Shown piece by piece: positions 1 to 64,000 of a DNA stretch of 64,000 nucleotides. The stretch comes from an uncultured virus (IMG/VR IMGVR_UViG_3300030109_002631) (lineage: Duplodnaviria; Heunggongvirae; Uroviricota; Caudoviricetes). The stretch lies in the IMG/VR virus record IMGVR_UViG_3300030109_002631, positions 1 to 64,000 of that record; one strand, 5' to 3'. Numbering within the stretch: the stretch's first letter is position 1; the number at the start of each line of letters is the position of its first letter. Under the pieces are notes generated by a model that saw only the letters and a list, made by a program, of their open reading frames with translations, ran no database searches and was not told where the DNA came from. The translations under genes were made by a program, and so were the position numbers.

Positions 1-1
1 T

Positions 2-115
2 AGTGGTCTTGCTGGAGATTATGCACCTACCGAAGGTAGAGGTCTACCTTGGGGTGATGGTAAAACTGGAAATGTCAGAGCCGATTACAAAGTTAACCCA
101 GATACTTCAGGTTAA
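2..115 (+). CDS. 3' end of a gene entering the window (partial), convergent with the tail module
   Basis: Open frame SGLAGDYAPTEGRGLPWGDGKTGNVRADYKVNPDTSG* ending TAA at 113-115, abutting the stop of the minus-strand ORF at 118. Confidence 0.55.
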   Translation, partial: SGLAGDYAPTEGRGLPWGDGKTGNVRADYKVNPDTSG

Positions 116-117
116 TT

Positions 118-1170
118 TTAACTATCTGACTCAGCGATATACTCAGCTAGAGTTGGGGGTTTTTTATTTATTATTATCCCTACAGAATAGTCTGTGGGGG
201 AGAAGGATATATTTTTACCCACTACCCGATAGTTTCCTGAGTACTTGGGGTTATCTGTTTGTATGCGTATTACATCATTTTCGCTAAGATACGCACCAAC
301 AAAGCTACTCATACTATATTCATACTGAACATGTAAGTTAGCTCTAAATAATTTTTGTGCAAAATCTTTACACTTAGCAGGGGATTCTAAAGATTTATTA
401 GTTACTTCTAAATATGTTCTATCGAAAGCTTCCATGGCACTATCATGGATAAATGTCCCCTTAACACCATTAGCTCCATTAACTATAACAATAGTTGGAA
501 CCTTTTTATTTAATATACTGATGTCTGATATATTATTTTTTTCATCGTAAACTTGTACTACTGGGTCGCTATCGAGGTCAGATTCAAGCTCTATTATGAT
601 TTGCGACATTGAGCCATTATCTATTATGCGTGCTATATTAGGTCTAGGTAAAGTGCCTGATGTATCTATTGCTTGACTAAGCAATGTCTTTATTATGTCT
701 AATAGAGCTAAGGTTCCTCTCAGCGGAGGGCGAACTGAGGACACGACGGGCGTAGTATTGCCGATAATAGCTGTACCTAGCTTATTCTCTAGTTTAGCCA
801 TGGTAACTGCCTTAGCTATTGCTGCACCAGCGCTTAGTCCATCGAGGTTATCAGTTTCAGTTAAAGCTATCTTAGCTTTCTCACTCGTGCCTCCTAATAA
901 CATATATCCTAAAATGTCTTGAGCAGAGATTTCTATCTGATTAAAATCCATATTTACCATTTTTATCCAACCTCTGAAAAGAGGAGTACTATCGGTCTTG
1001 TTTAAATACAAACATACCTCTTTGTTCCATAACTTCCTCATTCCTCCCTGAGTATTGGGCACAGTAAAGCTTAAAGTAGATGCACTGAGCTGTCCGGGAT
1101 TATCGTAGGTTCCATCAGTATAATCTACGTCTACTCCTTCAATTGTAATTCTAGGTGAAATCTCGTTCAT
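118..1170 (-). CDS. Putative tail tip / baseplate hub protein
   Basis: 350 aa. Last gene of the tail operon. Motifs PLFRGWIK...IEISAQD and C-terminal GNYRVVGKNISF resemble phage hub (gp27/Tal-like) proteins. Confidence 0.6.
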   Translation of the reverse strand: MNEISPRITIEGVDVDYTDGTYDNPGQLSASTLSFTVPNTQGGMRKLWNKEVCLYLNKTDSTPLFRGWIKMVNMDFNQIEISAQDILGYMLLGGTSEKAKIALTETDNLDGLSAGAAIAKAVTMAKLENKLGTAIIGNTTPVVSSVRPPLRGTLALLDIIKTLLSQAIDTSGTLPRPNIARIIDNGSMSQIIIELESDLDSDPVVQVYDEKNNISDISILNKKVPTIVIVNGANGVKGTFIHDSAMEAFDRTYLEVTNKSLESPAKCKDFAQKLFRANLHVQYEYSMSSFVGAYLSENDVIRIQTDNPKYSGNYRVVGKNISFSPTDYSVGIIINKKPPTLAEYIAESDS

Positions 1171-4100
1171 CGAGCACTCCTCCTAGAGGGAAAATGTCAG
1201 TCATTAATTTACCATCATTTTCTAACAAAGCTATTTCTTCGATGGTCATATTGAAAGTATAAGTTGTTATAGAACGAGGCCCACCAGCAGGTCTGTTTTC
1301 AGCTACGTTAGTAATGATACCCCAGAACCTTACAAAGGTTCCATCTTTTTGAGGTTCATCCCAGTAACATCTAACAGTATTAGAATGTAACTTTCTTACA
1401 GTATGTAAATGTCCATATAAACTTTCAGGAGCAGTTGCTCCAAATTGATTAGCTGCTGATGTTGATTCATCTCCAGTAGCAACACTTCCAAAACTAACAT
1501 CTTGGATAGTATCTCCCGTTCTAGCTATGAAAACTTTACCCTTTCTAGTAATAGCTGTAAAGTAATTACCTGCTCTAGTAACTGAGAAGCCACTAGTTAT
1601 AGGAAGAGAATTTAAATTATAAGCTGAGTCATCTACTTCTTTTACAAAAGCAACACTACCCTCAGTTGCATCAAATATATTCCATATCTCAGGGAATGAT
1701 TTTATACCAGACCCTGCACCGTTAGCAGTTCCTGAGCCACTTACTGCTATTCTCATTGCATATTTAGAACTACCTGACCAATCTGTTTTCAGAGCTTTTC
1801 CTATACTACCAGCCGTAGAAGTATCTTTTACAACATATAGATTAGGGAATGCAGCAATCTCAGCGTCGACTGGAGTTAGTTTAACATTACTACTTCCTTG
1901 TCTTTCTACCTTACTTACACCACCTATGATATCATAAATGTTAACTCTTCTTATTAAGAATTTAGCGTTAGTAGCTCCAACTAAATCAGTAGGTTCATAA
2001 TCACTGCCTATATCTTCTCCATAAGTTAAATAGAGTTCATCAAGAGCTGCGTTAGTTCCATTACTGGTACCACTTGCTACCCACAAAGGTCGTTCATCTA
2101 TGTTAGATGCACCACCGGGGTCAGTACAAATAGCTATATATTTAAATGCACCAATATCATCAGCTGTACCTAATACACTCAAACTTTCTCCTGTAAGAGC
2201 ATCTATCTTAAGTACTCCTCCAAATTCAGCAGAAGCAGTAGCACCAACATTTGTAATAGTGTTACCTGTAATTAATAAATCTGTAGTTTGTGTAGCTGTC
2301 GTTGCATCAAATTGTCCTCCACATAATTCTTCTAGCTTAACTGACTCCCAATCTAAAGGCATGTCAAAAGACACGTATCCCGACTGAGAAAGAGAATTCG
2401 TCTCAGTATCGTAAGCATAAGTGCTAGTGTTTCTCAGTTCAAGTTGAGCTTTAGTAGTATCTTCAAATTCTACTTCTTTCCAGTACGCATGCTGTTTACT
2501 AGAAGTATCTGTTCCATATACAGCTTTATCATCTATAGCTAAATAAGAAACTCCAGCTATTTTATATCGTTCAGCATCTGTAACTGAACTTCCTGATAGT
2601 GTTTTTCCTATCAGTGTATTAGCATAATTATTAATATTAAATCCTACTTTATTAGTTTTACTATCCCACAATAAGACTATGTATTCCATAGCATTACGTG
2701 TATTACCTGCAATATCATTCCATGTTTGTGTGTTAGCACCTGAAAGGGATACTAAATTAGAACTACCATTCTTAACAGCTTCAGCTGTATAATCAGCAGT
2801 AAAATTACCTGAAGCAACAGGAGCCACATCAATCTTAGTAAATGAACCAGATGTAACATTACTCATGGTACTCAATCCTGCTGGTGTAATCCTATAAACA
2901 TTAGGTTGGTTAGTAATTATAGAACTTACTTCTGTATCTGTCATATTTGATGCACTAGAAGGTTCTACTGACATACGTGTTAAATGATACTGTGGAGTAA
3001 ATCTACCAAAATCATCAATAATAAACTGGTCTGTTCTATAAGCCTGAGTGGTAGTTGCTACTCCATCTCGTGCCCAATCAGAACCTGCTCCTGTTGTAAA
3101 TCCACTGTAAACAACCGAAGCCTGACCATTAAGACCATCAGGTCGTGTCATGTACGTATAACTTACTGGTTTAGTAGCTGAGGTCTGAACAGTGTTGTTA
3201 TTAAAGAAATAAGACCCTGTGGTTTCCCATTGAAATGCAGGGTTAAAAAAGACTTTACCATTATCATATCTATAATTTTTTAAAGATATATTAGAAGCAG
3301 CAGCCCTGCTCTGTGAAAAATCTAAAGTAACAGTTCGTAAGGGGTCATCTGCTTTTTTGATAGGTGAACCAGCTGAGACATATCCAATAGGATAATAATC
3401 AGCATCATCTCCCTGTACACATACAAATAATTTAAGATAATTAAAGGCATCATTTGTGTCATAATCTGTAGTTCCACCATCCACTTTAGGGTTAGTATAA
3501 GTTATTTTCAAAACTTTTGAAATCAATCCTCCAGTGCTAGTAATTGCATTCATACCAGCTGCTCCACTGAGGGCAGCGGCCGATAAAGTCTTAGTTAAAG
3601 TTACTAAAGAACTACCTGCACCACCAAGAGAAGTTGCCGCAGTTCCTGTAGCTACCATTGAATAATCTACTATACAATCTACTTCTACAGTAACACTACT
3701 AATTGAGTTTAATTGAGCAGCAGTGGCTAAAGGAGGAGCAAATAAATAAAGAACTTTACCTCCTTCTTTCTCAAAAATAGAATTATCAATACCTGATTTA
3801 ACTGTTTTGTTTTCTAAACGCATAATACCAGTTGCTTCACTGTCACTTATTGTAGTCCCAGTAATAGTAGCATCTTGCGTAAAGGGAGTGAGATTAGCAC
3901 TCTCGTCATTATTAGCATAGAATCTTGAAACGATTCCTTTTGAATTGATAGTTCTTACAACAGGGTTAAAGGTACCGGATGCAGTATATGTATGTTTAGC
4001 AGTTCCTGTCTCAATTGGTTCAGTAAACTGTACCCATTCGTAGTTAGCTTCTTCAAGTTTATTAGAAGGACCATCATCCCAATCTATATACATAGCTCTT

Positions 4101-4180
4101 ACATCATCATCTTTAAAGACAAATGTAGCTGTCTGTTCTGTATAAACAGTTGTGTTAGTAGGACTCCATGTAACGCTCAT
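1151..4180 (-). CDS. Large virion tail protein with N-terminal PKD/Ig-like domain
   Basis: YIDWDDG...HTYTASGTFNPVV PKD signature; S/T/G-rich beta protein. Start moved to ATG at 4180, which forms an ATGA overlap with the upstream stop. Confidence 0.65.
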   Translation of the reverse strand: MSVTWSPTNTTVYTEQTATFVFKDDDVRAMYIDWDDGPSNKLEEANYEWVQFTEPIETGTAKHTYTASGTFNPVVRTINSKGIVSRFYANNDESANLTPFTQDATITGTTISDSEATGIMRLENKTVKSGIDNSIFEKEGGKVLYLFAPPLATAAQLNSISSVTVEVDCIVDYSMVATGTAATSLGGAGSSLVTLTKTLSAAALSGAAGMNAITSTGGLISKVLKITYTNPKVDGGTTDYDTNDAFNYLKLFVCVQGDDADYYPIGYVSAGSPIKKADDPLRTVTLDFSQSRAAASNISLKNYRYDNGKVFFNPAFQWETTGSYFFNNNTVQTSATKPVSYTYMTRPDGLNGQASVVYSGFTTGAGSDWARDGVATTTQAYRTDQFIIDDFGRFTPQYHLTRMSVEPSSASNMTDTEVSSIITNQPNVYRITPAGLSTMSNVTSGSFTKIDVAPVASGNFTADYTAEAVKNGSSNLVSLSGANTQTWNDIAGNTRNAMEYIVLLWDSKTNKVGFNINNYANTLIGKTLSGSSVTDAERYKIAGVSYLAIDDKAVYGTDTSSKQHAYWKEVEFEDTTKAQLELRNTSTYAYDTETNSLSQSGYVSFDMPLDWESVKLEELCGGQFDATTATQTTDLLITGNTITNVGATASAEFGGVLKIDALTGESLSVLGTADDIGAFKYIAICTDPGGASNIDERPLWVASGTSNGTNAALDELYLTYGEDIGSDYEPTDLVGATNAKFLIRRVNIYDIIGGVSKVERQGSSNVKLTPVDAEIAAFPNLYVVKDTSTAGSIGKALKTDWSGSSKYAMRIAVSGSGTANGAGSGIKSFPEIWNIFDATEGSVAFVKEVDDSAYNLNSLPITSGFSVTRAGNYFTAITRKGKVFIARTGDTIQDVSFGSVATGDESTSAANQFGATAPESLYGHLHTVRKLHSNTVRCYWDEPQKDGTFVRFWGIITNVAENRPAGGPRSITTYTFNMTIEEIALLENDGKLMTDIFPLGGVLDERDFT

Positions 4181-7100
4181 AATGCAGTACCTCTCCATGC
4201 TGTCGTATTACTCATAGCTACCTGAGTTCTTCCTCTACCTCTTACATTATGGTAATCAAACAAAGCAATCCTACCATAGTGAGTATATGTAGTATCTGCT
4301 GCGCCCGTTCCTGTTTTATCTAACAAGTAAGGATTATTATAAATATATTCTCCTGAGGTTTCAACAAATTGTACATCATTTTTAGTTTTATCTATTTCAT
4401 AATAAACAATTTCTTCTATAATACCTTCGTATCTACCTACACTTCCACTACCTATGTAAGTAACAGCAGTAGAACTGACTGCACTTGGTGCTGTACCGTT
4501 GTAAGCTTCTTCTTTACCGTTAACATATAATGCAAACTTTTTAACACCAGTTTGTTGGTATCGTACTGCAATTTGATAATTTACATCATTGTCTCTATCT
4601 AACTGAGTAGTTCCTGTTAATGAAACTCCTCTTTGTTGTACTACTACATTACCAGCAGCGTTAATAGATACTTCAAAACCATCACTACTTGCAGTTCCTT
4701 TTGAATATAAACTTCCACCACTTGCACTTGTAAGCATTGGTGTAGTATGTAATAAGAATAAATAATCTGTTGAACTAGTCATTGCTGCTCCTGAAGCATG
4801 TGGGAATTGTAAAAATCCATCTCCTCCAGTAGCGTATTTAGTTGCTCGGAAACCGTAACCCTGAAGACCTATAGGGTCTGCTCTACCATGAGCCCCTGAG
4901 GTCAAGGAACCACTAGAAAAACCATCTGTAGGTTTATAGAAGGTATATGCAGGACATGCTCCACTATTACCTGACTCATTAAGAGGCATCCATAATTCAG
5001 CATTACAGTATTTATTAGATATAGGGGCATCGTTAACGAATAACATTCTATACCATACATCATCACCTGATTCTTCCCACGTAAAATTAATTCCACTAAG
5101 GTTCTCATTTTGTAGTTCATATAAATTAGTTTCTTTATCTAATACATTAAACGCTGGACCTACTTGCATATTATTAATCATAGGTAATTCGTCATGGTAT
5201 CTAAATAAATAATGTGGTTTTATTAAATGCCAATCTGGTTCATCAGCAGCAGTATTATAATCGTTACCGTATAGGGTTGCACTTTGGTCAGCGGTTGGAC
5301 TGAATAAATTGATTGTGGTAACAAAGTCTTCGCTTGGTCCACTGTTATTTTTCTTTACGACCTGTGATATATCGAAAGGGGTTTGATAACCAGAATATAC
5401 AGTTTGTATATCTACTTCTCCTCCTTCTCCCGTATCTTCATCGAAGGCTCCAAAGCCATAATCTTTTGTTAAATCTAAATTAGTTTCGCTTTTTTCAGCT
5501 TTATCTAAAATCCAAGACTTTCCATAAACACCAGCCTTGGAAGAAGTTCCTACTAAAGCATTAGCTGCCTCAGTTGCATTCCAATTATAAGTCCATTCGT
5601 TCCATGTAGACCCTGTATTAGCAGCAGCTGGTGCTACTGTCCCTGAAAGAAGAGCTATTGTATCATAATATTTTGAAGTGTTACGTGCTTGAGCATTCAT
5701 AACATAAGTACCAGCAGCCTGAACAGCAGCATTACCCTTGAATCCCGTTCCTGCGAATACAAAACCACTCTGACTGGCGAAACTATCAGGTTCTCCGTCA
5801 GCAAACAGGGTACCATCTCCGGGATATAAAGCTAAATTAATCCAATACTTTCGTGGACATATATACCATGGATTACCTACTTTAAAATCAGCTCTTACTG
5901 AATCTAAAGGCATATCAAAGAAAATAACATCACCATCTCTTTTTCTTAACTGCCTTAATCCCTGAACATATAAACCTTGTGCATCTACGAATTCTCCTGT
6001 TCCTCCTGTTAAATAGAAAGGGTCTGTCATAGCACCACCATCTGCCCTATAAGCTATATATTCTGTATCTCCTAAAGTAGCTTCGTCAAATATATGTGGG
6101 TCATCTACTTGTAATACTCCTCCATTATAAGAGGATAAAGCAGAATCATCATCATATTTTGGAGCAGCTATAATTTTAGCAGCACATAAAGAGTTTTCAC
6201 GCTTAGCCCATCCATATACCATATTGTCTTGAGGAGCAGCATAATTAACTACTAAACCATCAGCTACAGTACCTGCTGAAACATCGCGGTCGATATTAGC
6301 AAACGTTGCAGTCAATGATACATTATTGAGTGTGTTACTACTTTTACCATTGTAATCACCTTCTCGTTTATTACCATCAGCATACGTTATAACAATAGTA
6401 CCTTTTGCATCTGGAAATAGAGAAGCATCATCTAAAACTAAAGTAGAAGGATTAGTTCCTTGTGCACCATCAACAGTAGTTTGAGCTCCATTACATACAT
6501 TAATTCTCATAGCTCCTTTTTGAGTAAATCCATCTGTACTGAGAACTGTATTAGCACTGCCAGTATATTGTAATAAAGATAATGGGGCTACAGGTGTACT
6601 GTCTGCGGGAATATTTCCTTTAGTTACATAAGAAGGTAATTTACCACTATCATTTCGACCTTCACTAGTTCCAGTTCCTCTACTATAATCTGAAAATAAA
6701 TCTTTACCTCGCTGTTGGATATATTTAGAAGACTGTGTTCCTGAAGTTTGCAAATTAAATCCAGATGAATACCATAGATTAGTACTATGCATATCTTGCC
6801 GACTTAATTTACTAAAATTATCTGAAGCAAAACCACTCCATAATAACCATCCTGTATAATCATTACCATACCCAGTACGTGCGCCCGTAGCGTATAAATC
6901 ACCAATTCCATTTTCAAAGCCAATAGATATGTAAGCTGGCATATATCTTTTAGGTAATTCTATACCTCTTGCATCAGGGAACTGAGAGAAACCTCCCACA
7001 TTCATGTTACTATACGAAGATATATTATCTGTAAGAGAACTATTATAATCAAGAAGTGTTCCTGAGTTAGTAGTAGTGTAATTACACCCCATATATCCTG

Positions 7101-9810
7101 TAATTGTACTTTCACGTATAGTAATAGGTCTTGATAATATACCAGAACCTGCTGAATTATTCTCAGTTTGAGAATTGAAATTGTTAAGAGTGACACTATC
7201 TACATGAACAGTGACTCCTCTTTCTCCAGCTTTCTCTGTAGCTGTATCATATAAAATTGTTTGTGAAGATGAACCTAAACCCCAGAAGCCATCTGTATTT
7301 TTAGCGTTACTACCAGTAGCTGTTTTATCAATATATCTATAATTCTGACACCATATATACATATATTTTGGAAACATTTGCACCGCATTAGTTGTGTCCC
7401 TTGCAGCAGGGTAACCAGCTTCACCATCTGCGGTAGCATATGTAGAATATGGTCTTATTACATTATTAGATGCACTATATCCAGCAGCACCTACTGCATT
7501 ACCATTACTATCATATCCACCCGAACATGGGAAATACACGGGTAAAGAAGGGATAAGAGGATTACCTATAGCAGTTTCGTCTGTTTCTCCCTGTGATAAA
7601 TATGCTCTTACAATTGCCGATTTGTTATTATTAGTCGCTGGGTCAGCAGTAGCTCCGCTTCCTATTTCTGCTCCTTGCAGAGAAAACACAAATCTTAAAT
7701 CAAAGAATTCGTTCATCTGTAATTTAACACATGGTTCATAATTATTAGTTGTGGCAGCTCTTAAATTAGTTACACTTTTTCCAGCTGTAGTTACAGTAGG
7801 GTCTAACAAAGCTCCTTCACATAATATCCTAGCATCTGCATCGATTGAAGTTCCTGCTTCAGTGTATGAACCTCTGTAGCCTTTACTTCCAACTAATTGA
7901 TAAAGACCATCTGCATCAGCATTACTGTATGCGTATAAACTCTTTCTCGTAGCCAGAGGGGATGCCACTATGTAACTATTTTCATGGTCCTCCGAGTCAT
8001 CAATAAATCTCTGGAATGCTATACCTCCTATATTCTTTTTGTCTGTGAAAAGTCTATCTCCAGATAAATAAGCATCATCCAATCCTCTTGCTACATATCT
8101 ATCCATAGTTTCACCAGACAATGCCTCATAATTACTGAGTGTTACAACAAAACTTCTTAAGAAAGTGCGCATTGGATTAGTTGTACCAGTTATATACTGG
8201 TCAGTTCCACCAAAGTTAGAGCCTGAATCAGTAGCATCAACAAACTTTTTAGCTTTGATTGCATAATCACCAGACGCTGCTCCACTTGCGAAAATAGTTC
8301 CATCCATCTTAGAAACATTAATTTTCATATTTACAAAAGGAGCTACAGCATTACTGCCTCCTCCTGTATCACCTATACGGCCAGAAGCATCAGAAGCAAT
8401 AGCCCCTATAGTTACAGAAGTACTTGTATCTCTTGCAATTCCATTAGTATCGAAGAGAAAAACAGTATCACTGGCTGACCAAGCTGAACCAGAAGTAAAT
8501 CCACCTACTCTTTTAGTAGCTGAGTCATAATAAGAAACATAAAGAAATTTTGTAGCAGAAGCAAAAGTTGCATTGTTAGTAATAATATCGGTTGAAATAG
8601 GCTTTGGACTAAAATTAGCACTCAATATAGCTGTTTCGACAGGTCTTTTATCAACAGCACCTGATGAATCATAGGGTACACCCAAAGCTAATGCATTATC
8701 TAAAGCAATTGGATAAGGAATTACGGGGCCACCAATAACTGTAAATTGAGGGTTGATTGATTTTGTGTCTCCATAAACTACATTAGAGTTAGGAGCAGAC
8801 GAAGTCCATGACCATATATGGCTCATTTCAAGTGAGGTACCTCCCTCAGCTGAGACTTCGTTTGATAATTGTAAAAAGGTCTGAGACCAAGGAGTACTGG
8901 AATCAGGGTCCATAGTAGATAAAGTCTCATTTGTAGGACTTTTACCTAAGAATTCGAAAATTGTATTATTTTTAGTTAATTCAGGAGGCTCTGTATCAGA
9001 AGATGGATTTGATTTAACAAAATTAATATTTCCTTTAATGTCGTTATATTTCCAAATTGGTGCAAACACTGTGTATTTATTTAATCCAGTTCGGTTATCA
9101 TATTTATTAGTCCAAAAACCATGTGGTTTCTTTCTATTTCTAGGTCTAACAAAAATAACTCTGTTTGACATTGCACCTTTACCATCAGTTGTATCACTAA
9201 TATTTCTTCCAAAATATCTACGCATGAATTGACCACCTGATTCTTCAGGGTCTTCTCCAATATGAAACATAGAATAGTCTCCACCTGCATGAACCTTTTC
9301 AGCAGCTTCTTCTGGCCAAAGATATTCGTCAGAAAATAGATTTCTTCCTCCACCATGTGTACCCACTGTAGGAACACTACCTAATGATTTACCTGCACCA
9401 TCAAAGTTTTCTTCTAAAATAGGTATATTTTCATCAAAGGTAGTAGTAGTAACAAATAATGAATCACCTCCACTACCACTTGTACCCAAATGCATTCCTC
9501 CTTCTTTTATTTGAGTACCTTCTTTAGCTTTATATAACGCTACTTGGGGTAATTTTCCAGTTTTAGTTAAATCAGTAGAAGATGGAGTTATTGTTAAAAA
9601 CCCTCCAACTAATTTACCTCCTCCAAAAGGAGGGTCAGGAGGTGTACTACCAGAAAAAACAATACGATTAGCTCCAGCAGCTCCTTTAAGTGTTAAAGTA
9701 CTAGCTTCAGCTGTAGGTAAATCTTTAAATTGTGATAATAATTTAACTGCCCCACTTGTAGAGATAGGGACTCTTCTATAAAATGAATTATTCTTTACTT
9801 GTATTGCCAT
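4177..9810 (-). CDS. Giant tail/adhesin protein with C-terminal LamG (concanavalin-like) domain
   Basis: 1877 aa directly downstream of the tape measure gene. C-terminal FALYVNGKE...YIGSG...YEGIIEEIVYY is a LamG-like pattern. Confidence 0.65.
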   Translation of the reverse strand: MAIQVKNNSFYRRVPISTSGAVKLLSQFKDLPTAEASTLTLKGAAGANRIVFSGSTPPDPPFGGGKLVGGFLTITPSSTDLTKTGKLPQVALYKAKEGTQIKEGGMHLGTSGSGGDSLFVTTTTFDENIPILEENFDGAGKSLGSVPTVGTHGGGRNLFSDEYLWPEEAAEKVHAGGDYSMFHIGEDPEESGGQFMRRYFGRNISDTTDGKGAMSNRVIFVRPRNRKKPHGFWTNKYDNRTGLNKYTVFAPIWKYNDIKGNINFVKSNPSSDTEPPELTKNNTIFEFLGKSPTNETLSTMDPDSSTPWSQTFLQLSNEVSAEGGTSLEMSHIWSWTSSAPNSNVVYGDTKSINPQFTVIGGPVIPYPIALDNALALGVPYDSSGAVDKRPVETAILSANFSPKPISTDIITNNATFASATKFLYVSYYDSATKRVGGFTSGSAWSASDTVFLFDTNGIARDTSTSVTIGAIASDASGRIGDTGGGSNAVAPFVNMKINVSKMDGTIFASGAASGDYAIKAKKFVDATDSGSNFGGTDQYITGTTNPMRTFLRSFVVTLSNYEALSGETMDRYVARGLDDAYLSGDRLFTDKKNIGGIAFQRFIDDSEDHENSYIVASPLATRKSLYAYSNADADGLYQLVGSKGYRGSYTEAGTSIDADARILCEGALLDPTVTTAGKSVTNLRAATTNNYEPCVKLQMNEFFDLRFVFSLQGAEIGSGATADPATNNNKSAIVRAYLSQGETDETAIGNPLIPSLPVYFPCSGGYDSNGNAVGAAGYSASNNVIRPYSTYATADGEAGYPAARDTTNAVQMFPKYMYIWCQNYRYIDKTATGSNAKNTDGFWGLGSSSQTILYDTATEKAGERGVTVHVDSVTLNNFNSQTENNSAGSGILSRPITIRESTITGYMGCNYTTTNSGTLLDYNSSLTDNISSYSNMNVGGFSQFPDARGIELPKRYMPAYISIGFENGIGDLYATGARTGYGNDYTGWLLWSGFASDNFSKLSRQDMHSTNLWYSSGFNLQTSGTQSSKYIQQRGKDLFSDYSRGTGTSEGRNDSGKLPSYVTKGNIPADSTPVAPLSLLQYTGSANTVLSTDGFTQKGAMRINVCNGAQTTVDGAQGTNPSTLVLDDASLFPDAKGTIVITYADGNKREGDYNGKSSNTLNNVSLTATFANIDRDVSAGTVADGLVVNYAAPQDNMVYGWAKRENSLCAAKIIAAPKYDDDSALSSYNGGVLQVDDPHIFDEATLGDTEYIAYRADGGAMTDPFYLTGGTGEFVDAQGLYVQGLRQLRKRDGDVIFFDMPLDSVRADFKVGNPWYICPRKYWINLALYPGDGTLFADGEPDSFASQSGFVFAGTGFKGNAAVQAAGTYVMNAQARNTSKYYDTIALLSGTVAPAAANTGSTWNEWTYNWNATEAANALVGTSSKAGVYGKSWILDKAEKSETNLDLTKDYGFGAFDEDTGEGGEVDIQTVYSGYQTPFDISQVVKKNNSGPSEDFVTTINLFSPTADQSATLYGNDYNTAADEPDWHLIKPHYLFRYHDELPMINNMQVGPAFNVLDKETNLYELQNENLSGINFTWEESGDDVWYRMLFVNDAPISNKYCNAELWMPLNESGNSGACPAYTFYKPTDGFSSGSLTSGAHGRADPIGLQGYGFRATKYATGGDGFLQFPHASGAAMTSSTDYLFLLHTTPMLTSASGGSLYSKGTASSDGFEVSINAAGNVVVQQRGVSLTGTTQLDRDNDVNYQIAVRYQQTGVKKFALYVNGKEEAYNGTAPSAVSSTAVTYIGSGSVGRYEGIIEEIVYYEIDKTKNDVQFVETSGEYIYNNPYLLDKTGTGAADTTYTHYGRIALFDYHNVRGRGRTQVAMSNTTAWRGTAL

Positions 9811-9813
9811 TCT

Positions 9814-12800
9814 TTACCTTCCCATGCCTCGTGCCTTTTTATACGGGTTTATTCCGATTTGAGTTCTATTGCTGGACATGTTACCAACAACCAATTCACT
9901 CACCTGCATTGATTGAGCACCCTGCATAGGTGCGCCCTTCTCAAGGCCACGTGCTAATATATCTTCCGTTCTTCTATTATTTAAAACTTGCCCCGATTGG
10001 TTAGGAACAAACAGCTCTGGGCCACGTTCTCCCACTAAATATGGACCTCTTTGACCTAAAGTACCACCAGATTGCATACCTGTAACGTAACCACCCGTAG
10101 CAAGTCCCGGTATTAAACCTACGACATCTTTAGCAGCTTCTGCTGCACTCTTTAAGATATTAATTTTATCAACTAACTTAACTATTCTATCCACAGTATC
10201 CGTTACAAACCCTGCTATTGTTGCTTTGAGGTCGTGGAAACCTTGGCTAATACTAATTCTACCTATTATCATCTCGTAAATAGTATGAAGTACATCGAAT
10301 ATACTTCCGAATAAATCTTTAACAATACCGAAAACTGTTTGGAAGACTGCTATTGGGAAACTTATAGGGAATAATAGTATATCTTTTAATAATTGAATAA
10401 ATGATTCAGGTATCATACCTACAATAGTAGCTCCTATTTCTTTAATCTTATCAACTAATGCTGCAACAGCAAATGCCAGTACAGCACCAAGTGCCATGAA
10501 CTCATTACCAAACTTGTAAATAAATGGGAAAATATAATCTTCATAAACTTCAGTTATTTTATCACCAATAGCTTGGAAAATACCTCTGAAACCATCAATC
10601 ACTATACCTATTACATCAAATTCTTTTTGAAGTATATACAAACCAGCTACAACAGCCATTATACCAAACAATAACCATCCTACTAGCGGAATAGCATAAA
10701 TACCAGAAGTTAAAGCCCATGTAGCTGCTGTCATAGTATACATCACAGTTTGATAAATAATACCTACTGAGGCGAAAGCTAAGAAGGTAATTGTAGAGAA
10801 TGATGTTACTGCCACTAATGCACTTTTTGCCAGCCATAATGCCCATGTTGCGATTGTTGAAGCCGCTGTTACTAAAGCATCGTATATCTTAGTTGCAGTA
10901 TTTGTAATCATCGTACCTATTTCAGTTAGCGTGACTCCTATGTTTGTAATCTTCAAAGCTATACTTTCTGCTAAAGTTAAATTCTGACCTTGAGAAATAG
11001 CTAAGTTAGCTTCTGAGGTCAAAGTTGCAATACCTTGAGTATATATCTCCATTACTGTTAGTGTTATTAAACTATAACCAGCTGCTATTCTTGAATAAAT
11101 TGTAGATAATGATAAATTATCAACCATCCATTTTCGCGTTGTAGTTAATATACTGGTGTTGACGACAGCTTGCTCTGTTATCTCAACTCCCATTTTTTCA
11201 GCTATAGCTGCTGTTTGCAATTTTGTAGCTACTGCTGCATGAGTTTGAGCTATAGCGTTAGCAGTCTGTAATACACTTGTAATAGGTAGTATTTTACTCA
11301 ACATATGTAAGTATAAAATAAACTTAGTTCCTTCTGGTCCTATTAAAGTTAAAAAGTCTAAGATTATTTTGAGTGGAATAGCATATAATTTTAATAATTC
11401 TAAATTGAGACTTCCTGCTTCAGTCATATCTCTTATAATTGTAGTAGCCTGTGTCATTAACTCTACTAACATGTAGATACCTTTGACTGCTACATCTTGT
11501 ACTTGCTGACCGAACGCAGTTAAAACATAACCAGTCTCAGTTTGTACTACAAGTAAGTCTGAGAGAGACTCAACAGCCACAACAACAGCTTCGTGGAAAG
11601 CATTCATGAATTGTGTTCCTTCATAATTAGCATCTCTCATAAAGAATATCATTTCAACATTGTTTTTCAATATTTGTATTTGTGAACGCATCGATTCGTT
11701 CTGGATTCTAACCATCTCATCTAACTCTCCACCAGCATTCCTACTGTCTTCGACAGCTTGAGTGAATTCATCAGACGCTTGAACTAAGTGGATAAACGCA
11801 GTTGCACCACGCACATTCAAGTCTTGAATCAAAGCCGTTAATAGCTCTGTATTGTTTACAGTATCTTCTCCTACTACCGCAGCAAAGTCAGCTGCTATCT
11901 CAGTTAACTGCTTCATACTACCATCAGCATTAAGGATATCTATTCCCATTTGTCTAAAGGCTGTGCTATTGTCCTCAGCTCCTTCAGCAAACTCTGCTAA
12001 CGCTTGTCTCAGACCACGCCCTGCAATACCTGCCTCCAAAGCTCTATTAGTCAAGACCTGTAAAGACCCTAGTAATTGGTCTATACTTTGCCCTGTGCTA
12101 GTAAAGAAAGGTAGAGCAAATTTAACAGCGCTTGATAAATCTTCATACTCTATAAGAGATTTCTGTATAGCATGCGCAAACTTATCTGTTACTTCCGCAG
12201 CCCTATTTGCTTCCATTTCGAAACCGAATAAAGTCTGAGTCGTTAACTTAGCGATTGTATTGTGGTCACCCTGAACAGCCATAGATAACTTGAGCGTTTC
12301 TGGTAAAATCTGCATTGACTCATCAGCGCTTAAACCAGCCGATGCTAACTGATAAAGACCAGTGGCACCGTTCTGCATGCTGAGACCGAACTGTTGTCCG
12401 AACTGAGTAATAACATTAGACGTCTCAAATAGTTCGTCTCTTGTTACATTAAACACAGAATTTGCATTGAGTAACTCTGCTTCGAAATCGATTAATGCAG
12501 AAGTTGCTTGATTGAGCTCATAATAAAATCCAGTAAGAATTGAAACAGATTCACGCACTGCATCGTTAAAGCCCTGTTTGACAGTAAAAGATAAATTGTG
12601 TAAATTTTGAGCTACTTCAACTGATGCACTGGATAACTCTTTTTGAGCTTGTTCATAATCAAAAGTAGCCCTACGAGCATCTCTTTTAGCATCAGCATCT
12701 GCTACCGTAGCTTCTTTTACCTCATTCATAGCTACAGATAATTTACCTCTTGTAAATGTAGCTAAATCACCTAAACCTTTTTTCAAGTCTTGTGCTGCGG

Positions 12801-13491
12801 CTAAGTTCATTTCTTTACCTGCTACCGAAGCTTCAGCAGTTTCGATTTCCTTCCGTAGAGTTGCTACATCCGCTTCAATCTTATCCTTAGCATCACCCTT
12901 AGCACCTTGGGCTGCCGCTTCAGAAGCATCTAACTCGGCCTTTTTCGCATCTATCAATTCCATGGTAGCACCTATACTTGCTTCAGCGTCAGCTACAGCA
13001 GTTTTTGCAAAATCATGAGCTGCTTTGTGTTCAGCAGCAGACATTTGACCCCAGTTACGAACCATCTGCTCAGCTCTCTGAGCTTGATTCATTGTTTCTG
13101 TAATACCAGCGGTTAGTTTACCACCAACATCAGGGTCTAACTGTTCTAAAGCTTTAAATGCTCCCCCTAATTCTTCTCCCTGTTGACCTAACTGACGACC
13201 AAACGCTTGATGTAAGGCTTGACCGTTCGCTAATGATTCAGCAAGTTGTGATTCAAGTATTTTATTAACATTTGCTTCAGCCGCTATGACTCTTTCACCC
13301 GCAGCTTTTGCTGCTTCTCCAGCAGCCGCTGCCCTGTCTTTCATTTGACCTAAAGCTACAGAATTAGTTGTATTATAAATAGCTTGGATACCTTTCGCGA
13401 GCAGACCACCTTGAGCTTGCATAGCCTTTGGGCTAGGAACTGCTAACCCTACCGCTACACGCGCTGCAAATATCTGCCCTGCGAAACCCAT
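9814..13491 (-). CDS. Tail tape measure protein
   Basis: 1225 aa, Ala-rich coiled coil. TP901-type core (GLYQLASAGLS...AGRGLRQAL), hydrophobic region, and C-terminal GPYLVGERGPELFVP motif. Confidence 0.92.
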   Translation of the reverse strand: MGFAGQIFAARVAVGLAVPSPKAMQAQGGLLAKGIQAIYNTTNSVALGQMKDRAAAAGEAAKAAGERVIAAEANVNKILESQLAESLANGQALHQAFGRQLGQQGEELGGAFKALEQLDPDVGGKLTAGITETMNQAQRAEQMVRNWGQMSAAEHKAAHDFAKTAVADAEASIGATMELIDAKKAELDASEAAAQGAKGDAKDKIEADVATLRKEIETAEASVAGKEMNLAAAQDLKKGLGDLATFTRGKLSVAMNEVKEATVADADAKRDARRATFDYEQAQKELSSASVEVAQNLHNLSFTVKQGFNDAVRESVSILTGFYYELNQATSALIDFEAELLNANSVFNVTRDELFETSNVITQFGQQFGLSMQNGATGLYQLASAGLSADESMQILPETLKLSMAVQGDHNTIAKLTTQTLFGFEMEANRAAEVTDKFAHAIQKSLIEYEDLSSAVKFALPFFTSTGQSIDQLLGSLQVLTNRALEAGIAGRGLRQALAEFAEGAEDNSTAFRQMGIDILNADGSMKQLTEIAADFAAVVGEDTVNNTELLTALIQDLNVRGATAFIHLVQASDEFTQAVEDSRNAGGELDEMVRIQNESMRSQIQILKNNVEMIFFMRDANYEGTQFMNAFHEAVVVAVESLSDLLVVQTETGYVLTAFGQQVQDVAVKGIYMLVELMTQATTIIRDMTEAGSLNLELLKLYAIPLKIILDFLTLIGPEGTKFILYLHMLSKILPITSVLQTANAIAQTHAAVATKLQTAAIAEKMGVEITEQAVVNTSILTTTRKWMVDNLSLSTIYSRIAAGYSLITLTVMEIYTQGIATLTSEANLAISQGQNLTLAESIALKITNIGVTLTEIGTMITNTATKIYDALVTAASTIATWALWLAKSALVAVTSFSTITFLAFASVGIIYQTVMYTMTAATWALTSGIYAIPLVGWLLFGIMAVVAGLYILQKEFDVIGIVIDGFRGIFQAIGDKITEVYEDYIFPFIYKFGNEFMALGAVLAFAVAALVDKIKEIGATIVGMIPESFIQLLKDILLFPISFPIAVFQTVFGIVKDLFGSIFDVLHTIYEMIIGRISISQGFHDLKATIAGFVTDTVDRIVKLVDKINILKSAAEAAKDVVGLIPGLATGGYVTGMQSGGTLGQRGPYLVGERGPELFVPNQSGQVLNNRRTEDILARGLEKGAPMQGAQSMQVSELVVGNMSSNRTQIGINPYKKARGMGR

Positions 13492-13493
13492 AT

Positions 13494-13790
13494 TTATCCT
13501 GTTATATCTCCGAAACTTACGCTTCGCTTCTTACCAACCATTTCTTCATATTTAGCTCGTTTCTCCATGTACTTATTGTAACTACTTCGAATTGCTGGCT
13601 TGTTTTTAGCCATAGAGCTAACATCATTCGCATCATAACCATCCATAGAATGAAAATCATCGTACTCGTGCATGGCTGCAAGTAAACCTTCTAATTCCAT
13701 TCGAGATGTTCCTTTAATTTCTTCCCAACTCATCCCCAATCCCTTCATTAAGGGAATGTAGACAAGGACCGCATCAGGCGATTCCGTCAT
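13494..13790 (-). CDS. Tail assembly chaperone, downstream (gpT-like) part
   Basis: Lies between tail tube and TMP, in the -1 frame relative to the upstream ORF, with a slippery heptamer at 13799-13805. Confidence 0.7.
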   Translation of the reverse strand: MTESPDAVLVYIPLMKGLGMSWEEIKGTSRMELEGLLAAMHEYDDFHSMDGYDANDVSSMAKNKPAIRSSYNKYMEKRAKYEEMVGKKRSVSFGDITG

Positions 13791-14167
13791 CAGATTGTAA
13801 AATTTTCTTTCACAGCTCCTTCGACACCCATTATCTTATTGGCTATTTGATATCTTAGGGTAGTAGGTAATCCCAACCAATGTTCCTTGGTTAGACATGG
13901 TCCCTCTGGGTTTTTTTCATTTGCTTTTTCTATCATTTTTAAACATCGCTGTGAACCCAATTCCTGATACATCGCCATTTTATCATCTTCGGATGTATTA
14001 GGGCCTAGATTTTTAAACTTAGGTTCTTCTGCTTCTGTTAATTCACAAAATTGAAATTTCACTAACTTTCCACGATATTCCAATTCTTCTTCTTGCACTT
14101 CATCAGTAAGTGCTATTAGGTCATCCATTGACCAAACTTCTTCTTCTATAACTTCGTTTTCTGTCAT
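13790..14167 (-). CDS. Tail assembly chaperone (gpG-like)
   Basis: Acidic 125 aa ORF in the canonical position, GGAG SD; ends ...GAA AAT TTT ACA ATC TGA. Confidence 0.75.
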   Translation of the reverse strand: MTENEVIEEEVWSMDDLIALTDEVQEEELEYRGKLVKFQFCELTEAEEPKFKNLGPNTSEDDKMAMYQELGSQRCLKMIEKANEKNPEGPCLTKEHWLGLPTTLRYQIANKIMGVEGAVKENFTI

Positions 14168-14187
14168 TTTTTTCTCCTTAAAGAAGG

Positions 14188-14204
14188 AGGGGCTTCAAGC
14201 CCCT
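14188..14204 (-). terminator. GC-rich hairpin after the second tail tube gene
   Basis: Inverted repeat AGGGGCT-TCA-AGCCCCT followed by a pyrimidine run on the minus strand. Confidence 0.4.
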
Positions 14205-14213
14205 ATGTCTTCC

Positions 14214-14843
14214 TTAAATGTTTGCGCTTGTGGTTGCACCAGTAATATCAGCTGAAGCTCCAGTTGTAACAAGTGGACTTACGTATGACATAAATTCAAT
14301 TGTTTCTTCTTGAGTCCCATCAGCGTTAATAGAAACTGTGTGAGCCTGAACGCAGTTGTTAGGGATAGTAAAAACTTCACTACCACTTTTCAAAACTACA
14401 TGTATTCGATATCCGTAAGAAATATTACTGCTGACTTTTTGTAAGCTAGGCATTGTAAGCCCGTCTGACAAACTGTCGCCTACAGATGAACCAGATACTC
14501 CGTATCTTGCTCCGCTGTATATTGATTCCATAACGTTATCGTTCTTTTTCTTCGTTAAGGTCACAGTAGTTTCTTTCTTAATCTCGGCTTTGGTTGTAGA
14601 ACGAATACCAAAATAGGTAATGTCTTCATCCACGGCTCCGATTGAAACATCTACTCCTGTTACATCTGAGGACCTGTTTCCTGAAGTACCACTGTTAAGT
14701 GGAAGGAAAGCAAGTGAATCGCCTGAACCAGACGTTAATGCTAATGCACCATTCGCTGTAACATAAATTCCTGTTGCTGAAGCTCCTGAAGGTGCTTCTG
14801 TTGTGACATATACTTCTACGTCTCTTCCTAAAAAGTAAACCAT
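14214..14843 (-). CDS. Major tail tube protein, paralogue 2
   Basis: Starts MVYFLGRDV and shares DVTGVDVSIGA.DEDITY.G and YGYRIHV.LKSGS motifs with the upstream ORF; lies upstream of the chaperones and TMP. Confidence 0.75.
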   Translation of the reverse strand: MVYFLGRDVEVYVTTEAPSGASATGIYVTANGALALTSGSGDSLAFLPLNSGTSGNRSSDVTGVDVSIGAVDEDITYFGIRSTTKAEIKKETTVTLTKKKNDNVMESIYSGARYGVSGSSVGDSLSDGLTMPSLQKVSSNISYGYRIHVVLKSGSEVFTIPNNCVQAHTVSINADGTQEETIEFMSYVSPLVTTGASADITGATTSANI

Positions 14844-15559
14844 CAGTAACCTGCCTGTGTTGTGAGAGTGTTGTTAATATTATTACCAATGCTGTGTAAT
14901 ACACTTTGATTGGTTGTAAATTCTAAACTTTCTTCCGTAACACCATCTGCATTAAGTGATACGGTATAACTTGTAACTGCACAATTTGGTATCGATAGTG
15001 TTGCAGTTGTTCCATCGGTTGCTGAACCTGATTTCAACTGAACATGTATACGATAACCATAACATACATTTGTAGTTCCACTAACTATAATATCTCTGGG
15101 ATTAGCCAGTCCAGCACCTAAGTATGGAGCAGTAGCTGAACCTGTTTTATCAAGTCCCCATCTTGCACCAAAAGCTTGGTCTGCACTGAAATTCTCCAAA
15201 GAAGTGTTGTTAGTAGGACCATTAAATATAGTGCCCCATACATCATCTTTCTTCTTGTGGGTGAGTGTCACTGTTATCTCTTTCTTTTGTTCGACTTTCG
15301 CCGTACCTTTTTGACCGATATAAGTGATATCCTCATCCATAGCGCCAACGCTAATATCTACGCCTGTCAAATCTTGTACTATACCGTCTCCCCCACCGAA
15401 AGAAGCGAAAGTGCTTCCAGCCATATCGGCTGCGAATTTAATGTGGGTACCAGCTGCTCCTGAGACACATTTGTTAGAAGCTACGCTAACATTGTCCCCT
15501 GCGACATCTGATTCAGTACTGATTGCGACATTTACGTCTCGTCCTAGGAAATATACCAT
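14843..15559 (-). CDS. Major tail tube protein, paralogue 1
   Basis: As for paralogue 2; has its own BRE/TATA promoter at 15631-15644 and a GGAG SD. Confidence 0.75.
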   Translation of the reverse strand: MVYFLGRDVNVAISTESDVAGDNVSVASNKCVSGAAGTHIKFAADMAGSTFASFGGGDGIVQDLTGVDISVGAMDEDITYIGQKGTAKVEQKKEITVTLTHKKKDDVWGTIFNGPTNNTSLENFSADQAFGARWGLDKTGSATAPYLGAGLANPRDIIVSGTTNVCYGYRIHVQLKSGSATDGTTATLSIPNCAVTSYTVSLNADGVTEESLEFTTNQSVLHSIGNNINNTLTTQAGY

Positions 15560-15630
15560 TATTATTTTCTCCTTGTTTGTCTAGACATCATTCAAGACAT
15601 TCCACTCGTAGATTAATTTACCTCGACTTC

Positions 15631-15644
15631 GTATATAAAGCTTT
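15631..15644 (-). promoter_or_regulatory. Archaeal BRE-TATA promoter (AAAGCTTTATATAC) for the tail tube operon
   Basis: The same or a near-identical element recurs on the minus strand at ~19498, 28046, 30592, 34118 and 39748. Confidence 0.7.
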
Positions 15645-15649
15645 CCCTA

Positions 15650-17311
15650 TTATCTCTTATATTCGTTACCCCATTTGGCCACAAATTTATTTCTGGATAT
15701 TAAATAGGGGGATACTTGTAAACCTAAAGCATCTTTTTTAGTCATCCACTGACTTGGTCTTTCATTCCATATACCATGGTCACCAGCAGAAACTATTTCA
15801 GCTTGCTGACCCATGCGAGGCATGTTAGGTCGTATATCTAATCTGCTATTAGGGTTCTGTCCAGTTTTATATTGCCAAGCATCTCCTTCTCCTTTTATAG
15901 CAGCATTATGGAAAGCTATTTCCTTTCTTCTCCACTCTGCGTATAATGCGTCAGTTTCTTTAAATGCATTATTATACCATCTTTCAAACTTTCTTCTATT
16001 ATCTGGATTCTTAGCCCAGTTTTCAATCTGAGTGTGTAAAGATTTAGCTATTTGAGTTGTAGTCATTGTTTGAACTACTTCTGCAATTACTGCTGTACTG
16101 TCGTCTACCATTTCTCCAATGGCTACGTCTTGTACTCCTCCTATCGCAGCTATTCTACTTGCAGTTTGAACAGCTAAATTAGCCAAACCTACATCGTCTA
16201 AAAATTTAAACGTTACCGTATCTAATTTATGTCTACTGGCATATTGATTATATGCTGCTGCTAAACATAGAGCAGAAGTAGCTACTACTCCATCAGGGGC
16301 TACCTTTTTAAATGTAACAGAAGGTATAACACTTAGGGCTTTACCTTTTATATTTTTAGGAGTTAATGTTATGATTGCTGTATATCCAGAAGCACCAATA
16401 GGTTCTTGAAATACGAACATATTATGAGTGAATGTAGCATTAGGATTTCTAGCCATTAAATTACCAATACCAATAAAGTTAGCTAATACGTGTTTACCAA
16501 AACCTTCTAAAGACGTGGTTCCGAGGTTAGTAGTTACTTTACCTTCGTAGGCAGTGCCTTTGAATACATCTTTTACAACTCTGGTAGTTTTATCCATTTC
16601 ATAACCTATCTGTCCAAATTGGTCATTCATGTCTTGAATCTTATCTAATATCACTTGTTCTATCTCATTTAAGGTGCTATCATCTACCTGAACTACATTT
16701 GCAAATTCTCCAGTTAAATATTTAGAACGAGTACTATCTGTAACATCAAGAGCATAAGCACTAGTTTTAATAGCCTTTCCTACTTCCCCACCAGCTAACT
16801 CTCCCATCAACTCAACTGCCATCATACCTTCTAACGTAGTTTTTTGATGGTCTAATGCATTGGATACTCCTATATTCCCTAAATCTTGTAACACTTTAGA
16901 ACTCTGGAATTTCTTTTGTATATCTGGTGGCATTTGTTTCATAATCTCAAAGTTTTGTATTTCACCTTCTATGGCTGTAGCAGGAGGGTTACTAAAATCT
17001 TTACCTTTGTAATCTAACATATCAAATATTCGTTGAGCCATTACAATTGATTGTTCTTTAGTAGCAGGTAAGATACTTTGTTGTAAACTATTCCATCCCC
17101 TAAGTTTATCAAAGTAATTCTGAGCAAATTGATGATATGCTGCATCTCCTCCTTTATCCGCAGGAGTTAATTGAAATCCCTTTCCTGATTTACCTACTGC
17201 ATTTTGTAAAAGCATCTCAGTTTGTCGAACTGAGGGAAGATAGGGACTTGCTCCCACTGAAAGTGTTTTGAAGTGGTCTTGTATTAAAAAACGGGTTGTG
17301 TATGAAGCCAT
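15650..17311 (-). CDS. Uncharacterised morphogenesis (neck/tail completion region) protein
   Basis: Long ORF between the putative tail terminator and the tail tube; likely start MASYTTRF at 17311. Confidence 0.6.
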   Translation of the reverse strand: MASYTTRFLIQDHFKTLSVGASPYLPSVRQTEMLLQNAVGKSGKGFQLTPADKGGDAAYHQFAQNYFDKLRGWNSLQQSILPATKEQSIVMAQRIFDMLDYKGKDFSNPPATAIEGEIQNFEIMKQMPPDIQKKFQSSKVLQDLGNIGVSNALDHQKTTLEGMMAVELMGELAGGEVGKAIKTSAYALDVTDSTRSKYLTGEFANVVQVDDSTLNEIEQVILDKIQDMNDQFGQIGYEMDKTTRVVKDVFKGTAYEGKVTTNLGTTSLEGFGKHVLANFIGIGNLMARNPNATFTHNMFVFQEPIGASGYTAIITLTPKNIKGKALSVIPSVTFKKVAPDGVVATSALCLAAAYNQYASRHKLDTVTFKFLDDVGLANLAVQTASRIAAIGGVQDVAIGEMVDDSTAVIAEVVQTMTTTQIAKSLHTQIENWAKNPDNRRKFERWYNNAFKETDALYAEWRRKEIAFHNAAIKGEGDAWQYKTGQNPNSRLDIRPNMPRMGQQAEIVSAGDHGIWNERPSQWMTKKDALGLQVSPYLISRNKFVAKWGNEYKR

Positions 17312-17313
17312 CG

Positions 17314-17844
17314 CTATCTTTCGTTCTTGAAGACTATCACCATAGTGGCCATGGCTGCCCAAAGTTCCAATTCAGGATTATATCCTACATCTTGAAATCC
17401 ACTAAAGATGCGCTGAACAACCTCCGTATCTGTTGCAGCTTCACTACCTATAAAATCACAATCCATAATGACATTAGCGCAATTAATCATGAGATAATTA
17501 AGCAATCTTCTTTCTTTATAGGGCGCCCCACTAACCGTAATAGAGCTATCTCTATCTACAGCTATATGCACTCTAAAGCCTACTCCATATAGCTCTCCTT
17601 TCTTTTCAGAGCCACCATATGTAATATTCTGTCCCATAAATTCTTCTTGGATACCATTAGCAATCATCTCAGTTATTATACACGGATATTTTGTTTGGTC
17701 AGTTGTTGGGAATTGTCCGAACACTGTAACGTCCGTAGTATCCCATGCTGAACCAGAGCCTATTCCTGCTGTGGTATTATATGTTCCATCTCTTAGATTA
17801 TCTATGAGTTGTCTTTCTAAGTTATTAAGGTGGTCAGGTGCCAT
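17314..17844 (-). CDS. Putative tail terminator/completion protein
   Basis: 176 aa with a KYPCIIT motif, in the position typical of gp17/gpU-like proteins. Confidence 0.55.
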   Translation of the reverse strand: MAPDHLNNLERQLIDNLRDGTYNTTAGIGSGSAWDTTDVTVFGQFPTTDQTKYPCIITEMIANGIQEEFMGQNITYGGSEKKGELYGVGFRVHIAVDRDSSITVSGAPYKERRLLNYLMINCANVIMDCDFIGSEAATDTEVVQRIFSGFQDVGYNPELELWAAMATMVIVFKNER

Positions 17845-18797
17845 TAGTCCTCAGCCCTCCTACGTGCATCGTCCCGTCCTTTTGTTCTAACACAATTGAA
17901 GATAATATAACCATCAGTCATGTCTTTAAGGGAATGAACGTGCCATGAAACAGATTTGTAGAAATCTACTTCTTTAATTTGTACTGTGTTAGAAGTTGCA
18001 CCATATCCTGTATAATTAAGTTGAAATAAATTGATATTCTTTTCATAGTCATAAGTTCCTCCTACAGTAACTGCATAACGAGTTCCATCTCTATAAATAC
18101 TACTTGCTGTAGTGCCTGAAATAAATGGTAAATCTATAGTGAGCCAAGAACCACTTGGTATAGTTAAAGAGGTGGGTGTATATGTAAGTGTTTCAGGAGC
18201 TACATTAGTTGATGTTCCTGAAGTAAGTGTAAGTGTAAAATTAGTTTTAATTTTGAATCTTAATCTATCTGCTTCTAATACATTTTTAGATGTAGCAGTA
18301 TATCTTATATAACCATTTCCAGTTAGTGTATTGGTTATTGATTCTCCATCGCTAGTTATAGCACCAGCATCAGTAGACCAATTAGTTGTACCTGTAGTAG
18401 AAGGACTGAATACACTACGATAGTTCGTAATGAGTCTATCCCACCCTTCAATTTCATTAAAGTTAGTATTGTCGTCTTGGTCAAAATTAGAATATTTTTT
18501 GATAGTTTTTAGATTAGGAGTGTACACACGAGCTGCACCAATGATATTATTACCATATCTTTCTTGAGAATAATCTGCTGTTATAGCAGGTCTAATAATA
18601 GCTGGAAGGTCAGGTAATAAAATCTCAGGACTACCTACTGTCCCAGAAGGAACACCATAATCATCAGTTTTATAAATAGCTTGTCTGTGAAAGGTAACGT
18701 ATTGAGCTTGTTCGGTTCTATAACGAAGAGCACGAAAAACCCTATTCATATTAAGAGCTCCGGGCCGAACTCCTTGGTTACCAATCAAACCCGGCAT
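17844..18797 (-). CDS. Putative head-closure (stopper) protein with inserted beta-sandwich/carbohydrate-binding domain
   Basis: N-terminal VTFHR...TDDYG.P motif resembles head-tail joining proteins; position in the operon fits. Confidence 0.5.
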   Translation of the reverse strand: MPGLIGNQGVRPGALNMNRVFRALRYRTEQAQYVTFHRQAIYKTDDYGVPSGTVGSPEILLPDLPAIIRPAITADYSQERYGNNIIGAARVYTPNLKTIKKYSNFDQDDNTNFNEIEGWDRLITNYRSVFSPSTTGTTNWSTDAGAITSDGESITNTLTGNGYIRYTATSKNVLEADRLRFKIKTNFTLTLTSGTSTNVAPETLTYTPTSLTIPSGSWLTIDLPFISGTTASSIYRDGTRYAVTVGGTYDYEKNINLFQLNYTGYGATSNTVQIKEVDFYKSVSWHVHSLKDMTDGYIIFNCVRTKGRDDARRRAED

Positions 18798-19261
18798 TAT
18801 AATCCTCCAGTATTCCTCGGTCTAGGATACATTGTCTCAGTTGAGTCAACACCTTTAACGTTCTTCATCCAGTTGACATCACCAGTCCATGGGTTAGCGT
18901 TGTAAGTAGTTGTTTTAATACTGAGACCAAGTTTCATAATTAATTGTTGTTCAGCTAATTCTTTGAAATGTATATATTGGTCATTCTCATAATAAACAGC
19001 TAAATCACCAACTTGGATTCGTTCTATTCCTACACCATTCTGTGCCATGGAAGATAAATAACATGTGTAATACATAACTGCATTATCATAAGTATTGTTA
19101 CTATTTAAAGTAAATGTAGTGCCTGTATTTTCAGCAAACCATTCAGCAGAAATATTAGCTAAAATATCTAATGTATCGTTATCTAACTCTTCTTGCTCAA
19201 TGCCCGCTAACAAACGGACTCTATTACGGAATGTTGCATTCCATGAAATACTTACCGGCAT
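18797..19261 (-). CDS. Putative head-tail adaptor
   Basis: 154 aa; VRLLAGI..EELDND and IQVGDLAVYY patterns typical of gp15/gp6-like adaptors. Confidence 0.6.
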   Translation of the reverse strand: MPVSISWNATFRNRVRLLAGIEQEELDNDTLDILANISAEWFAENTGTTFTLNSNNTYDNAVMYYTCYLSSMAQNGVGIERIQVGDLAVYYENDQYIHFKELAEQQLIMKLGLSIKTTTYNANPWTGDVNWMKNVKGVDSTETMYPRPRNTGGL

Positions 19262-19476
19262 TAAATTACTCCCATCATCATAGCTCCACTACCTGTAGCA
19301 GCGGTTACAACGATACCTACCCACCATCTCATTTGGGCCTTTATGTCATTCTCCCATTGTTCATGGTGATGTAAGTGGTTGGTAAAGAGAGTCTCAAACT
19401 TCTCCATCCGGTTGAATACCGTTTTAATTCGTTCATCCACACGGATTAGAAGTTCGTCGCGCTCCTGCACCTTCAT
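19261..19476 (-). CDS. Small coiled-coil membrane protein (XhlA/holin-like)
   Basis: MKVQERDELLIRVDERIK...WWVGIVVTAATGSGAMMMGVI; ATG at 19476 lies just downstream of a TATA at ~19500. Confidence 0.55.
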   Translation of the reverse strand: MKVQERDELLIRVDERIKTVFNRMEKFETLFTNHLHHHEQWENDIKAQMRWWVGIVVTAATGSGAMMMGVI

Positions 19477-19513
19477 ATATAATTTAACCCCGTTCTTGTA
19501 TTTAAAGCTTTCC

Positions 19514-22500
19514 TCATAATTGCACCCACACTGGCCAATAATAGTTAGTTCCACTAACAGTTGCGTAACAATATCCTTGTGGAGCGAAACCATTACCTGC
19601 CATATCGAACATTTCAACTGGTGCACCACTTATCCATGTAACTGGAGCAGCACCCATTAATGGAGAACCACCTGCACCTGCTTGACTGATAGTAGTACCT
19701 CCACCACCACCACCACCTGATGCTCCTGTAGTTCCCTGTGAACCTTGTGAACCATTTGAACCACCAGCTCCTTGAGTTCCACCAGCTCCTTGAGTTCCTG
19801 TTGTACCTTGAGTTCCTGCACCAGTAGCTCCTTGTGAACCTTGACTTCCTGTACCTCCAGAACCAGATGTACCTTGAGCTCCTTGAGAACCTGTTCCTCC
19901 GTTATTACCTCTAATACCTTGCGTACCTTGAGCACCGGGGTCACCGGGTGGTCCTTCAACACCTTGTCCACCTACTGTACCTTGAGTTCCTGCACCTGTA
20001 GTACCTTGTGTACCTGTAGTACCTGTAGTACCTTGTGGTCCTGTGCTACCTATTGGTCCTCTAACTCCTTGTATACCTTGAGCTCCTTGAGAACCTGTTG
20101 CACCCTGAGTACCTTTATCTCCTGATACAGAAAATGCTACAGTAATTCTTTCACCATTACTGAAAGGTGGATTACCTGACCCAACTAATGGAACAACCTC
20201 TATCCTGAAATAACCTGTTTGTTCAGAAATTGCTGTTACGTGGAACGAAGCATATGACGAATCACTACTATCAGCAGATTGTATAACTAAAGTACCTTTG
20301 ATTGTACTTGAAGAATCATCCCACGTACGCATCCATGCTTGTTGGTCATTACCATCTTCATCATCATCGTCAATCATTAATCTGCCAATACTACTGAAAG
20401 TAGCGTTGTCAAATCTAATGTCCCCTGCACCGGGGTCGGAATCAGTAGTAGAAGTATCGAAGGTCCATGGTGTTCCACCTCTATCACCAGAACCATCAGT
20501 TCCTTGAGTTCCTGTTGTACCTTGTGAACCTGTTCCACCACTAGAACCAGCAGTACCTTGAGAACCAGTATTACCATTATTTCCTTGAGTACCAGTTGTA
20601 CCTTGAGAACCAGTAGCTCCATCAGTTCCTTGACTACCGTTACTTCCATCAATACCTTTAATACCTTGAGTTCCCTGAGATGCACTACCACCAGATATAC
20701 CTTGAGCACCTTGTGAACCAACACCTCCTAATTCTCCTCTTATACCTTGAGTTCCTTGAGTTCCATCTGTTCCTTGTGTACCAGTTGTACCTTGTGTTCC
20801 TGTAGTTCCCTGAGTTCCTGTAGTTCCCTGAGTTCCTGTAGTACCTTGTGTACCTGTAGTTCCTTGTGTACCAGTTGCTCCTTGAGTTCCAGTTGTTCCT
20901 TGTGTACCAGTTGCTCCTTGAGAACCAGTATTACCTGTAGTACCATCAGTACCTTGAGTTCCAGTATCTCCCTTTATTCCTTGAATTCCCTGTGCGCCTG
21001 TAGTACCTTGTGCGCCCGTTGTACCTTGAGATGCACTACCACCAGATGTACCTTGTGTTCCTGTAGTTCCCTGAGTTCCTGTAGTTCCCTGAGTTCCTGT
21101 AGTTCCTTGTGTACCAGTCGTTCCTTGTGTTCCAGTAGTTCCTTGAGTTCCAGTTGTTCCCTGTGTACCAGTTGCTCCTTGGCTTCCTGTATTACCAGTA
21201 TTTCCGTCAGTTCCTTGTGTACCCGTAGTTCCTTGAGAACCAGTAGTTCCATTATTTCCTTGAGTACCTGTAGTTCCTTGTGCTCCATCTGTTCCTTGAG
21301 TACCATTTGTACCTTGTGTACCATCTGTACCTTGTGTTCCTGTGGTTCCTTGTGTTCCATCTGTTCCTTGTGTACCTGTTGTACCTTGGGTTCCAGTATC
21401 ACCAGTATCTCCTTTAATACCTTGAACTCCTTGAGCACCAGTATCACCGTCTGTTCCCTGAGTACCAGTTGCACCTTGAGCTCCCGTATTACCAGTAGTT
21501 CCTTGGGTTCCATTTGTTCCTTGTGTACCAGTAGTTCCCTGTGTACCTTTATCACCAGTTCTACTAAAGTCTAAAACTATCCTTTCACCATTACTAAATG
21601 GTGGATTGCCTGAGCCAACTAATGGAGTAACATCTATCTTAAAATAACCTGATGCCTCACTAACTCCTGTTACTTGCATCGATGCATATGATGTATCACT
21701 GCCATCAGCAGACTGTATGATTATAACACCTTCGACTGTACTAGATGAATCATCCCATGTCCTCATCCACGCTTGTTGGTCGTTACCGTCTTCGTCGGTG
21801 TCGTCTATAAATATTTTTGAAACACTACTGAATGTAGCATTGTTAAACCTAATATCCCCTGAACCGGGGTCTGAATCACTGGTAGAAGTATCGAATGTCC
21901 ATGGTGTTCCTCCACGATAACCTGTAGTTCCTTGAGCACCTTGAGCTCCTGTATTACCTTGTGAACCACCTGTAACTGTACCATCTGTACCTTGTGTTCC
22001 TGTGGTTCCCTGTGTTCCTATAGGTCCTTGAGTACCTTGAGCTCCTTGAGTTCCTGTTGTACCTTGTGTACCTGTAGTTCCCTGAGTTCCAGTAGTTCCT
22101 TGTGTACCTGTAGTTCCTTGAGTTCCATCTGTTCCTTGTGTACCAGTTGTACCTTGAGTTCCTGTTGTTCCTTGGGTTCCATCTGTTCCTTGTGTACCTG
22201 TTGTACCTTGGCTTCCAGTATCACCAGTATCTCCTTTAATACCTTGAATACCTTGTGCTCCCTGTGTACCTGTAGTTCCTTGAGTTCCAGTAGTTCCTTG
22301 TGCACCATCTGTTCCTTGAGTACCATCTGTACCTTGTGTTCCATCTGTTCCTTGAGTACCTGTAGTTCCTTGTGTACCTGTAGTTCCTTGAGTACCTGTT
22401 GTACCCTGAGTTCCATCTGTTCCTTGTGTACCAGTAGCTCCATCAGTTCCTTGTGTTCCCGTAGCTCCTTGTGTACCATCTGCACCTTGAGTTCCTACAG

Positions 22501-23833
22501 CTCCTTGAGTTCCTGTAGTTCCTTGTGTACCTATAGTTCCCTGTGTACCTTGAGTTCCTGTAGTTCCTTGGATTCCCTGTGTACCTTGTGTTCCATCGGT
22601 TCCTTGAGTACCTGTAGTTCCTTGTGTACCAGTTGTACCTTGTGTTCCATCTGTTCCTTGGGTTCCATCTGTTCCTTGTGTACCAGTAGCTCCTTGTGTT
22701 CCAGTAGTTCCTTGAGTACCTGTTGTACCCTGTGTTCCGTCTGCACCTTGAGTTCCTGTTGTACCTTGAGTACCTGTAGTTCCTTGTGTACCAGTTGTAC
22801 CTTGTGTTCCATCTGTTCCTTGAGTTCCATCTGTTCCTTGTGTACCAGTAGCTCCCTGAGTACCTGTATCACCAGTGTCTCCCTTTATACCTTGAATACC
22901 TTGACTTCCTTGTGTACCATTTGTTCCCTGAGTTCCCGTTGTTCCCTGCGTACCCGTAGCACCCTGAGAACCAGTTGTACCTTGTGTACCATTTGTACCT
23001 TGTGTTCCTGTGGTCCCTTGTGTACCATTTGTACCTTGTGTGCCTACAGCTCCTTGAGAACCTTTATCTCCAGTTTGAACAAAAGTAATTACACAATCAT
23101 CACCATTAGAAAAACTACCATTATGGTCTACATACTGAACTTGGACTTCTTCGTAGGCTGTTACTCCTGTTCCTCCACCTACATTAGCTCCAGTTATATC
23201 TAAGTTTACCCATTTAGTAGAATCATCTGTTTTAAATATTCTTAAATGACCTCGTGTGGTGCTATCACCATCATCTAAAGCATCATTCCATGCACTAACA
23301 TCAACAGAATTAATATCGAAATCTGAAATACCTACTTTAGAAATTAAAGCGTAATTAGGTACACCTCCTCCACCGGGTAATGCTAGATTAAATCCAAAAT
23401 TAGTTGACCCCGGTGAGCCAGCAGTAATGTCAAAACTGCTGTAATTAAATTCTTGGCTGTTACCACCAAAAAGACCTTGCTTTCCTTGCGTTCCTTGCGT
23501 TCCTTGAATTCCTTGAATTCCTTGCGTTCCTTGCGTTCCTGTCGTTCCTTGTGTACCAGTTGCTCCTTGAGAACCTTGAGTTCCTGTAGTTCCTTGAGAA
23601 CCTTGACTACCAGCAGTTCCTTGTGTTCCTGTAGTACCAGTAGTACCTTGTGTTCCTACAGCTCCTTGAGATGCAGTAGTACCAGCAGTACCTTGTGTAC
23701 CCTGTGCCCCTTGTGCACCCAAAGCACCTTGAGTCCCTTGACTGCCTGATTGAACTTTAGACAAGACCCAATTCTTGGTTGCGGTTCCGATTTCTCTACT
23801 TTGTAATTCTTTTCTTAATTGTCTACTGGGCAT
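19514..23833 (-). CDS. Collagen-like (Gly-Thr-Gln) virion fibre protein
   Basis: 1439 aa with hundreds of G-X-Y triplets (GTQ/GTT/GTD/GAQ) interrupted by three related globular domains; directly downstream of MCP. Confidence 0.9.
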   Translation of the reverse strand: MPSRQLRKELQSREIGTATKNWVLSKVQSGSQGTQGALGAQGAQGTQGTAGTTASQGAVGTQGTTGTTGTQGTAGSQGSQGTTGTQGSQGATGTQGTTGTQGTQGIQGIQGTQGTQGKQGLFGGNSQEFNYSSFDITAGSPGSTNFGFNLALPGGGGVPNYALISKVGISDFDINSVDVSAWNDALDDGDSTTRGHLRIFKTDDSTKWVNLDITGANVGGGTGVTAYEEVQVQYVDHNGSFSNGDDCVITFVQTGDKGSQGAVGTQGTNGTQGTTGTQGTNGTQGTTGSQGATGTQGTTGTQGTNGTQGSQGIQGIKGDTGDTGTQGATGTQGTDGTQGTDGTQGTTGTQGTTGTQGTTGTQGADGTQGTTGTQGTTGTQGATGTQGTDGTQGTDGTQGTTGTQGTTGTQGTDGTQGTQGIQGTTGTQGTQGTIGTQGTTGTQGAVGTQGADGTQGATGTQGTDGATGTQGTDGTQGTTGTQGTTGTQGTTGTQGTDGTQGTDGTQGTDGAQGTTGTQGTTGTQGAQGIQGIKGDTGDTGSQGTTGTQGTDGTQGTTGTQGTTGTQGTDGTQGTTGTQGTTGTQGTTGTQGTTGTQGAQGTQGPIGTQGTTGTQGTDGTVTGGSQGNTGAQGAQGTTGYRGGTPWTFDTSTSDSDPGSGDIRFNNATFSSVSKIFIDDTDEDGNDQQAWMRTWDDSSSTVEGVIIIQSADGSDTSYASMQVTGVSEASGYFKIDVTPLVGSGNPPFSNGERIVLDFSRTGDKGTQGTTGTQGTNGTQGTTGNTGAQGATGTQGTDGDTGAQGVQGIKGDTGDTGTQGTTGTQGTDGTQGTTGTQGTDGTQGTNGTQGTDGAQGTTGTQGNNGTTGSQGTTGTQGTDGNTGNTGSQGATGTQGTTGTQGTTGTQGTTGTQGTTGTQGTTGTQGTTGTQGTSGGSASQGTTGAQGTTGAQGIQGIKGDTGTQGTDGTTGNTGSQGATGTQGTTGTQGATGTQGTTGTQGTTGTQGTTGTQGTTGTQGTTGTQGTDGTQGTQGIRGELGGVGSQGAQGISGGSASQGTQGIKGIDGSNGSQGTDGATGSQGTTGTQGNNGNTGSQGTAGSSGGTGSQGTTGTQGTDGSGDRGGTPWTFDTSTTDSDPGAGDIRFDNATFSSIGRLMIDDDDEDGNDQQAWMRTWDDSSSTIKGTLVIQSADSSDSSYASFHVTAISEQTGYFRIEVVPLVGSGNPPFSNGERITVAFSVSGDKGTQGATGSQGAQGIQGVRGPIGSTGPQGTTGTTGTQGTTGAGTQGTVGGQGVEGPPGDPGAQGTQGIRGNNGGTGSQGAQGTSGSGGTGSQGSQGATGAGTQGTTGTQGAGGTQGAGGSNGSQGSQGTTGASGGGGGGGTTISQAGAGGSPLMGAAPVTWISGAPVEMFDMAGNGFAPQGYCYATVSGTNYYWPVWVQL
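19730..23740. repeat. Degenerate 9/18-bp tandem repeats encoding collagen triplets
   Basis: Repeated units such as CCTTGAGTT/CCTGTAGTT/CCTTGTGTA. Confidence 0.9.
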
Positions 23834-23870
23834 TGGAACTCCTCACAAGGAACATGTGAAAATATATAGT

Positions 23871-23891
23871 GGAGGGATTAAGGCTCCCTCC
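23871..23891 (-). terminator. Hairpin after the MCP gene
   Basis: GGAGGGA-TTAAGGC-TCCCTCC inverted repeat between MCP and the collagen gene. Confidence 0.45.
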
Positions 23892-23934
23892 GAGCCTATC
23901 TTAATTTAATTAAACAATAATCTAAACTAAGTAT

Positions 23935-25041
23935 CTAACCTGAAGCACCGTTGATGAAAATACATCCAACTTCTGGGCGTATAATCTTCAAACCGTATCT
24001 CATAGACATGTATGAACCAACAATTCCAAATCCGGGATTTGCTTCTTCAACTGTCAATGGTCTTCTTTCTACATAAACCATAGGTTTAGTTCCCAAATCG
24101 AATACTGCGAATCGAGTTGAAGGAACCCATGCGTTTACAACAACTGTTAAACCGTAGATGCTTCCTACGACTCCTGTTCTTGCAGTCTCAGAGACTGGTG
24201 AACCGGGCATCATAGCAGCGGTCGTTGGGTTTTGAGCTGCACCAGCTTCTCCTTGTCCTGCTGTGAAAGCAGTTACGAAGTCACCGAGGTCCAATAAGGA
24301 CTTGTAGTGAGCTGGGGAAATGAACAAGTGAGTTGCAGTGTATCCACGTGCACCTACTCTGTCAATTCCGTCTGTTATGTCAGAAAGAGCGAGGTTTCCA
24401 GCAGTGTCGCCAGCTGCACGAACGTAGGAGTTTCGTATTAATCTTGTGGAACTTTCGTTACCATAAGAGTTTACACGTGAACTTCCGCTGTCAATGTCTG
24501 CGGCTACGATTCCAGTTCCGTAGAATCCAGAGTATGGATTGCTTGCGAAAGTGGTGATTGCTGATTCTGCTGTAGTTTCGTCGATTTGGATGGTTCCAAA
24601 TGTTGAGTTAGCTGCGTGAGCACCGAAGACGACTTTCACAACATTGTCTGTCATATGTCTGTCTACGGCTCGGCGAGCTTCATTCAAAGCCATTTCTACT
24701 TCGTTGAATCTTGAATCTTCAATCATTCTGCGGGTTACACCTACTGCTATACCCCATTCTTTCACAGAGATACGCTCGGAGCGTAGCTTTGTGTGTTGGT
24801 ATTGCGGGGTGGTTCCCTCGTCAATTTGTTCTAGCTTCATGCTAGGTCTGTTCAAAGTAATATCAATATTACCCCCTGTGTCAGTAGTCATTGATTCTGC
24901 AAAGAATTGCATTACTGGAAGGTCTGTGACCTTGTAGTCCATTATTGCGTCTTTGTAATCAATCAATACTCTTTCACCGAGTCCGCCGTTGACGGACCCT
25001 GTGTTCAGGGTTGTTAGTATACCGGGTGTTGCATCAACCAT
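23935..25041 (-). CDS. Major capsid protein (HK97 fold)
   Basis: 368 aa with EQIDEGT, WGIAVGVTRRMIEDS and GSIYGLTVVVNAWVP patterns; follows the protease and decoration genes; GGAG SD. Confidence 0.9.
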   Translation of the reverse strand: MVDATPGILTTLNTGSVNGGLGERVLIDYKDAIMDYKVTDLPVMQFFAESMTTDTGGNIDITLNRPSMKLEQIDEGTTPQYQHTKLRSERISVKEWGIAVGVTRRMIEDSRFNEVEMALNEARRAVDRHMTDNVVKVVFGAHAANSTFGTIQIDETTAESAITTFASNPYSGFYGTGIVAADIDSGSSRVNSYGNESSTRLIRNSYVRAAGDTAGNLALSDITDGIDRVGARGYTATHLFISPAHYKSLLDLGDFVTAFTAGQGEAGAAQNPTTAAMMPGSPVSETARTGVVGSIYGLTVVVNAWVPSTRFAVFDLGTKPMVYVERRPLTVEEANPGFGIVGSYMSMRYGLKIIRPEVGCIFINGASG

Positions 25042-25061
25042 GTTAATCTTCTCCTAAGTAT

Positions 25062-25448
25062 TTAACCCCACAGGACCAATTGTAATGAGGCTGCACCTGA
25101 GTGCGCACCGCTTGGGTCGATGTAGGTTCCTACAGCGACGGATGAAGCGCTTGCTTGTCCAAGGTTACCGTCAGCTAATGTAGCTACACCGTCTCCTCTT
25201 CCTACAGTTCCAGATACGTACATGTTTAATACAATACCTTTTCCTGTTATTACGCTTGCTATGTTTCCAGATGCGGCGTCAGTAAAAGCGACTCCAACAG
25301 GCATAACATTATCTGCTGATGCTATTGTGTCTACTTCTCCATCTCCACCCATTTGAAGGGCATATCCTGCGGTTATTGCGCTACCAGCTGTGAAAGGAAT
25401 AATCCTTGCTGGTGCACCACCATCATTAACTAAAATCTCTGTTGCCAT
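25062..25448 (-). CDS. Capsid decoration/cement protein
   Basis: 128 aa, Gly/Ala-rich beta-tulip-like sequence between protease and MCP. Confidence 0.7.
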   Translation of the reverse strand: MATEILVNDGGAPARIIPFTAGSAITAGYALQMGGDGEVDTIASADNVMPVGVAFTDAASGNIASVITGKGIVLNMYVSGTVGRGDGVATLADGNLGQASASSVAVGTYIDPSGAHSGAASLQLVLWG

Positions 25449-25450
25449 TT

Positions 25451-26716
25451 TTAGTTCTCCTTAATATCCTTGAGGATATTCTTGTCAAGGGTAATTCTAC
25501 CATTGACCATCTTTACGGCGAATTCTCTTTCGGTTTCAGCAACTGGTGCACCTTCTGGTGCTTTGCCTTTTCCGAATGAGCGCTCGACGTCTGCTTGAGG
25601 TTCTGGTATTGCTGCCAAAGCCTCGCTGAATCCAGTCAGCTTCATCTCATCCCATGCGGAGAGTTCCTCTACACGAGCATCCTTGTTCTCTTCTGGTATA
25701 GTACCAAATAAGAGTTCTTTGGATATGATTGCATCAACTGCTGCTAGTTTTCTAGCTTCTGCTTCTTCTGCGGTTCTCTTTTCTTCAGCTTCTTGGAACT
25801 TCTCTAATTGTTTTAGAGCATCCTTGTACTGTTTCTCGATTTCCTTTTTGGAAGCTTCTGCCTCTTCTAGCATTGTACGCAGTGACGCGAACTCGCGCTC
25901 GACAATGTTCTCTGCATCGGATTTCACGTTGGTTTCTTTAACTTCTTCAGTCATAATTTCTACCTCTGTTTTCCCGTCTTCACATTCACATGCTGTGTGT
26001 TCACCACCACAACCGCAGTCATGGTCGTCATCCTTAACATGTAATTCACATTCCGTTTCTATTGTACATTCTTTACAGACGGGGTCCATCGATTTATTAT
26101 CGATAAAACTTACCTCCGTGGGACGTATTTTAGTGGCGAATGTATCGCCCATCACATCTACATCGTTTGAAAACCAATCGATGCTTACATGTGTCATGTC
26201 CCCGTCTTTCACTTTATCCATTGCTTCTTGACCTCTACCATGTGTATTATTAATGGTGGCCAACATTTTCACTGCTGTCTTTCCGTTATCCATCTTGATT
26301 AGCTCAGGCTCAGTAGCCATGCCGATTAAATCCTCAGCTGTTCGTTGATGGTCTATATAAATGGGGAGTTCGCTGAATTTCTCTAGACTGTCCTCCAGCA
26401 TACTTCCCTCAATATAAACTTTTTGTTCTTGCCCATCTGCCTCATATTCATGAGGGCCGGACGTAATGGCGATTACGGGAAATTCCACGGTGGTTACCCC
26501 GTCGCTCTCTGTAAGTGTAAAATCCGCACTATCTTCAACAGTTAATGCAAATGACCTACGAACTGGTTCTTTGGGGGTTGTCCTTCCGAATTCCCGCTCT
26601 ACGCCATTTTCCTCAGCCCAAATACTACACATATTCTGAGCTTTCTCGGTGTGATTATCAAAACCACGATTTTCTAGCGTTTTGCTAACAGTCGTTACAC
26701 ATTTGTCGTATGTCAT
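25451..26716 (-). CDS. Prohead protease with C-terminal scaffold
   Basis: PIYIDH, VSIDW and EVSFID motifs of HK97-type protease, followed by a Cys/His linker and an acidic coiled coil. Confidence 0.85.
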   Translation of the reverse strand: MTYDKCVTTVSKTLENRGFDNHTEKAQNMCSIWAEENGVEREFGRTTPKEPVRRSFALTVEDSADFTLTESDGVTTVEFPVIAITSGPHEYEADGQEQKVYIEGSMLEDSLEKFSELPIYIDHQRTAEDLIGMATEPELIKMDNGKTAVKMLATINNTHGRGQEAMDKVKDGDMTHVSIDWFSNDVDVMGDTFATKIRPTEVSFIDNKSMDPVCKECTIETECELHVKDDDHDCGCGGEHTACECEDGKTEVEIMTEEVKETNVKSDAENIVEREFASLRTMLEEAEASKKEIEKQYKDALKQLEKFQEAEEKRTAEEAEARKLAAVDAIISKELLFGTIPEENKDARVEELSAWDEMKLTGFSEALAAIPEPQADVERSFGKGKAPEGAPVAETEREFAVKMVNGRITLDKNILKDIKEN

Positions 26717-28020
26717 TTTCTATCTCCCGTTGCGTTTGCGGACGGCTTGTTGCCTCGGTTTTGTGCTCTCGCACTTTCTTCCTTTTTATCTGTATCCTTT
26801 CCACCAGATACATTTGCGTTCTTACTACTCTTAGTAGGTTTAACTTCAGCTCTTCCTTCTGTAGTTATTTCTTCTACTTGATTCTCTAACACTTCTGCCC
26901 CTTCAGGGTCAAGACCTCTCTCTTCCCTTACTTCACCGGGCGACAACACTCCTTCAGACAGATAAATCATATCAGTCTTTGCTTTAGTAAACGCATCTTC
27001 TACATTGATTTGCCTAAACTTAAACTTAGCTTCACCACTTTCTAATTGTGGTAATAGCTGAGCATTTAGGGCTCCTTCAATCATTGTTTGTAAGTATCTA
27101 ACATAAGGCTCAAAAATAGGTCGAGCCTTTTCTGGGTCAGTCCACATTGTCCTTGGCACTTTAAGCGCCATGTGGATTTTGTCTAATATATCATCGGTAT
27201 ATTTACCATATTCGAATGCTCTTTGTGTGCCCTGCAATTCTTTGATAACTATATCGTTACCGTGAATAATATCTTCACCGGGCTCTAATCCATTAAAAGC
27301 ACTAACTATCTCATTAATTTTATCTGGACCATATGGCATATCTGGTAGACCACATGATATATCAAAACGTGATGTAGCATATTTATTTAGAGCAGCTCCT
27401 ATGTCTCGCTCTGCATAATCTTTTAAATCTACTAAATAGAGAATAGGATGAATATCGCTTAATCCATAAGCATAGTCATCAAATTCATTATTTTTAAGTT
27501 CTATTATCTCATCGGCTTCAAATCTAACATTTTCTTTATCAGCGCCTGTATCTTGATAATAATACATTATTTGTCCATGTTCGTCGCGTTGCACATACAT
27601 ATTCTGAGAAGACCTTACGACTAAATTGTCGCCTGTCCACTCCATATATCCTGTTCCAAAAATACGTGCATTCCTTACCCACGCATATAGAGTCTGCTCT
27701 ATATTTATATCCCTAAACATTTCTTCCACTTCTTGTCTTAAGTCGTCATGTTCAGTTACTATATCAAAATTATCTTTGACTGCGTAAAAACAAGGAAGGT
27801 CGATTAATCCTCGAACTATTGGGTCAGACAAATATACATTCATATAAGTTCTATTGTTACCTATATGGGATTCATAATCCTTTATCTGGTAGCCCCCTTG
27901 TCTCTGTAATTTGATGCGTTTTATAATACCCGCACCGAAACTACGTGGGTCATCTTTTTTAAACGGCGGATTGCTTCCTGTGGTTGCAAAACGTCGCCTA
28001 ATATTATCTATCAACGACAT
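26713..28020 (-). CDS. Portal protein
   Basis: 435 aa; NARIFGTGY, YGLSDIHP and GVLSPGEVREERGL portal motifs; sits between TerL and protease. Confidence 0.9.
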   Translation of the reverse strand: MSLIDNIRRRFATTGSNPPFKKDDPRSFGAGIIKRIKLQRQGGYQIKDYESHIGNNRTYMNVYLSDPIVRGLIDLPCFYAVKDNFDIVTEHDDLRQEVEEMFRDINIEQTLYAWVRNARIFGTGYMEWTGDNLVVRSSQNMYVQRDEHGQIMYYYQDTGADKENVRFEADEIIELKNNEFDDYAYGLSDIHPILYLVDLKDYAERDIGAALNKYATSRFDISCGLPDMPYGPDKINEIVSAFNGLEPGEDIIHGNDIVIKELQGTQRAFEYGKYTDDILDKIHMALKVPRTMWTDPEKARPIFEPYVRYLQTMIEGALNAQLLPQLESGEAKFKFRQINVEDAFTKAKTDMIYLSEGVLSPGEVREERGLDPEGAEVLENQVEEITTEGRAEVKPTKSSKNANVSGGKDTDKKEESARAQNRGNKPSANATGDRK

Positions 28021-28045
28021 GGCTATTTAATATTAATATAATATA

Positions 28046-28059
28046 GTATATAAAGCTTT
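28046..28059 (-). promoter_or_regulatory. BRE-TATA promoter for a leaderless portal/head operon
   Basis: AAAGCTTTATATAC ending ~26 nt before the portal ATG. Confidence 0.7.
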
Positions 28060-28061
28060 TG

Positions 28062-29750
28062 TTATATATTACCTAGATTTGGTTTATTTAGGCGCATATT
28101 TCTTCTTTTTACACGTGCAAAGGGCGCTGCGCTTCTATTTGACATGTGTTTTCCAGCCGCTCTATTCTGAGAAACATTACCTCCACCAAACGAACCACCA
28201 GCAGACGCTGGAAGCATTGTAAGTGTAGCATGTAAAGCAATAACACTACTATCACAGTAATCATCATGTTTTCCATCAGGTGCTGCTATCCTTTCTGTTT
28301 TATTAGCTGCATCCATAACGTATTGTAACTCTATATGTTCTCTTATCCATTTGTTAACACACTTAGCTGCATATCCTGTTAAGAACTCAGGATTAGGAAT
28401 CTTTACTCTTCTTTGTTGAATATACGACTGATAATCTCTATAGGCTTGAGTTTTACTACCTTTTGGGCCACCAGTAAATACGAACGGTATAAAATGTATA
28501 GAAGCATTTATGCACGCCACCCGTAAATCTTGTTCAATAGCACCACCAATACCAGTAGCGTCGATAATGACCCTATCAGCACCCAGCCCAACGGCAACGT
28601 CCATGATACGTTGACGCTGATATGGAATATCGTGTCCACCTGTTCTAGGATTGATTTCTTCAATGTAGATAAGCCTTGCATGATTAGCTTCTTCTCCCTG
28701 CTCCAATTGCCAACCAGAGATAACAGTAGAATTAACTGACTTCCCAATGTCAACACCAACAGTGATAGGTAGGTCACCTTTTCGAAACGACTCCAAGTTT
28801 TCGGGATAAGTAATGTCATGTCCATCATAGCACGCTTTTATTTTGCTTGGATTAAATATATTCGATACACTCTCTACAAACTCACATTCATACTCAGTTC
28901 TCCAATAAACTGAATCCTCTCCCCATTCTGTCATTTTATCTAACATTTGTCTTTCAGTGTAAGGAGCCTCGTATGCTGCTCCCGGTTTCACTGCATCCCT
29001 CCATGTATAGTGTAATCTTGTAAATGTTTCAGCATAAGCTTCATCATAAAGGTAACGCCACATATGGTTATCTTTAGATTTAGGTGTTCCCAAATTAATA
29101 AAGGGAGCTTTGTTAGAAACTATAGCTGGTTCTACATTATCAATAAAAAGCTTATCGTCAATCAACGGAGATTCGTCAACTATACAGAATGTTGGATGTT
29201 GTCCACGTATAGCTTGACCTTGATTACTTGGGGCTAAAGGTGCACGTCTCATTATTGTACCACCTTTCATTGTAATACTAGGTTTGTTATGGAATCTATA
29301 ATTCTCAACTAGACTATTTAACATGTTACTATCAGCGAAATGTCTATATACATAATTAAAAATTAACGCTGCTTGGTCCTCTGAAGGAGCTAGAACAAAT
29401 ATTAAATCTCTAAAACGATTAAAGAACATGTAGATAACTACTGCTACTGACAGGGCGAATGATTTTCCACTTCCACGCGGAGCTAAGATAGCTACTTTAC
29501 GTTGCTCTCCATCTGCTCGATGAATTAATGATTTAACGATAATATCTAATTGAAGAGGGCGTAACATTAGAGCTCTTTGTTTATTATCTAAAAGGTATGA
29601 TTTACAAAAACCTTTGACAAGTGCAAGCATTTTCTTTTCATCTTGTCTACACTTTTCGAATATATTCTCTAATTGTCTTGAATCATAGGCCCCTTTCCCC
29701 GTCATCGCGGCTCTTAGGGTCTTTGACTCGTTCTTCACTGTCATCGTCAT
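28062..29750 (-). CDS. terL: Terminase large subunit
   Basis: Walker A APRGSGKS, Walker B CIVDES, coupling motif LGTP, RNase H nuclease GVDIG...IDATGIG...HDDYCDS. Confidence 0.95.
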   Translation of the reverse strand: MTMTVKNESKTLRAAMTGKGAYDSRQLENIFEKCRQDEKKMLALVKGFCKSYLLDNKQRALMLRPLQLDIIVKSLIHRADGEQRKVAILAPRGSGKSFALSVAVVIYMFFNRFRDLIFVLAPSEDQAALIFNYVYRHFADSNMLNSLVENYRFHNKPSITMKGGTIMRRAPLAPSNQGQAIRGQHPTFCIVDESPLIDDKLFIDNVEPAIVSNKAPFINLGTPKSKDNHMWRYLYDEAYAETFTRLHYTWRDAVKPGAAYEAPYTERQMLDKMTEWGEDSVYWRTEYECEFVESVSNIFNPSKIKACYDGHDITYPENLESFRKGDLPITVGVDIGKSVNSTVISGWQLEQGEEANHARLIYIEEINPRTGGHDIPYQRQRIMDVAVGLGADRVIIDATGIGGAIEQDLRVACINASIHFIPFVFTGGPKGSKTQAYRDYQSYIQQRRVKIPNPEFLTGYAAKCVNKWIREHIELQYVMDAANKTERIAAPDGKHDDYCDSSVIALHATLTMLPASAGGSFGGGNVSQNRAAGKHMSNRSAAPFARVKRRNMRLNKPNLGNI

Positions 29751-30042
29751 CTACTAACTCCATCATCATTGAAGCGAAATCTTCGCTATTTTTCTCTGCT
29801 ACGGTAGGGACTTGGATATTCAACGCTCTGAATTCTGTATGTATGTCCTTAACGATTGCATTTCTTTGGCGCAAGAGCTCTGTTCTAGCGTCAACATCCC
29901 GAATAGATACAAGAACTTCCGCCCACAAAATATCTTCAAGAGCAAGATTGCGCGCCAGCAGCAGGACAAGCTCTTTATGACGTTCATATTCAGCCTCTCC
30001 TACTCTCTGACGTAATCTTTGCTCGTATTCCTCTACGTTCAA
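29683..30042 (-). CDS. Putative terminase small subunit
   Basis: 119-aa helical protein overlapping the TerL start. Confidence 0.55.
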   Translation of the reverse strand: MNVEEYEQRLRQRVGEAEYERHKELVLLLARNLALEDILWAEVLVSIRDVDARTELLRQRNAIVKDIHTEFRALNIQVPTVAEKNSEDFASMMMELVDDDDSEERVKDPKSRDDGERGL

Positions 30043-30485
30043 AGTGCTTTGCCTTCATCAAGGCTGGCCTTGACTTTGGACTTTACTAAGGCAGCAAGTT
30101 CATCATCTTTTTCATCCCAAGCTGTAATTAATACATTACGGACTAAAGAGTCTTTAACATGCTTCTGTGCTGTCTTATCAAGCTTATCAAAAGCTTTCAT
30201 CTGGGCTTTGGTTAGATTTGTATCTAATAAATCCATCAATTCTGCTTCATTATTCTTTAAGTATTTAAAGACTAACGCCTTAACTGCTGGTACTGTATAA
30301 GCGACGTAAGCGCCTAAAGCTAATACCAGTGCAGCAAGTGCTGCTAATAATGGGTCGTCCATTAGTGCGTCTAACATTCCAGATTCTTCTACAGTGTCCA
30401 ATAAAGCAGTAAGGTTACCGTCATCAGAGGTATTGTTATCAGCTGTATTGTTTGATTCTGCTGTATTATTTGTTGTTTCATTCAT
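30039..30485 (-). CDS. Membrane protein with one TM helix and an N-glycosylation-sequon-rich N-terminus
   Basis: NET/NNT/NLT sequons followed by hydrophobic LLAALAALVLALGAYVAY. Confidence 0.7.
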   Translation of the reverse strand: MNETTNNTAESNNTADNNTSDDGNLTALLDTVEESGMLDALMDDPLLAALAALVLALGAYVAYTVPAVKALVFKYLKNNEAELMDLLDTNLTKAQMKAFDKLDKTAQKHVKDSLVRNVLITAWDEKDDELAALVKSKVKASLDEGKAL

Positions 30486-30509
30486 ATGTTGATATCTCCA
30501 TATATGTTG

Positions 30510-30571
30510 GGGTCTCTCTTGGACACTGGCGAATGCCGTCCTATGAAGCCTTGGCCCTAGCGAGAGCGCCC
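30510..30571 (-). ncRNA. Structured 5' leader (three-way junction) of the terminase operon
   Basis: GGGCGCUCUC/GAGAGACCC closing stem with inner GGAC-GGC...GCC-GUCC and GCC/GGC hairpins; begins ~21 nt after the TATA at 30592-30600. Confidence 0.45.
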
Positions 30572-30606
30572 ATAATAATTAGGTACTCCCAGTATATAAA
30601 GCTTAC

Positions 30607-30795
30607 CTATAAGTTAGCCTCAATCCATGTTTTAGTTGAGTCTAAAAGAGCAAGTTGACGCGTATAGTTGTCACATTGTAGTTCATCTTTAGTGTTAAGT
30701 AAACTACCTGTAGACATCAAAGATGTTAGTTTATTGGTAACATCATCTATATCTGCGTCAATCACTGTTAAAATTTCTGCTTTCGTTATTGCCAT
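30607..30795 (-). CDS. Hypothetical protein
   Basis: 62-aa ORF tightly packed in the operon. Confidence 0.65.
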   Translation of the reverse strand: MAITKAEILTVIDADIDDVTNKLTSLMSTGSLLNTKDELQCDNYTRQLALLDSTKTWIEANL

Positions 30796-31122
30796 CTAAC
30801 ACTTCCATCTTCTACGTGCTTGATTGATTCTTGAATTAGGGTCGTTTTGTGTTTTCTTAGAACTTCTCTTTTTCTGTCCTGCTGACCTAGCACAATAAGA
30901 TTTACGTCTTTTGGCTGCTTTACTACCTTTCTTAACTTTACCTGTAACTGCTGTTTTGAGTTTAGAACCGGGATTAGCTCTCCTATAAGCTTTAACTCCC
31001 TTTCTAGTCATACCAGCTCCAGATTTTGTTTTACGATAGTTAGCTCCTTTACCTTTCGTTGTTTTGCGTATAGCTTTCGCTTTTTTTCTTTTTGTAGTGG
31101 CTTTCTTTTTACGAGGTGCCAT
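30796..31122 (-). CDS. Small very basic protein (marine phage family, GAGMT.KG...RRKSYCARS.G...SRINQARRRWKC)
   Basis: Lys/Arg-rich 108 aa; recognisable motif common near phage terminase genes. Confidence 0.75.
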   Translation of the reverse strand: MAPRKKKATTKRKKAKAIRKTTKGKGANYRKTKSGAGMTRKGVKAYRRANPGSKLKTAVTGKVKKGSKAAKRRKSYCARSAGQKKRSSKKTQNDPNSRINQARRRWKC

Positions 31123-31298
31123 TACTTCTTCTTCCTCTTGTAAGTTCTCTTCTTAGCAGTCTTAGCTGCTTTTTTGAACTGTTTAGCTGTTGGTCGCCCC
31201 TTTGCTCCTTTCTTTTTCATTTTTTCACCTGAGCCTTTCTTGATGCGTTTCCGTTTAGCATGTATGTTAGCATACAAGCCTTTCTTCTTAGGAGCCAT
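31122..31298 (-). CDS. Small very basic protein (GLYANIHAKRKRIKKGSGEKM family)
   Basis: 58-aa ORF read manually, below the ORF-track cut-off; stop overlaps the next start. Confidence 0.7.
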   Translation of the reverse strand: MAPKKKGLYANIHAKRKRIKKGSGEKMKKKGAKGRPTAKQFKKAAKTAKKRTYKRKKK

Positions 31299-31299
31299 T

Positions 31300-31689
31300 C
31301 TAATAAGCTGTTAAACAGGTGTTTAATCCAGCTGCTCCGTTATCTTCAATACGAATAGCTACTGTGTGACCTAGTGCTGTGTTATCTTCTAATCTACCAT
31401 CTGTAGAACTTACTTTAAGTGCTTTACCAGCGTTTCCAGAAGTTGTGTTTATTTTACATAGAACACCACGTCCTGTAATTATACTGTTGAAGTTACCAGA
31501 TGTAGCAGTCAACATAGCTATACCTATAACATACTCTTTGAATCCTGCACCTAGACTTGTGTTTGCGTTAGTTAGTTCTCCACTAGAATCCATAGTGACT
31601 GCATTACCTGCGGTAATAGTCTCTGCGCAAACGAATGGTAAGATTCTTGCTGGCGAAGCGCCATCATTCATCAATATGTCTGTTGCCAT
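31300..31689 (-). CDS. Second capsid decoration protein paralogue
   Basis: MATDILMNDGASPARILPF aligns with MATEILVNDGGAPARIIPF of 25062-25448. Confidence 0.7.
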   Translation of the reverse strand: MATDILMNDGASPARILPFVCAETITAGNAVTMDSSGELTNANTSLGAGFKEYVIGIAMLTATSGNFNSIITGRGVLCKINTTSGNAGKALKVSSTDGRLEDNTALGHTVAIRIEDNGAAGLNTCLTAY

Positions 31690-31691
31690 AA

Positions 31692-31934
31692 TTAATCCCT
31701 CATAGGGGTCTTTCTGTGTTGTTTAGAACCAATGTGATGCCCGTGATGCTCTCTACGTGCTATCTCGGACTCGGTTACATCTCTTATCTGCTTCAATGCA
31801 GTTTCTTTAGATATAGCGTGTTTTTCCAAAGCGTGGGTTTTACCACCTACGTGACTGAAGACTTTCTCTCCAGAACCACTCTTTCTCATTGTTAACGTTT
31901 TATCTATATTATATTTTTTATTTTGGTTTACCAT
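31692..31934 (-). CDS. Hypothetical basic His-rich protein
   Basis: 80-aa ORF with GGTGA SD. Confidence 0.6.
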   Translation of the reverse strand: MVNQNKKYNIDKTLTMRKSGSGEKVFSHVGGKTHALEKHAISKETALKQIRDVTESEIARREHHGHHIGSKQHRKTPMRD

Positions 31935-31943
31935 GTTATCACC

Positions 31944-32216
31944 TTATTGTGTGTTTCTGAAACTACCGGGAGCATAGTTTTTCTTATCTGCAATATAGTC
32001 TGCGTTAGGTGTAGACATAACGTCACTACCATCCATGTAGATAGGTTTTTCTTTTGCTACTTCCGACATATTAGCTTCAGCAGTTTTATAAGACGTAGTT
32101 GCCATAGCACACTGCATCTCATTAATTTCTTCCTGTGTAGGTTTTTCAAAATACAACTTCATGTCAGGGTTATTCTTACTGAAGTGTTCACCCTTCAAGA
32201 CTGTGTCTTCTGCCAT
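31944..32216 (-). CDS. Hypothetical protein
   Basis: 90-aa ORF with GGAGG SD. Confidence 0.6.
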   Translation of the reverse strand: MAEDTVLKGEHFSKNNPDMKLYFEKPTQEEINEMQCAMATTSYKTAEANMSEVAKEKPIYMDGSDVMSTPNADYIADKKNYAPGSFRNTQ

Positions 32217-32218
32217 AT

Positions 32219-32359
32219 TTATTCCTCCTCATCGCCGTCATCGGCGTCTTTGCTTGAGCAGCAGCATAAGTGTAAATCGGAATTTTCAAGTAATGCTTCC
32301 ACTACTTGATGTAATCCCTCTACTTGCTCTGCTAAGTCCTTTACTTCAAAATCGTTCAT
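32219..32359 (-). CDS. Small acidic protein with CCC motif
   Basis: MNDFEVKDLAEQVEGLHQVVEALLENSDLHLCCCSSKDADDGDEEE*, read manually; ATGA overlap with the upstream gene. Confidence 0.5.
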   Translation of the reverse strand: MNDFEVKDLAEQVEGLHQVVEALLENSDLHLCCCSSKDADDGDEEE

Positions 32360-32883
32360 TTTTTACTCTCCATCTTGTGTTCTTGTTCTTGCGCTTTAGA
32401 TTCAATCATTTGAGCTTGCTTCTGCATGCTGTCATTATAATCAATAACTGCTTGCGCTTTTACTTTATAAAATGCTGTCTTCTCAGCCTGTTCTTGTTTC
32501 CAGACATCAAGTGCATCTTTGATAATTAGAAGGGCGGGCCCACCTAATATAGCTATCAAAGTTGTATATCCTTCAATCTGGTCTAGAACGCTGCTATCAT
32601 TAAGTCCGCTGTGTATAACAAACCCAGCAAACCCAACCCATAGTAACACTAAAGGTACAGCAATCATAAACATAAAGATGTCATTAAAAGTGACTCCTTC
32701 GCCTTTCTCTTTACTCATTCTTTTCTCCTTTGTCTCTTGTGGAACAGTTGTCCTTGGTTTTCTTAGTTTTAGTATCTTTCTTGTCATTGTCATTGCAAAA
32801 GCAATCAGCATTATAATCGTAACAAAGATTAGAACACTCGCTAAAATGTGTATGAGGAAAATTAATATCACTTGTAAATCCAT
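32356..32883 (-). CDS. Membrane protein with 2-3 TM helices (holin-like candidate)
   Basis: Hydrophobic segments plus C-terminal coiled coil. Confidence 0.6.
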   Translation of the reverse strand: MDLQVILIFLIHILASVLIFVTIIMLIAFAMTMTRKILKLRKPRTTVPQETKEKRMSKEKGEGVTFNDIFMFMIAVPLVLLWVGFAGFVIHSGLNDSSVLDQIEGYTTLIAILGGPALLIIKDALDVWKQEQAEKTAFYKVKAQAVIDYNDSMQKQAQMIESKAQEQEHKMESKK

Positions 32884-33064
32884 TCATTCTTCCTCCTCGA
32901 AATTATTACGAAAATCATTCGCAACGGCTTCCTTTAACATTGCTTTTAAGTCATCTACTTCTGATATAATTTTAGCTAACATATTGGTAAGTACGAGCAT
33001 GTCTGCGGCACGCATTACTCGACATCCTCCCCTATACTTTCTAAAAGCTTTTTATATCTATTCT

Positions 33065-34096
33065 TCATACCTCTAACCTCCATCCCACTTCTTCTATGTC
33101 GCCGTTACCCCAGTTAGTGGAATAACCAACATATTCATCTTCTCCGTAATAGTCACCATCTCCATTATAGTCAGCATAGTAAGAGACATAATAAATCCAG
33201 TAACCTTCGTGAATGTCATTAAAGTTTTCTTCTAATGGTGTTTCGAATAATTCATCATATTCAAACCAGTGTTCATCTTCGAACCATCCTGATACATTAA
33301 AATATAACTTAGTATAAATGTAATTATCGTAGTACATAGACTTATTACCATTTTCATCTTCATCAACTATGATATGTACTAAATCATAATAAACTAGAAT
33401 TGGTAAGGGGTCATCCTCATCATCACAATCAGTATCAAAGTCCATATACATGTCTGTACTACTATTAGATGGTCTGGATACGTTTCCATGAGATAGTCCA
33501 CCCCATGCATACAAATCAGTGTGGTTACAGTGGTTTTCTTCATGTTCGTATTCACAAGACCCATCATCTTCAGTTGCACGGTCGTTATAGTTATTTGCAT
33601 CTATATCCATACAACCATACACTGTTTCATTAGTTTGTGTCTCGTTATTTTCACCTGTACCATTTTGATTTAAAATATTACATCTCCCATTATCGTGTGT
33701 AGCTTGAGGGTCATAGTTAACCGCTTCAGGGTCTGTACAACCATACACTATCACAACAAAGTTACAGCTACCATCATCGAAAGTAGCTTGGGGATTATAA
33801 TTTGTGGCGTTTGATTCTAAGCAGCCCCCGATGGGGCCTTCGTCATCTCCATTGAAATAATCATGGATAATAGACATGTTGGCCCCCCCACTCAAGAGCG
33901 CTAGTAATACGACGGTGATTATAGTTCCTATCTTCTTACCTACTTGGGTTTCCCCAATCTTATCCGCAGCTTTGCCGATAGTCTCAAATAGTTTTTCCTC
34001 TTCTTCATCAGAAGGTTTTTTTGGACCACTAATTCCTAATATCTCTCGTTCTTCATCAGAGATTACGGAAATAGCTCCATAATCATCGCGCGCCAT
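33065..34096 (-). CDS. Membrane-anchored acidic surface protein with three GC(T/M/L)(D/E)..A.NY...AT.D.G.C repeats
   Basis: TM helix followed by GCLESNATNYNPQATFDDGSC, GCTDPEAVNYDPQATHDNGRC and GCMDIDANNYNDRATEDDGSC. Confidence 0.75.
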   Translation of the reverse strand: MARDDYGAISVISDEEREILGISGPKKPSDEEEEKLFETIGKAADKIGETQVGKKIGTIITVVLLALLSGGANMSIIHDYFNGDDEGPIGGCLESNATNYNPQATFDDGSCNFVVIVYGCTDPEAVNYDPQATHDNGRCNILNQNGTGENNETQTNETVYGCMDIDANNYNDRATEDDGSCEYEHEENHCNHTDLYAWGGLSHGNVSRPSNSSTDMYMDFDTDCDDEDDPLPILVYYDLVHIIVDEDENGNKSMYYDNYIYTKLYFNVSGWFEDEHWFEYDELFETPLEENFNDIHEGYWIYYVSYYADYNGDGDYYGEDEYVGYSTNWGNGDIEEVGWRLEV

Positions 34097-34134
34097 GTAT
34101 TATTTTACATGACGCTACTATTTAAAGATTACCC

Positions 34135-35121
34135 CTAATCGAACTCAGGAAACTGCTCTTGGTTCTCAAGCTCTATTAAGTCTTTAGATTTATTATCGAT
34201 ATCTGCGTAGTTCTCTTTCTTTCTGGTATATTTAGGTTTCCACTTAGGTATTTCTGCATCACATGGCCCCCCATTAGATTTATGGAACGAGCACCATTTA
34301 CATAAGTTCTGTGGAACTTGTTCATATCTATCTACGTGTTCTTCTCTTTCCTTAATACAGTCATGTACAAACTTAATTAAGTCTTTAGCTTCATCGAGCA
34401 CTTGCTGATTGACCTTAACAAAGAACGTGTCATCAAAGCGTAAATAGTTGACACCTACAAAGTTAGGCATCTCTCCCATCTCTAATGTGTATAAAAACGC
34501 ATATATGATTAGTTGGCGATAGTATTCTTCAGGAAGGTATGCTCCATAGCGCTTACTAGTCTTATAGTCCAGTAATGTAGTACCACCATCGAAATCATTA
34601 CACACAACATCGACAACTCCTACAATAGCATATTCATGAGATTTAACCCACTTCTCAGCATACTTAGGTGCTACTGCATTCCATGCTTGTTGCTTGTTCC
34701 TAAATATCTTCCATTCAACCATCTCTGTAAGTTTTTTATTTACACTACCTACAAAGTTCTGTAAGAGTTGTTCTGTCTCAATATACATAGACTCCATCTC
34801 TTCATCAGTGTGTACTTCCCATAACCATTTATGTTTAGCTATCTTTTCTTCCCATCCTGTTTCGAATTGTTCTTGTACCCACTCGAATGCATTTCCTTTT
34901 TCCCATTGTGCTAAAGTACGATATTTTTGTTTGAATAAATCTTCTAATACTTTGTGAACTAAAGTTCCACGGAATAAATGAATTGTTTTCTTTTCTGGAA
35001 GTTTTGCAATATATTTATAATAGAACTCTCTGGGACATTTCTTGTATGTGTTTATTTTTGAAGGGCTCAACCTCATATGGCTTGGTTGCCATTTATCTGT
35101 ATCTGCTTTACCTACTATCAT
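34135..35121 (-). CDS. PD-(D/E)XK RecB/Cas4-like exonuclease
   Basis: LSPSKINTYKKCPR, GTLVHKVLE, GVVD, LLDYKTS, QLIIYA and C-terminal CKWC...C. Confidence 0.85.
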   Translation of the reverse strand: MIVGKADTDKWQPSHMRLSPSKINTYKKCPREFYYKYIAKLPEKKTIHLFRGTLVHKVLEDLFKQKYRTLAQWEKGNAFEWVQEQFETGWEEKIAKHKWLWEVHTDEEMESMYIETEQLLQNFVGSVNKKLTEMVEWKIFRNKQQAWNAVAPKYAEKWVKSHEYAIVGVVDVVCNDFDGGTTLLDYKTSKRYGAYLPEEYYRQLIIYAFLYTLEMGEMPNFVGVNYLRFDDTFFVKVNQQVLDEAKDLIKFVHDCIKEREEHVDRYEQVPQNLCKWCSFHKSNGGPCDAEIPKWKPKYTRKKENYADIDNKSKDLIELENQEQFPEFD

Positions 35122-35870
35122 CTTTCCTCTGTGTTAAAAAAGTATAACTGAAATAATCTATCATTCTCTATGGAATCTCCAAAGTATTGAGAAGCAGCAT
35201 GTATATGTTTAGCTTCAAATAATATCATACGATTATATTTGTTTCCTATTACATCTACTATTTCAAATGGGGTAGGGTCATAAAAATTACCCTTAAACAC
35301 ATCCCAATCAGATTTTCTTTCTACTCTATCTTGTCCTGTCTTCTTATGCCTATAAAGTGTTGTTCCACACTCTACTGGAGCATCAGGAGTTAGATAAATC
35401 ATAGCTGCCCATTTCTGGTCATCAGCATGTATTACGAAAGGGTCTTCTGCCATACAGTGTTGAAACACACCATTAGTTTGATAATCCCATCCACCTAGTT
35501 CATTACCCTTTGCCATCTTCTTTCCTAATATACTTTCAAATTTTTCTTTAACTCCTTTGAAATGTTTAGGGGTTAAAGTACGGTGCCCTACGGCTCCGTG
35601 ATATCCTCTTTCTACAAATTCTCTTGTCATAGCGTAATCTCTTACAGCATCTGGATTACTATAAAAATTATCTATCACTACTATGGAAGGTTGACTATCT
35701 GTCGGAGTAATATCTGCTACTCTTTCTTCCATGAGTTCTTCAACTGATAAGTTTTTAAGTCTTTCATATTCTTTTGGGTCATCCATACCTAAAGCTCTCA
35801 TTTCTCCATAGTCTTCAGCAGATATGTATCCATCTGGTTGTATTTGTGGTATGACAATTTCCTCTTTCAT
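35118..35870 (-). CDS. 2OG-Fe(II) oxygenase (DUF6445-like)
   Basis: VVIDNFYSNPD, IHAD (HxD), AAMIYLTP...GTTLY, NRMILF...IHAA, RLFQLYF. Confidence 0.8.
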   Translation of the reverse strand: MKEEIVIPQIQPDGYISAEDYGEMRALGMDDPKEYERLKNLSVEELMEERVADITPTDSQPSIVVIDNFYSNPDAVRDYAMTREFVERGYHGAVGHRTLTPKHFKGVKEKFESILGKKMAKGNELGGWDYQTNGVFQHCMAEDPFVIHADDQKWAAMIYLTPDAPVECGTTLYRHKKTGQDRVERKSDWDVFKGNFYDPTPFEIVDVIGNKYNRMILFEAKHIHAASQYFGDSIENDRLFQLYFFNTEER

Positions 35871-36535
35871 TTATCTTTCTCCGCTAACATCTTTTTAATG
35901 ATTTCATCTTTATCAGTAATAGACTTAGATGTAGATGGTTTAAGTCCAGCTAAAGCGTCAGCGTCTCTTCCTTCAAGGTTATCAATGTTCCATTGACAGT
36001 GTCCTATATAGGCAGCATCTATTCCTTTCATTGCTTTCACTTCTTTAAACTTTTCTATACATTCTTTAAATCTTCCAATCCACCATAGCGCTACTGCTTC
36101 TTGGAATGGAAGCGCAAAGAATCCGGGATATTCACAACAGCGGTCATCTAAGTTGTAAAGCAGTGGTGTTCTATCTCCGTTAAGTTTTTGAGCAATCTTT
36201 GCTATAGCATATGATTCATGCCAATCCCCTGTTCTTTCTAACGAGCAAGATAGGATATGGTAAGCCTCTGGTCTGTTAGGTAGAACAGATATTGCTAAAT
36301 TAGCATTGGTCTGAACGTGTGATTCTCTTTCACCTGCTTTTGTAAAACATATAGCCTTTCGGCATAAACATTCGTAAGCTAATAGTTCATTGTCTGTTAA
36401 CTCTGCACATTTAAGATAATATCCCATGGCAGAGGCGTATTGCCCTATGAGTTCATACTCCCACCCGATTTCAAAAGAATTTTCGGGAACATCTGGGGCT
36501 TCGATGTAGTTTTCTAGTTTTGATTGTAATGACAT
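35867..36535 (-). CDS. TPR-repeat protein (type associated with phage glycosyltransferases)
   Basis: SAMGYYLKCAE, AISVLPNRPEAY and EAVALWWIG helical repeats. Confidence 0.7.
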   Translation of the reverse strand: MSLQSKLENYIEAPDVPENSFEIGWEYELIGQYASAMGYYLKCAELTDNELLAYECLCRKAICFTKAGERESHVQTNANLAISVLPNRPEAYHILSCSLERTGDWHESYAIAKIAQKLNGDRTPLLYNLDDRCCEYPGFFALPFQEAVALWWIGRFKECIEKFKEVKAMKGIDAAYIGHCQWNIDNLEGRDADALAGLKPSTSKSITDKDEIIKKMLAEKDK

Positions 36536-36537
36536 AA

Positions 36538-38166
36538 TTATTTCTCTCTAATTGCTAAATAAATCTCAGGATGTTCAGTTGTCTTAACTTCATACCCTAT
36601 TTCATCTAAATAATCGAATAAATCGTTTTGGAGTTTAATGTTAGTTTTGTGGTGAGGTGGCCAGCTCTCGAATAGTATAGGTGGATAGTTATTATCTGTT
36701 AAAGTTTGAGAAGCACCCTTAAGGACTTCTAGTTCATACCCTTCAACATCTATTTTGATTAAACCAATGTCTTTTAAATTAAAGTGGTCTAATCTTCTAA
36801 TCTCTTTCATGTATTGCGCTTGATTATTACCTACCCAAGCGTCACCATCATATTCTAAGCGGAAACCATTTGTTCCACCATCTGTACTTCTTTCAAAGAA
36901 TGTTTTGAGTCCATCTTCGTTACCTAATGCTATATTATGGATATCTACCTTTCTTGATAGACCTTTAAGTAAAACATTGGCACTGAGATAGTTAAATGTT
37001 TCTACTGTAGGTTCAAAGGCATAAGTTCTTCTAAAATGAGGAGCTAAGGTCCAAGTATATGTTCCTACGTGTGCTCCTACGTCTACAAACACTTTATCAG
37101 CGTCTGCAAACTTATTTAGCGTCCATTCTATCATTTCATGTTCTGGAGCTTTGTAATCCTTTAAATATTGGACCATAGCTTCAGGGACCATGTAATTATT
37201 ATTATCCATCCTATATATCTTCTTTTCATCTTCTACTAAACATACTGCATCTGAATCTACATAGAATGCTTCAGGTATATTTAAATCTTCAGATATAATG
37301 TTAGCGTATTTAGGGTCTACACCATTTTCACACCTCTTACACATATCGTATGTCGTATTAGGTGGTGGTAATATATCATCATACTCTTCTTCGTATAGAT
37401 TACCTAAGATTTCTTCTAAATTGTAATCCATACAACATAATGATACCTCACCATTAGGGAGTAGTATATTATGATACAAGTCTTCTACACAACCACATGT
37501 TTTATCTCCTTCGTGGTATACTGACTTAAATTCATTCCATACTTCCTTTACTTCTGGTTTTAGTTGTGCTTCACCCAATAAGTTACCTGCTCTGTGCCAC
37601 ATTTCATATTTATTCACTTTTTCATCAGGGTACAGGTGTTCTACTTCTGGGTGTACAGTTCCCATTGCCATAGTTTGAAAATTATTGATATTAGCGTTCT
37701 TCAATGCTTCTACTACCTTAATGTATGTACTCGTAACTGGATGTTTGGCTCTATATTCTTTGTCTGGTAAGTGTAAGGTGAAACCACCATTAGGTCCACC
37801 ACAGTATGGTATATCCTTAAGACGTTCTACATCTTTAAGCTTCATACCTACAGCTGTTGTAAATACAGATACTCTATGCCCTTGTTCGTGTGCATATAGT
37901 AACATATCTGTAGCTTTGCTGTTTAACCATGGTTCTGTAAACCCAGAGAGTGTTATACGTACTTCTTTAGGTAATTTATCTATTACTTTCTTAAAGTCTT
38001 CTAACTGCATTGTTCTTGCTCTCTCTGTAGTAAACTTCTCAGCGTCCCATACTTTTTGTAAGACTCGCTGAGGACAAAAGACACAATCTACTACACATCC
38101 CTTTTTAGGGATAGAGGTTGTTATCTCTAAGGTAGGCCACTCTGTAACTCTCCAATATTCATTCAT
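36538..38166 (-). CDS. Radical SAM/SPASM fused to FkbM-family methyltransferase
   Basis: CxxxCxxC (CVVDCVFC), SGFTEP, SPASM-like NGEVSLCCMD...LGNL...CKRC; C-terminal VDVGAHVG, AFEP and IKIDVEGYE. Confidence 0.85.
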   Translation of the reverse strand: MNEYWRVTEWPTLEITTSIPKKGCVVDCVFCPQRVLQKVWDAEKFTTERARTMQLEDFKKVIDKLPKEVRITLSGFTEPWLNSKATDMLLYAHEQGHRVSVFTTAVGMKLKDVERLKDIPYCGGPNGGFTLHLPDKEYRAKHPVTSTYIKVVEALKNANINNFQTMAMGTVHPEVEHLYPDEKVNKYEMWHRAGNLLGEAQLKPEVKEVWNEFKSVYHEGDKTCGCVEDLYHNILLPNGEVSLCCMDYNLEEILGNLYEEEYDDILPPPNTTYDMCKRCENGVDPKYANIISEDLNIPEAFYVDSDAVCLVEDEKKIYRMDNNNYMVPEAMVQYLKDYKAPEHEMIEWTLNKFADADKVFVDVGAHVGTYTWTLAPHFRRTYAFEPTVETFNYLSANVLLKGLSRKVDIHNIALGNEDGLKTFFERSTDGGTNGFRLEYDGDAWVGNNQAQYMKEIRRLDHFNLKDIGLIKIDVEGYELEVLKGASQTLTDNNYPPILFESWPPHHKTNIKLQNDLFDYLDEIGYEVKTTEHPEIYLAIREK

Positions 38167-39320
38167 TCTTTAGAAACGATTTGAGCGTACTGCTCTTTAC
38201 TAGTCCTCCAGTTTATTATATCTTCTAAGTAAGCACTTGGTAAATGAACCATGTACGCTGAATTATCTTGGAATCCAAATGTACAATAGAAGTCATTAGC
38301 CATTTCATCTGGATGCTTAGCTAATCCACAGCAGAATTCTATTCTACCATCCATAAACTTAAAAGCATCTGATGTGCCTACTACATTCCAGTCTTCGTCC
38401 CATACAAAGAATCTATGATAGTAATGTGCATCTCTATCATCTTTATCATTATGCCAGTAATCACATTCGTGGGTTACAGCCATATAATGTTTCTTACCTT
38501 CTCTTGTATAAGGTACTACTTGTGAGCTACCTCTAGGGGAAAGTTGTAGGGGTATCTGCGTAGAATCATCACCTTGGAATACTACTTCACATGGTGTTGT
38601 ATATTTTCTTGGATTATTCTTGTGCTTCTTATTGATATTTACTTTTACCACTTGTATAGGGTTTGACCATTTCACGTAGTGAAACGGCATATCTAATATA
38701 GGCATCCAATTCTTCTCACAGTATGCATCCTCTTCACCTTCTGGTGGGTCTATGACATACCTACCTAATTCTTTGACTCTATTGTCTTTCTTAGAAATCT
38801 CAATCTCGGAAAGTACCATCCTTCCTTTTCCATTGGGCGCGTAGCGACGAACGCCTGTAACGTACATCTTCTTGTCCCATTGGACGATACGAGCGTCCTC
38901 TAGTCCTACGAAATCCCATTCTGGTTCCTTAGGGAACTTCGATGTGTCTATCTTACGTGGTCTGGTAAGTTTCATATTCCTTAGATTAAAATCACAGATA
39001 TAGTTCTGTGTTCTAAGGTATGGGTCATTATCAGGTCTTACGTAGTTTAGGGGTCCCCATGGAGTCTGGTATTTCTGTTCTCCTTCGCAATGGTGTAGGT
39101 AGTATGATACGTTTCTAACGTTAACTAAATACTTGGTTGTATCTGGTATGTGCCAAATGGACGGGTTGCATAATCCAAGTCCACCTGTCTCTTCCCAGCC
39201 TACTATGAGGGGTTCAATTCTCCCTCCCTTCGATAATAGTTGTTCTACTAAAGAAGTCTCCATTACGTCTTTCATCTCCGTGCTTTCACGTTTTATTTCT
39301 TGTTGCATATTAAGCTCCAT
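38163..39320 (-). CDS. Five-bladed beta-propeller glycosidase/phosphorylase (GH130/GH43-like)
   Basis: CNPSI, GLEDARIV, EKNWMP, RGSSQ and IEFCCGL motifs. Confidence 0.75.
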   Translation of the reverse strand: MELNMQQEIKRESTEMKDVMETSLVEQLLSKGGRIEPLIVGWEETGGLGLCNPSIWHIPDTTKYLVNVRNVSYYLHHCEGEQKYQTPWGPLNYVRPDNDPYLRTQNYICDFNLRNMKLTRPRKIDTSKFPKEPEWDFVGLEDARIVQWDKKMYVTGVRRYAPNGKGRMVLSEIEISKKDNRVKELGRYVIDPPEGEEDAYCEKNWMPILDMPFHYVKWSNPIQVVKVNINKKHKNNPRKYTTPCEVVFQGDDSTQIPLQLSPRGSSQVVPYTREGKKHYMAVTHECDYWHNDKDDRDAHYYHRFFVWDEDWNVVGTSDAFKFMDGRIEFCCGLAKHPDEMANDFYCTFGFQDNSAYMVHLPSAYLEDIINWRTSKEQYAQIVSKE

Positions 39321-39331
39321 TAATCTAAGCT

Positions 39332-39712
39332 CTAATTAGCATGAGTAAAGACGCTAACCTTTACGTCTGACGGGGCTGCGTAACATTGGCATGACTGTTC
39401 GTGCATCCCGTGTTCGCAATTACACACTGTTACATTCATGCTATTGCTGCCTCGTTCTCTTGCTACTTTGAGCAAAATTAGATAACCAATCAAGTCATCT
39501 AAAGTGTCTTCAGTTGCATCATCGAGCCCATTGTTCTTAATGCGACTGAGCTTGTCGTCGATACGTGCACAGATAGCCTGTGCGTTATCGAGCTTACTAA
39601 AAATATTATCAGGCTCTATGGCGCTATCACCATAGGCTTTGTTCTTGCTTACGAGTAAATCTCGTATTTCATTACATGTCCATTTTATGGAATTTTGCGT
39701 TGTTCTTGTCAT
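39332..39712 (-). CDS. Nucleotide-modification-associated domain 1 (DUF1599, all-alpha NTP-PPase-like) protein
   Basis: KNKAYGDS, RIDDKLSR, EDTLDDLIGY. Confidence 0.75.
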   Translation of the reverse strand: MTRTTQNSIKWTCNEIRDLLVSKNKAYGDSAIEPDNIFSKLDNAQAICARIDDKLSRIKNNGLDDATEDTLDDLIGYLILLKVARERGSNSMNVTVCNCEHGMHEQSCQCYAAPSDVKVSVFTHAN

Positions 39713-39927
39713 ATTTAAATTTCTCTAATTACTTTTAACACATGTGGGTATATAAAGATTACTGTTATCTTTCTCAGTTCATCCATGCTCTATATAGATA
39801 TATAGCTATACCAAGTGTTTACACTATATAGATATATTAAGCTACTTTCAAAATTTCACTCGATTTGTGAGTACCCCCTATCCCTCGTTTTGTCTCTTCC
39901 CCCCTCATCTTTTTAGACGGGGGGTCA

Positions 39928-39990
39928 TAAATTTATTATATATTATTTATTATTTATTTATTATTTATTTAATTATTATTTATTATTCAT
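39928..39990. repeat. A/T-only low-complexity tract (TTTA/TTAT repeats)
   Basis: ATAAATTTATTATATATTATTTATTATTTATTTATTATTTATTTAATTATTATTTATTAT. Confidence 0.8.
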
Positions 39991-40301
39991 TCATTAACTA
40001 CATGGTCAATATAACATTGATTACACAACCATCTATCTAATGTGTTATTCATGTCATCTATATCATAGACATCTTCACAGTAAGAACATGTAAAGCCTTC
40101 CTTGATAGATGCGCTACTAATAGATAGGGCATATACAGGTAATACCTGTTTCACACTGTCCCCCTTAGCAGGGGTAGCAGTGTTAGGGTTGGTCCATGTA
40201 TGGAGGTCATGGAAGGTTATACCTACACATACCTCACATCGGCCACCCTCCATGGTGGAGGGGGTCAATAGCTCGTTACAGAGTTCGCAGTTTTTGCTCA
40301 T
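39987..40301 (-). CDS. Small zinc-finger protein with four CxxC motifs
   Basis: CELC, CEVC, CSYC, CNQC; a TATA (TTTTATATG) lies ~25 nt upstream. Confidence 0.6.
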   Translation of the reverse strand: MSKNCELCNELLTPSTMEGGRCEVCVGITFHDLHTWTNPNTATPAKGDSVKQVLPVYALSISSASIKEGFTCSYCEDVYDIDDMNNTLDRWLCNQCYIDHVVNE

Positions 40302-40362
40302 AGGTGGCTATAGGGTAGGGCATATAAAATGCTCCTCCCCTCTATCTAAATCAATACAGACA

Positions 40363-40459
40363 TAGGTGAGAATGAGATTACGCGTGTAATGTCCACGTAG
40401 GTGAGTAATTATCCTAAGTGAGAAAGTATCTGTAGGTGAGTAACTAGCTAGGTGAGAAA
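40363..40459. repeat. Iteron-like direct repeats TARGTGAGWAW (5 copies, ~17-bp period)
   Basis: GTGAG cores at 40366, 40401, 40418, 40436 and 40452. Confidence 0.7.
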
Positions 40460-40664
40460 ACTCACTGTGACTATGAGGGGTAGGGTTATGACTAACCCCC
40501 CCCACCGTCCCTTTTTTGGCGGCACTGGGTTTGGCATCCCTAAGAAGTTTCCCGCCGTGAGAATGAGAAAATGTCGAGCAGGATTTTTTCCTTTATATAC
40601 CCCCTTCTCCAGACACCTAAAACCCCTCGAAAGCTTATATAGGGTGTTGCCTATGTATATATCA

Positions 40665-41003
40665 ATGGAAGCAAATCAAGCAAAACCGGATTTCTACATA
40701 TATGCCCTTGTGTCTACGAATGAAAATGTCAAAGGTGAAAATTCATTACGCGTGGACGTCGGGACTTTCGACGGACTCGGAGAGTCAATTGAATATATAG
40801 GAATCAGCCGAAACATGCCACAAAAAAGACTAAGTCAACACCATGCAAGCAAAAACAAAAATTTAGGAATGTTTGTTTTAGATTCTGAAATAAAATCAGA
40901 ATGGCATGCACTTAGAGACGAAGCAAAATATGTGAGCGACTACTTCGACCAATATGGCGAAGCACCAAAATTGCAGGGTGCTGCAAATTCAGGAAAATAC
41001 TAA
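40665..41003 (+). CDS. GIY-YIG superfamily nuclease-like protein, copy 1
   Basis: FYIYALV...YIGISRNMPQKRLSQH...ALRDEAKY; leaderless start 30 nt after TATA. Confidence 0.7.
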   Translation: MEANQAKPDFYIYALVSTNENVKGENSLRVDVGTFDGLGESIEYIGISRNMPQKRLSQHHASKNKNLGMFVLDSEIKSEWHALRDEAKYVSDYFDQYGEAPKLQGAANSGKY

Positions 41004-41016
41004 GGGGGTGAAATAA

Positions 41017-41175
41017 ATGAATACAAGCGAATTAATCCGAATGGGATTCGAAGAATCCGAAGAAGCTAATGATTTAGTAGAGGATATGTGCGAGTGCTGC
41101 AACGATGCAGCCCAAGCACACAGAGCCAGAGGATATAAAGTCTGTCTGGACTGTTTCCACGAATTGGGAGTATAA
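41017..41175 (+). CDS. Zinc-finger microprotein (52 aa)
   Basis: MNTSELIRMGFEE...CECC...CLDCFHELGV; GGGGTGA SD. Confidence 0.6.
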   Translation: MNTSELIRMGFEESEEANDLVEDMCECCNDAAQAHRARGYKVCLDCFHELGV

Positions 41176-41470
41176 ACTCCTAATTCAATCATTCGCCCTA
41201 AGCGGAGCCGAAAGGCTCCTTCTCTTATTGTTCCTTTTTGGATGGCACTGGGTTTGGCACCCTATATATGTAGCGCTCCGTGAGAATGAGAAAGTGAGAG
41301 AGCGCGCCTCCCTTTATATACCCCCCTCTAGCTCGGCGCCCCCCTTTATATACCCCTCTCTATCTCGCCCATCCTCACCCGTGGCCCGCTCCCCTTTATA
41401 TACCCCCTTCTATCTCAGCCTCTTTTTCAAAAAAAGCAAAAGCTTATATAGGCACACTCAATCTCTAATT

Positions 41471-41797
41471 ATGCCTAAATCAAACGACCAAAAGCATTTT
41501 TTCATATATGCACTTGTCCCTACCGGTAGAACAACAGATTACCATCATGTGGACATGGCATCATTTGATGATGTAGTAAGCAGTTCCGTATATTACGGAC
41601 TAACTCAAAATCCACAAAAGAGATTGAGTCAACACAGACCACGAAAAGGTTCCGACCTCGGTATGGTTGTGATAGATGAATGTGACCATCCATTATTAGC
41701 TTTAAAGCTTGAAGCTGATTATACATATGAACATTTTAAGAGAACTGGTGAAATCCCAAAACATCAAGGGATGGCAAACAGCGGGGTATACAGCTAA
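41471..41797 (+). CDS. GIY-YIG superfamily nuclease-like protein, copy 2
   Basis: FFIYALV...YYGLTQNPQKRLSQH...ALKLEADY...QGMANSG.Y, paralogous to 40665-41003. Confidence 0.7.
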   Translation: MPKSNDQKHFFIYALVPTGRTTDYHHVDMASFDDVVSSSVYYGLTQNPQKRLSQHRPRKGSDLGMVVIDECDHPLLALKLEADYTYEHFKRTGEIPKHQGMANSGVYS

Positions 41798-41846
41798 GCC
41801 CCAAAGCTTATAAAGGGGCACTCAATAGGTAAACAGAGGAAAAAAT

Positions 41847-42077
41847 ATGTCAAACAAAGAATACGAAACAATGAGCATGTGGCACACCTACAAGTCAAAC
41901 GGTGGTAGTGCAGACTTCGAGACCTTCTATGCACACAGCAGGAAGAATCAAGAATTATTGGTAAAGGTTGCACGGGGTAAAGCATTACTCCGTGGCGCTA
42001 AGCCAATCACAGTAGGACACGAAGACCTAAGATTCAACGGTGGAGATATCGAAATCGGATGGGGTGAAGATGAGTAA
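41847..42077 (+). CDS. Hypothetical early protein
   Basis: Own TATA at 41803 and GAGG SD. Confidence 0.65.
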   Translation: MSNKEYETMSMWHTYKSNGGSADFETFYAHSRKNQELLVKVARGKALLRGAKPITVGHEDLRFNGGDIEIGWGEDE

Positions 42078-42168
42078 ACATCCTTGGGCACATCTATCTT
42101 TAAAACAGATATATGCAAACACAAGAGCACTAAGAAGAATAAGAAAAGAAATGGAAGAACAATTATGA
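42070..42168 (+). CDS. Microprotein (32 aa)
   Basis: MSKHPWAHLSLKQIYANTRALRRIRKEMEEQL*; GGGGTGA SD; ATGA coupling to the next ORF. Confidence 0.5.
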   Translation: MSKHPWAHLSLKQIYANTRALRRIRKEMEEQL

Positions 42169-42317
42169 AAACAAAACGAAAAGATGGATACACAGTAATC
42201 CACAGTGGGCGGGATGCCCGCGGTGGTAAGTATTGGTTAGTCCATGACCCTGACACAGGTGGTAGTAAATACATCTGGAAGAGAGGTCATGTCTGGGCAG
42301 GATTCCAAAAGGTATAA
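42165..42317 (+). CDS. Microprotein (50 aa)
   Basis: MKTKRKDGYTVIHSGRDARGGKYWLVHD...; translationally coupled to the upstream ORF. Confidence 0.55.
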   Translation: MKTKRKDGYTVIHSGRDARGGKYWLVHDPDTGGSKYIWKRGHVWAGFQKV

Positions 42318-42473
42318 GGTAGAGGCCCCTATATAAAGGGGCTCCGCTCGTGTGGACGGCCCCAAAAAGTGCGAGCGGGATTAAGTCCTTTATATACCCC
42401 CTTATAGAAATTTGAGTCCCTCGACGAGAGAACCCACCCATAATAATATATGCTCCCCTACTATTGGTATATT

Positions 42474-42542
42474 ATGAGCAAATACAGCACATGGTTAACC
42501 AGCTATATGGTTAGCATATCATACGCAACAAGGAAACTGTAA
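42474..42542 (+). CDS. Possible leaderless 22-aa peptide preceding a structured RNA
   Basis: MSKYSTWLTSYMVSISYATRKL* at the same cassette position (TATATTATGAGCA) as the 43111 ORF. Confidence 0.35.
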   Translation: MSKYSTWLTSYMVSISYATRKL

Positions 42543-42554
42543 ACATACATTCCG

Positions 42555-42765
42555 TGAGTTAGTCAGACAGTAAGATGTGGCCCAAGGAGTAGGCGCACCC
42601 CAACGGAAAGGGGCATGTCACCAACTGAAAGAGGTTAATAGCCAAGTTGGTATTAAGTGACTAATAACAGAGGAGGTCTGACAAGTGAAGATACTATGGG
42701 CAACTGGTCCCCATACGAAGGCTCTGCATGACCCTACTCCTCAGGCTGGATTGACCACCAGCCGA
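42555..42765 (+). ncRNA. Candidate pseudoknotted ncRNA A
   Basis: AGGAGTAGG 42585/CCTACTCCT 42733 crossed by GTCAGAC 42562/GTCTGAC 42676; also CCCC/GGGG, GTCAC/GTGAC, CCAACT/AGTTGG, TATGGG/CCCATA and GGCTGG/CCAGCC; no ORF. Confidence 0.6.
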
Positions 42766-42799
42766 CAACCTTATATAGGCATGGCCTATTGTATATTTA

Positions 42800-42966
42800 A
42801 CGGGGTAGCTCCCTGTTATCGGGTATGGCCGAACAAGTCCGCCACGGACTAAGGCACAGGGTAAGCAAACCAAGAACCAACTGGTGGAGGGATGCTTAAC
42901 TGGTAACGCGTCTACTATGTAGTGGCATAACGCGTTTGGAGGTATACATTAAATCCTCCTACCCAC
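42800..42966 (+). ncRNA. Candidate ncRNA B with its own promoter
   Basis: TATA at 42771; ends pair GGGTAG 42803/CTACCC 42959; inner stems CCCTGT/ACAGGG, AGTCCG/CGGACT, AAGCA/TGCTT, AACGCGT/ACGCGTT and GGAGG/CCTCC. Confidence 0.65.
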
Positions 42967-43110
42967 CTTATATACCCCCCTTTCCACGCTTGTGGATTTC
43001 AAAAAGTGCGAGCGGGATTTTTTCCTTTATATACCCCAATATAGGATTTTAGGGTTCTCGACGATAGGGGCCACCGAAAGTGGTATAAGTTAGCTCCCCT
43101 ATACTATATT

Positions 43111-43236
43111 ATGAGCAGAAGCGAACCATTTGGCAGTTGCGAAGACTGTGGGCTTGATGAAGTCGAATTATTCGGCGGACTGTGTGAAGATTGTGACACA
43201 CAAATGTTTACTACATTCTGGACCGGTGAGGAATAA
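43111..43236 (+). CDS. Zinc-finger microprotein (41 aa)
   Basis: MSRSEPFGSCEDCGLDEVELFGGLCEDCDTQMF...; leaderless after TATA at ~43084. Confidence 0.6.
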   Translation: MSRSEPFGSCEDCGLDEVELFGGLCEDCDTQMFTTFWTGEE

Positions 43237-43464
43237 ATGTATTTAATAAAGAAGTATGCTGAAGCCCGAAGAGATGCACCGGCACTAAGCCGTGAGGCAA
43301 TTCGAGCAGAAGCAAATCTTGGCCTTCAATTAGAAAGTTTAATTTCAGCTTGGTCATCTTTAGCAAAAGATTCAAGAAATAAAAATGACTGGAACAACTT
43401 CGCTAAGTATGTATTAAATGAAATCGAAGCAATAGACAAAACAATAAAGGAGGTAAAGGCATGA
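43237..43464 (+). CDS. Hypothetical early protein
   Basis: 75 aa, GGTGAGG SD. Confidence 0.65.
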   Translation: MYLIKKYAEARRDAPALSREAIRAEANLGLQLESLISAWSSLAKDSRNKNDWNNFAKYVLNEIEAIDKTIKEVKA

Positions 43465-43595
43465 AATTCGAAATAGAAGTATCTGATGACGATTGGAAAC
43501 TAATGTTAAAGAATAGATACGGGCATGACAATGTTATAACCCGAAGCTATATGCTTGACATAGTGCACGACATCATCGACCAGATGCATGAGTAA
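43461..43595 (+). CDS. Microprotein, possibly ribbon-helix-helix-like (44 aa)
   Basis: MKFEIEVSDDDWKLMLKNRYG...; GGAGG SD; ATGA overlap. Confidence 0.5.
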   Translation: MKFEIEVSDDDWKLMLKNRYGHDNVITRSYMLDIVHDIIDQMHE

Positions 43596-43626
43596 ACTAT
43601 ATATACCCCCTCCCTATTGGTATACT

Positions 43627-43779
43627 ATGACAAGAAAACACTTCAGAGCAATAGCCAACATCTTAAAGATGCACAAAGCAAATGCAAATTTGATAATGGA
43701 CTTTGCCAACGAATGCGATAAACATAACGACTACTTTGACCTGCACAGGTTTCTAACTGCATCAGGTTATTACGATTAA
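43627..43779 (+). CDS. Small early protein (MTRKHF.AIA...N..FD..RFL.A family)
   Basis: Motif pattern I recognise from small phage early proteins; leaderless after TATA at 43598. Confidence 0.65.
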   Translation: MTRKHFRAIANILKMHKANANLIMDFANECDKHNDYFDLHRFLTASGYYD

Positions 43780-43891
43780 ATAGCTCGTTTGTTTCGGAAG
43801 AGCTGGCCCCTCTATAAAAGGGCCGCCTCGTTTTCCACCCGTGTGGCCCCTCGGACCACAACGCTTATATAGCCACACTCATTGGTATAGT

Positions 43892-44026
43892 ATGACTAAG
43901 ATACAAGACATAAGAAACGAGTTTCGTTTCAGGAGAGCACCACGCAGAACCATCACTAAGAATAAAGTTGACTCTGGCGTGTTAGACCAACTCAAAGCAA
44001 TCAAGTTGGGGTTGACCGATGAGTAA
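43892..44026 (+). CDS. Microprotein (44 aa)
   Basis: MTKIQDIRNEFRFRRAP...; leaderless after TATA at 43863. Confidence 0.6.
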   Translation: MTKIQDIRNEFRFRRAPRRTITKNKVDSGVLDQLKAIKLGLTDE

Positions 44027-44266
44027 AGACAAACAAACTCTGATTGATGAGTGGATAGAGATGCAGATAGACATGTATATAGAAGAGAAACACAACGGTG
44101 ACTAAATGAGTAAAGAAGACGCAACTGAGAGATATATACAATACCTTAAGAGAATCATGGAAGCTCACAGATGAAGAGCATCTTAGATATTCTTGATAAC
44201 ATGGAAGTAGAGTATTTCATACTCTGTGGATGTGAAGACGCTCCCTGCTGTGGTTGTAACGAGTAG
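44019..44266 (+). CDS. Three coupled microproteins (44019-44105, 44106-44174, 44171-44266); the last ends in CGCEDAPCCGCNE
   Basis: Read manually: MSKDKQTLIDEWIEMQIDMYIEEKHNGD*, MSKEDATERYIQYLKRIMEAHR* and MKSILDILDNMEVEYFILCGCEDAPCCGCNE*. Confidence 0.5.
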
Positions 44267-44332
44267 GGGGGCTGTCCCCACATGTGGACGAACTGAGGGC
44301 AAAGCTTATATAGGCACACTCTATGGTATAGT

Positions 44333-44650
44333 ATGACTAAAGGAACATGTGGTGCTATCACCAGAAAAGATTACGCAAAAGGCAGGGGTAAGAATCCCTG
44401 TGGCAAAACGGTATCAGTCGATGAGCCGTATGAAATATATAAGAACATCGCTTCAGGTTTTGAGTGGCGAGTATTGAAGAAATACCAAACACCTAAAAAG
44501 GAAGCTGAGAACTTTGAGAAAGCAAAAGCAGGTGCTGTCAATTACACCCGTTGGTTCTGCGCTGTCAAGTCACCTATGACTTATGACTCGTGGGAATACG
44601 GAGATGTATACGCACAGGACATTGTGACATACGGGGAAAGAGTTAAATAG
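44333..44650 (+). CDS. Conserved-looking early protein (FEWRVLKKYQ...RWFCAVKSP.T..SWEYGDVY)
   Basis: 105 aa, leaderless after TATA at 44301. Confidence 0.75.
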   Translation: MTKGTCGAITRKDYAKGRGKNPCGKTVSVDEPYEIYKNIASGFEWRVLKKYQTPKKEAENFEKAKAGAVNYTRWFCAVKSPMTYDSWEYGDVYAQDIVTYGERVK

Positions 44651-44669
44651 GCTTCCCCCTATGTAGTAT

Positions 44670-45031
44670 TACAGTTAAGCATATGCATAACACGTGACCA
44701 GAGTAGTAAGACAAGAATAGACCATACGCCAGTAACGACACACCACAACCAAATTAGCTGAACCATCCCTCAACGGTTATCTTAAGAGAGAGTTGGCCAT
44801 TAACTGATTCGACATGATTGCATCACTAATCCCTGTTGTAGAGTTTCGTCGTGAAGCTATGACGCAATTCTCTTCATCTCACTATGACTCCATCTCCTGA
44901 CCGTTCGCGGTTTGACTTGGAGCTGGTCACACCCTAATCGGTAACCTCTGTTCGTTAACAACACGTTACTGTGTGGCGACCGCTCCCAATGTGACTTGTT
45001 TCAAAGTATATACCACATTGGTGAAGTCGCA
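44670..45031 (+). ncRNA. Candidate large pseudoknotted ncRNA C (~360 nt) with its own promoter
   Basis: TATA at 44642; GTGACCAG 44694/CTGGTCAC 44923 crossed by CAGTAACG 44730/CGTTACTG 44964 and CAGTTAA 44672/TTAACTG 44800; 3' GCGAC/GTCGC enclosing CCAATGTG/CACATTGG; no ORF. Confidence 0.62.
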
Positions 45032-45168
45032 TCTATCCACGCTTGTGGAAAATTTTCAATTTTTTTCTGCGGAACAGAGGCTCTTTATATACTACCCTCT
45101 ACAAAAAACACTACGTCGTCGTGAGAACCCACCGCAAACTATAAGAGGCGCTCCAACTATGTAGTAAT

Positions 45169-45399
45169 ATGGTAACAGAGACTAAGAGTGGATTGCCTTG
45201 GCAGTCCCGAAATGAAACTGTCGACTACTTTGTTGAAGTCGGCACGACTCCGTATGGTAAATACGGTTTATACAAAGAAATGATTCCAGTCGGAGCTGGT
45301 AAGAGAGGACGTCATATGGAAATGGCAACTGAGATTCAGTTATCAAATCCTGAAGTCTTTAATAACTTAAAGCTTAGACAAATCGTTAGCAGGGGTTAA
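45169..45399 (+). CDS. Hypothetical early protein
   Basis: 76 aa, leaderless after TATA at ~45139. Confidence 0.65.
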   Translation: MVTETKSGLPWQSRNETVDYFVEVGTTPYGKYGLYKEMIPVGAGKRGRHMEMATEIQLSNPEVFNNLKLRQIVSRG

Positions 45400-45429
45400 G
45401 CTTAAATAGGCTTACCCCTCTGGGTATCT

Positions 45430-45768
45430 ATGACTAAGAAAGAAGTAATGGACTACCTATGGGCCCCTAAGTCAGAAGGTATTGTTTCTGGTATGCTTGA
45501 CCATCTCGGTTTTACCGGTGTCGGCAAATCAGGACGATATCCTACTGGTGTAAAGTATGATGCATTGGTTGCACTAAGTGAAGCCGTCTTATCAGATGAA
45601 AAGATGGCATCAATGGTTGCATCTCGCACTCATGATTTACAAGGAGCTCGTAAGAGTAGAAAGTCCACAGTAAAAGCCAACCCCGATTCAATTGTTAGAG
45701 CACTACAAGCTGGAACTATTTCAGAAGCAGAGCTTAAAACAGCGATGAAGAAAGCTGGTATACTGTAG
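45430..45768 (+). CDS. Hypothetical early protein
   Basis: 112 aa, leaderless after TATA at 45398. Confidence 0.7.
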   Translation: MTKKEVMDYLWAPKSEGIVSGMLDHLGFTGVGKSGRYPTGVKYDALVALSEAVLSDEKMASMVASRTHDLQGARKSRKSTVKANPDSIVRALQAGTISEAELKTAMKKAGIL

Positions 45769-45848
45769 AAGTAAACGCTGAACACAGCGGTTAACAAGCA
45801 AACACGTAGGCGGGGCGATTCCCCGCCGGTATTACCTTTATTTACAGT

Positions 45849-45863
45849 NNNNNNNNNNNNNNN
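45849..45863. other. Assembly gap (N run)
   Basis: 15 N bases. Confidence 0.99.
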
Positions 45864-46457
45864 ATTGACGCCCCTTGACTTCCGTTATCGAATGCAAAAA
45901 CATCGAGGAAGGAATGCTTTACCACCGGTGGTATATAAGTCAGGGGCTCATCTTATTTTTCCACAGGAGAGGACGGCCTCAGTTCAGGCTCTATTAGTCT
46001 CTCATTTTATTTTTTTTTCTCAGCTTAGCTCGATAGCGCTTAGTGAGAATGTTCTCAGTTGGTGCACCGCTCTGTCGGGGTGAGAAACGGCGTAGTCGGA
46101 CCGCCGTAGTGAGAAACTTCTCAGTTGAGCATCAGGTGAGAGTGCTCAATGGAGCTCATCGTCGGTATATTGAGCTGAGTAATTTGCTTTTTAGAGCTTT
46201 TTACTAAAAAATTTTCTCTTTTCGTGTGAACAGAGCAAAATACCATAAACACAGTTCACCTCTATATTAATATGGCTCTATAAAGATAAGCTCTACTATG
46301 CACTTTACACTAAGCTCTTAGTTCAATATTGCATAATAGAGCTATATCTTAATATAGTAAATATAGTATACACTACCCTCAGTATAAAAAGCTTTGGTCT
46401 CAGCTTATATACAACACCCACCGAAACGCTTAAATAGCGCTTCTACTCTGTGATAGC

Positions 46458-46670
46458 ATGACTAAAATCGACGCACTCGCTGATGTGCTTAAACAGCTAT
46501 CCGCCAGACAGCTACAACAACTTACCGTAGCTACCCCGAACCGAGACGGTTCTCAAATCAAGGCTCGTAAGATACGTGCAACTGAGACCTATTTCAGGAA
46601 CGTAAGAAACAATGGATTATATCCACATAACTTCGACTCCTTTGCTCAGTTCAGAGAGGTGTTACCTTGA
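46458..46670 (+). CDS. Hypothetical protein
   Basis: Leaderless after TATA at 46430. Confidence 0.65.
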   Translation: MTKIDALADVLKQLSARQLQQLTVATPNRDGSQIKARKIRATETYFRNVRNNGLYPHNFDSFAQFREVLP

Positions 46671-47014
46671 TTGACGCAGTAGGTAAGTTCAATAACTATA
46701 TGACTCAGCACACAGACAGGTTACCTCTGTTGAGTGTTCAGTCAGTTGACGATAAACGCTTCATTGAGTTGAGACAATTCTTAGCTCATATCTACGGAGA
46801 CGTAGAAGACAATGCATGGGATGTATCAACCCATCTGTCAAAACTCTTTTCGAGTCTCAGTTCAATGGAGCAAAATGATATTAACACAATCACTAATACT
46901 TTTAAGAAGTATGAAGTGAAAGGAGAGTCAGGTGGTATAACAGGTGAGAGGACATATGGATATGACCGAAGCCGTGTTGACCGTAAACTGATAAGAAGAA
47001 GGAGACCGAACTGA
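46667..47014 (+). CDS. Hypothetical protein
   Basis: TTG start overlapping the upstream stop, GAGGTG SD. Confidence 0.6.
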   Translation: MIDAVGKFNNYMTQHTDRLPLLSVQSVDDKRFIELRQFLAHIYGDVEDNAWDVSTHLSKLFSSLSSMEQNDINTITNTFKKYEVKGESGGITGERTYGYDRSRVDRKLIRRRRPN

Positions 47015-48199
47015 ATGAGTAGAGGATACGCAACAGATAGACCATCCCCGTCTCAGTCCGCAACATGGTATGATGAGTGGACAGAAAGAGAAGGAGGAGA
47101 TGGTAAGATATGGCACGTGAAGAGAGATTCACGTGGAACTAAGAGATGGACACGTGGAGATGCTCCAGCGTGGACACATGAACTGAGAGTGGAAGACGAT
47201 AAGCTTATAAAGGACCCTATAGATGGGGATACAGATATGGAAGACAAAACCGAACACAGAGGACTCGATGACCTATTCGATGTAGGAGCTGAGAGCCCCA
47301 TGCCAGAAGAGGAACCAACCCCCGAAGAAGTGGTTGTAGAAAAAGACACAGTTATGACTAAGCTGAAAGGTTCAGTCAATGTGCCAGAAGAATTCAAATT
47401 CGCAGACAATATGACTTTCTATACTATGTTGAGAAACATATTTAGAGGTAAGAACATTCTCATCACAGGACCATCAGGTTGTGGTAAGAGTAGTCTCGGT
47501 AAGATATTAGCTGACATTACAGGTAAAGAGTTTTATTCTTTTAACTTTGGTGATACTATGAATCCCTCAGCTAAACTATTAGGTGATACTAAGTATAACA
47601 AAGAAGATGGAACATGGTTCAAGCCGTCTCGGTTCGTTAAGGCTATACAAGCTGACTCGTTTATTATGTTAGATGAGGTAACACGTGACCGAACAGGTGA
47701 CTTAGCCAATATCTTAATGCCTGTCTTAGATGGACAGAAGTATTTAGCTCTCGATGAGAGTGAGGATGCTGACTCAGTTGAGGTTGACGCACGAGCTTTC
47801 TTCTTCGCAACTGCGAATATAGGTAGAGAGTATCTCGGTGCATCACATGATTTAGATAGAGCATGGAAAGATAGATTCACTGGTGGTATATATGAATTAG
47901 ATTATCTACCTATGAATAAAGAAAAAGAATTGATTATGATTAGAAGCCCTCAGTTAGATGAGTGGAACGCAGAGAAGATTGTAGACTTTGCAAAGAGAGT
48001 GCGTGACTTATACAAGTCCGACGAACTAACAACAGCCGTCTCAACTCGTATGTGTTTAGCGGTAGCTGAACTCGTAGTAGATGGGATGCCTTTGATAGAT
48101 GCATTGAAACATACCTGTCTACCATTCTACCCTATTCAGGGTGGTGACGATACTGAGAGAGTAAGAATAGTTCAAGTCATTCAATCTATGGGTGACTGA
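47015..48199 (+). CDS. MoxR/CbbQ-type AAA+ ATPase
   Basis: GPSGCGKS, MLDEVTR, FFATANIG.EY.G, LDRAWKDRF, VSTRM. Confidence 0.9.
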   Translation: MSRGYATDRPSPSQSATWYDEWTEREGGDGKIWHVKRDSRGTKRWTRGDAPAWTHELRVEDDKLIKDPIDGDTDMEDKTEHRGLDDLFDVGAESPMPEEEPTPEEVVVEKDTVMTKLKGSVNVPEEFKFADNMTFYTMLRNIFRGKNILITGPSGCGKSSLGKILADITGKEFYSFNFGDTMNPSAKLLGDTKYNKEDGTWFKPSRFVKAIQADSFIMLDEVTRDRTGDLANILMPVLDGQKYLALDESEDADSVEVDARAFFFATANIGREYLGASHDLDRAWKDRFTGGIYELDYLPMNKEKELIMIRSPQLDEWNAEKIVDFAKRVRDLYKSDELTTAVSTRMCLAVAELVVDGMPLIDALKHTCLPFYPIQGGDDTERVRIVQVIQSMGD

Positions 48200-48631
48200 T
48201 TGGGTTATCTTAGTTCGATAAAGACAATGGAGTATAAAATGGTAAGACGAAAAAAGAAAGTATTAAAGAGAAAGCATACATATTGGCATCAGTTAGCTAA
48301 AATAATGTTAGGCTTTGGTTTCAAACCAACTATGGTAGGACATATATTAAAAGATGTATTCCCAGAGACTGAGGTAAATGGCAGACATGTCGGTGCATAC
48401 AAACGTAGACTGATACAGGATGATGAACTGATTGTGCCAGAGAAAGCAACTATGTCACGCAACGAAGCTTCTCAACTCGCACCAGAACTGGTCTCAACAG
48501 AAGACATGTTCATATACAAGTGCACAGTTGGGTCAGCTAAGAAAAGTTTAGAATGCTTTCAGTTCAAGTTTAAAGCAGAAGATGTTAGTGCAGTGGAGGA
48601 AGTAGAAGAATGGATTACGGCGATTCAGTAG
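48200..48631 (+). CDS. Hypothetical protein (possible HTH)
   Basis: ORF between the AAA and vWA genes. Confidence 0.6.
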   Translation: MGYLSSIKTMEYKMVRRKKKVLKRKHTYWHQLAKIMLGFGFKPTMVGHILKDVFPETEVNGRHVGAYKRRLIQDDELIVPEKATMSRNEASQLAPELVSTEDMFIYKCTVGSAKKSLECFQFKFKAEDVSAVEEVEEWITAIQ

Positions 48632-50739
48632 ACGAGTGGGCTGAGGAAAGCGACGAAGACTACTGCTATGCATGTGATGACTGGGCTGAGGATGACGGTC
48701 ATGGTAACTGTAATGAGTGTGGTGTCAGTTTCAAAACTGTAGACCCATTTATCTCACCATCAGTTGCAAAGACCTACAGTTCACCAGCACCAGCCGTCTC
48801 ATCTCACGGTGATGTATGGAACAGAGGTTCCGCTTACACATGGGGCAGAGGTGCTTCATGGTGGGGTGGTTCAGGTTCAATGACCTCATCATGGGGTTGG
48901 GGTTCCTCAGTATCACACAGTGACAATACAGCTCGTATGTTAAAACATAAGAGACACTTAGATTCTCTCTGTAAAGTAGTAGACCCTAACGTAAAACATG
49001 TTCTTAACTTCTCAACTGACGGCTCGAATGTATCTAACATGAGTAAAGGAACTATCTATGTTGATGGTTCTTTGTTAGAGAGTAATGATGATAAGTTAGA
49101 TGTAGTAGCAGGTCTCTCAATTCACGAGAAGCTACACTTAGTTCATACTAAACCATTAGTTAAATGGGAAAGAGAGTATGCAGATGATAAGATGTTGAGT
49201 CACATTGAAGAGAGGCTACTACACAATATTGGTAACATTATTGAAGATGAGTATATAGAGTCTCAGTTGGCTAAGACACATGCAGGTTATGTAAACTACA
49301 TCCAGAAAGTGAAAGAACATTACTTTGAGAAACATGGACATAAGATTGAAGAATGTAAAGACCCGTTCGCAGATGTATTGAACACTCTCTTAGCGATGGT
49401 TAGATATCCTCAGTCCATAGATGCTACACGTAAAAGGAAACATGCAAAGCATATTCAGTTCTTCGGTAGAGCATTGAAGGATGGACTCAAAGACAGAGAA
49501 AGTTCTCTTCTTTGTATACGAGTATTGTATGAGTATATGCGTCAGTTAGCTGAACAACATGCAAAAGAATCTAAAGAGAAAGATGAAGAAAGTATGATGG
49601 AAAGAGCAACTGAAAAGTTAGATGAAATCATGGATTCATACAAAGAGAGTGGTGTTGAGAAAGAAATATCAGAAAAAGATTTAGATAGGATGCTCGACCA
49701 ATTACTCAAGGATGAAAAGAAAAGTGCAGAGAGGACAAGTAGGTATGGTGAACAGAGGGTTATCAGAGATGGTCTCGATTCACATCCCGTTGAACTCACT
49801 GACTATGATAAAGCTATGGGTAAGATTGACATGGACTTAGATAAAAAGATTAGAGACTTAGAAGACAGTGACTACTCAGAAGAAAAGTGGACTGGTGACA
49901 AAGCTCTCGGTTTAAAACAAGGAACTAAAGTCACATGGAAGAACCAACGAAGTCATACAGAAAGAGAGGCACATCAATATGATGAGGCAATTACATCTAT
50001 GAAAGCACCTATATCAGGTCTAAAGAGACGCATCTCTCTTTACGGTGACACTAAGGTTCACACTATAAGAAATCAACGTAGAGGTAGATTAGATAAAAAG
50101 ATGTTACATAAGATACCTCTCGGTAGAGATGACTTATTCAAAAACATTGTAGTTGACGAAGACAAACCATTAGATGTATGTCTCTTAGTTGACGAGTCAG
50201 GTAGTATGGGTTACGGTAAAATGAAGAAAGCGAGAGAGTGTGCTATAGCATTACGAGAAGCACTAAAAGATAATCAAGCTCTCAACCTATGGGTCTTTGG
50301 ACACACAGCTGACGGTTATGACTGGGATGATAAGATGGCAACCAATATGTCAGTATACTGGTCACCTACTTACCAACAGGATTTGAAAGCTATGGGTGCT
50401 ATGAGAGCACGTTCAGAGAACAGAGATGGTATGGCTATCTTAGCCTCAGCTGACAAAGTAAAGAGTGAATCACCATCAACATCAAGTAACAAACTTATGA
50501 TTGTTATCTCAGATGGTGAACCCTCAGCTGATAAGTATCGTGGCTTTGAAGCAGTAGGTCATGTATCAAAAGTAGTAAAGCACCTTGAAGGACAAGGATG
50601 GAATATAATTCAGATTGGTATTCGTGGTGCATCTACATCTATCATGGATAGAATGTTTACTAACTGGATTTATGTAGATGATGAAGCTCAGTTAGCTAAC
50701 AAAGTAGGAAGAATAGTAAGGAAGGTGATTAAAGTTTGA
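48610..50739 (+). CDS. vWA-domain (CobT-like) partner of the MoxR ATPase, with N-terminal Zn ribbon and HExxH motif
   Basis: CYAC...CNEC, HEKLH...NIIEDEYIE, MIDAS LLVDESGSM...VISDGEP. Confidence 0.88.
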   Translation: MDYGDSVDEWAEESDEDYCYACDDWAEDDGHGNCNECGVSFKTVDPFISPSVAKTYSSPAPAVSSHGDVWNRGSAYTWGRGASWWGGSGSMTSSWGWGSSVSHSDNTARMLKHKRHLDSLCKVVDPNVKHVLNFSTDGSNVSNMSKGTIYVDGSLLESNDDKLDVVAGLSIHEKLHLVHTKPLVKWEREYADDKMLSHIEERLLHNIGNIIEDEYIESQLAKTHAGYVNYIQKVKEHYFEKHGHKIEECKDPFADVLNTLLAMVRYPQSIDATRKRKHAKHIQFFGRALKDGLKDRESSLLCIRVLYEYMRQLAEQHAKESKEKDEESMMERATEKLDEIMDSYKESGVEKEISEKDLDRMLDQLLKDEKKSAERTSRYGEQRVIRDGLDSHPVELTDYDKAMGKIDMDLDKKIRDLEDSDYSEEKWTGDKALGLKQGTKVTWKNQRSHTEREAHQYDEAITSMKAPISGLKRRISLYGDTKVHTIRNQRRGRLDKKMLHKIPLGRDDLFKNIVVDEDKPLDVCLLVDESGSMGYGKMKKARECAIALREALKDNQALNLWVFGHTADGYDWDDKMATNMSVYWSPTYQQDLKAMGAMRARSENRDGMAILASADKVKSESPSTSSNKLMIVISDGEPSADKYRGFEAVGHVSKVVKHLEGQGWNIIQIGIRGASTSIMDRMFTNWIYVDDEAQLANKVGRIVRKVIKV

Positions 50740-50837
50740 ATTGGAAAGCCCCACCACATTTAGATGAAGCAGGTTGGTATCTACTACTGGTTTGCTTTAT
50801 GGTATTGTGGATGTGGATAATCATGTTCTTTCATTAG
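50736..50837 (+). CDS. Single-TM microprotein (33 aa)
   Basis: TTG start with AGGTGA SD; MNWKAPPHLDEAGWYLLLVCFMVLWMWIIMFFH*. Confidence 0.5.
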   Translation: MNWKAPPHLDEAGWYLLLVCFMVLWMWIIMFFH

Positions 50838-50847
50838 CAGGGTGACA

Positions 50848-50916
50848 GGGAATAAGTTGAGAACCTTTTACTTCTTAGTTTCGGTCGGTTTAGCTCATAT
50901 CTCTCGGCTTGTTCCC
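50848..50916 (+). ncRNA. Long hairpin RNA (15-bp stem)
   Basis: GGGAATAAGTTGAGA pairs with TCTCGGCTTGTTCCC using three G-U pairs, which favours the + strand. Confidence 0.5.
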
Positions 50917-50924
50917 CACTATAC

Positions 50925-51385
50925 GCAACGAAGACTTTGAATATTGAACTCGGAATAGATAAAGATAAGTGATAACAGGAAGGCCACGCTTAGCCTAATC
51001 ATAATGGCGGTAGTAGGACTCGAACACTTATCCTCAGTTAGGAAGCACCTCGCTTCGGAACCTTGAAAAACAGGAACTAAGCAGTGAGGTTCCCTATACT
51101 GAGTTGTATAACCCCTGTAATTGTATCGTGACTCTTTTGTCAGATGACTTTGGTTGGTTATACAAAGAAAGTCCACCTTGAGACCACGTTAAGCGAACCT
51201 CAGACAGAGCATAATGTTTTAAACTAATTGTTCTATAGCAGGTAATACCTTTTTGGGTCGGTATTGTGAAGAGAACCCAGTTGGTCGGGTTAGTGACTAA
51301 ATATCTCAATGGGAGTGACACGTTCACTGATTATCAGCACACGTATTCACACACCATAAACTGAGAGCCATTCTCTCTTCGTTGC
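50925..51385 (+). ncRNA. Candidate large ncRNA D (~460 nt) with group-I-like P3/P7 pseudoknot order
   Basis: Perfect 10-bp end pairing GCAACGAAGA/TCTTCGTTGC; GATAAGTG 50964/CACTTATC 51025 crossed by GTAGGACT 51013/AGTCCAC 51170; CTCAGT/ACTGAG and TTGTATAACC/GGTTATACAA stems. Confidence 0.68.
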
Positions 51386-51446
51386 ACCAAAAGCTTTATA
51401 TAGATATTTGAAATATATTGAATTATAATAACAAGGAATTGAAAAT

Positions 51447-51884
51447 ATGCAAACATTTCTACCAACAAAAAACTTTAGAACATCAGCCAAACTTTTAGAT
51501 TACCGTCGTCTCGGTAAGCAAAGAGTAGAAGGGCTTCAGCTCATCAACTCTCTCAGTCCAGACTACGATAAGAAAGGTTGGCTTAACCACCCAGCACGTT
51601 TAATGTGGGTTGGTTATGAGAATGCACTCAAACATTATACTAACTGTATGATAGAAGAGTGGGTGGCACGTGGTTATAACAACACGATGTCATTGTATGA
51701 AATAGAAAAGCCGATAGTATTCCCTCAGTGGTTAGGCTATCCAGAACTGCACAAGTCACATCGAATAAACCTATTACGTAAGGATTACGACTTTTATAAA
51801 CAGCACTTCGATGACGATGCACAAATGGACCTCGCAATCATAAACGAGTATGAATACTATTGGCCACCGGAGAAAGAAAAATGA
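51447..51884 (+). CDS. Pyrimidine-dimer DNA glycosylase / endonuclease V (DenV) family
   Basis: MQTFLP...LDYRRLGKQRVE..Q...GWLNHPA..MW.GY...SHR.NLLRKD; TATA at 51389. Confidence 0.85.
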   Translation: MQTFLPTKNFRTSAKLLDYRRLGKQRVEGLQLINSLSPDYDKKGWLNHPARLMWVGYENALKHYTNCMIEEWVARGYNNTMSLYEIEKPIVFPQWLGYPELHKSHRINLLRKDYDFYKQHFDDDAQMDLAIINEYEYYWPPEKEK

Positions 51885-52120
51885 TAAGAGAATTGATAGT
51901 ATGGTTAGATAAGAAGTTTGGTATGAACCGAACAAAGAAACTTATGATAAGACCACGCAAATACAGAGGAAAAAAAGAATGAGTAAATACACAGATAGAC
52001 TGCTCGTAGCAGTTCATGAAATAGCAGGACTGATATATTATCAGTGCCCTTTAGAGGAGCAGGACAGATGGTTACATCAGGTAATCGAAGATGGCCTATG
52101 GATGCCAGAGGAGTTAGCAG

Positions 52121-52330
52121 ATGCCAACAACGAAGGGTGAAGCAATACACTTCATGAAGATTATTCATGACTACTGTTCACCTATGGTAGCACGTATGAT
52201 GTTAGATGATTTAGATTTCTACATAGCAGATACGACAGGTAATGATTCTATCAAGGAATCAATTAAGATGGTGAGACGTATGGTATATGCAAAACATAAC
52301 GAAGAGATTATGTTAGACGAGGAACAATAA
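52121..52330 (+). CDS. Hypothetical protein
   Basis: ORF with GAGGAG SD, coupled to the next ORF. Confidence 0.6.
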   Translation: MPTTKGEAIHFMKIIHDYCSPMVARMMLDDLDFYIADTTGNDSIKESIKMVRRMVYAKHNEEIMLDEEQ

Positions 52331-52515
52331 TGGAAAGAGACAGAAGTAGTTTAACTACACGATTAAAACAGTTAGAAGCAGACAATGAATTGTTGAAGGA
52401 TTATATAGATAACATAGCCAGTATCATATACTATCAGATGCCTTTGAAAGAACAGGACTTATGGGTAGATGATGTGGTTGATATGGGTTGGTATAACAAA
52501 CCAAAGGATGAATAA
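52330..52515 (+). CDS. Hypothetical protein
   Basis: TAATG-coupled ORF. Confidence 0.6.
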   Translation: MERDRSSLTTRLKQLEADNELLKDYIDNIASIIYYQMPLKEQDLWVDDVVDMGWYNKPKDE

Positions 52516-52790
52516 TGGATAAGCTTAGACCAGAGAATGAACATCTATTAGAGGAAGCGAGAGGGGATGTGTATGGAGCTGAGAGTCAGGAAAATGTAGT
52601 TATGATGTTAGCTGAACTCAGACAGGAAAACCAAACACTAAAGAATTTATTAGACCACTCACGTTTCTTTGAACAGTTTATGGCACAGGAAGATGTATCG
52701 GTTGTAAAAGAACATGATGAAGAACAACCAGAAGACCAGATAAAGGTTAACTACCACGTGTCAGAAGAGAACCCAGAGTTTGAAGAGTAA
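52515..52790 (+). CDS. Hypothetical acidic protein
   Basis: TAATG-coupled ORF. Confidence 0.6.
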   Translation: MDKLRPENEHLLEEARGDVYGAESQENVVMMLAELRQENQTLKNLLDHSRFFEQFMAQEDVSVVKEHDEEQPEDQIKVNYHVSEENPEFEE

Positions 52791-53020
52791 TGCTAACAGA
52801 TAGATACTGTAGGTTTTGTGGAAAGAGGATATCCTTAGCTGAATGGGATTTATACGGAGGACAATGTGGAACATGCTCAGTAGGTATATTAGACATCTTA
52901 GACTTTTTCTAAGCTCTATTGAGAAAGCTTTATATATCTCCCTATAATATATTAATATAGCACTGCTAAATAATGCGTAATGCATAACATAGTGTTAACA
53001 ATATTTAGCGAGGTAATGCT

Positions 53021-53524
53021 ATGGGAAGAAAAGATACAGGAAAGAACTTTGAAAATGAAATCAGACGTTCACTCAAATCCAGCAGACACATCTGGTGGTT
53101 CAGGATACAGGATACTAATGACATTAATAGATTCGTTAAAATTGCTGTTGCAGAGAAGCAACCAGCCGACTTCTTCACTGTATACAGAAGTAGACCAATT
53201 ATGGTGGAGGCTAAAACTTCTCGGAATCTTAGTTCTTTTCCTTTATATTATGGTAATACCCGTTCTATTGCTCCTCATCAGGTAAAGGAAGGAGAAAGAT
53301 TAGTGAGAGCAGGTGGACTGAGTTTTATATTAATACGAAGAGAGGAGTTTAGAAACAAAAAGGTGTATGCAATTACACCATCACAAGCGAAATACTTATA
53401 TAGTAAGGCATACGATAAGAAATCAGTGAAGTGGCAGTGGTTTGATAAACATGCTATTGAAGTTGAAAGACTCAAGGCACCACTACGATGGAACTTACAC
53501 AAATTATACGAAGAGGTAATATGA
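53021..53524 (+). CDS. Holliday junction resolvase (Hjc/RecU-like PD-(D/E)XK)
   Basis: GKNFENEI, PADF, VEAKT, IAPHQ, GGLSFILI. Confidence 0.8.
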   Translation: MGRKDTGKNFENEIRRSLKSSRHIWWFRIQDTNDINRFVKIAVAEKQPADFFTVYRSRPIMVEAKTSRNLSSFPLYYGNTRSIAPHQVKEGERLVRAGGLSFILIRREEFRNKKVYAITPSQAKYLYSKAYDKKSVKWQWFDKHAIEVERLKAPLRWNLHKLYEEVI

Positions 53525-53800
53525 AAAAGAGAGCAACAAAGATACCATATGAAGGATATACTCTACCCCCCTCAGCAGAGAAGGGTGGACAGTTTGTAGA
53601 CTTCAACAGAGTAATAGAAAGAAAACCAATAAAGAAGGTTAGGATTAAGAAATGACAATAACAGACTGGCTACTGTTCATAGCAGTAATAGATGGACCCT
53701 TAATAGGATTTATCTATCTCATTTGGCAGAAGCTGAAAAGTGAAATGAAAAGTAAAAAGCTATTGCAAAGAATGGCTGAAGAAAGAGGAATGACAAAAGA

Positions 53801-54403
53801 ATGAAAGAGATAATGGAAAAATATAGCACCACATTTTTTGAAGCGATGGATACATGGCCCGATGAACTCAAAGAAGATATATACAAGTTATATGCTTACT
53901 TAAGAGTATGTGATGAAATGGTAGAAGGAGCTGAGTTAGCTGACTTCACACATTGGAGAGAAGTAATAGAACAATTCTATGAAGTAAGTGATAAGTATCA
54001 GTTCAAGGGTGAATGGTTAGCAGATTTTCATTTAGCTATGTATACTGATTTAGTTAAGAAAGAACATACTGTGAAGTCTATGCTTGAGTATTGTAAAGGT
54101 TCAGCTGAGTCAGTAGGTGTAATGATGGCATCTATATTAGGCTGTGACCCACGAGCTGAGAGACATGCAAGGGCTTTAGGTAGAGCATATCAAATAATAA
54201 ACTTTGTTAGAGACTATGAAGAAGATATAGCTAATGGTTACCATTATATTACTGATGATTTTAATTTATATATTAAATTATTTATGGAAGATTTGCAGAT
54301 AGGTGTAGAAGGATTACACTTCATACCTGAAGACTTACGTGGTCCTATACTACATGCTAATCAATCATACATAGAGGTGGCACGTGAAGCCAACCTACTA
54401 TAA
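53801..54403 (+). CDS. Compact phytoene/squalene synthase-like (CrtB/SQS) prenyltransferase
   Basis: YSTTF, LYAYLRVCDEMVE, YCKGSAESVG.M, ALGRAYQIINFVRDYEED. Confidence 0.8.
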   Translation: MKEIMEKYSTTFFEAMDTWPDELKEDIYKLYAYLRVCDEMVEGAELADFTHWREVIEQFYEVSDKYQFKGEWLADFHLAMYTDLVKKEHTVKSMLEYCKGSAESVGVMMASILGCDPRAERHARALGRAYQIINFVRDYEEDIANGYHYITDDFNLYIKLFMEDLQIGVEGLHFIPEDLRGPILHANQSYIEVAREANLL

Positions 54404-54635
54404 AGTATTGTGGCATAACTGCAACAGATGTAAAACACACTTTACCAGCGAAGCGCCTCATCTTAGAGCATATCTTTGTGATGAGTGTTGGAGAGCTATA
54501 CCTCATTTCACAGTAAAATCAATACAAAAACCAGTAAAAAAGAAGGATGATATAAATATGAAGACGATAATCTTATATACAATCGGCAATCTAATTTGTT
54601 TGGGGGTAATCGCATACTATTTGTGGTTTAAATAA
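54384..54635 (+). CDS. Zinc-finger membrane protein
   Basis: CNRC...CDEC plus a C-terminal TM helix. Confidence 0.55.
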   Translation: MKPTYYKVLWHNCNRCKTHFTSEAPHLRAYLCDECWRAIPHFTVKSIQKPVKKKDDINMKTIILYTIGNLICLGVIAYYLWFK

Positions 54636-54871
54636 ATAAATATGGTTCAAATCGAATGTTACAAATGCTTGAAGAGAGCATTTTTTGTAGATATAGAAGG
54701 CAACAGAAGGTGTGTTCACTGCACACCATACAAGGAAAAATGAAATGGATATTATACCCTTAGAAATTCCAATAAGAGACCAACTAAAGGTTCTCAGTTT
54801 ACAACTCTCAGTATGGGTAGCGAAAGCCTTATATACTGGGTAGTTATGGGTTACATTAACAGGTGATTTAA

Positions 54872-55177
54872 ATGAAAAGAACAGAACAAATCAACAAGCT
54901 GATGGATGCTGTAAAGCACTATCAAAAAACAGGAAAGCACAAGCAGGTTAGTATTAGATACAACCCTGAAAACAGAACACAGTTTGACTTCGCTTCATGG
55001 AAGCACAGTTCAGACAGTAAGTCTGTAAGGCAAATATTACCAGAAGATATTAGAATGTCATCAGAAGGTAAGTTCTACGTTATCGGTAACGACAATAGAT
55101 ATAACTTGAAGCAGTATGCTTCTCAGTTTAAACAACACCCACGTTGTTACAGATTAGATAGATTAGTGGTAGAATAA
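54872..55177 (+). CDS. WYL-like small protein
   Basis: VSIRY...RQILP...FYVIG.D...RCYRLDRL pattern; own TATA at 54823 and GGTGA SD. Confidence 0.55.
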   Translation: MKRTEQINKLMDAVKHYQKTGKHKQVSIRYNPENRTQFDFASWKHSSDSKSVRQILPEDIRMSSEGKFYVIGNDNRYNLKQYASQFKQHPRCYRLDRLVVE

Positions 55178-55525
55178 ATGGATAATTTATTAGAAGGTTT
55201 TCTCCAGTTAGCCAAAGGAAACGATAAGAATCTTTCAATGGAAGAACTATTGACAGAGGAAGAAAAGTTTGAATGGGAAACACTGGTGAAAGCGATGGAC
55301 TCTATCGACATACTGAATGTGGGTAAAGACTTAGAAAAGGTTGCAAAGACATACAAACTACAACGATGGCAGGAGCTATCACTGTTAGCATACGTGAAAC
55401 TATTAGAGATGATGGTTAAGAGAGCAAAAGATTCTGGCGCTATCGAGTCTTTAGATAAGATAGGTAAAGGAGTAAAAGCACCACCTATGCCTCACGAGTT
55501 TGATGCAGGGAGTATGTTTGGTTAA
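55178..55525 (+). CDS. Hypothetical protein
   Basis: 115-aa coupled ORF. Confidence 0.65.
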   Translation: MDNLLEGFLQLAKGNDKNLSMEELLTEEEKFEWETLVKAMDSIDILNVGKDLEKVAKTYKLQRWQELSLLAYVKLLEMMVKRAKDSGAIESLDKIGKGVKAPPMPHEFDAGSMFG

Positions 55526-56089
55526 TACCGTAGCATGTAACACATGCAGATGTAGATTAGCGATGAACTACGTCAAATACAGAGACACAGCAGGTAATCC
55601 CTACTGTCACATATGTTATACGAGGTTACTAAATGGCTGAATTCTGGAATGAAGAAAGAAAGCTAAGAGTAGTAGACTATATGTCAGGAATGATATTTGG
55701 TTACTGTATAGGTATGATTGTAGGAGTGTGGATATTATGAGGTGTAGACGTTGTGGTAGAGATTATGTAGGTATGATGAAATCAAATACATTCAATTGTC
55801 CACATTGTGGAGGAGTTCTCGCTACAGGCACACCAGTTCCATCGAGGTATAAAGATGAATGATAGATGGGAACAATTTACTCGAATATGGAAGAAAGGTA
55901 AACAGAATTCTACTGTAATGAGTATTATGTCAAAGGTCTCTGAGAGAGGTCTGAAACCAACTGAGGACAATTGTAGAGATTACTACATGGGTTACATAAG
56001 GTATTATGTAGACGCAATATCTGGACAAGGTGAACACCTTAATCCGAGAAAGAACAAAATAAAAATGAAAGCTTTAAAGAGGAATAAAA

Positions 56090-56356
56090 ATGCGAAAGAA
56101 CAAGGAGGATATCGCAAAGGTAAACCATCACATAAGGTGGGCCGAAGATATCCACAAAAGAAACGAAAGATACAGCGATGATAGCAACTGGTGGCCTTTT
56201 GTCCAGAATATCAACGATGTGCTCGACAGGGTTGAGTTTTTAACTCAGCGCTTAGACGACATCGAAAACACCATTGATGGTGTAGATGGAAAGATAAAAA
56301 ATCTTAGAAAGATTTTGATAAAATTAGAGGTAATAGATGACAGATTCATCTTCTAA
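56090..56356 (+). CDS. Hypothetical coiled-coil protein
   Basis: 88 aa, GAGG SD. Confidence 0.55.
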   Translation: MRKNKEDIAKVNHHIRWAEDIHKRNERYSDDSNWWPFVQNINDVLDRVEFLTQRLDDIENTIDGVDGKIKNLRKILIKLEVIDDRFIF

Positions 56357-56603
56357 TAAAGATAATGAAATGGCTGAAATGGCAGGAGAGCTTCTTCAAG
56401 CTCGAATGGAAGCTCAGTCAAGCAAGTTCACCCACTTATTGAGGGTAGGGACGTTTCAGCTGGAAGTAGCACCAACTGAGGACGTAGATGTTCGTGAATT
56501 CTTTACGGAAGTGCTTGATAAACTGATGGATAAATATGGAGATAGACTTCTTCAAATTGACATCAGTCAGACAGCATCTCCTACAGGAACGATGCACGGA
56601 TAG
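56337..56603 (+). CDS. Hypothetical protein
   Basis: 88 aa, GAGGT SD. Confidence 0.6.
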   Translation: MTDSSSNKDNEMAEMAGELLQARMEAQSSKFTHLLRVGTFQLEVAPTEDVDVREFFTEVLDKLMDKYGDRLLQIDISQTASPTGTMHG

Positions 56604-56652
56604 AAAGCTTTATATATCTATATAGAGTATAAGCTACAAAGGATGTGAAATT

Positions 56653-56865
56653 ATGGCAGATAAAAAATCAAGTCTTGAATTAAAAGCGGGATTGTTCCGC
56701 AACACAGATAAGAATGGAAACGTTTATTACACAGGTAAGAACGAAGAAGGAGAGGAATTTGTAATGTTCCGTAACTCCTATTGGAAAGAAGGTGCCTCCA
56801 AACCATACTTCAGGTTAATGAAGCGTGTAGGAGATGGCCCATCAACCAGTGCAGTAGAGGACTAA
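56653..56865 (+). CDS. Small beta protein, possibly ssDNA-binding (DUF736-like)
   Basis: AGLFRNTDKNGNVYYTG...FVMFRN..K...SKPYFRL; TATA at 56604. Confidence 0.55.
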   Translation: MADKKSSLELKAGLFRNTDKNGNVYYTGKNEEGEEFVMFRNSYWKEGASKPYFRLMKRVGDGPSTSAVED

Positions 56866-56867
56866 AC

Positions 56868-57236
56868 ATGTTTAGAGGTAGAGATAGAGAACTGTTAGAA
56901 ATGTGGCAGGACCTTCTCGGTGCAATAGAGATGGTAGAAGTCCCTCGCTACACAAGGTCAAATCCAAATAAGAACGTTCAAGTCGATGAACAGAACGGAA
57001 CCATTACTATCACTGCTGAGATGGCAGGGGTAGACAAAGAACAGGTAGATATCGAAGTAAGTAATAGAACAGTAACCATTAAAGCAGAATCAGAAAGAAA
57101 GAACTTTACATGGGACAGAACTTTTGATTACGAGATTGACCCTGAGTCAGTGAAAGCAACTATGGTTAATGGAATACTTGACATGACTATAGAAAAGAAA
57201 TCGAAAACAAGTGCAAAGAAAGTGGAGATAAAATGA
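56868..57236 (+). CDS. hsp20: Small heat-shock protein (Hsp20)
   Basis: ITAEMAGVDKEQVDIEV...IDPESVKATMVNGILDMTIEK alpha-crystallin domain; ATG at 56868 with GAGG SD. Confidence 0.9.
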   Translation: MFRGRDRELLEMWQDLLGAIEMVEVPRYTRSNPNKNVQVDEQNGTITITAEMAGVDKEQVDIEVSNRTVTIKAESERKNFTWDRTFDYEIDPESVKATMVNGILDMTIEKKSKTSAKKVEIK

Positions 57237-57421
57237 CACAACAAAATTCAGATGTAGAACAAATCAGTAATGTAAAGACTGTTGACCAATATAAACGTAT
57301 ATACGTTCCAGATAAGATATTAGAGGCTATGGGTCTCGAAGTAGGTGACAATTTGGTATGGATGAACGATAAGATATCTGGTGAATACTTTATAAGAAAG
57401 GCAACTGTAACTATAGAATGA
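57233..57421 (+). CDS. AbrB/MazE-family DNA-binding protein
   Basis: KTVDQYKRIYVPDKILEAMGLEVGDNLVW. Confidence 0.8.
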   Translation: MTQQNSDVEQISNVKTVDQYKRIYVPDKILEAMGLEVGDNLVWMNDKISGEYFIRKATVTIE

Positions 57422-58107
57422 GTTATAGCGATTGGATTCAATCATCTAAGAGTAATAGAATCTGGTTAGAAGAATCTATGACTGCTTTAGGGCAGTTTGC
57501 TTTTATATCACCTATACACAGAGTCCGACACTGGAACCCAGCCAAAAGGCAACGGGTTAAGTGTTGGGCTAAAGATGGTAATTGTATACACTGTGAACGT
57601 GAAATACCTAAGATAAACGAATTTACCTACGGTATCTATCATCAACAGAGTGAATACGAGGGTGGTGGTAAGCATGGAGTATCTTATATGAGTGTAACAT
57701 TATCAACACATACACACTTCCAACAGTTATTTTCAAAAATAATAGATGGAAATGAAAACCCAACTGATTTAGTTTTTGAGATAAAAAGAACTAAGATAAT
57801 GACATCTCAAGGTAAACCTGTAAATGGGTATGAGTTAACACCAACTGAGATGGATATGTTTGTAAAAGAGAAGTTCAGACCAGCTTTAGAATCTTCAGAG
57901 GAACAGTCCTATACATGGGTAGTTCCAGAAGAAATAGTAGAGCATCTAAAAGAGAAAGAAGGACAACCAATCACCATGATTGATTTATTTTTAATACTTA
58001 AAGATAACTTTGCAGGATATTCTGAGAAAGAACTAAAGACTTTTACTACGAGGTTGTGTGAAAACAATGTGCTAAACTTAAGGAAAGCGAGGAAGAAATG
58101 GTTGTAG
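57418..58107 (+). CDS. Putative Zn-binding ssDNA-binding protein (gp32-like) with C-terminal wHTH
   Basis: RHW...KC...NCIHC, FEIKRTK; located in the replication module. Confidence 0.45.
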   Translation: MSYSDWIQSSKSNRIWLEESMTALGQFAFISPIHRVRHWNPAKRQRVKCWAKDGNCIHCEREIPKINEFTYGIYHQQSEYEGGGKHGVSYMSVTLSTHTHFQQLFSKIIDGNENPTDLVFEIKRTKIMTSQGKPVNGYELTPTEMDMFVKEKFRPALESSEEQSYTWVVPEEIVEHLKEKEGQPITMIDLFLILKDNFAGYSEKELKTFTTRLCENNVLNLRKARKKWL

Positions 58108-58319
58108 ATAGAACGAGAACAGATTTGTCTGATTATTTATCTTATGTTATAGAGGAAAAATTAAATGGACTCTATGCAGAAGGTTATTCTTTAACAGACG
58201 CAATACAAGTATTAACAAAAGAAAATATAAATACATGGATTGTCGAATGGTATAAGAATCGATTTGACAGGGCACCACCACAGTGGTTAGCGAGTTGGAG
58301 AGATGAAGAAAAAGTTTGA
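58098..58319 (+). CDS. Hypothetical protein
   Basis: 73-aa coupled ORF. Confidence 0.6.
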   Translation: MVVDRTRTDLSDYLSYVIEEKLNGLYAEGYSLTDAIQVLTKENINTWIVEWYKNRFDRAPPQWLASWRDEEKV

Positions 58320-59778
58320 ACTGCATGACCTATTAAGGTATTTCCATAATGCCCGTAAGAGTGATGGCACTCTGGCTCCTATATTAGGAGAAGACTCTGT
58401 AGCTCTCACTTCAGCATTAGCTTATTTGTTAGAAGATAATAACTTTTGTATCAAAGCTTATTCAGGAACAGGTAAGACAGTTATCATGGATGCTGTCAAA
58501 ATGTTACTTCCTGAAGAGTGGTATTATACAATGGAACATTTATCTGAGACTGCTATATGGTATGACAAAACAGATATAAATATGTCTCGTTTTGTATTTA
58601 TACCTGAAGCACAAAAGCTACCTGAAGGGGTTATGGAGATAATTAAAACATGGGCTGATGATAGAACAGCTAATCGTAAGGTGACCGATGTCACTACTAA
58701 GACAGCACGAGCGCAGAACTTATATAAGAAATTTGTTTTCATGTGTGTAGCAGTAGAAAACGATAAAGGTTCAGCTTACTTTGATGCTGAGTTAGAACGT
58801 CGATGTATGATTATGCATACTAATCCCACAGTAGAACAAACTGAGAGAGTATTGAGATACAAGCTGATGCATTCAGCTCTTCCTAAAACATCTATTACCA
58901 ATATGGATGAGGATGAAATAAACAAACTGAAAGAACACATAAAAGATTGTATATCAGAAAAGGATGATGATAGGGGAACTGTTATTAAGAATCCCTGTGC
59001 TCCCTTTTTGATTGATGCTATTCCAAGTGCGTTCCCTGTTTCACGTTCTAAAGTTCAATATCTATTGAGACTTGTGAATGCAGTTGCACGTTTCTATCCA
59101 CAGGAATTAACCAGAGTAGATAAAGATGGAGTTCACTATGGCTTAGTATCACCTAAGCATAACTGGTTAGCTCTTAGAATATATCTTCAGTCATTCGTAG
59201 AAGAGTGTCTACACATGCCAAGTCATGGAACAGATATATTAAAACTATTCCCTGAATCCAGACTGGATAGATTTGGTTTTGCAGATAGTGATACAGTCAA
59301 AATGTCAGAAGCAGAAATCAAGAAAGCTGCGAAGGCTGCTGGTTTACCCTTCACTAAACTGAGACCCGTTATATCAGGACTACTGATGACAGGGTTCTTA
59401 GAAAGTGAAGAAGATGGAAAAAGAATCTTATATTATAAGAGTCCTCTTTTGACATCACCTCAGTCTAAAATAAAATGGAGTGATTTGATTGACAACACGA
59501 AAGAGTTTATACGAGAGAACTGGCCTGAAGTGGCTGACGAATACATTAGGAGCAGTTGTAGCCGTATCCAAATTGTTGACCCGATTAACGGGAACAACAT
59601 TGAACTGGGTGCGGGAGCAGAGAGAGCAACGGAAGTAGATGACGCTGAATATCCTTCAGTGTTTAAGTCTGCTAAAGATGCAAAGATTAAGGACTATGAG
59701 TCCTTTCTATTAAAAGCAGAAGGAGATTACAATGAAGAAGAAGACGAAGCCGTCAGAGTATTTTACGAAGAAGGTTAA
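58303..59778 (+). CDS. P-loop AAA+-like ATPase (candidate replicative helicase) with wHTH
   Basis: Walker A AYSGTGKT, degenerate Walker B FVFIPE, DAELERR arginine-finger-like motif. Confidence 0.6.
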   Translation: MKKKFELHDLLRYFHNARKSDGTLAPILGEDSVALTSALAYLLEDNNFCIKAYSGTGKTVIMDAVKMLLPEEWYYTMEHLSETAIWYDKTDINMSRFVFIPEAQKLPEGVMEIIKTWADDRTANRKVTDVTTKTARAQNLYKKFVFMCVAVENDKGSAYFDAELERRCMIMHTNPTVEQTERVLRYKLMHSALPKTSITNMDEDEINKLKEHIKDCISEKDDDRGTVIKNPCAPFLIDAIPSAFPVSRSKVQYLLRLVNAVARFYPQELTRVDKDGVHYGLVSPKHNWLALRIYLQSFVEECLHMPSHGTDILKLFPESRLDRFGFADSDTVKMSEAEIKKAAKAAGLPFTKLRPVISGLLMTGFLESEEDGKRILYYKSPLLTSPQSKIKWSDLIDNTKEFIRENWPEVADEYIRSSCSRIQIVDPINGNNIELGAGAERATEVDDAEYPSVFKSAKDAKIKDYESFLLKAEGDYNEEEDEAVRVFYEEG

Positions 59779-60052
59779 ACTACCTACCAAAGACGAACAA
59801 TTCGCAGTTGTTCGAGAGATGTCTGGAGGTTCACGTCTTCTCGCTATGTGTGAAGATAACCAAATGAGAATGGTTAGAATCGGTGGTAAGTTTAAGAAAA
59901 GAATGTGGGTCCGAGTAGATGATTTAATATTAATCAAACCTTGGACCGTTCAGTCTGATTCAAGAGCAGACTTAGTTTATCGCTATCTCCCAAATGAGAG
60001 GAATTGGATTCTCAGAAGAGACATAATACCAGAGGAGTTGAATATATGGTAA
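59732..60052 (+). CDS. eif1a: Archaeal translation initiation factor aIF-1A
   Basis: QFAVVREMSGGSRLLAMCED...RIGGKFKKRMWVRVDDLILIKPW...RADLVYRY. Confidence 0.92.
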   Translation: MKKKTKPSEYFTKKVKLPTKDEQFAVVREMSGGSRLLAMCEDNQMRMVRIGGKFKKRMWVRVDDLILIKPWTVQSDSRADLVYRYLPNERNWILRRDIIPEELNIW

Positions 60053-60387
60053 TGGAAGCAACGTATATAGATTTTTGCAAACACAGTGCAAGATATCCTA
60101 TTACGAAAGAAAAAGAATACCTAATGATAGGTCTAATGAATGAAGCTGGCGAAGTAGGTGGCGCATTCAAAAAAGAAATAAGAGATGACGTCGATAACAA
60201 AGAACTTATTATCGATGAAATGGGTGATGTTTTGTGGTATCTCACTAACTTATGCACATTATATGGCATAACTCTAAGTGATTTGATGCATAAAAATGTT
60301 AGTAAATTAGTAGGGCGTATGACTGAAGAACAAGCCCGTAACTATAGAATCAGTCAAGGCACGGAGTTGCCTAACAATGCCAAGTAA
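60052..60387 (+). CDS. mazG: MazG-like NTP pyrophosphohydrolase
   Basis: GLMNEAGEV...KKEIRD...DEMGDVLWYL...N..KL..R. Confidence 0.88.
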   Translation: MEATYIDFCKHSARYPITKEKEYLMIGLMNEAGEVGGAFKKEIRDDVDNKELIIDEMGDVLWYLTNLCTLYGITLSDLMHKNVSKLVGRMTEEQARNYRISQGTELPNNAK

Positions 60388-60646
60388 AGATAACTTGGTA
60401 GTTAGCACAGACGACGAACGCCTACAGTGGATAACACTGTTGACTAAGTGTAGTGACTTTCACTACGACATGTCAGGGCAATTTATAGAAGAGAAAGAGG
60501 TAGCTGACATCCATCGTGCATGGGCCGCCGCTATCCGAGATGCTGTATTACTAATTGATATGTGGCAAATAGAAGAAGCTGAGGTAAAGGTTGACCCTCG
60601 ACCTCCTTCTGAACGTGCTACTAATGTAACTGAGGAAGAAGAATGA
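60377..60646 (+). CDS. Hypothetical protein
   Basis: 89-aa coupled ORF. Confidence 0.6.
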   Translation: MPSKDNLVVSTDDERLQWITLLTKCSDFHYDMSGQFIEEKEVADIHRAWAAAIRDAVLLIDMWQIEEAEVKVDPRPPSERATNVTEEEE

Positions 60647-62871
60647 AAGTTCCGTTGATGGCTTCACTCTCTCCCAAGACAATAGACTTGAGAGACAAGA
60701 GCCTTAAAGTAAAGTTGTATAGAAATGGTCAAGCTGAGGTAGTTAAATCTCCTTATCTTCCATACTTCTATACTGAGGGGCCTAAGATGAGTGAGCCATA
60801 CACAGCGATAGCTTCAGACCAGAAACTTCATTTACAAAAACATTACTATACTCCCGGCAGAGATATACTTCCGAAGACAGCGCTTTTTGATGGTGGAAGA
60901 GAGTCTCTCTTAGAGAGGCTATGTATTGAACATCCAGACTTTTTCTCTCATTTCCCTAATGAACAGGAAGTGAGGTGTTTGGTGTTTGATATTGAGACAC
61001 ACTCCCCCGATGGGTCTTTCCCCTTTGGAGAAAAATACCCAGTAGTAGCCATTGGTGTCGTTACTTCTACTGGAGAGCGCGAAGTCTTTTTATGGGACGG
61101 TGAAAACGATAAGGAAGTTCTATGGGACTTTGCAAAGTATGTCAAGGAATACGACCCTGACATCCTCTGTGGCTATAATTTGGTGGGTTATGATATCCCT
61201 CAGATTCTCCACAGGGTAAAGCATCACGGAATACAACGTAAACAATATCTATCTTATTTAAATAGAGATGGTATCACATGGGGATTTGAGTCCCCTAAAG
61301 ACCAGAAAGACCTTAAGATGAACGCTGGAGGACGTATAGTCCTCGATTTACTGAGGTGGACTCGCCTTGACTACTCACTATCAGGCATTCCACGTGGATT
61401 AAAGAGTGTTGCAAGAAATTTTGGATTGGACCCCATTGAGTTAGACTTTGAAAACAAAGCTCTACTTGATTACGACATCAAGGAGATACACGAATATGTA
61501 TTAAGCGATGTTGACGCAACCCTTTATTTATATAACCATTATTTCCCTCAGATTCAGTATATCGCAGAGACTTTATGCGTTCCTCTGGCAACCTATTGTA
61601 ATGCCCCCAGTAGCTATATTACGAAAATTCTACAGGGCAGGTCTCTATTTAAGCAACGCATAGTAACGCTTACAAATAACAAAACAAGGCACCCAGAGAT
61701 ATTTAGAGCTGACAAGGGTAACTATCAAGCTGCCCACATAGAGCTTTATCAAGCTGGTTACCATGAGAGAAATATCAAGGTAGACTTTAGCTCTTTCTAT
61801 CCATCAATCGCAATGGCGCTTAATCTGGGACCAGATACTACACAGATTGTAGGCTATGATGACTATCAAGATAAGATAGAATTCAAAGATGGTATATTAT
61901 ATGTGCCAGATAATAAAGTAGATAAGCGACTCATGCTCAAGATAGACCAAAACAAGAAGAGTTGTCTATATGAAATGTGTAATCTATTTAAAGAGATGCG
62001 AAAGCCTTATAAGCTTGGGTCAACGAAAGGAGATAAGAGCAGGTCCAATGCTCTAAAAATAATGGTGAATACCTTTTATGGTGCAAACGCTAATCCTTAC
62101 ATTAGCTATGGTGATATGGGGGTGGGCATTGCTATCACGGCAATTGCGCGCTGGCTCCTTCTATCAGGTGTCGATATTATCAATAGCCGATATGGAGAAG
62201 ATGCTGTGGTATATGTACATACTGATGGGATTAATACTAATGTGGATGTCGACGTCGAATGGCTCACTAACAGACTAAGAAGAGTCCTTAAACATCACAT
62301 ACCAGATTCAGAACCCGAACATATCGCAATGGATAAAGACTACTTTAAGGAAGGAGTCTGGTTACAGATAGGTAACTATGTCCTTCGTAACGAAGATGGT
62401 AGTCTCACTAAACATGGGTCTACATTTAAAGCTACCTCTCGTTCTAAATTCTACTTAAGAGTATTGGAAAAGCTTATTGAAGCGCGACTTGACAATACGA
62501 TTAATCATTCTTTTATTGATAAACTATATGATTTAAAAGAATATGAGTTAGATGATTTTGTTATGCGTCGTGCTATGCATAGGCCGTTAGAAGAATATAA
62601 ATCTCAAACTGATTTAACAGTTCAACTAATTAAGAAAGGACAAGAGATAGGAATAGAACCTGCTGAAGGAACAGCATATCATTATGTTAAAGCTAAAACT
62701 GGATATGAACTGAGAGATGTAGTTAATGGAGTTGAGGACATAGATATGCGTTACTATTGGGACACTGTTAGTACACTACTCGATAAGTTTGGATTAAAAG
62801 ATAGGATAAGGAAGAGACCTCCATTAACTTTATTGGATGAAAAACAACAATCCTTAGCAGAGTGGATATGA
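60643..62871 (+). CDS. polB: Family B DNA polymerase
   Basis: ExoI FDIET, ExoII GYN..GYD, ExoIII YVLSD, motif A DFSSFYPS, motif B KIMVNTFYG, motif C YVHTDG (atypical). Confidence 0.95.
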   Translation: MKVPLMASLSPKTIDLRDKSLKVKLYRNGQAEVVKSPYLPYFYTEGPKMSEPYTAIASDQKLHLQKHYYTPGRDILPKTALFDGGRESLLERLCIEHPDFFSHFPNEQEVRCLVFDIETHSPDGSFPFGEKYPVVAIGVVTSTGEREVFLWDGENDKEVLWDFAKYVKEYDPDILCGYNLVGYDIPQILHRVKHHGIQRKQYLSYLNRDGITWGFESPKDQKDLKMNAGGRIVLDLLRWTRLDYSLSGIPRGLKSVARNFGLDPIELDFENKALLDYDIKEIHEYVLSDVDATLYLYNHYFPQIQYIAETLCVPLATYCNAPSSYITKILQGRSLFKQRIVTLTNNKTRHPEIFRADKGNYQAAHIELYQAGYHERNIKVDFSSFYPSIAMALNLGPDTTQIVGYDDYQDKIEFKDGILYVPDNKVDKRLMLKIDQNKKSCLYEMCNLFKEMRKPYKLGSTKGDKSRSNALKIMVNTFYGANANPYISYGDMGVGIAITAIARWLLLSGVDIINSRYGEDAVVYVHTDGINTNVDVDVEWLTNRLRRVLKHHIPDSEPEHIAMDKDYFKEGVWLQIGNYVLRNEDGSLTKHGSTFKATSRSKFYLRVLEKLIEARLDNTINHSFIDKLYDLKEYELDDFVMRRAMHRPLEEYKSQTDLTVQLIKKGQEIGIEPAEGTAYHYVKAKTGYELRDVVNGVEDIDMRYYWDTVSTLLDKFGLKDRIRKRPPLTLLDEKQQSLAEWI

Positions 62872-63470
62872 AAGACCCAAAAACAGGATATGGTAGAAAC
62901 CCTATCTATTACTATGATGATGAAATAGCAGAGTGTAGTTGTCCTGATTGTAAACCTTACAAAATGTGCTGGCCCCGTGAAATGTTTGGAGCTGGAGCAC
63001 ATGATAATCTAAGAGGGTGTAGTATGTGGACATTAACTTGCACTCAATGGAACAAACAAAAGGATAGACGTAATGACATCGAATGGTATACCTTTCTTAG
63101 ATGGAGGAGTTTAATGTCACAAGAAGGTAATAAACTTCCACCAATTCAAAGATATAAAACTACAAAGGAAACTCGCGCTAACAATATTTTATTTAATGAA
63201 TCCTTCTTACCTCTCTTTTCAGGATTAGAGAAGGACGAAGAAGGTTATTATATATGTCCAGTGCTGGGTATAAGAATGGAGTTAGAAGATTATGTTGAAG
63301 GAGCTTGTAATCAAAGATGGTCTTCACCGAGTGTAGATAGAATAGATTCTACTAAAGAACATCATATAGATAACATTCAGATTATATCGTGGAGAGCTAA
63401 TAATTTAAAATCAAATGCATCATTAGATGAATTAAGACAATTAGGTGCTTGGGCGGAACAGCTATGTTAG
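62868..63470 (+). CDS. HNH-like endonuclease
   Basis: CPVLG...SPSVDRIDSTK.H..DNIQIISWRANNLKSNA; ATGA overlap with polB. Confidence 0.8.
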   Translation: MKDPKTGYGRNPIYYYDDEIAECSCPDCKPYKMCWPREMFGAGAHDNLRGCSMWTLTCTQWNKQKDRRNDIEWYTFLRWRSLMSQEGNKLPPIQRYKTTKETRANNILFNESFLPLFSGLEKDEEGYYICPVLGIRMELEDYVEGACNQRWSSPSVDRIDSTKEHHIDNIQIISWRANNLKSNASLDELRQLGAWAEQLC

Positions 63471-63553
63471 GGCAAGCTTTATATACTAATTCGTCTGAAT
63501 TAAATACAGGACTGTCCGTAAGACAGCTCCTAACCCTATGGGACGTGAATAAA

Positions 63554-63748
63554 ATGGACGAAAATGATAGTAAACAATTAGCATCTTTTTTGCAAGATGC
63601 AGAAGTCAAGATTGTGTGGCGTGAAGAGGACAAGACGAAAGTCGGTAGAGGAAAGATAACGAATGACGATGAAAATTTTGTATATCTTACTGGTGAAAAA
63701 GGGACCGTTATCGTAAACAAGCGAGACATAATAGCAATAAAACAATAA
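63554..63748 (+). CDS. Sm/Hfq-like small RNA-binding-fold protein
   Basis: EVKIVWRE...GRGKITNDDENFVYL...TVIVNKRDIIAI resembles Sm1/Sm2 motifs; own TATA at 63474. Confidence 0.55.
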   Translation: MDENDSKQLASFLQDAEVKIVWREEDKTKVGRGKITNDDENFVYLTGEKGTVIVNKRDIIAIKQ

Positions 63749-63758
63749 GGTAATTATT

Positions 63759-64000
63759 ATGATTAAACAGCCCTCACCGCAATCACAGGCAGCAGCTCAA
63801 ACAGTTACACCTTTCCAGTCTGTACCAGAAGACAGGGTAGGTAAATACTCACACGAGTTAAAATTTAAACCTAAAAAAGATAAGCTAAGGATAATGACAG
63901 TATCAGATAGTCCTTGGGCACCTACAGGATTTGGAACTAACACTAAAAATATATCATGTATATTAACTAAGGAAGGACACCATATAGGGTATGGAGGATG
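63759..64000 (+). CDS. Glycosyltransferase (GT4-like), partial
   Basis: KLRIMTVSDSPWAPTGFGTNTKNI N-terminal GT-B motif; runs off the window. Confidence 0.7.
   Translation, partial: MIKQPSPQSQAAAQTVTPFQSVPEDRVGKYSHELKFKPKKDKLRIMTVSDSPWAPTGFGTNTKNISCILTKEGHHIGYGG

Follow-up and report, generated by a model that had tools for sequence, protein, structure and literature searches.

The window, 64,000 nucleotides of an uncultured tailed virus (IMG/VR record IMGVR_UViG_3300030109_002631), contains four ORF-free blocks, which the initial annotation took for one undescribed set of promoter-associated, highly paired RNAs with a role in host takeover or anti-defence. Are these blocks RNAs, and do they form one system? 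Judged by comparison of homologous sequences, all four are conserved structured RNAs, yet they are not one undescribed system: block 2 is the catalogued manA RNA, and blocks 1, 3 and 4 are without an Rfam family. The association with promoters applies to blocks 2 and 3 only; blocks 1 and 4 sit behind ORFs. A takeover or anti-defence role may be inferred from early-gene position and the fast turnover of modules.

The virus probably infects archaea. Its candidate placement is in Magrovirales (group E, Krittikaviridae), and its gene content resembles that described for Velanvirus (CobT-type vWA, PolB; PMC11706807). An archaeal-type aIF-1A is indeed encoded (Pfam E 3e-15). The Sm/Hfq-like protein proposed alongside it is weakly supported: it has no Pfam hit and an Atlas value of 0.93 to archaeal DUF6897, and its family profile has a best PDB hit to Hfq at E 0.037. 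The protein at 54872 is weakly WYL-like (40 of 57 members, below the cut-off), and its structure models are poor (pLDDT 41 and 50).

59732..60052, + strand: aIF-1A (Pfam)
63554..63748, + strand: highly conserved protein of 64 aa, weakly Hfq/Sm-like (family profile)

Non-coding blocks of the early region

The non-coding, structured character of the four blocks is borne out among homologues. Most indels are not multiples of three (176 of 238 in block 1, 155 of 184 in manA, 236 of 257 in block 3), no conserved ORF spans the blocks in the homologue comparison, where reading frames are broken by indels, and pairing in blocks 1 and 3 beats that of controls. Folding better than shuffled sequence, which had also been expected, holds for manA in the window (z -3.10), energy alone being weak in blocks 1, 3 and 4 (z -0.94, -1.84 and -1.95).

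Rfam was searched with the window, two sub-regions and two sets of related loci (14 and 8), and gave manA only. The absence of a tRNA, first judged by eye, stands as well: ARAGORN finds 0 tRNA genes in the window genome and Rfam gives no tRNA or tmRNA match. Nothing meaningful was returned by blastn of blocks 1+2, or of hairpin U (below) with block 4, against 50,697 phage records. Literature searches combining Poseidoniales, virus and structured RNA, or tRNase Z, mini-tRNA and 5S rRNA, found no paper.

The early region of the window is rich in promoter-like repeats. One TATA element drives leaderless ORFs, and blocks 2 and 3 begin 28-29 nt after copies of it; two RNAs do fill the gene slot of the early promoter cassette, as first proposed. 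The stretches 44539-44879 and 51056-51309 of the window have identical counterparts among RNA-library contigs, and this strain's manA and block 1 are uncovered among the matches listed; the contigs include ORFs too, come mostly from one study and are uninformative on ends, strand and level. The RNA runs X19 and X21 have small shares and add no evidence.

manA, block 3 and block 1

The features of this part of the window are as follows.

42474..42542, + strand: leaderless ORF of 22 codons before block 1, start 30 nt after TATA
42549..42765, + strand: block 1 RNA, about 10 helices, 5'-end pseudoknot, no Rfam match
42770..42797, + strand: early TATA promoter cassette before manA (repeat family D18)
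42798..42969, + strand: manA RNA (RF01745), stand-alone, no gene downstream in the cassette (Rfam covariance model)
44642..44670, + strand: early TATA promoter before block 3 (sequence)
44671..44934, + strand: block 3 core RNA with leader hairpin, closing stem, nested long-range helices and 3-bp crossing helix
44976..45030, + strand: separate conserved hairpin ending block 3, invariant internal loop, z -4.4
45776..45830, + strand: two small hairpins, preceding the RNA slot that holds manA in most relatives
45849..45863, no strand: assembly gap; the near-identical contig L029 has a small hairpin unit with a 9-bp stem here
45870..45947, + strand: unit X, a conserved RNA of about 80-95 nt, with a palindromic hairpin at 45920-33

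Block 2 matches RF01745 over model positions 1-192 of 192 (67.1 bits, gathering 55.2, E 6.5e-15). Among 45 homologues, 11 of the 15 top covarying pairs, all at E about 0, are base pairs. The motif was first described, from cyanophages, Photobacterium and marine metagenomes, as a candidate cis-regulatory element of 5' UTRs (PMC2864571). No 5'-UTR position is found here: a non-coding repeat follows manA in the window, and unit X or U-tracts follow it in relatives, among which it shifts position, cassette and strand. Because no gene lies downstream and both cassette and strand change, we read block 2 as a stand-alone RNA and not a leader; it would differ from the described manA in being the transcript unit of a probable archaeal virus. 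If borne out, this would mean that archaeal viruses carry manA as an RNA in its own right, contrary to its reading as a riboswitch.

The early promoter stands directly before block 3 in 12 of 30 homologue contexts. The core is closed by a stem (44694-701 with 44923-30), and its crossing helix (44764-66 with 44814-16) is paired in 31/31 sequences, with 19 cells changed on both sides. Over the whole hand-built structure, 84.6% of pairs form in 31 sequences and 28 of 50 pairs change on both sides; Rfam has no match. The minus strand folds more stably in 31/31 homologues; despite this, the promoter, tetraloops and G-U pairs favour the plus strand. Drawing block 3 as a single unit up to 45031 had overlooked the separate hairpin at its end, the stem of which pairs in 29/29 non-redundant homologues (E 0.1).

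Unit X has 28 homologues, with two pairs at E 0.03 and a palindrome of at least 8 nt in 28/28. Block 3 likewise carries an 8-nt palindrome (44780-87), respelled at a fixed site among homologues. These respelled palindromes suggest that both RNAs may form dimers. Retroviral DIS elements are palindromic kissing-loop dimerisation signals; the likeness lies in a self-complementary stretch of 8-14 nt kept at a fixed place under respelling. Unlike DIS, the present palindromes belong to small non-genomic RNAs of a DNA virus, and their dimers are predicted. Unit X, the end hairpin of block 3 and a BHB hairpin described below are units beyond the four blocks first noted. Comparison of relatives shows that units are swapped between promoter cassettes.

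Block 1 comes after the 22-codon ORF, and 0/24 homologue contexts have an adjoining promoter. Its pseudoknot joins 42550-55 to 42603-08, with four Watson-Crick types at one position; the start had been set at 42555, which would cut off one pseudoknot strand, and the true start is 42549. The hand-built structure is 94.9% paired in 25 sequences, and 23 of 39 pairs change on both sides. For blocks 1 and 3, 0/500 shuffles reach these measures and slid controls are 33-49% paired. Compensatory pairing is thus strong in both blocks, is seen also in manA homologues, and extends to the crossing helices claimed at the outset, which hold in blocks 1 and 3. A K-loop-like hairpin (42676-92) has a covarying base stem, a feature that an archaeal C/D or H/ACA guide RNA may show along with guide pockets for rRNA or tRNA; block 1 has no Rfam match. 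The 3' half is a variant common to L059. An 8-bp match between 42587-94 and 42735-42 is missing in relatives and probably due to chance. By eye, short peptides like the product of the 22-codon ORF occur in L001 and L013.

Such covariation bears on whether the blocks might be DNA-level features or neutral recombination debris (palindromes, origin, packaging) in place of functional RNAs. We hold this to be highly improbable. The abundance of promoter-like repeats, the use of palindromes as DNA sites too and the weak window z-scores in three blocks speak for it. Against it stand a strict BHB, tetraloops, G-U pairs, covarying pseudoknots and membership of an Rfam family, all of them signatures of single-stranded RNA, and by the covariation it appears largely refuted.

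Block 4 and hairpin U

The third part of the region comprises an operon, a hairpin and a large RNA.

46429..50739, + strand: promoter and operon (small ORFs, MoxR-type AAA ATPase, vWA/CobT protein), preceding U and block 4
50840..50924, + strand: hairpin U, strict hBHBh' base; predicted excised piece 50847-50922 (76 nt)
50925..51389, + strand: block 4 RNA, fixed closing stem 50925-34 / 51376-85, conserved inner frame
50982-51019, + strand: module A, with module B nested at 50994-51007 (sequence)
51041-95, + strand: module C, with module D nested at 51057-77 (sequence)
51112-53, + strand: module E (sequence)
51173-95, + strand: module F (sequence)
51244-79, + strand: module G (sequence)

Block 4 lacks both its own promoter and an Rfam match, and closes the MoxR/vWA operon. 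The operon transcript probably runs on into the BHB hairpin and block 4, a co-transcription that we infer. Within the closing stem lies a payload of 146-748 nt, made of modules that recur among relatives in changed order and nesting. Modules are borne by 24 of 31 homologues, in 23 different strings, and 7 of 31 are without any defined motif. Each of 19 motifs occurs in 2-18 of the 31 homologues against 0-0.6 expected from shuffles, the motifs having been picked by eye from the same sequences as were counted. Twenty of 55 motif pairs are found in both orders, and modules are shared across the two deep clades into which the AAA-protein tree falls. The helices that flank modules change sequence and keep pairing; a module's own flanks beat swapped ones for 8 of 12, with no such advantage for C, J, K and S. 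A pattern for module A has 38 matches in IMG/VR, 7 of them in block-4 context and the rest mostly without flanking helices; that for module H has 4, of which 3 lie on contigs already of this group.

Frame pairs are kept in 23/23 homologues and are not significant in the covariation test (E about 0.5); the inner frame helix and a putative pseudoknot of module G were read by eye. Homologues of at most 400 nt (16/31) fold with a mean z of -3.6 against shuffles. A pseudoknot proposed in the frame was set aside, as a 9-bp terminal stem fits better. Comparison shows block 4 as a constant handle whose payload, built of self-contained modules, can be exchanged.

ROOL, GOLLD and OLE, as described in 10.1101/2024.12.08.627333, are likewise non-coding RNAs borne by phages, abundant-looking and pseudoknotted; their function is unknown, their stems vary and their loops are conserved. 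GOLLD has a variable linker able to hold tRNAs. Their described architecture is fixed and their hosts are bacterial; block 4, by contrast, reorders and nests its modules. Rfam models of the three gave no match to blocks 1, 3 or 4 at E up to 1-10. Phage decoy RNAs include anti-CRISPR repeat mimics, antitoxin mimics and phage tRNAs. The likeness is that of small early-region RNAs that might titrate host defence; unlike these decoys, block 4 is a multi-module scaffold and not one repeated unit.

Could the RNAs instead form protein-free particles, as cages or filaments in which viral components would be compartmentalised or protected, with block-4 modules as no more than interchangeable assembly contacts? 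This seems quite improbable: a symmetric cage needs a fixed geometry, against which stand 23 module orders and a five-fold length range. What recommends it is that manA, ROOL and GOLLD make RNA-only cages, that block 3 and unit X carry palindromes, and that variable stems with conserved A-rich loops are described as the signature of such contacts (10.1101/2024.12.08.627333).

Hairpin U is the best of 37 bulge-helix-bulge (BHB) candidates in 18 kb, with an inner stem of 15 bp against 11 in the next. Its central helix (50841-44 with 50917-20) has 4 bp between two 3-nt bulges (50845-47 and 50921-23) and five complementary spellings in 38 versions, the bulge letters being imposed by the search pattern. 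The outer pair (50840-50924), unforced by the search, is present in 38/38 versions with four pair types, and is 1 bp long in 34/38. Because of this strict BHB and its constant outer pair, U is likened to a site of EndA, the archaeal tRNA-splicing endonuclease. That enzyme cuts hBHBh' motifs, and excised introns are circularised (PMC7714728). U shares with the substrates described there (tRNA introns, pre-rRNA stems, the HVO_1309 5' UTR) the 4-bp helix, two 3-nt bulges and flanking pairs, and its predicted excised piece of 76 nt compares with 75 nt for the tRNA-Met intron; unlike them, U is encoded by a virus and stands not in a tRNA or rRNA but at the boundary of an mRNA and a non-coding RNA, and its cleavage and circularisation are predicted. 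U is likely a splicing-endonuclease site, at which cutting would yield a circle of 76 nt and release block 4. The prediction is sharp, namely a circular junction 50922-50847, checkable in existing marine RNA reads; no back-spliced joint at U is seen in the RNA-library contigs, which proves nothing. No BHB was found at the ends of blocks 1-3; U alone was conspicuous, and a weaker candidate within module C is without the outer pair in L002.

The loop of U carries a conserved hexamer (50893-98), complementary to a start codon plus Ser codon and kept in most versions. In the window it matches the virus's own leaderless starts over at most about 6-8 nt; in L115 both the loop and the leaderless mRNA start are altered and still match over 11 nt. 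A unique viral target was found in none of 24 loci of at least 12 kb, the window genome included.

These loops invite a reading of the RNAs as tRNA mimics, which would lure away the host's anticodon nucleases or adjust the initiation of translation; we consider this reading rather unlikely. Closing stems are acceptor-like, 7-nt hairpins are T-loop-like and the loops of module B and U expose the methionine anticodon triplet, a likeness to anticodon and T loops that we presume. The commonness of module B (18/31 homologues), the largely kept hexamer, the joint change in L115 and a genome without tRNA yet with aIF-1A also agree with mimicry. The short match of the window's own U loop, the absence of a cloverleaf and the varying 3' tails tell against it; a universal CCA end was rejected, as tails vary among homologues and the CCA end is often missing.

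Proposed action of the RNAs

We tentatively propose, at close to an even chance, that stand-alone structured RNAs act in trans as multivalent decoys or scaffolds during the early and middle stages of infection. Blocks 2 and 3 would be transcribed here directly from early promoters, as primary transcripts; their counterparts in relatives are often preceded by a small G+C-rich hairpin plus a short common junction, which is probably a cut site. Host EndA would cut the BHB and release block 4 from the MoxR/vWA mRNA, and U would be ligated into a circle of about 76 nt in the fashion of archaeal introns. manA may build cages via kissing loops, a behaviour seen in vitro for its relatives (bioRxiv 10.64898/2026.07.01.735769, cryo-EM), pentamer-based assembly being shown there for other manA variants only. 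Block 3 and unit X would dimerise via their palindromes, and each block-4 module may bind a single host factor, be it a nuclease, an RNA-binding protein or a small ligand. Recombination would reshuffle modules and give each virus a different set of sponges, as in a host-virus arms race.

Action in cis on viral mRNA is an unlikely alternative to such trans-acting RNAs. Blocks 1 and 4 would then be 3'-UTR stabilisers or road-blocks to nucleases, and U a processing site that sets when the MoxR/vWA mRNA decays; manA and block 3 would be leaders or riboswitches. Block 1 does follow an ORF or hairpin, with its knot at the very 5' end, block 4 lies at an operon end, manA began as a cis-regulatory candidate (PMC2864571), and a BHB intron in an mRNA UTR has a precedent in the HVO_1309 5' UTR (PMC7714728). 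Yet manA and block 3 fill the whole promoter cassette with no gene behind, manA varies in position and strand between relatives, and a stabiliser needs no shuffled payload of 146-748 nt.

For block 4 in particular, the trans-acting proposal may be taken further, to a possible though doubtful combinatorial RNA toolbox: a constant handle with aptamer or decoy modules that fold independently and are added, nested, permuted and reordered by recombination, freed by EndA together with a virus-encoded circular RNA that reads start codons. If true, it would parallel, in RNA, the shuffled arrays of anti-defence proteins, in a virus that borrows EndA to make its own RNAs. ROOL, GOLLD, manA and other large RNAs of phages have so far been given structures rather than functions. 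The present virus group is a natural experiment, with several such RNAs in one early region, exchanged between cassettes, and one of them with independently varying modules; each module is short enough for synthesis and solo testing, which makes the question of function directly testable.

Conserved RNA units and their relatives

The ORF-free blocks of this virus are real, conserved and exchangeable RNA units. The window, bases 1-64000 of a 66,265-base record, encodes terminase, portal, capsid, tape-measure, PolB, a MoxR-type AAA ATPase, a CobT-type vWA protein and, as the initial annotation had it, aIF-1A; no tRNA genes were found in it. Leaderless ORFs start 28-31 nt after TATA-type promoters. 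In gene content the window is like Velanvirus (magrovirus group E; PMC11706807). The search for cellular relatives of aIF-1A gave seven, every one archaeal, and Poseidoniales are the likely host. The virus is common in seawater, 17 runs containing at least half of the sampled words. A modification-enzyme cluster (35118-39320: DUF6445, TPR, radical SAM fused to FkbM methyltransferase) adjoins the structural module, and a squalene/phytoene synthase-family gene lies at 53801-54403 (Pfam E 4e-26) in this probable archaeal virus.

Relatives were collected through the AAA protein, in sets of 17 loci, 26 loci and the best 80 of 405, and more through DNA patterns. Profiles built across 173 loci and the window gave distinct near-full-length copies of block 1 (n=29), block 2 (n=47), block 3 core (n=33) and block 3 tail (n=30). 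The features are:

42549-42765, plus strand: block 1 RNA, from comparative pairing
44671-44934, plus strand favoured: block 3 core, nested long-range helices
45870-45947: unit X, a further RNA unit in 28 copies, missed by the initial annotation
50840-50924, plus strand: hairpin U, just upstream of block 4, with a strict bulge-helix-bulge (BHB) at its base

In 25 copies of block 1 (27 non-redundant minus two partial), 94.9% of cells are paired and 23 of 39 pairs show a double change; none of 500 shuffles matches these measures, and slid controls are 35-49% paired. A tree-based test ranks first a hairpin pair and a pseudoknot pair, each with four pair types and kept in 24/25, a few non-pairing columns scoring too via shared ancestry. 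Covariation upholds a structured, pseudoknotted RNA. A promoter is adjacent in 0 of 24 contexts, and a 22-codon ORF lies upstream of the block; the suggested folding-energy check revealed no excess over shuffles (z -0.94). One hairpin of the block is K-loop-like.

Block 3 comprises two or three units and ends with a separate hairpin. Across 31 copies its core is 84.6% paired, with double changes in 28 of 50 pairs (0/500 shuffles); four helices are only 58-63% paired, in part due to alignment slips. A 3-bp crossing helix is kept in 31/31. At one fixed place lies a palindrome of at least 8 nt (29/31 by script, the remaining two by eye) with seven different central four-mers, and unit X forms a palindromic hairpin in 28/28 copies, in ten spellings. 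The minus strand of block 3 folds more stably in 31/31, which counts against the plus strand; we nevertheless favour the plus strand as the one probably expressed because of its promoter, which immediately precedes the block in 12 of 30 contexts, and of stable tetraloops and G-U pairs. Features acting as DNA, with which palindromes would agree, are very improbable when set beside the covarying pairs and the conserved crossing helix.

Several repeats lie nearby. Between 40593 and 45103 there are at least seven copies of a TATA-plus-C-run repeat heading no ORF, three of them grouped within 41314-41414. There are also longer repeats that contain a conserved inverted element; TBP decoys or an origin are possible roles. 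The same early region has a paralogous ORF pair (40665-41003 and 41471-41797) with weak GIY-YIG matches. Positions 46000-46400, between it and the MoxR operon, are non-coding, rich in short inverted repeats and partly conserved in relatives.

manA and exchangeable slots

Block 2 (42800-42966) is manA (Rfam RF01745): at 67.1 bits it passes the cut-off of 55.2 and covers the whole model, which removes it from the undescribed RNAs among which it had been placed. manA exceeds the cut-off in five of eight relatives scanned. Many pairs covary in 45 non-redundant copies, and a loop-bulge pair is kept in all 45 with three pair types. A promoter stands directly upstream in 5 of 47 contexts; in most others a small hairpin, rich in G+C, comes first and then a short junction that the contexts share. 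The slot that follows, occupied by manA in most relatives, is the window's N gap (45849-45863), where the near-identical contig L029 (340-412) has a small hairpin unit whose leader is that of block 3. RNA units are exchangeable because this gap holds another unit where most relatives have manA.

manA lies on the strand opposite to the AAA gene in L014, L110, L044, L015 and L112. In relatives the shared junction heads most RNA units (manA, block 1, block 3, unit X). It is often preceded by a G+C-rich hairpin of which there are about eight interchangeable kinds, several of them with loops like T-loops. Since the junction resembles the TATA element, it could be either a cut site or a scar left by recombination. 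Haloferax 5S rRNA offers a tRNase Z precedent for such cutting.

PMC2864571 describes manA as a cis-regulatory candidate, and block 1 follows an ORF; even so, we consider cis-acting mRNA elements unlikely for units that change places. Related manA RNAs assemble as 8-, 10- and 60-mers via kissing loops, according to a 2026 preprint (bioRxiv 10.64898/2026.07.01.735769). Pure cage building by all units is nonetheless a doubtful reading, block 4 having an interior that varies from copy to copy.

Hairpin U and the modular block 4

Block 4 (50925-51385) and hairpin U could be the categorically new part. The BHB is the cut-site shape of the archaeal splicing endonuclease EndA, and hairpin U has the longest stem (15 bp; next 11) among the 37 candidates that the two strands of 39001-57000 yield; each of four shuffles had 14-18, one or two with at least 10 bp. 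The search imposed the bulge letters, leaving central-helix complementarity and the outer pair free. Across 38 distinct versions the central strands complement each other in five spellings, and every version forms the outer pair (27 G-C, 9 A-U, 1 U-G, 1 C-G); the stem covaries. PMC7714728 (also PMC12558985) reports a strict BHB requirement of Haloferax EndA, and circles from the introns that it cuts, one of them in an mRNA UTR. A cut at hairpin U would free a 76-nt piece and give block 4 a new 5' end. The loop retains a hexamer that complements a start codon followed by a Ser codon; its best viral matches span 10-12 nt at the starts of early genes in several relatives, and none in the window is convincing. 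tRNA-mimic decoys seem an unlikely reading.

In relatives, block 4 lies downstream of the vWA gene and retains its closing stem, with a short frame inside it, around a variable interior (36 complete copies, 31 non-redundant, 146-748 nt; L029 represents the window). Nineteen motifs, chosen by eye, each recur in 2-18 of the 31 copies (shuffles 0-0.6). At least one occurs in 24/31, making 23 different module strings; both orders are seen for 20 of 55 motif pairs, and the two deep clades of the AAA tree have the same modules. The modules are shuffled. They lie within helices whose sequence changes while pairing is retained. Block 4 has no match in Rfam or in phage records.

Modules nest: B in A and D in C in the window, D in P in L014, K in E in L115. 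Own flanks pair better than swapped ones for 8 of 12 (exceptions C, J, K and S). Read by eye, G folds as a small pseudoknot with matching changes; together with F it makes up a single domain found in two circular permutations. Copies of at most 400 nt (n=16) fold with a mean z of -3.6 by a crude shuffle. Terminal-stem pairs hold in 23/23 clade-1 frames, below significance; a second type of frame, similar in layout, occurs in 10 of 36 copies. Outside block 4, a module-A pattern with a plausible inner hairpin, real or by chance, occurs in the further viral contigs L187, L201, L189 and L192.

Expression, function and candidate partners

RNA libraries contain contigs that match the window exactly, at 44539-44879 and 51099-51309 (X18) and at 51056-51242 (X20, same study), and one X18 contig runs on into a relative's block 4. 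These contigs, from which strand, ends and level are not readable, cover ORFs too; they lend weak support to expression of blocks 3 and 4.

We tentatively propose, at a little short of an even chance, that EndA releases block 4 while the hairpin U piece is circularised, that palindromes drive RNA dimers, and that the RNAs act in trans as scaffold or decoy. Ornate RNAs without an assigned function are already known from viruses (10.1101/2024.12.08.627333). With subscription journals outside the search, three papers treat manA together with phage, and no paper was found on structured RNAs of Poseidoniales viruses or, by title or abstract start among those listed, on a viral BHB-derived RNA.

The 64-aa protein at 63554-63748, initially called Sm/Hfq-like, has 562 close homologues. 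Hfq is indeed the best PDB match of its wider-family profile, weakly (E 0.037), and the nine matches include two further Hfq chains (E 0.46 and 1.7); single distant members give sub-cut-off matches to Hfq, DUF6897, DUF2642 or RimP SH3 models. A stand-alone WYL-like protein (54872-55177) is highly conserved in this virus group.

Follow-up and report, generated by a model that had tools for sequence, protein, structure and literature searches.

What kind of RNA is made from the region near position 42,800 of this viral genome, and what it would do for the virus, are the two questions raised by the locus. The window (the whole 64,000-nucleotide stretch of DNA analysed) belongs to the record of a ~66-kb tailed virus, with genes for a major capsid protein (MCP), portal, terminase, tape measure protein and family B polymerase (PolB). 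It had been predicted from the sequence that a stand-alone, closed multibranch small RNA is transcribed here from an early promoter, and an Rfam search was proposed as a check. This search upheld the structured RNA and supplied what the original prediction had missed, namely that it belongs to a known family: positions 42798-42969 match the manA RNA over its full length (RF01745; cmscan, model positions 1-192, 67.1 bits against a gathering cut-off of 55.2, E 6.5e-15). It is practically certain that this is a genuine manA RNA, and it is the sole copy in the 66,265-base genome record.

42798-42969, + strand: manA RNA (RF01745), compact subtype, identified by cmscan and covariation

When the manA family was described in 2010, its members came from gamma-proteobacteria, cyanophages and marine metagenomes; they commonly lay in potential 5' UTRs, and a 5' UTR role was considered probable (Weinberg et al. 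2010, PMC2864571). Compared with the parts of that description used here, the present RNA agrees in its full-length match above the cut-off and in the order of its helices, and its subtype is already represented in the seed; it differs in being carried by what is probably an archaeal virus, behind a TATA promoter and with no adjoining regulated gene, and in its length of ~172 nt, with a middle domain reduced to a single hairpin. Taking into account that the RF01745 seed holds an anonymous ocean read (JCVI_SCAF_1096628383680) differing, by eye, at ~2 positions from the manA of a related virus (L089), neither the family nor the compact subtype is new. In the openly accessible literature, no report was found linking manA to tRNA-likeness or to archaeal viruses, and the words 'tRNA' and 'archaea' have no mention in the main text of a preprint on manA oligomers (bioRxiv 10.64898/2026.07.01.735769). 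Parts of PMC9964418, PMC7779021 and bioRxiv 2020.02.04.933952 were also considered.

Occurrence in related and cyanophage-type loci

Related viral loci were fetched through the nearby AAA ATPase gene, and manA is present in 13 of the 17; among the remaining four, two are cut short upstream and two (L065, L078) have 10 kb of upstream flank. The RNA is found at different places and on both strands among these relatives, and five loci of the virus clade (L068, L075, L076, L077, L105) score below the Rfam cut-off. A general manA pattern retrieved 62 loci that are cyanophage-like, 60 of them sharing no protein with the virus studied here and two giving weak PolB matches. A gene or a tRNA often stands directly after manA in these cyanophage-type loci, and a tRNA lies within the flank in 13 of the 62.

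When viral and metagenome loci are taken together as 56 distinct rows, a short hairpin precedes manA in 39 (one an artefact; the flags of L128 in this tally are an artefact of a cut sequence end). The preceding hairpin usually ends in the same CCACCUUA-like tail as manA and, in the loci inspected, is found behind an early gene, on its 3' side. Processing of the transcript or mimicry of an anti-Shine-Dalgarno sequence are possible roles for it. Most relatives have this hairpin, 40 nt before manA: L063, L067, L069-L075, L079, L085, L087 and L089.

Fold and covariation

A multibranch fold beyond chance expectation had been predicted and is borne out (MFE -61 kcal/mol, z -3.1; none of 200 shuffles folds as well), the z of the reverse strand being -1.85. 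The helix that closes it is a different one. The pairing first proposed, GGGUAG (42803) with CUACCC (42959), has a pair probability of 0.0005, costs 6.8 kcal/mol and is fully complementary in 2 of the 17 parsed homologues; the true closing stem joins GGGUA (42821) to UACCC (42960), with a pair probability of 0.87-0.99, and the first 21 nt of manA form their own separate hairpin 5' of this stem. The suggested Y RNA-like architecture, with the 5' and 3' ends paired as the closing stem, had to be abandoned, as the ends are not so paired and the Y RNA family gave no match at E<=1. The parts of the RNA are as follows.

42798-42818, + strand: 5' hairpin P1, 8 bp, from the MFE structure; 6 of 8 pairs co-vary
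42821-42825, + strand: 5' strand of the closing, acceptor-like stem, pairing with 42960-42964 (probability 0.87-0.99; 100% paired; 3 of 5 pairs co-vary)
42826-42856, + strand: segment like a class II tRNA D arm, the D loop carrying an extra hairpin (42837-42849); the loop of this hairpin with its closing pair, 42841-42845, is complementary to 42922-42926
42857-42902, + strand: middle domain, a single long hairpin of irregular pairing where a tRNA has its anticodon arm (helices 7-8 of the alignment; compared by eye with cyanophage sequences)
42903-42937, + strand: long stem like a variable arm, whose loop holds two pairing segments, 42917-42921 and 42922-42926
42938-42959, + strand: T-arm-like hairpin, 5-bp stem and 12-nt loop; 42945-42949 complementary to 42917-42921
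42960-42969, + strand: 3' strand of the closing stem, followed by an A-C-C-U-U tail

In a MAFFT alignment of 18 sequences, of which L090 comes from a different context, 90% of cells are paired and 38 of 56 pairs show double-sided changes, figures which are not to be taken as probabilities, since it was the window sequence that supplied the structure and the aligned sequences are related to one another. None of 500 shuffles reaches the manA level, and slid registers give 39-48% paired. The compensatory changes that were expected in related viral contigs are thus present. By eye, the middle domain of cyanophage manA is a multi-hairpin one, whereas in the present RNA a single irregular hairpin takes its place.

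Relation to class II tRNAs

The junctions of manA can be read as those of a class II tRNA with enlarged loops. A grammar written for this frame parsed 17 of 19 virus-clade loci (L077 and L105 were left unparsed) and 52 of 62 cyanophage-type loci, and it has a single match in the whole window. Among positions that the grammar does not force, U48 and R26 are found in 17 of 17 parsed homologues, A58 in 16 and Y60 in 15. The tRNA position numbers assigned to manA here (U8, A14, Y48 and the rest) follow the usual tRNA numbering. With class II tRNAs (Ser/Tyr/Leu) manA has in common U8, G9, a 3-bp D stem, A14, R15, A21 and R26, as well as a long variable arm, Y48, a 5-bp T stem with G53-C61, U54, A58 and Y60. 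Unlike them, it has a 5-bp acceptor (16 of 17 parsed homologues) and an additional 5' hairpin, and it has neither the elbow bases (G18-G19 and C56 in 0 of 17, U55 in 3 of 17) nor an anticodon loop. An A-C-C tail stands in register in only 10 of the 17.

Profiles were built from phage tRNAs only (52 parsed of 55; 11 of class II). The class II profile, from which the positions that manA lacks (18-19, 55-56 and the anticodon loop) were omitted and whose position set was chosen after manA had been seen, ranks manA first in the window with 27.4 bits. The runner-up site has 7.8 bits, and no site in 12 Markov windows exceeds 16.9. Genuine class II tRNAs, self-scored with this profile, reach 10.9-34 bits, and a class I profile does not select manA in the window. 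Positions 8-14 and 21-26 of manA are identical to those of a phage tRNA-Ser(UGA). Thus, the core positions and the order of the arms of a class II tRNA are present in manA, for a position set chosen after seeing it. A true tRNA was considered and rejected: ARAGORN made no call, the Rfam tRNA model gave no hit at E<=10, and the 7-bp acceptor, the G18-G19/U55-C56 elbow and the 7-nt anticodon loop are missing.

Judged from sequence comparison, there is good reason to think that manA is built on a class II tRNA frame, and its descent from a tRNA may be inferred. With its elbow bases lost and an acceptor of 5 bp, manA is a poor candidate for simple mimicry of a tRNA before enzymes that read the elbow. 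The description of this RNA as 'tRNA-mimic-like' is upheld for its architecture by parse and profile, more strongly than could be foreseen from the letters.

RNAs with the same D-arm-like motif occur in unrelated viral contigs (L092, L093, L095, L097, L100, L101, L103, L106), several of them having, by eye, a T-arm-like hairpin and a closing stem. The RNAs of this L092-L106 set had no Rfam match at the gathering score and possibly represent a wider set of tRNA-framed viral RNAs. In L098, a relative of the virus, a tRNA-Glu (5487-5562) lies ~330 nt after manA, and L094 (8332-8418) and L104 have a tRNA-Leu in the locus, along with an RNA that shares the 5' motif and is far larger.

Promoter and transcription unit

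The TATA-like box predicted at 42771 is present (TTATATA). Early genes of this virus are leaderless behind TATA boxes, with the ATG ~27 nt on, and for the promoter copies at 41444, 43865 and 44306 the ATG of a leaderless ORF lies exactly 27 nt on. Counted from the manA box, the same +27 position is 42798, where the Rfam model begins, so that a start at 42798-42799 is obtained; the predicted start 'near 42800' is supported by the promoter register and is moved to this position. No sigma-70 promoter or intrinsic terminator for the manA of the window was found at the right place, and there is no terminator-like site behind it.

42767-42797, + strand: TATA-type promoter of the early-gene family, TTATATA at 42771-42777, putatively active
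43083-43236, + strand: next gene, a 41-aa ORF (43111-43236) starting 145 nt after the manA closing stem and preceded by a separate TATA-type promoter

A TATA box stands directly before manA in four of the 56 distinct rows (the window, L068, L120, L170). In cyanophage-type loci, sigma-70-like boxes lie directly before the 5' hairpin in 48 of 48, as scored with a loose pattern and no null. As a promoter can sit at the first base of the RNA in both groups, an RNA gene fits better than a leader. The manA of the window is not the potential 5' UTR of a metabolic gene, the next ORF being 145 nt away with its own TATA, and the manA of relatives lies 3' of genes. Short ORFs found 34-65 nt downstream of manA in some rows were judged mechanical. 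The start at the first base of manA together with the separate promoter of the next gene argues against the 'cis-regulatory' label that Rfam gives to the family. Taken together, promoter register and gene context support the prediction of a stand-alone small RNA from an early promoter, and manA is here probably a stand-alone transcript.

TTATATA boxes of another family, which have a C-rich run behind them and lack an ATG at +27, occur in the window at 40593, 41314, 41346, 41396, 42390, 42968, 43027 and 45085, one box overlapping the 3' tail of manA. A palindrome, TTCCAC-N4-GTGGA, recurs at 42980, 43831, 44272 and 45033. Since the turning point of the GC skew lies at ~40-42 kb, near the manA region, these boxes and palindromes may be origin or regulator sites.

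A second structured RNA and expression

Directly upstream of the manA unit lies another conserved element, named here RNA-2.

42547-42763, + strand: RNA-2, second conserved structured RNA, ~200 nt, no Rfam family

Homologues were found in L063 (4739-4951), L069 (6230-6435), L071 (5544-5761), L073, L074, L075, L085, L087, L089, L107, L111 and L114. Support for this candidate is comparative: across 13 sequences, 22 of 46 predicted pairs show double-sided changes. RNA-2 has no Rfam match at E<=1, its sequence alone folds no better than shuffles (z -0.43), and an exact 20-nt pattern from its 3' hairpin retrieved no viral contig. It contains an invariant CUGA with GUGAWG close behind, which may resemble an archaeal D'/C' box pair. 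As RNA-2 lies 2-4 kb from manA in relatives, the two are separate units.

Expression data consisted of assembled contigs only, from four of the six RNA runs that had a non-zero share. Exact RNA contigs cover RNA-2 at 42529-42761 and 42562-42766 (two runs of one study), ending just before the manA promoter. In runs X1 and X3 the exact RNA-2 of this virus is present; that they lack an exact contig of manA does not show manA to be absent, and X1 has three contigs of a variant manA. In X6 there is one exact manA contig of depth 3 (42898-43048), covering the 3' half and continuing ~80 nt past the 3' end; in X2 RNA contigs cover 42235-42503 only.

Carrier virus and host

Other genes of the virus include the following.

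36538-38166: radical SAM-FkbM fusion
47015-50739: AAA ATPase and vWA pair
53801-54403: squalene/phytoene synthase-like gene
56868-57236: Hsp20

At 40660-41003 and 41470-41797 there are two short genes resembling each other, alike in their promoter and with peptide motifs in common, which by eye look like GIY-YIG-type paralogues; their longer ORFs had no Pfam match.

Cultured relatives were sought with the RNA, which had no blastn match among 50,697 phage records, and with the MCP, which had no match; PolB finds matches at only the 21-25% identity level among the 20 listed of 99 cultured-phage records. Relatives of the MCP come from metagenome collections, Tara included. In the PDB, the top matches to PolB are B polymerases of archaea. 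The best family of Hsp20 is also an archaeal one, below the cut-off. These two observations, together with the leaderless genes behind TATA boxes, point to an archaeal host, and the host is probably archaeal. Neither an MCP scan nor the exact manA pattern gave a host link in the genome contigs searched.

With the magroviruses, viruses of Poseidoniales, this virus shares its marine, tailed dsDNA nature, PolB, portal, terminase and MCP (PMC11706807, PMC10160649), as well as a vWA-domain protein, present in Velanvirus, a magrovirus. It is unlike them in its size (66 kb against an average of ~100 kb) and in that no chaperonin was noticed here. No reference magrovirus is among the PolB and MCP matches listed, and six IMG identifiers are absent from two supplements of PMC11706807.

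Loop-loop complementarity

Two loop-loop complementarities of 5 bp in the window change in step across relatives: that between the loop of the D-loop hairpin (42837-42849) and 42922-42926 in the variable-arm loop, whose polarity is flipped in cyanophages, and that between the T-position loop (42945-42949) and 42917-42921. In the virus clade, true partners match better than exchanged ones, only 3 and 12 of 2000 permutations doing as well for the two pairs (409 of 2000 for the control pair L3-L9), and with all 57 sequences the swap test gives 0 of 2000 for both pairs; L057, a mis-parse, was left out. For loop L3 in cyanophages, where there is hardly any variation, the swap test falls short of significance (492 of 2000) for that reason.

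According to the preprint on manA cryo-EM, L3-L8', L8-L9' and L5-L7' kissing interactions hold together pentamers, decamers built from pentamers, and a 60-mer; its results describe manA RNAs that formed oligomers, and the L5-L7' pair is used in both pentamer types described (bioRxiv 10.64898/2026.07.01.735769). From analogy with these structures, we infer that the two co-varying pairs match the L3-L8 and L8-L9 contacts, a loop naming which the supplementary diagrams of the preprint could change. Compared with those oligomers, the complementarities assigned to L3-L8 and L8-L9 would be kept here with compensatory changes, whereas by eye no counterpart of L5-L7 was noticed in this subtype. The L5-L7 pair seems to be absent because the middle domain is a single irregular hairpin; the compact subtype may therefore stay monomeric. 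Covariation cannot tell intra- from intermolecular pairing. By analogy with the cryo-EM structures, it is likely, by a modest degree, that the manA RNA of this virus oligomerises through kissing loops.

Proposed function and alternatives

The explanation that best accounts for the whole is that this locus is a stand-alone early non-coding RNA gene, tRNA-framed and oligomerising, of a marine and probably archaeal tailed virus, to which we give a probability of about 0.6. The host RNA polymerase would start at ~42798-42799 from the TATA promoter, and the product, a member of the manA family of ~170 nt, would fold on the frame of a class II (Ser/Tyr/Leu-type) tRNA, as covariation and profile show, with a short acceptor-like stem, a D arm, an arm at the anticodon position, a long variable arm and a T arm. 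In place of the D-loop/T-loop elbow there would be a hairpin in the D loop and a T loop of larger size, both of which are complementary to the loop of the variable arm. Following the manA cryo-EM structures, these loop contacts would link copies into closed oligomers, e.g., pentamers or decamers. The last and weakest step is that the oligomer, being stable and multivalent, might gather or soak up RNA-binding proteins of the host during takeover, as a scaffold or sponge; this is the most plausible role, and it is put forward with considerable doubt.

The classical proposal (Rfam; Weinberg et al. 2010) is that manA is a cis-regulatory leader or riboswitch, whose ligand-dependent folding would control the gene downstream. 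The common position in potential 5' UTRs (PMC2864571), the gene or tRNA that often follows in cyanophage-type loci, and an ORF starting 4 nt after manA in L118 speak in its favour; against it, the next ORF of the window is distant and has its own TATA, as has the conserved next gene of L063, L070, L071 and L085, 575-779 nt away, manA lies 3' of an early gene in most relatives, and nothing resembling a terminator follows it, all of which makes a leader very unlikely here. A further proposal would make manA a 3'-end stabiliser or processing element of early mRNAs, cut out as a by-product by tRNA-processing enzymes. The hairpin preceding it in 39 of the 56 rows, mostly with the tail that manA itself has, and the tRNAs flanking 13 of the 62 cyanophage-type loci agree with this idea, and they have to be set against the promoter of its own that manA has in the window, L068, L120 and L170, where there is no upstream mRNA to protect; its probability is slight.

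Rather unlikely as well, on present evidence, is a monomeric tRNA-like decoy, in which the two loop-loop pairs would be intramolecular pseudoknots rebuilding the L shape, the RNA titrating a synthetase or a host defence protein that binds or cleaves tRNAs. The class II core, the identity to tRNA-Ser(UGA), the label 'pseudoknot?' in the 2010 drawing of manA (PMC2864571) and the seeming loss of one intermolecular interface in this subtype are all in keeping with such a decoy; however, the elbow bases are missing, the acceptor is short, the A-C-C tail is often out of register, there is no anticodon loop, and the manA RNAs in the results of the preprint are oligomeric (bioRxiv 10.64898/2026.07.01.735769).

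Beyond this locus, and as a tentative view, manA RNAs may be class II tRNAs, probably Ser/Tyr, turned by viruses into self-assembling blocks, with the elbow converted into kissing loops. They would be used by bacterial and archaeal viruses as independent early transcripts and would be part of a wider, uncatalogued set of tRNA-framed viral RNAs, the compact version being a minimal assembly unit made alongside RNA-2. The manA family has been without an assigned function since 2010, and it is now notable as the first natural RNA-only icosahedral cage. A copy driven by a promoter of archaeal type, and lacking a gene that it could regulate, makes the riboswitch label less convincing, and the class II tRNA frame suggests an origin open to comparison with the cryo-EM coordinates of manA monomers deposited as PDB 23NT, 23NO and 24QD. 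A natural variant of 172 nt, seemingly without one of the interfaces, would offer a direct test of the rules of assembly.

Follow-up and report, generated by a model that had tools for sequence, protein, structure and literature searches.

What kind of element lies between the two complete open reading frames that border positions 50838-51446 of the virus genome studied here, and what could it do for the virus? The window (the whole stretch of DNA that was analyzed, 64,000 bases out of a virus record of 66,265) derives from a marine tailed virus. An earlier note had proposed that an RNA starting at 50925 has the helix order of a group I ribozyme and interrupts no host gene, with a new class of large ncRNA as the fallback. 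The region is indeed intergenic, and every motif on which that proposal was built is found in the sequence where it had been placed. The signal of the single sequence is weak. When the intergenic region is shuffled, 27 of 300 versions contain an inverted repeat as long as the 10-bp terminal helix (50925-50934/51376-51385), four of 100 shuffles fold as stably (z = -1.95), and the minus strand reaches z = -2.83. A comparison of the region with all 4227 Rfam families at E-values up to 10 gave only three unrelated chance matches, none of them to a group I model. ARAGORN found nothing in the region, and a blastn search against phages returned only two chance matches.

Relatives were gathered in several ways. 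Searches with the flanking proteins yielded 14 and 11 viral loci, and a pattern of the 3' end yielded eight viral and 59 metagenome loci. The RNA set combines the window with 14 viral and 59 metagenome loci; after removal of 11 fragments and collapse of identical copies, it comprises 48 distinct RNAs, which measure 62-611 nt in the form extracted, up to 10 trailing bases included. Locus L079 does not differ from the window. As a locus fits the pattern only if it has the shared 3' end and a TATA box downstream, this set is skewed to one subgroup. A peptide alignment later brought in three members whose scaffold sequence differs, and a model of the leader described below a fourth (L138). Four further candidates from single-module scans (L034, L036, L140 and L141) were chance matches only and were dismissed. 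Nothing in Rfam matched within the RNAs of 11, 20, 6 and 2 related loci.

These relatives allow the group I core to be examined strand by strand. The 8-bp helix drawn as P3 (50964-71/51025-32) is present in the window but in only 2/48 RNAs of the whole set, where it is the outer helix of an exchangeable module, termed A. Similarly, the 7-bp P7 (51013-20/51170-76) with its bulged A can be drawn, but it is not a conserved or covarying crossing helix. Its 5' strand is exact in 17/48 RNAs and always stands behind the upstream strand that completes module A, while its 3' strand (51170-73) pairs downstream in all eight carriers, with covariation and altered base pairs over 4-6 bp; the register of the best downstream helix for this position is shifted in L011. 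Both P7 strands occur in order in 4/48 RNAs if one mismatch is allowed, and in L050 they are both present but mismatched. P3 and P7 together, in group I order, are limited to 2/48 RNAs with zero compensatory changes. The stretch taken for a P4-P6-like domain consists of the 5' strand of module A and an exchangeable insert. Group I introns have a conserved P3-P7 catalytic domain with the guanosine site in P7, according to the available part of PMC3984707. Neither P1/P10 splice sites nor a terminal G were found here, and payload-free relatives keep the scaffold. A scan of viral contigs for the group I-like helix order returned six stretches without any kin of the window among them, and the four of these that were checked have no other pieces in common. 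A non-splicing ribozyme derived from group I, for which the drawable helix order, the bulged A and the retention of both helices in one relative can be cited, is thus extremely improbable given the rarity of P3, the pairing of the P7 strands elsewhere, the mismatch in L050 and the absence of an Rfam match. That relative, L067, is the sole one to keep P3, and its P7 could still form through a one-sided change to G-U, so that an alternative fold with P7 is possible in the window and L067 only. The fallback of a new large ncRNA class fares better and is supported. Judged by sequence comparison, the ncRNA is unlike any RNA family tested and is not a group I RNA.

The ncRNA, scaffold and payload together, spans 50925..51389 on the plus strand, with an ACCA after the terminal helix. 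With two distant members set aside, covariation across 42 distinct end pairs establishes the terminal helix as real and reveals a rod around the payload, consisting of P1, a 4-bp P1b and P2. In the window, the 5' strand of this scaffold (50925..50953, +) comprises P1 (50925-34), P1b (50939-42), a conserved loop strand and P2 (50949-53), and the 3' strand (51361..51385, +) comprises P2 (51361-65), P1b (51370-73) and P1 (51376-85), both assigned from covariation and pairing. At three columns, for example, compensation is seen in 18-20 rows. The covariation analysis led us to abandon a cloverleaf of tRNA type, with a T-arm hairpin on its 3' side, in favour of the rod fold. Since ACCA follows P1 in only 24/48 RNAs (CCA is missing in the other 24/48), the scaffold is not called tRNA-like. 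Two relatives, L007 and L049, carry the scaffold without any payload; therefore, the payload is dispensable. This payload-free version measures about 55 nt, and the RNA would offer RNA engineering a scaffold that is ready for use.

Between the scaffold strands, the window carries a series of modules, all on the plus strand. The arm of module A (50964..51032) combines the outer helix mentioned above with a core (50982-85/51016-19), which contains the strand read as the 5' side of P7, and near-invariant loop bases; 13 bases are invariant in 12 aligned rows. Its core is kept while unrelated helices, the supposed P3 being one, take the place of the outer helix, and its strands stand 29-92 nt apart with unrelated content between them. 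Module B (50993..51008), a short hairpin whose 10-nt loop is conserved, is nested inside A in the window and located elsewhere in relatives; a loose motif matches in 29/51 RNAs, which includes false hits and is not a valid count. Modules C and D form a long arm with internal loops (51033..51103), followed by the arm of module E (51104..51165). The former shares a 15-nt piece and the latter a 24-nt piece with the distant L131, which has the other scaffold type. Module G (51170..51298) has closing helices (51170-73/51295-98), a hairpin (51244-65) and a pseudoknot (51254-58/51275-79). In the fold drawn here, its pairing is 100%, seven rows hold 19 compensated cells and 20 of the 29 pairs are invariant, and the pseudoknot shows one compensated pair, in two related rows. 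Its halves occur in one order in four RNAs and in the reverse order in nine, and across these forms the loop has on average 4.1 nt paired versus 2.8 in shuffles (24 candidates, four of them doubtful). A last arm (51299..51360) is private, occurring in no relative found, whereas the rest of the payload is mostly covered by pieces of relatives.

Mosaicism extends across the whole family, with modules swapped, nested, reordered and circularly permuted among relatives. De novo searches defined 87 blocks that are each present in at least four RNAs; in the top 45 blocks, 522 pairs co-occur, and 39 of these are seen in either order (a few may stem from repeated words). The 51 RNAs fall into 41 payload types (<70% mutual cover). 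Even where the surrounding DNA is nearly the same, the payload can differ entirely: among the 33 RNAs with both flanks, the pairs L075/L080 and L051/L068 are 99% identical in their downstream DNA and have zero payload in common. A second store of payload modules was not found elsewhere in the genome. We are highly confident of the resulting architecture, a fixed scaffold with exchangeable modules. Near-identical modules may nonetheless stem from recent exchange instead of selection, and the locus could be a recombination hotspot that gathers stable RNA folds neutrally or selfishly, with only the leader and the scaffold being functional, for instance in processing the 3' end of an mRNA. The occasional absence of payload, the recurrence of short words and the presence of a resolvase and a PD-(D/E)XK nuclease in the virus would suit such a hotspot, but it does not account for compensated helices and fixed cores in modules that occur across distant scaffolds, and we regard it as fairly unlikely.

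The element does not start at 50925 but about 85 nt further 5', where it opens with a leader hairpin (50840..50924, +). Its outer pair h (50840/50924) and central 4-bp helix (50841-44/50917-20) are followed by two 3-nt bulges (50845-47 and 50921-23) and a 15-bp inner helix (50848-62/50902-16), from which an excised piece of 76 nt is predicted. This is a bulge-helix-bulge (BHB) motif as defined in the available parts of PMC4090602 and PMC3978253. A motif-free scan 5' of P1 looked for a 4-bp helix, two 3-nt bulges and an inner helix of 11-16 bp. Three of the 48 RNAs have no leader (two truncated, one not recovered), and the remaining 45 collapse to 40 distinct leaders. The BHB register is found in 39/40, as is an inner helix h' of 11-16 bp. 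The outer pair is Watson-Crick in 35/40 leaders, compared with 21.6 in shuffles (0/2000), keeping in mind that the sequences are related to one another and that shuffle controls throughout thus overstate significance. In 16 aligned leaders, 98.4% of the positions are paired with 43 compensated cells (0/500 shuffles); the central helix is 100% paired with compensation at two of its four pairs, and the held-out L127 and L131 bring new central-helix pairs. Of the 31 shapes of this kind in the window, the leader ranks first, and a search with its model yields a single strong copy there and one copy in 8/10 related records. The outer helix, which usually abuts P1, is a single covarying pair in most leaders and reaches at least two pairs in 4/40 and at least three in 2/40. 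The strict BHB form has flanking helices of more than two pairs (PMC3978253, in the part available), and euryarchaeal splicing endonucleases are said to be strict in the accessible text of PMC4090602. The leader does not qualify as this strict form on its outer helix and fits the relaxed HBh' form.

With respect to its sequence and predicted pairing, the leader is the shape that is cut by the archaeal tRNA splicing endonuclease. We lean towards the view that the host enzyme releases the ncRNA in this way. In L138, the BHB hairpin is located 3' of the ncRNA, as expected of a portable cut signal; this family member of 481 nt occupies 1604-2084 on the minus strand of its record. Another BHB hairpin with a different central helix occurs in L139 (1314-1600, minus strand), about 130 nt before an unusual tRNA gene called as tRNA-Lys(CTT), and no scaffold was seen there. 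Once excised, the hairpin may constitute a separate small RNA. In almost every member, its loop (50863-50901, +) has a short motif that is conserved. Conserved stretches that are single-stranded, this loop among them, would be expected of an RNA that acts as antisense or guide, with modules pairing to transcripts of the host or the virus, but matches to the own genome are not in excess (three observed versus 1.5 expected, the longest being 13 nt) and are nearly all on the same strand, making such a role very unlikely.

Parts of the stretch are present in 17 sequencing runs, 13 of which are RNA. Four of these 13 RNA runs, from four studies, all have contigs inside the ncRNA (contigs only), noting that the RNA runs were picked because they contain the stretch and that run X1 also covers coding DNA. 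Contigs reveal neither strand, ends nor level, and RNA depth cannot rank the ncRNA against its neighbours. No spliced or circular joint was seen in the contigs of the four RNA runs. In X1, a contig matches the stretch from 50846 onwards and is preceded by foreign letters; this point adjoins what we take to be the cut site of the splicing endonuclease, and, coming from a single contig, it is a weak hint. Other loose contig ends in X1 run into other modules at 50948, 51038 and 51079, so that alternative arrangements coexist in one sample.

The genomic neighbourhood offers some indications on the host. The window encodes a terminase, portal, capsid, tape measure protein and family B polymerase, next to a resolvase, HSP20, MazG and the PD-(D/E)XK nuclease (all by Pfam). 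Three genes on the plus strand precede the ncRNA: an AAA+ ATPase (AAA_5 and CbbQ_C by Pfam; 47015..48199) that belongs to the upstream operon, a VWA-domain protein (Pfam; 48610..50739) that is the usual 5' neighbour (11 related loci), and an open reading frame for a hydrophobic peptide of 33 aa (50736..50837) that is frequently found immediately 5'. The latter is missing in the L007/L008 types and has no ncRNA behind it in 3/7 new loci. On the 3' side, a TATA-like box (51394..51402, +), recognized by sequence and genome-wide spacing, is probably the promoter of the following gene, a pyrimidine-dimer DNA glycosylase (Pfam; 51447..51884, +). The window contains 70 TATA-like sites, 14 of which have an ORF start 24-34 nt downstream, six of them at 28-29 nt. 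In leaderless archaeal transcripts, the ORF starts at such a distance of 28-29 nt from the TATA box. Because this spacing fits the leaderless archaeal layout, we infer archaeal-type promoters and take the host to be archaeal; the virus probably infects an archaeon. The species genomes searched for a host gave zero matches, the capsid matches no named phage, and terminase and polymerase have at most 25% identity to named phages. Membership of the magroviruses is not claimed since no link to a host or a named phage was found. None of 13 neighbouring proteins matched a PADLOC model. The virus additionally encodes a squalene/phytoene synthase family protein (53801-54403, +), a cluster of a radical SAM-FkbM methyltransferase fusion, a TPR protein and DUF6445 (35118-39320, minus strand) and, among the virion genes, a 1439-aa protein with nine collagen-repeat stretches (19514-23833, minus strand), all according to Pfam.

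How might these elements work together? The region would be transcribed along with the upstream operon, as no promoter of its own was seen. The host tRNA splicing endonuclease would then cut the BHB hairpin and free the 5' end of the ncRNA, after which the constant rod scaffold may protect the ends and display a payload of independently folding modules. While the mosaicism itself is observed, recombination between co-infecting viruses is a plausible route by which modules are gained, lost, nested and reordered. The fixed core bases within freely varying helices presumably mark binding surfaces, and the modules could serve as decoys that tie up RNA-binding or antiviral proteins of the host, with a set that shifts along with the hosts. 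We put forward this whole explanation, a viral RNA released by the endonuclease with exchangeable decoy modules, as our leading candidate while giving it somewhat less than even chances. The decoy role within it is likewise tentative and is suggested by the fast turnover of the payload beside stable genes, the fixed cores and the existence of phage precedents. Alternatively, the modules may be natural aptamers whose targets are not proteins but small molecules, either metabolites or nucleotide second messengers, which they would sponge up. Invariant unpaired cores in variable helices, an H-type pseudoknot and the circular permutation of module G would fit, as such features are typical of riboswitch aptamers. 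However, no riboswitch family matched, an RNA with one site is a costly sponge, and hairpin-loop modules such as B resemble protein sites more, so we hold an aptamer role to be improbable.

The sole Rfam match in the window is a manA RNA (42798-42969, +) with 67 bits, which exceeds the gathering score; it lies 8 kb 5' of the rod-scaffold ncRNA in a virus with archaeal-type promoters. It is preceded by another non-coding stretch with stems (42500-42790, +), of which a 54-nt piece matches two of five relatives. A further intergenic candidate for a structured RNA (44680-45000, +) has pieces conserved in 3/5 relatives and contigs in the RNA runs X1 and X5, no Rfam match and zero modules in common with the rod-scaffold ncRNA. 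A non-coding stretch at 45970-46400, with many inverted repeats and short words that recur, adjoins an N gap and is possibly an origin or a genome end; a similar stretch adjoins manA in L112. According to the part available of bioRxiv 10.64898/2026.07.01.735769, manA forms closed oligomers. One may thus ask whether the modules provide RNA-RNA contacts through which the ncRNA assembles itself into cages or scaffolds like manA, as manA-like sequence is found in this virus and in all five relatives tested. A defined assembly should nevertheless require a fixed geometry, while the ncRNA varies from 62 to 611 nt with free module order, and we see little chance of this.

Returning to the decoy reading, its widest form is an RNA-only, combinatorial counter-defence cassette in which archaeal viruses trade dozens of natural aptamer or decoy modules on a single endonuclease-released scaffold and tailor them to the defences of each host. 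This form is rather doubtful; if true, it would parallel, at the RNA level, the hotspots of anti-defence genes. Should the modules be decoys or aptamers, their partners would expose components of defence or signalling in uncultured marine microbes, and if the endonuclease processing holds, the virus would be using the signal of a splicing endonuclease as a portable tag for RNA cutting. In any case, the family is a natural plug-and-play display system with many portable modules, each of which is a small, testable RNA.

Full-text searches of the openly available literature, with a closer look at PMC11706807, PMC5434244, PMC2864571, PMC3984707 and PMC13108676, brought up no such RNA; single modules may be present in the extensive supplements that list candidate RNA motifs of viruses. 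With archaeal BHB introns and processing sites, the leader shares the covarying helix of 4 bp along with both 3-nt bulges, and the enclosed hairpin of 40-85 nt is within the intron size range given in the accessible text of PMC4090602. Unlike these introns, it lies outside tRNA, rRNA and coding sequences, beside a viral ncRNA on the 5' or, once, the 3' side, and unlike strict BHB substrates it has an outer helix of mostly 1 bp. Group I introns and the lariat-capping ribozyme resemble the ncRNA by the drawable helix order and bulged base (in the window and L067 only), yet the ncRNA does not have the conserved P3-P7 pseudoknot, fixed P4-P6, splice sites and host gene of the former. Similar to tRNA-like elements and tmRNA, a terminal helix is followed by ACCA (24/48) and a variable middle is closed by a stem, but covariation reveals no cloverleaf or T-arm, ARAGORN is silent and CCA is absent in 24/48. 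ROOL and GOLLD are large, ornate, multi-stem ncRNAs of phages, and manA (RF01745) is likewise a large multi-stem viral RNA of unassigned role. Each of these three families has one fold, whereas the rod-scaffold ncRNA has a free payload and no Rfam match; no match to any Rfam family was found within any of the RNAs. As far as described in the available parts of PMC3475682 and PMC10651486, pseudo-ToxI of phage PhiTE and the Racr anti-CRISPR RNAs, respectively, are small structured decoy RNAs encoded by viruses and altered through recombination or expansion. These mimic one known host RNA, while here dozens of unlike modules are carried on one scaffold.
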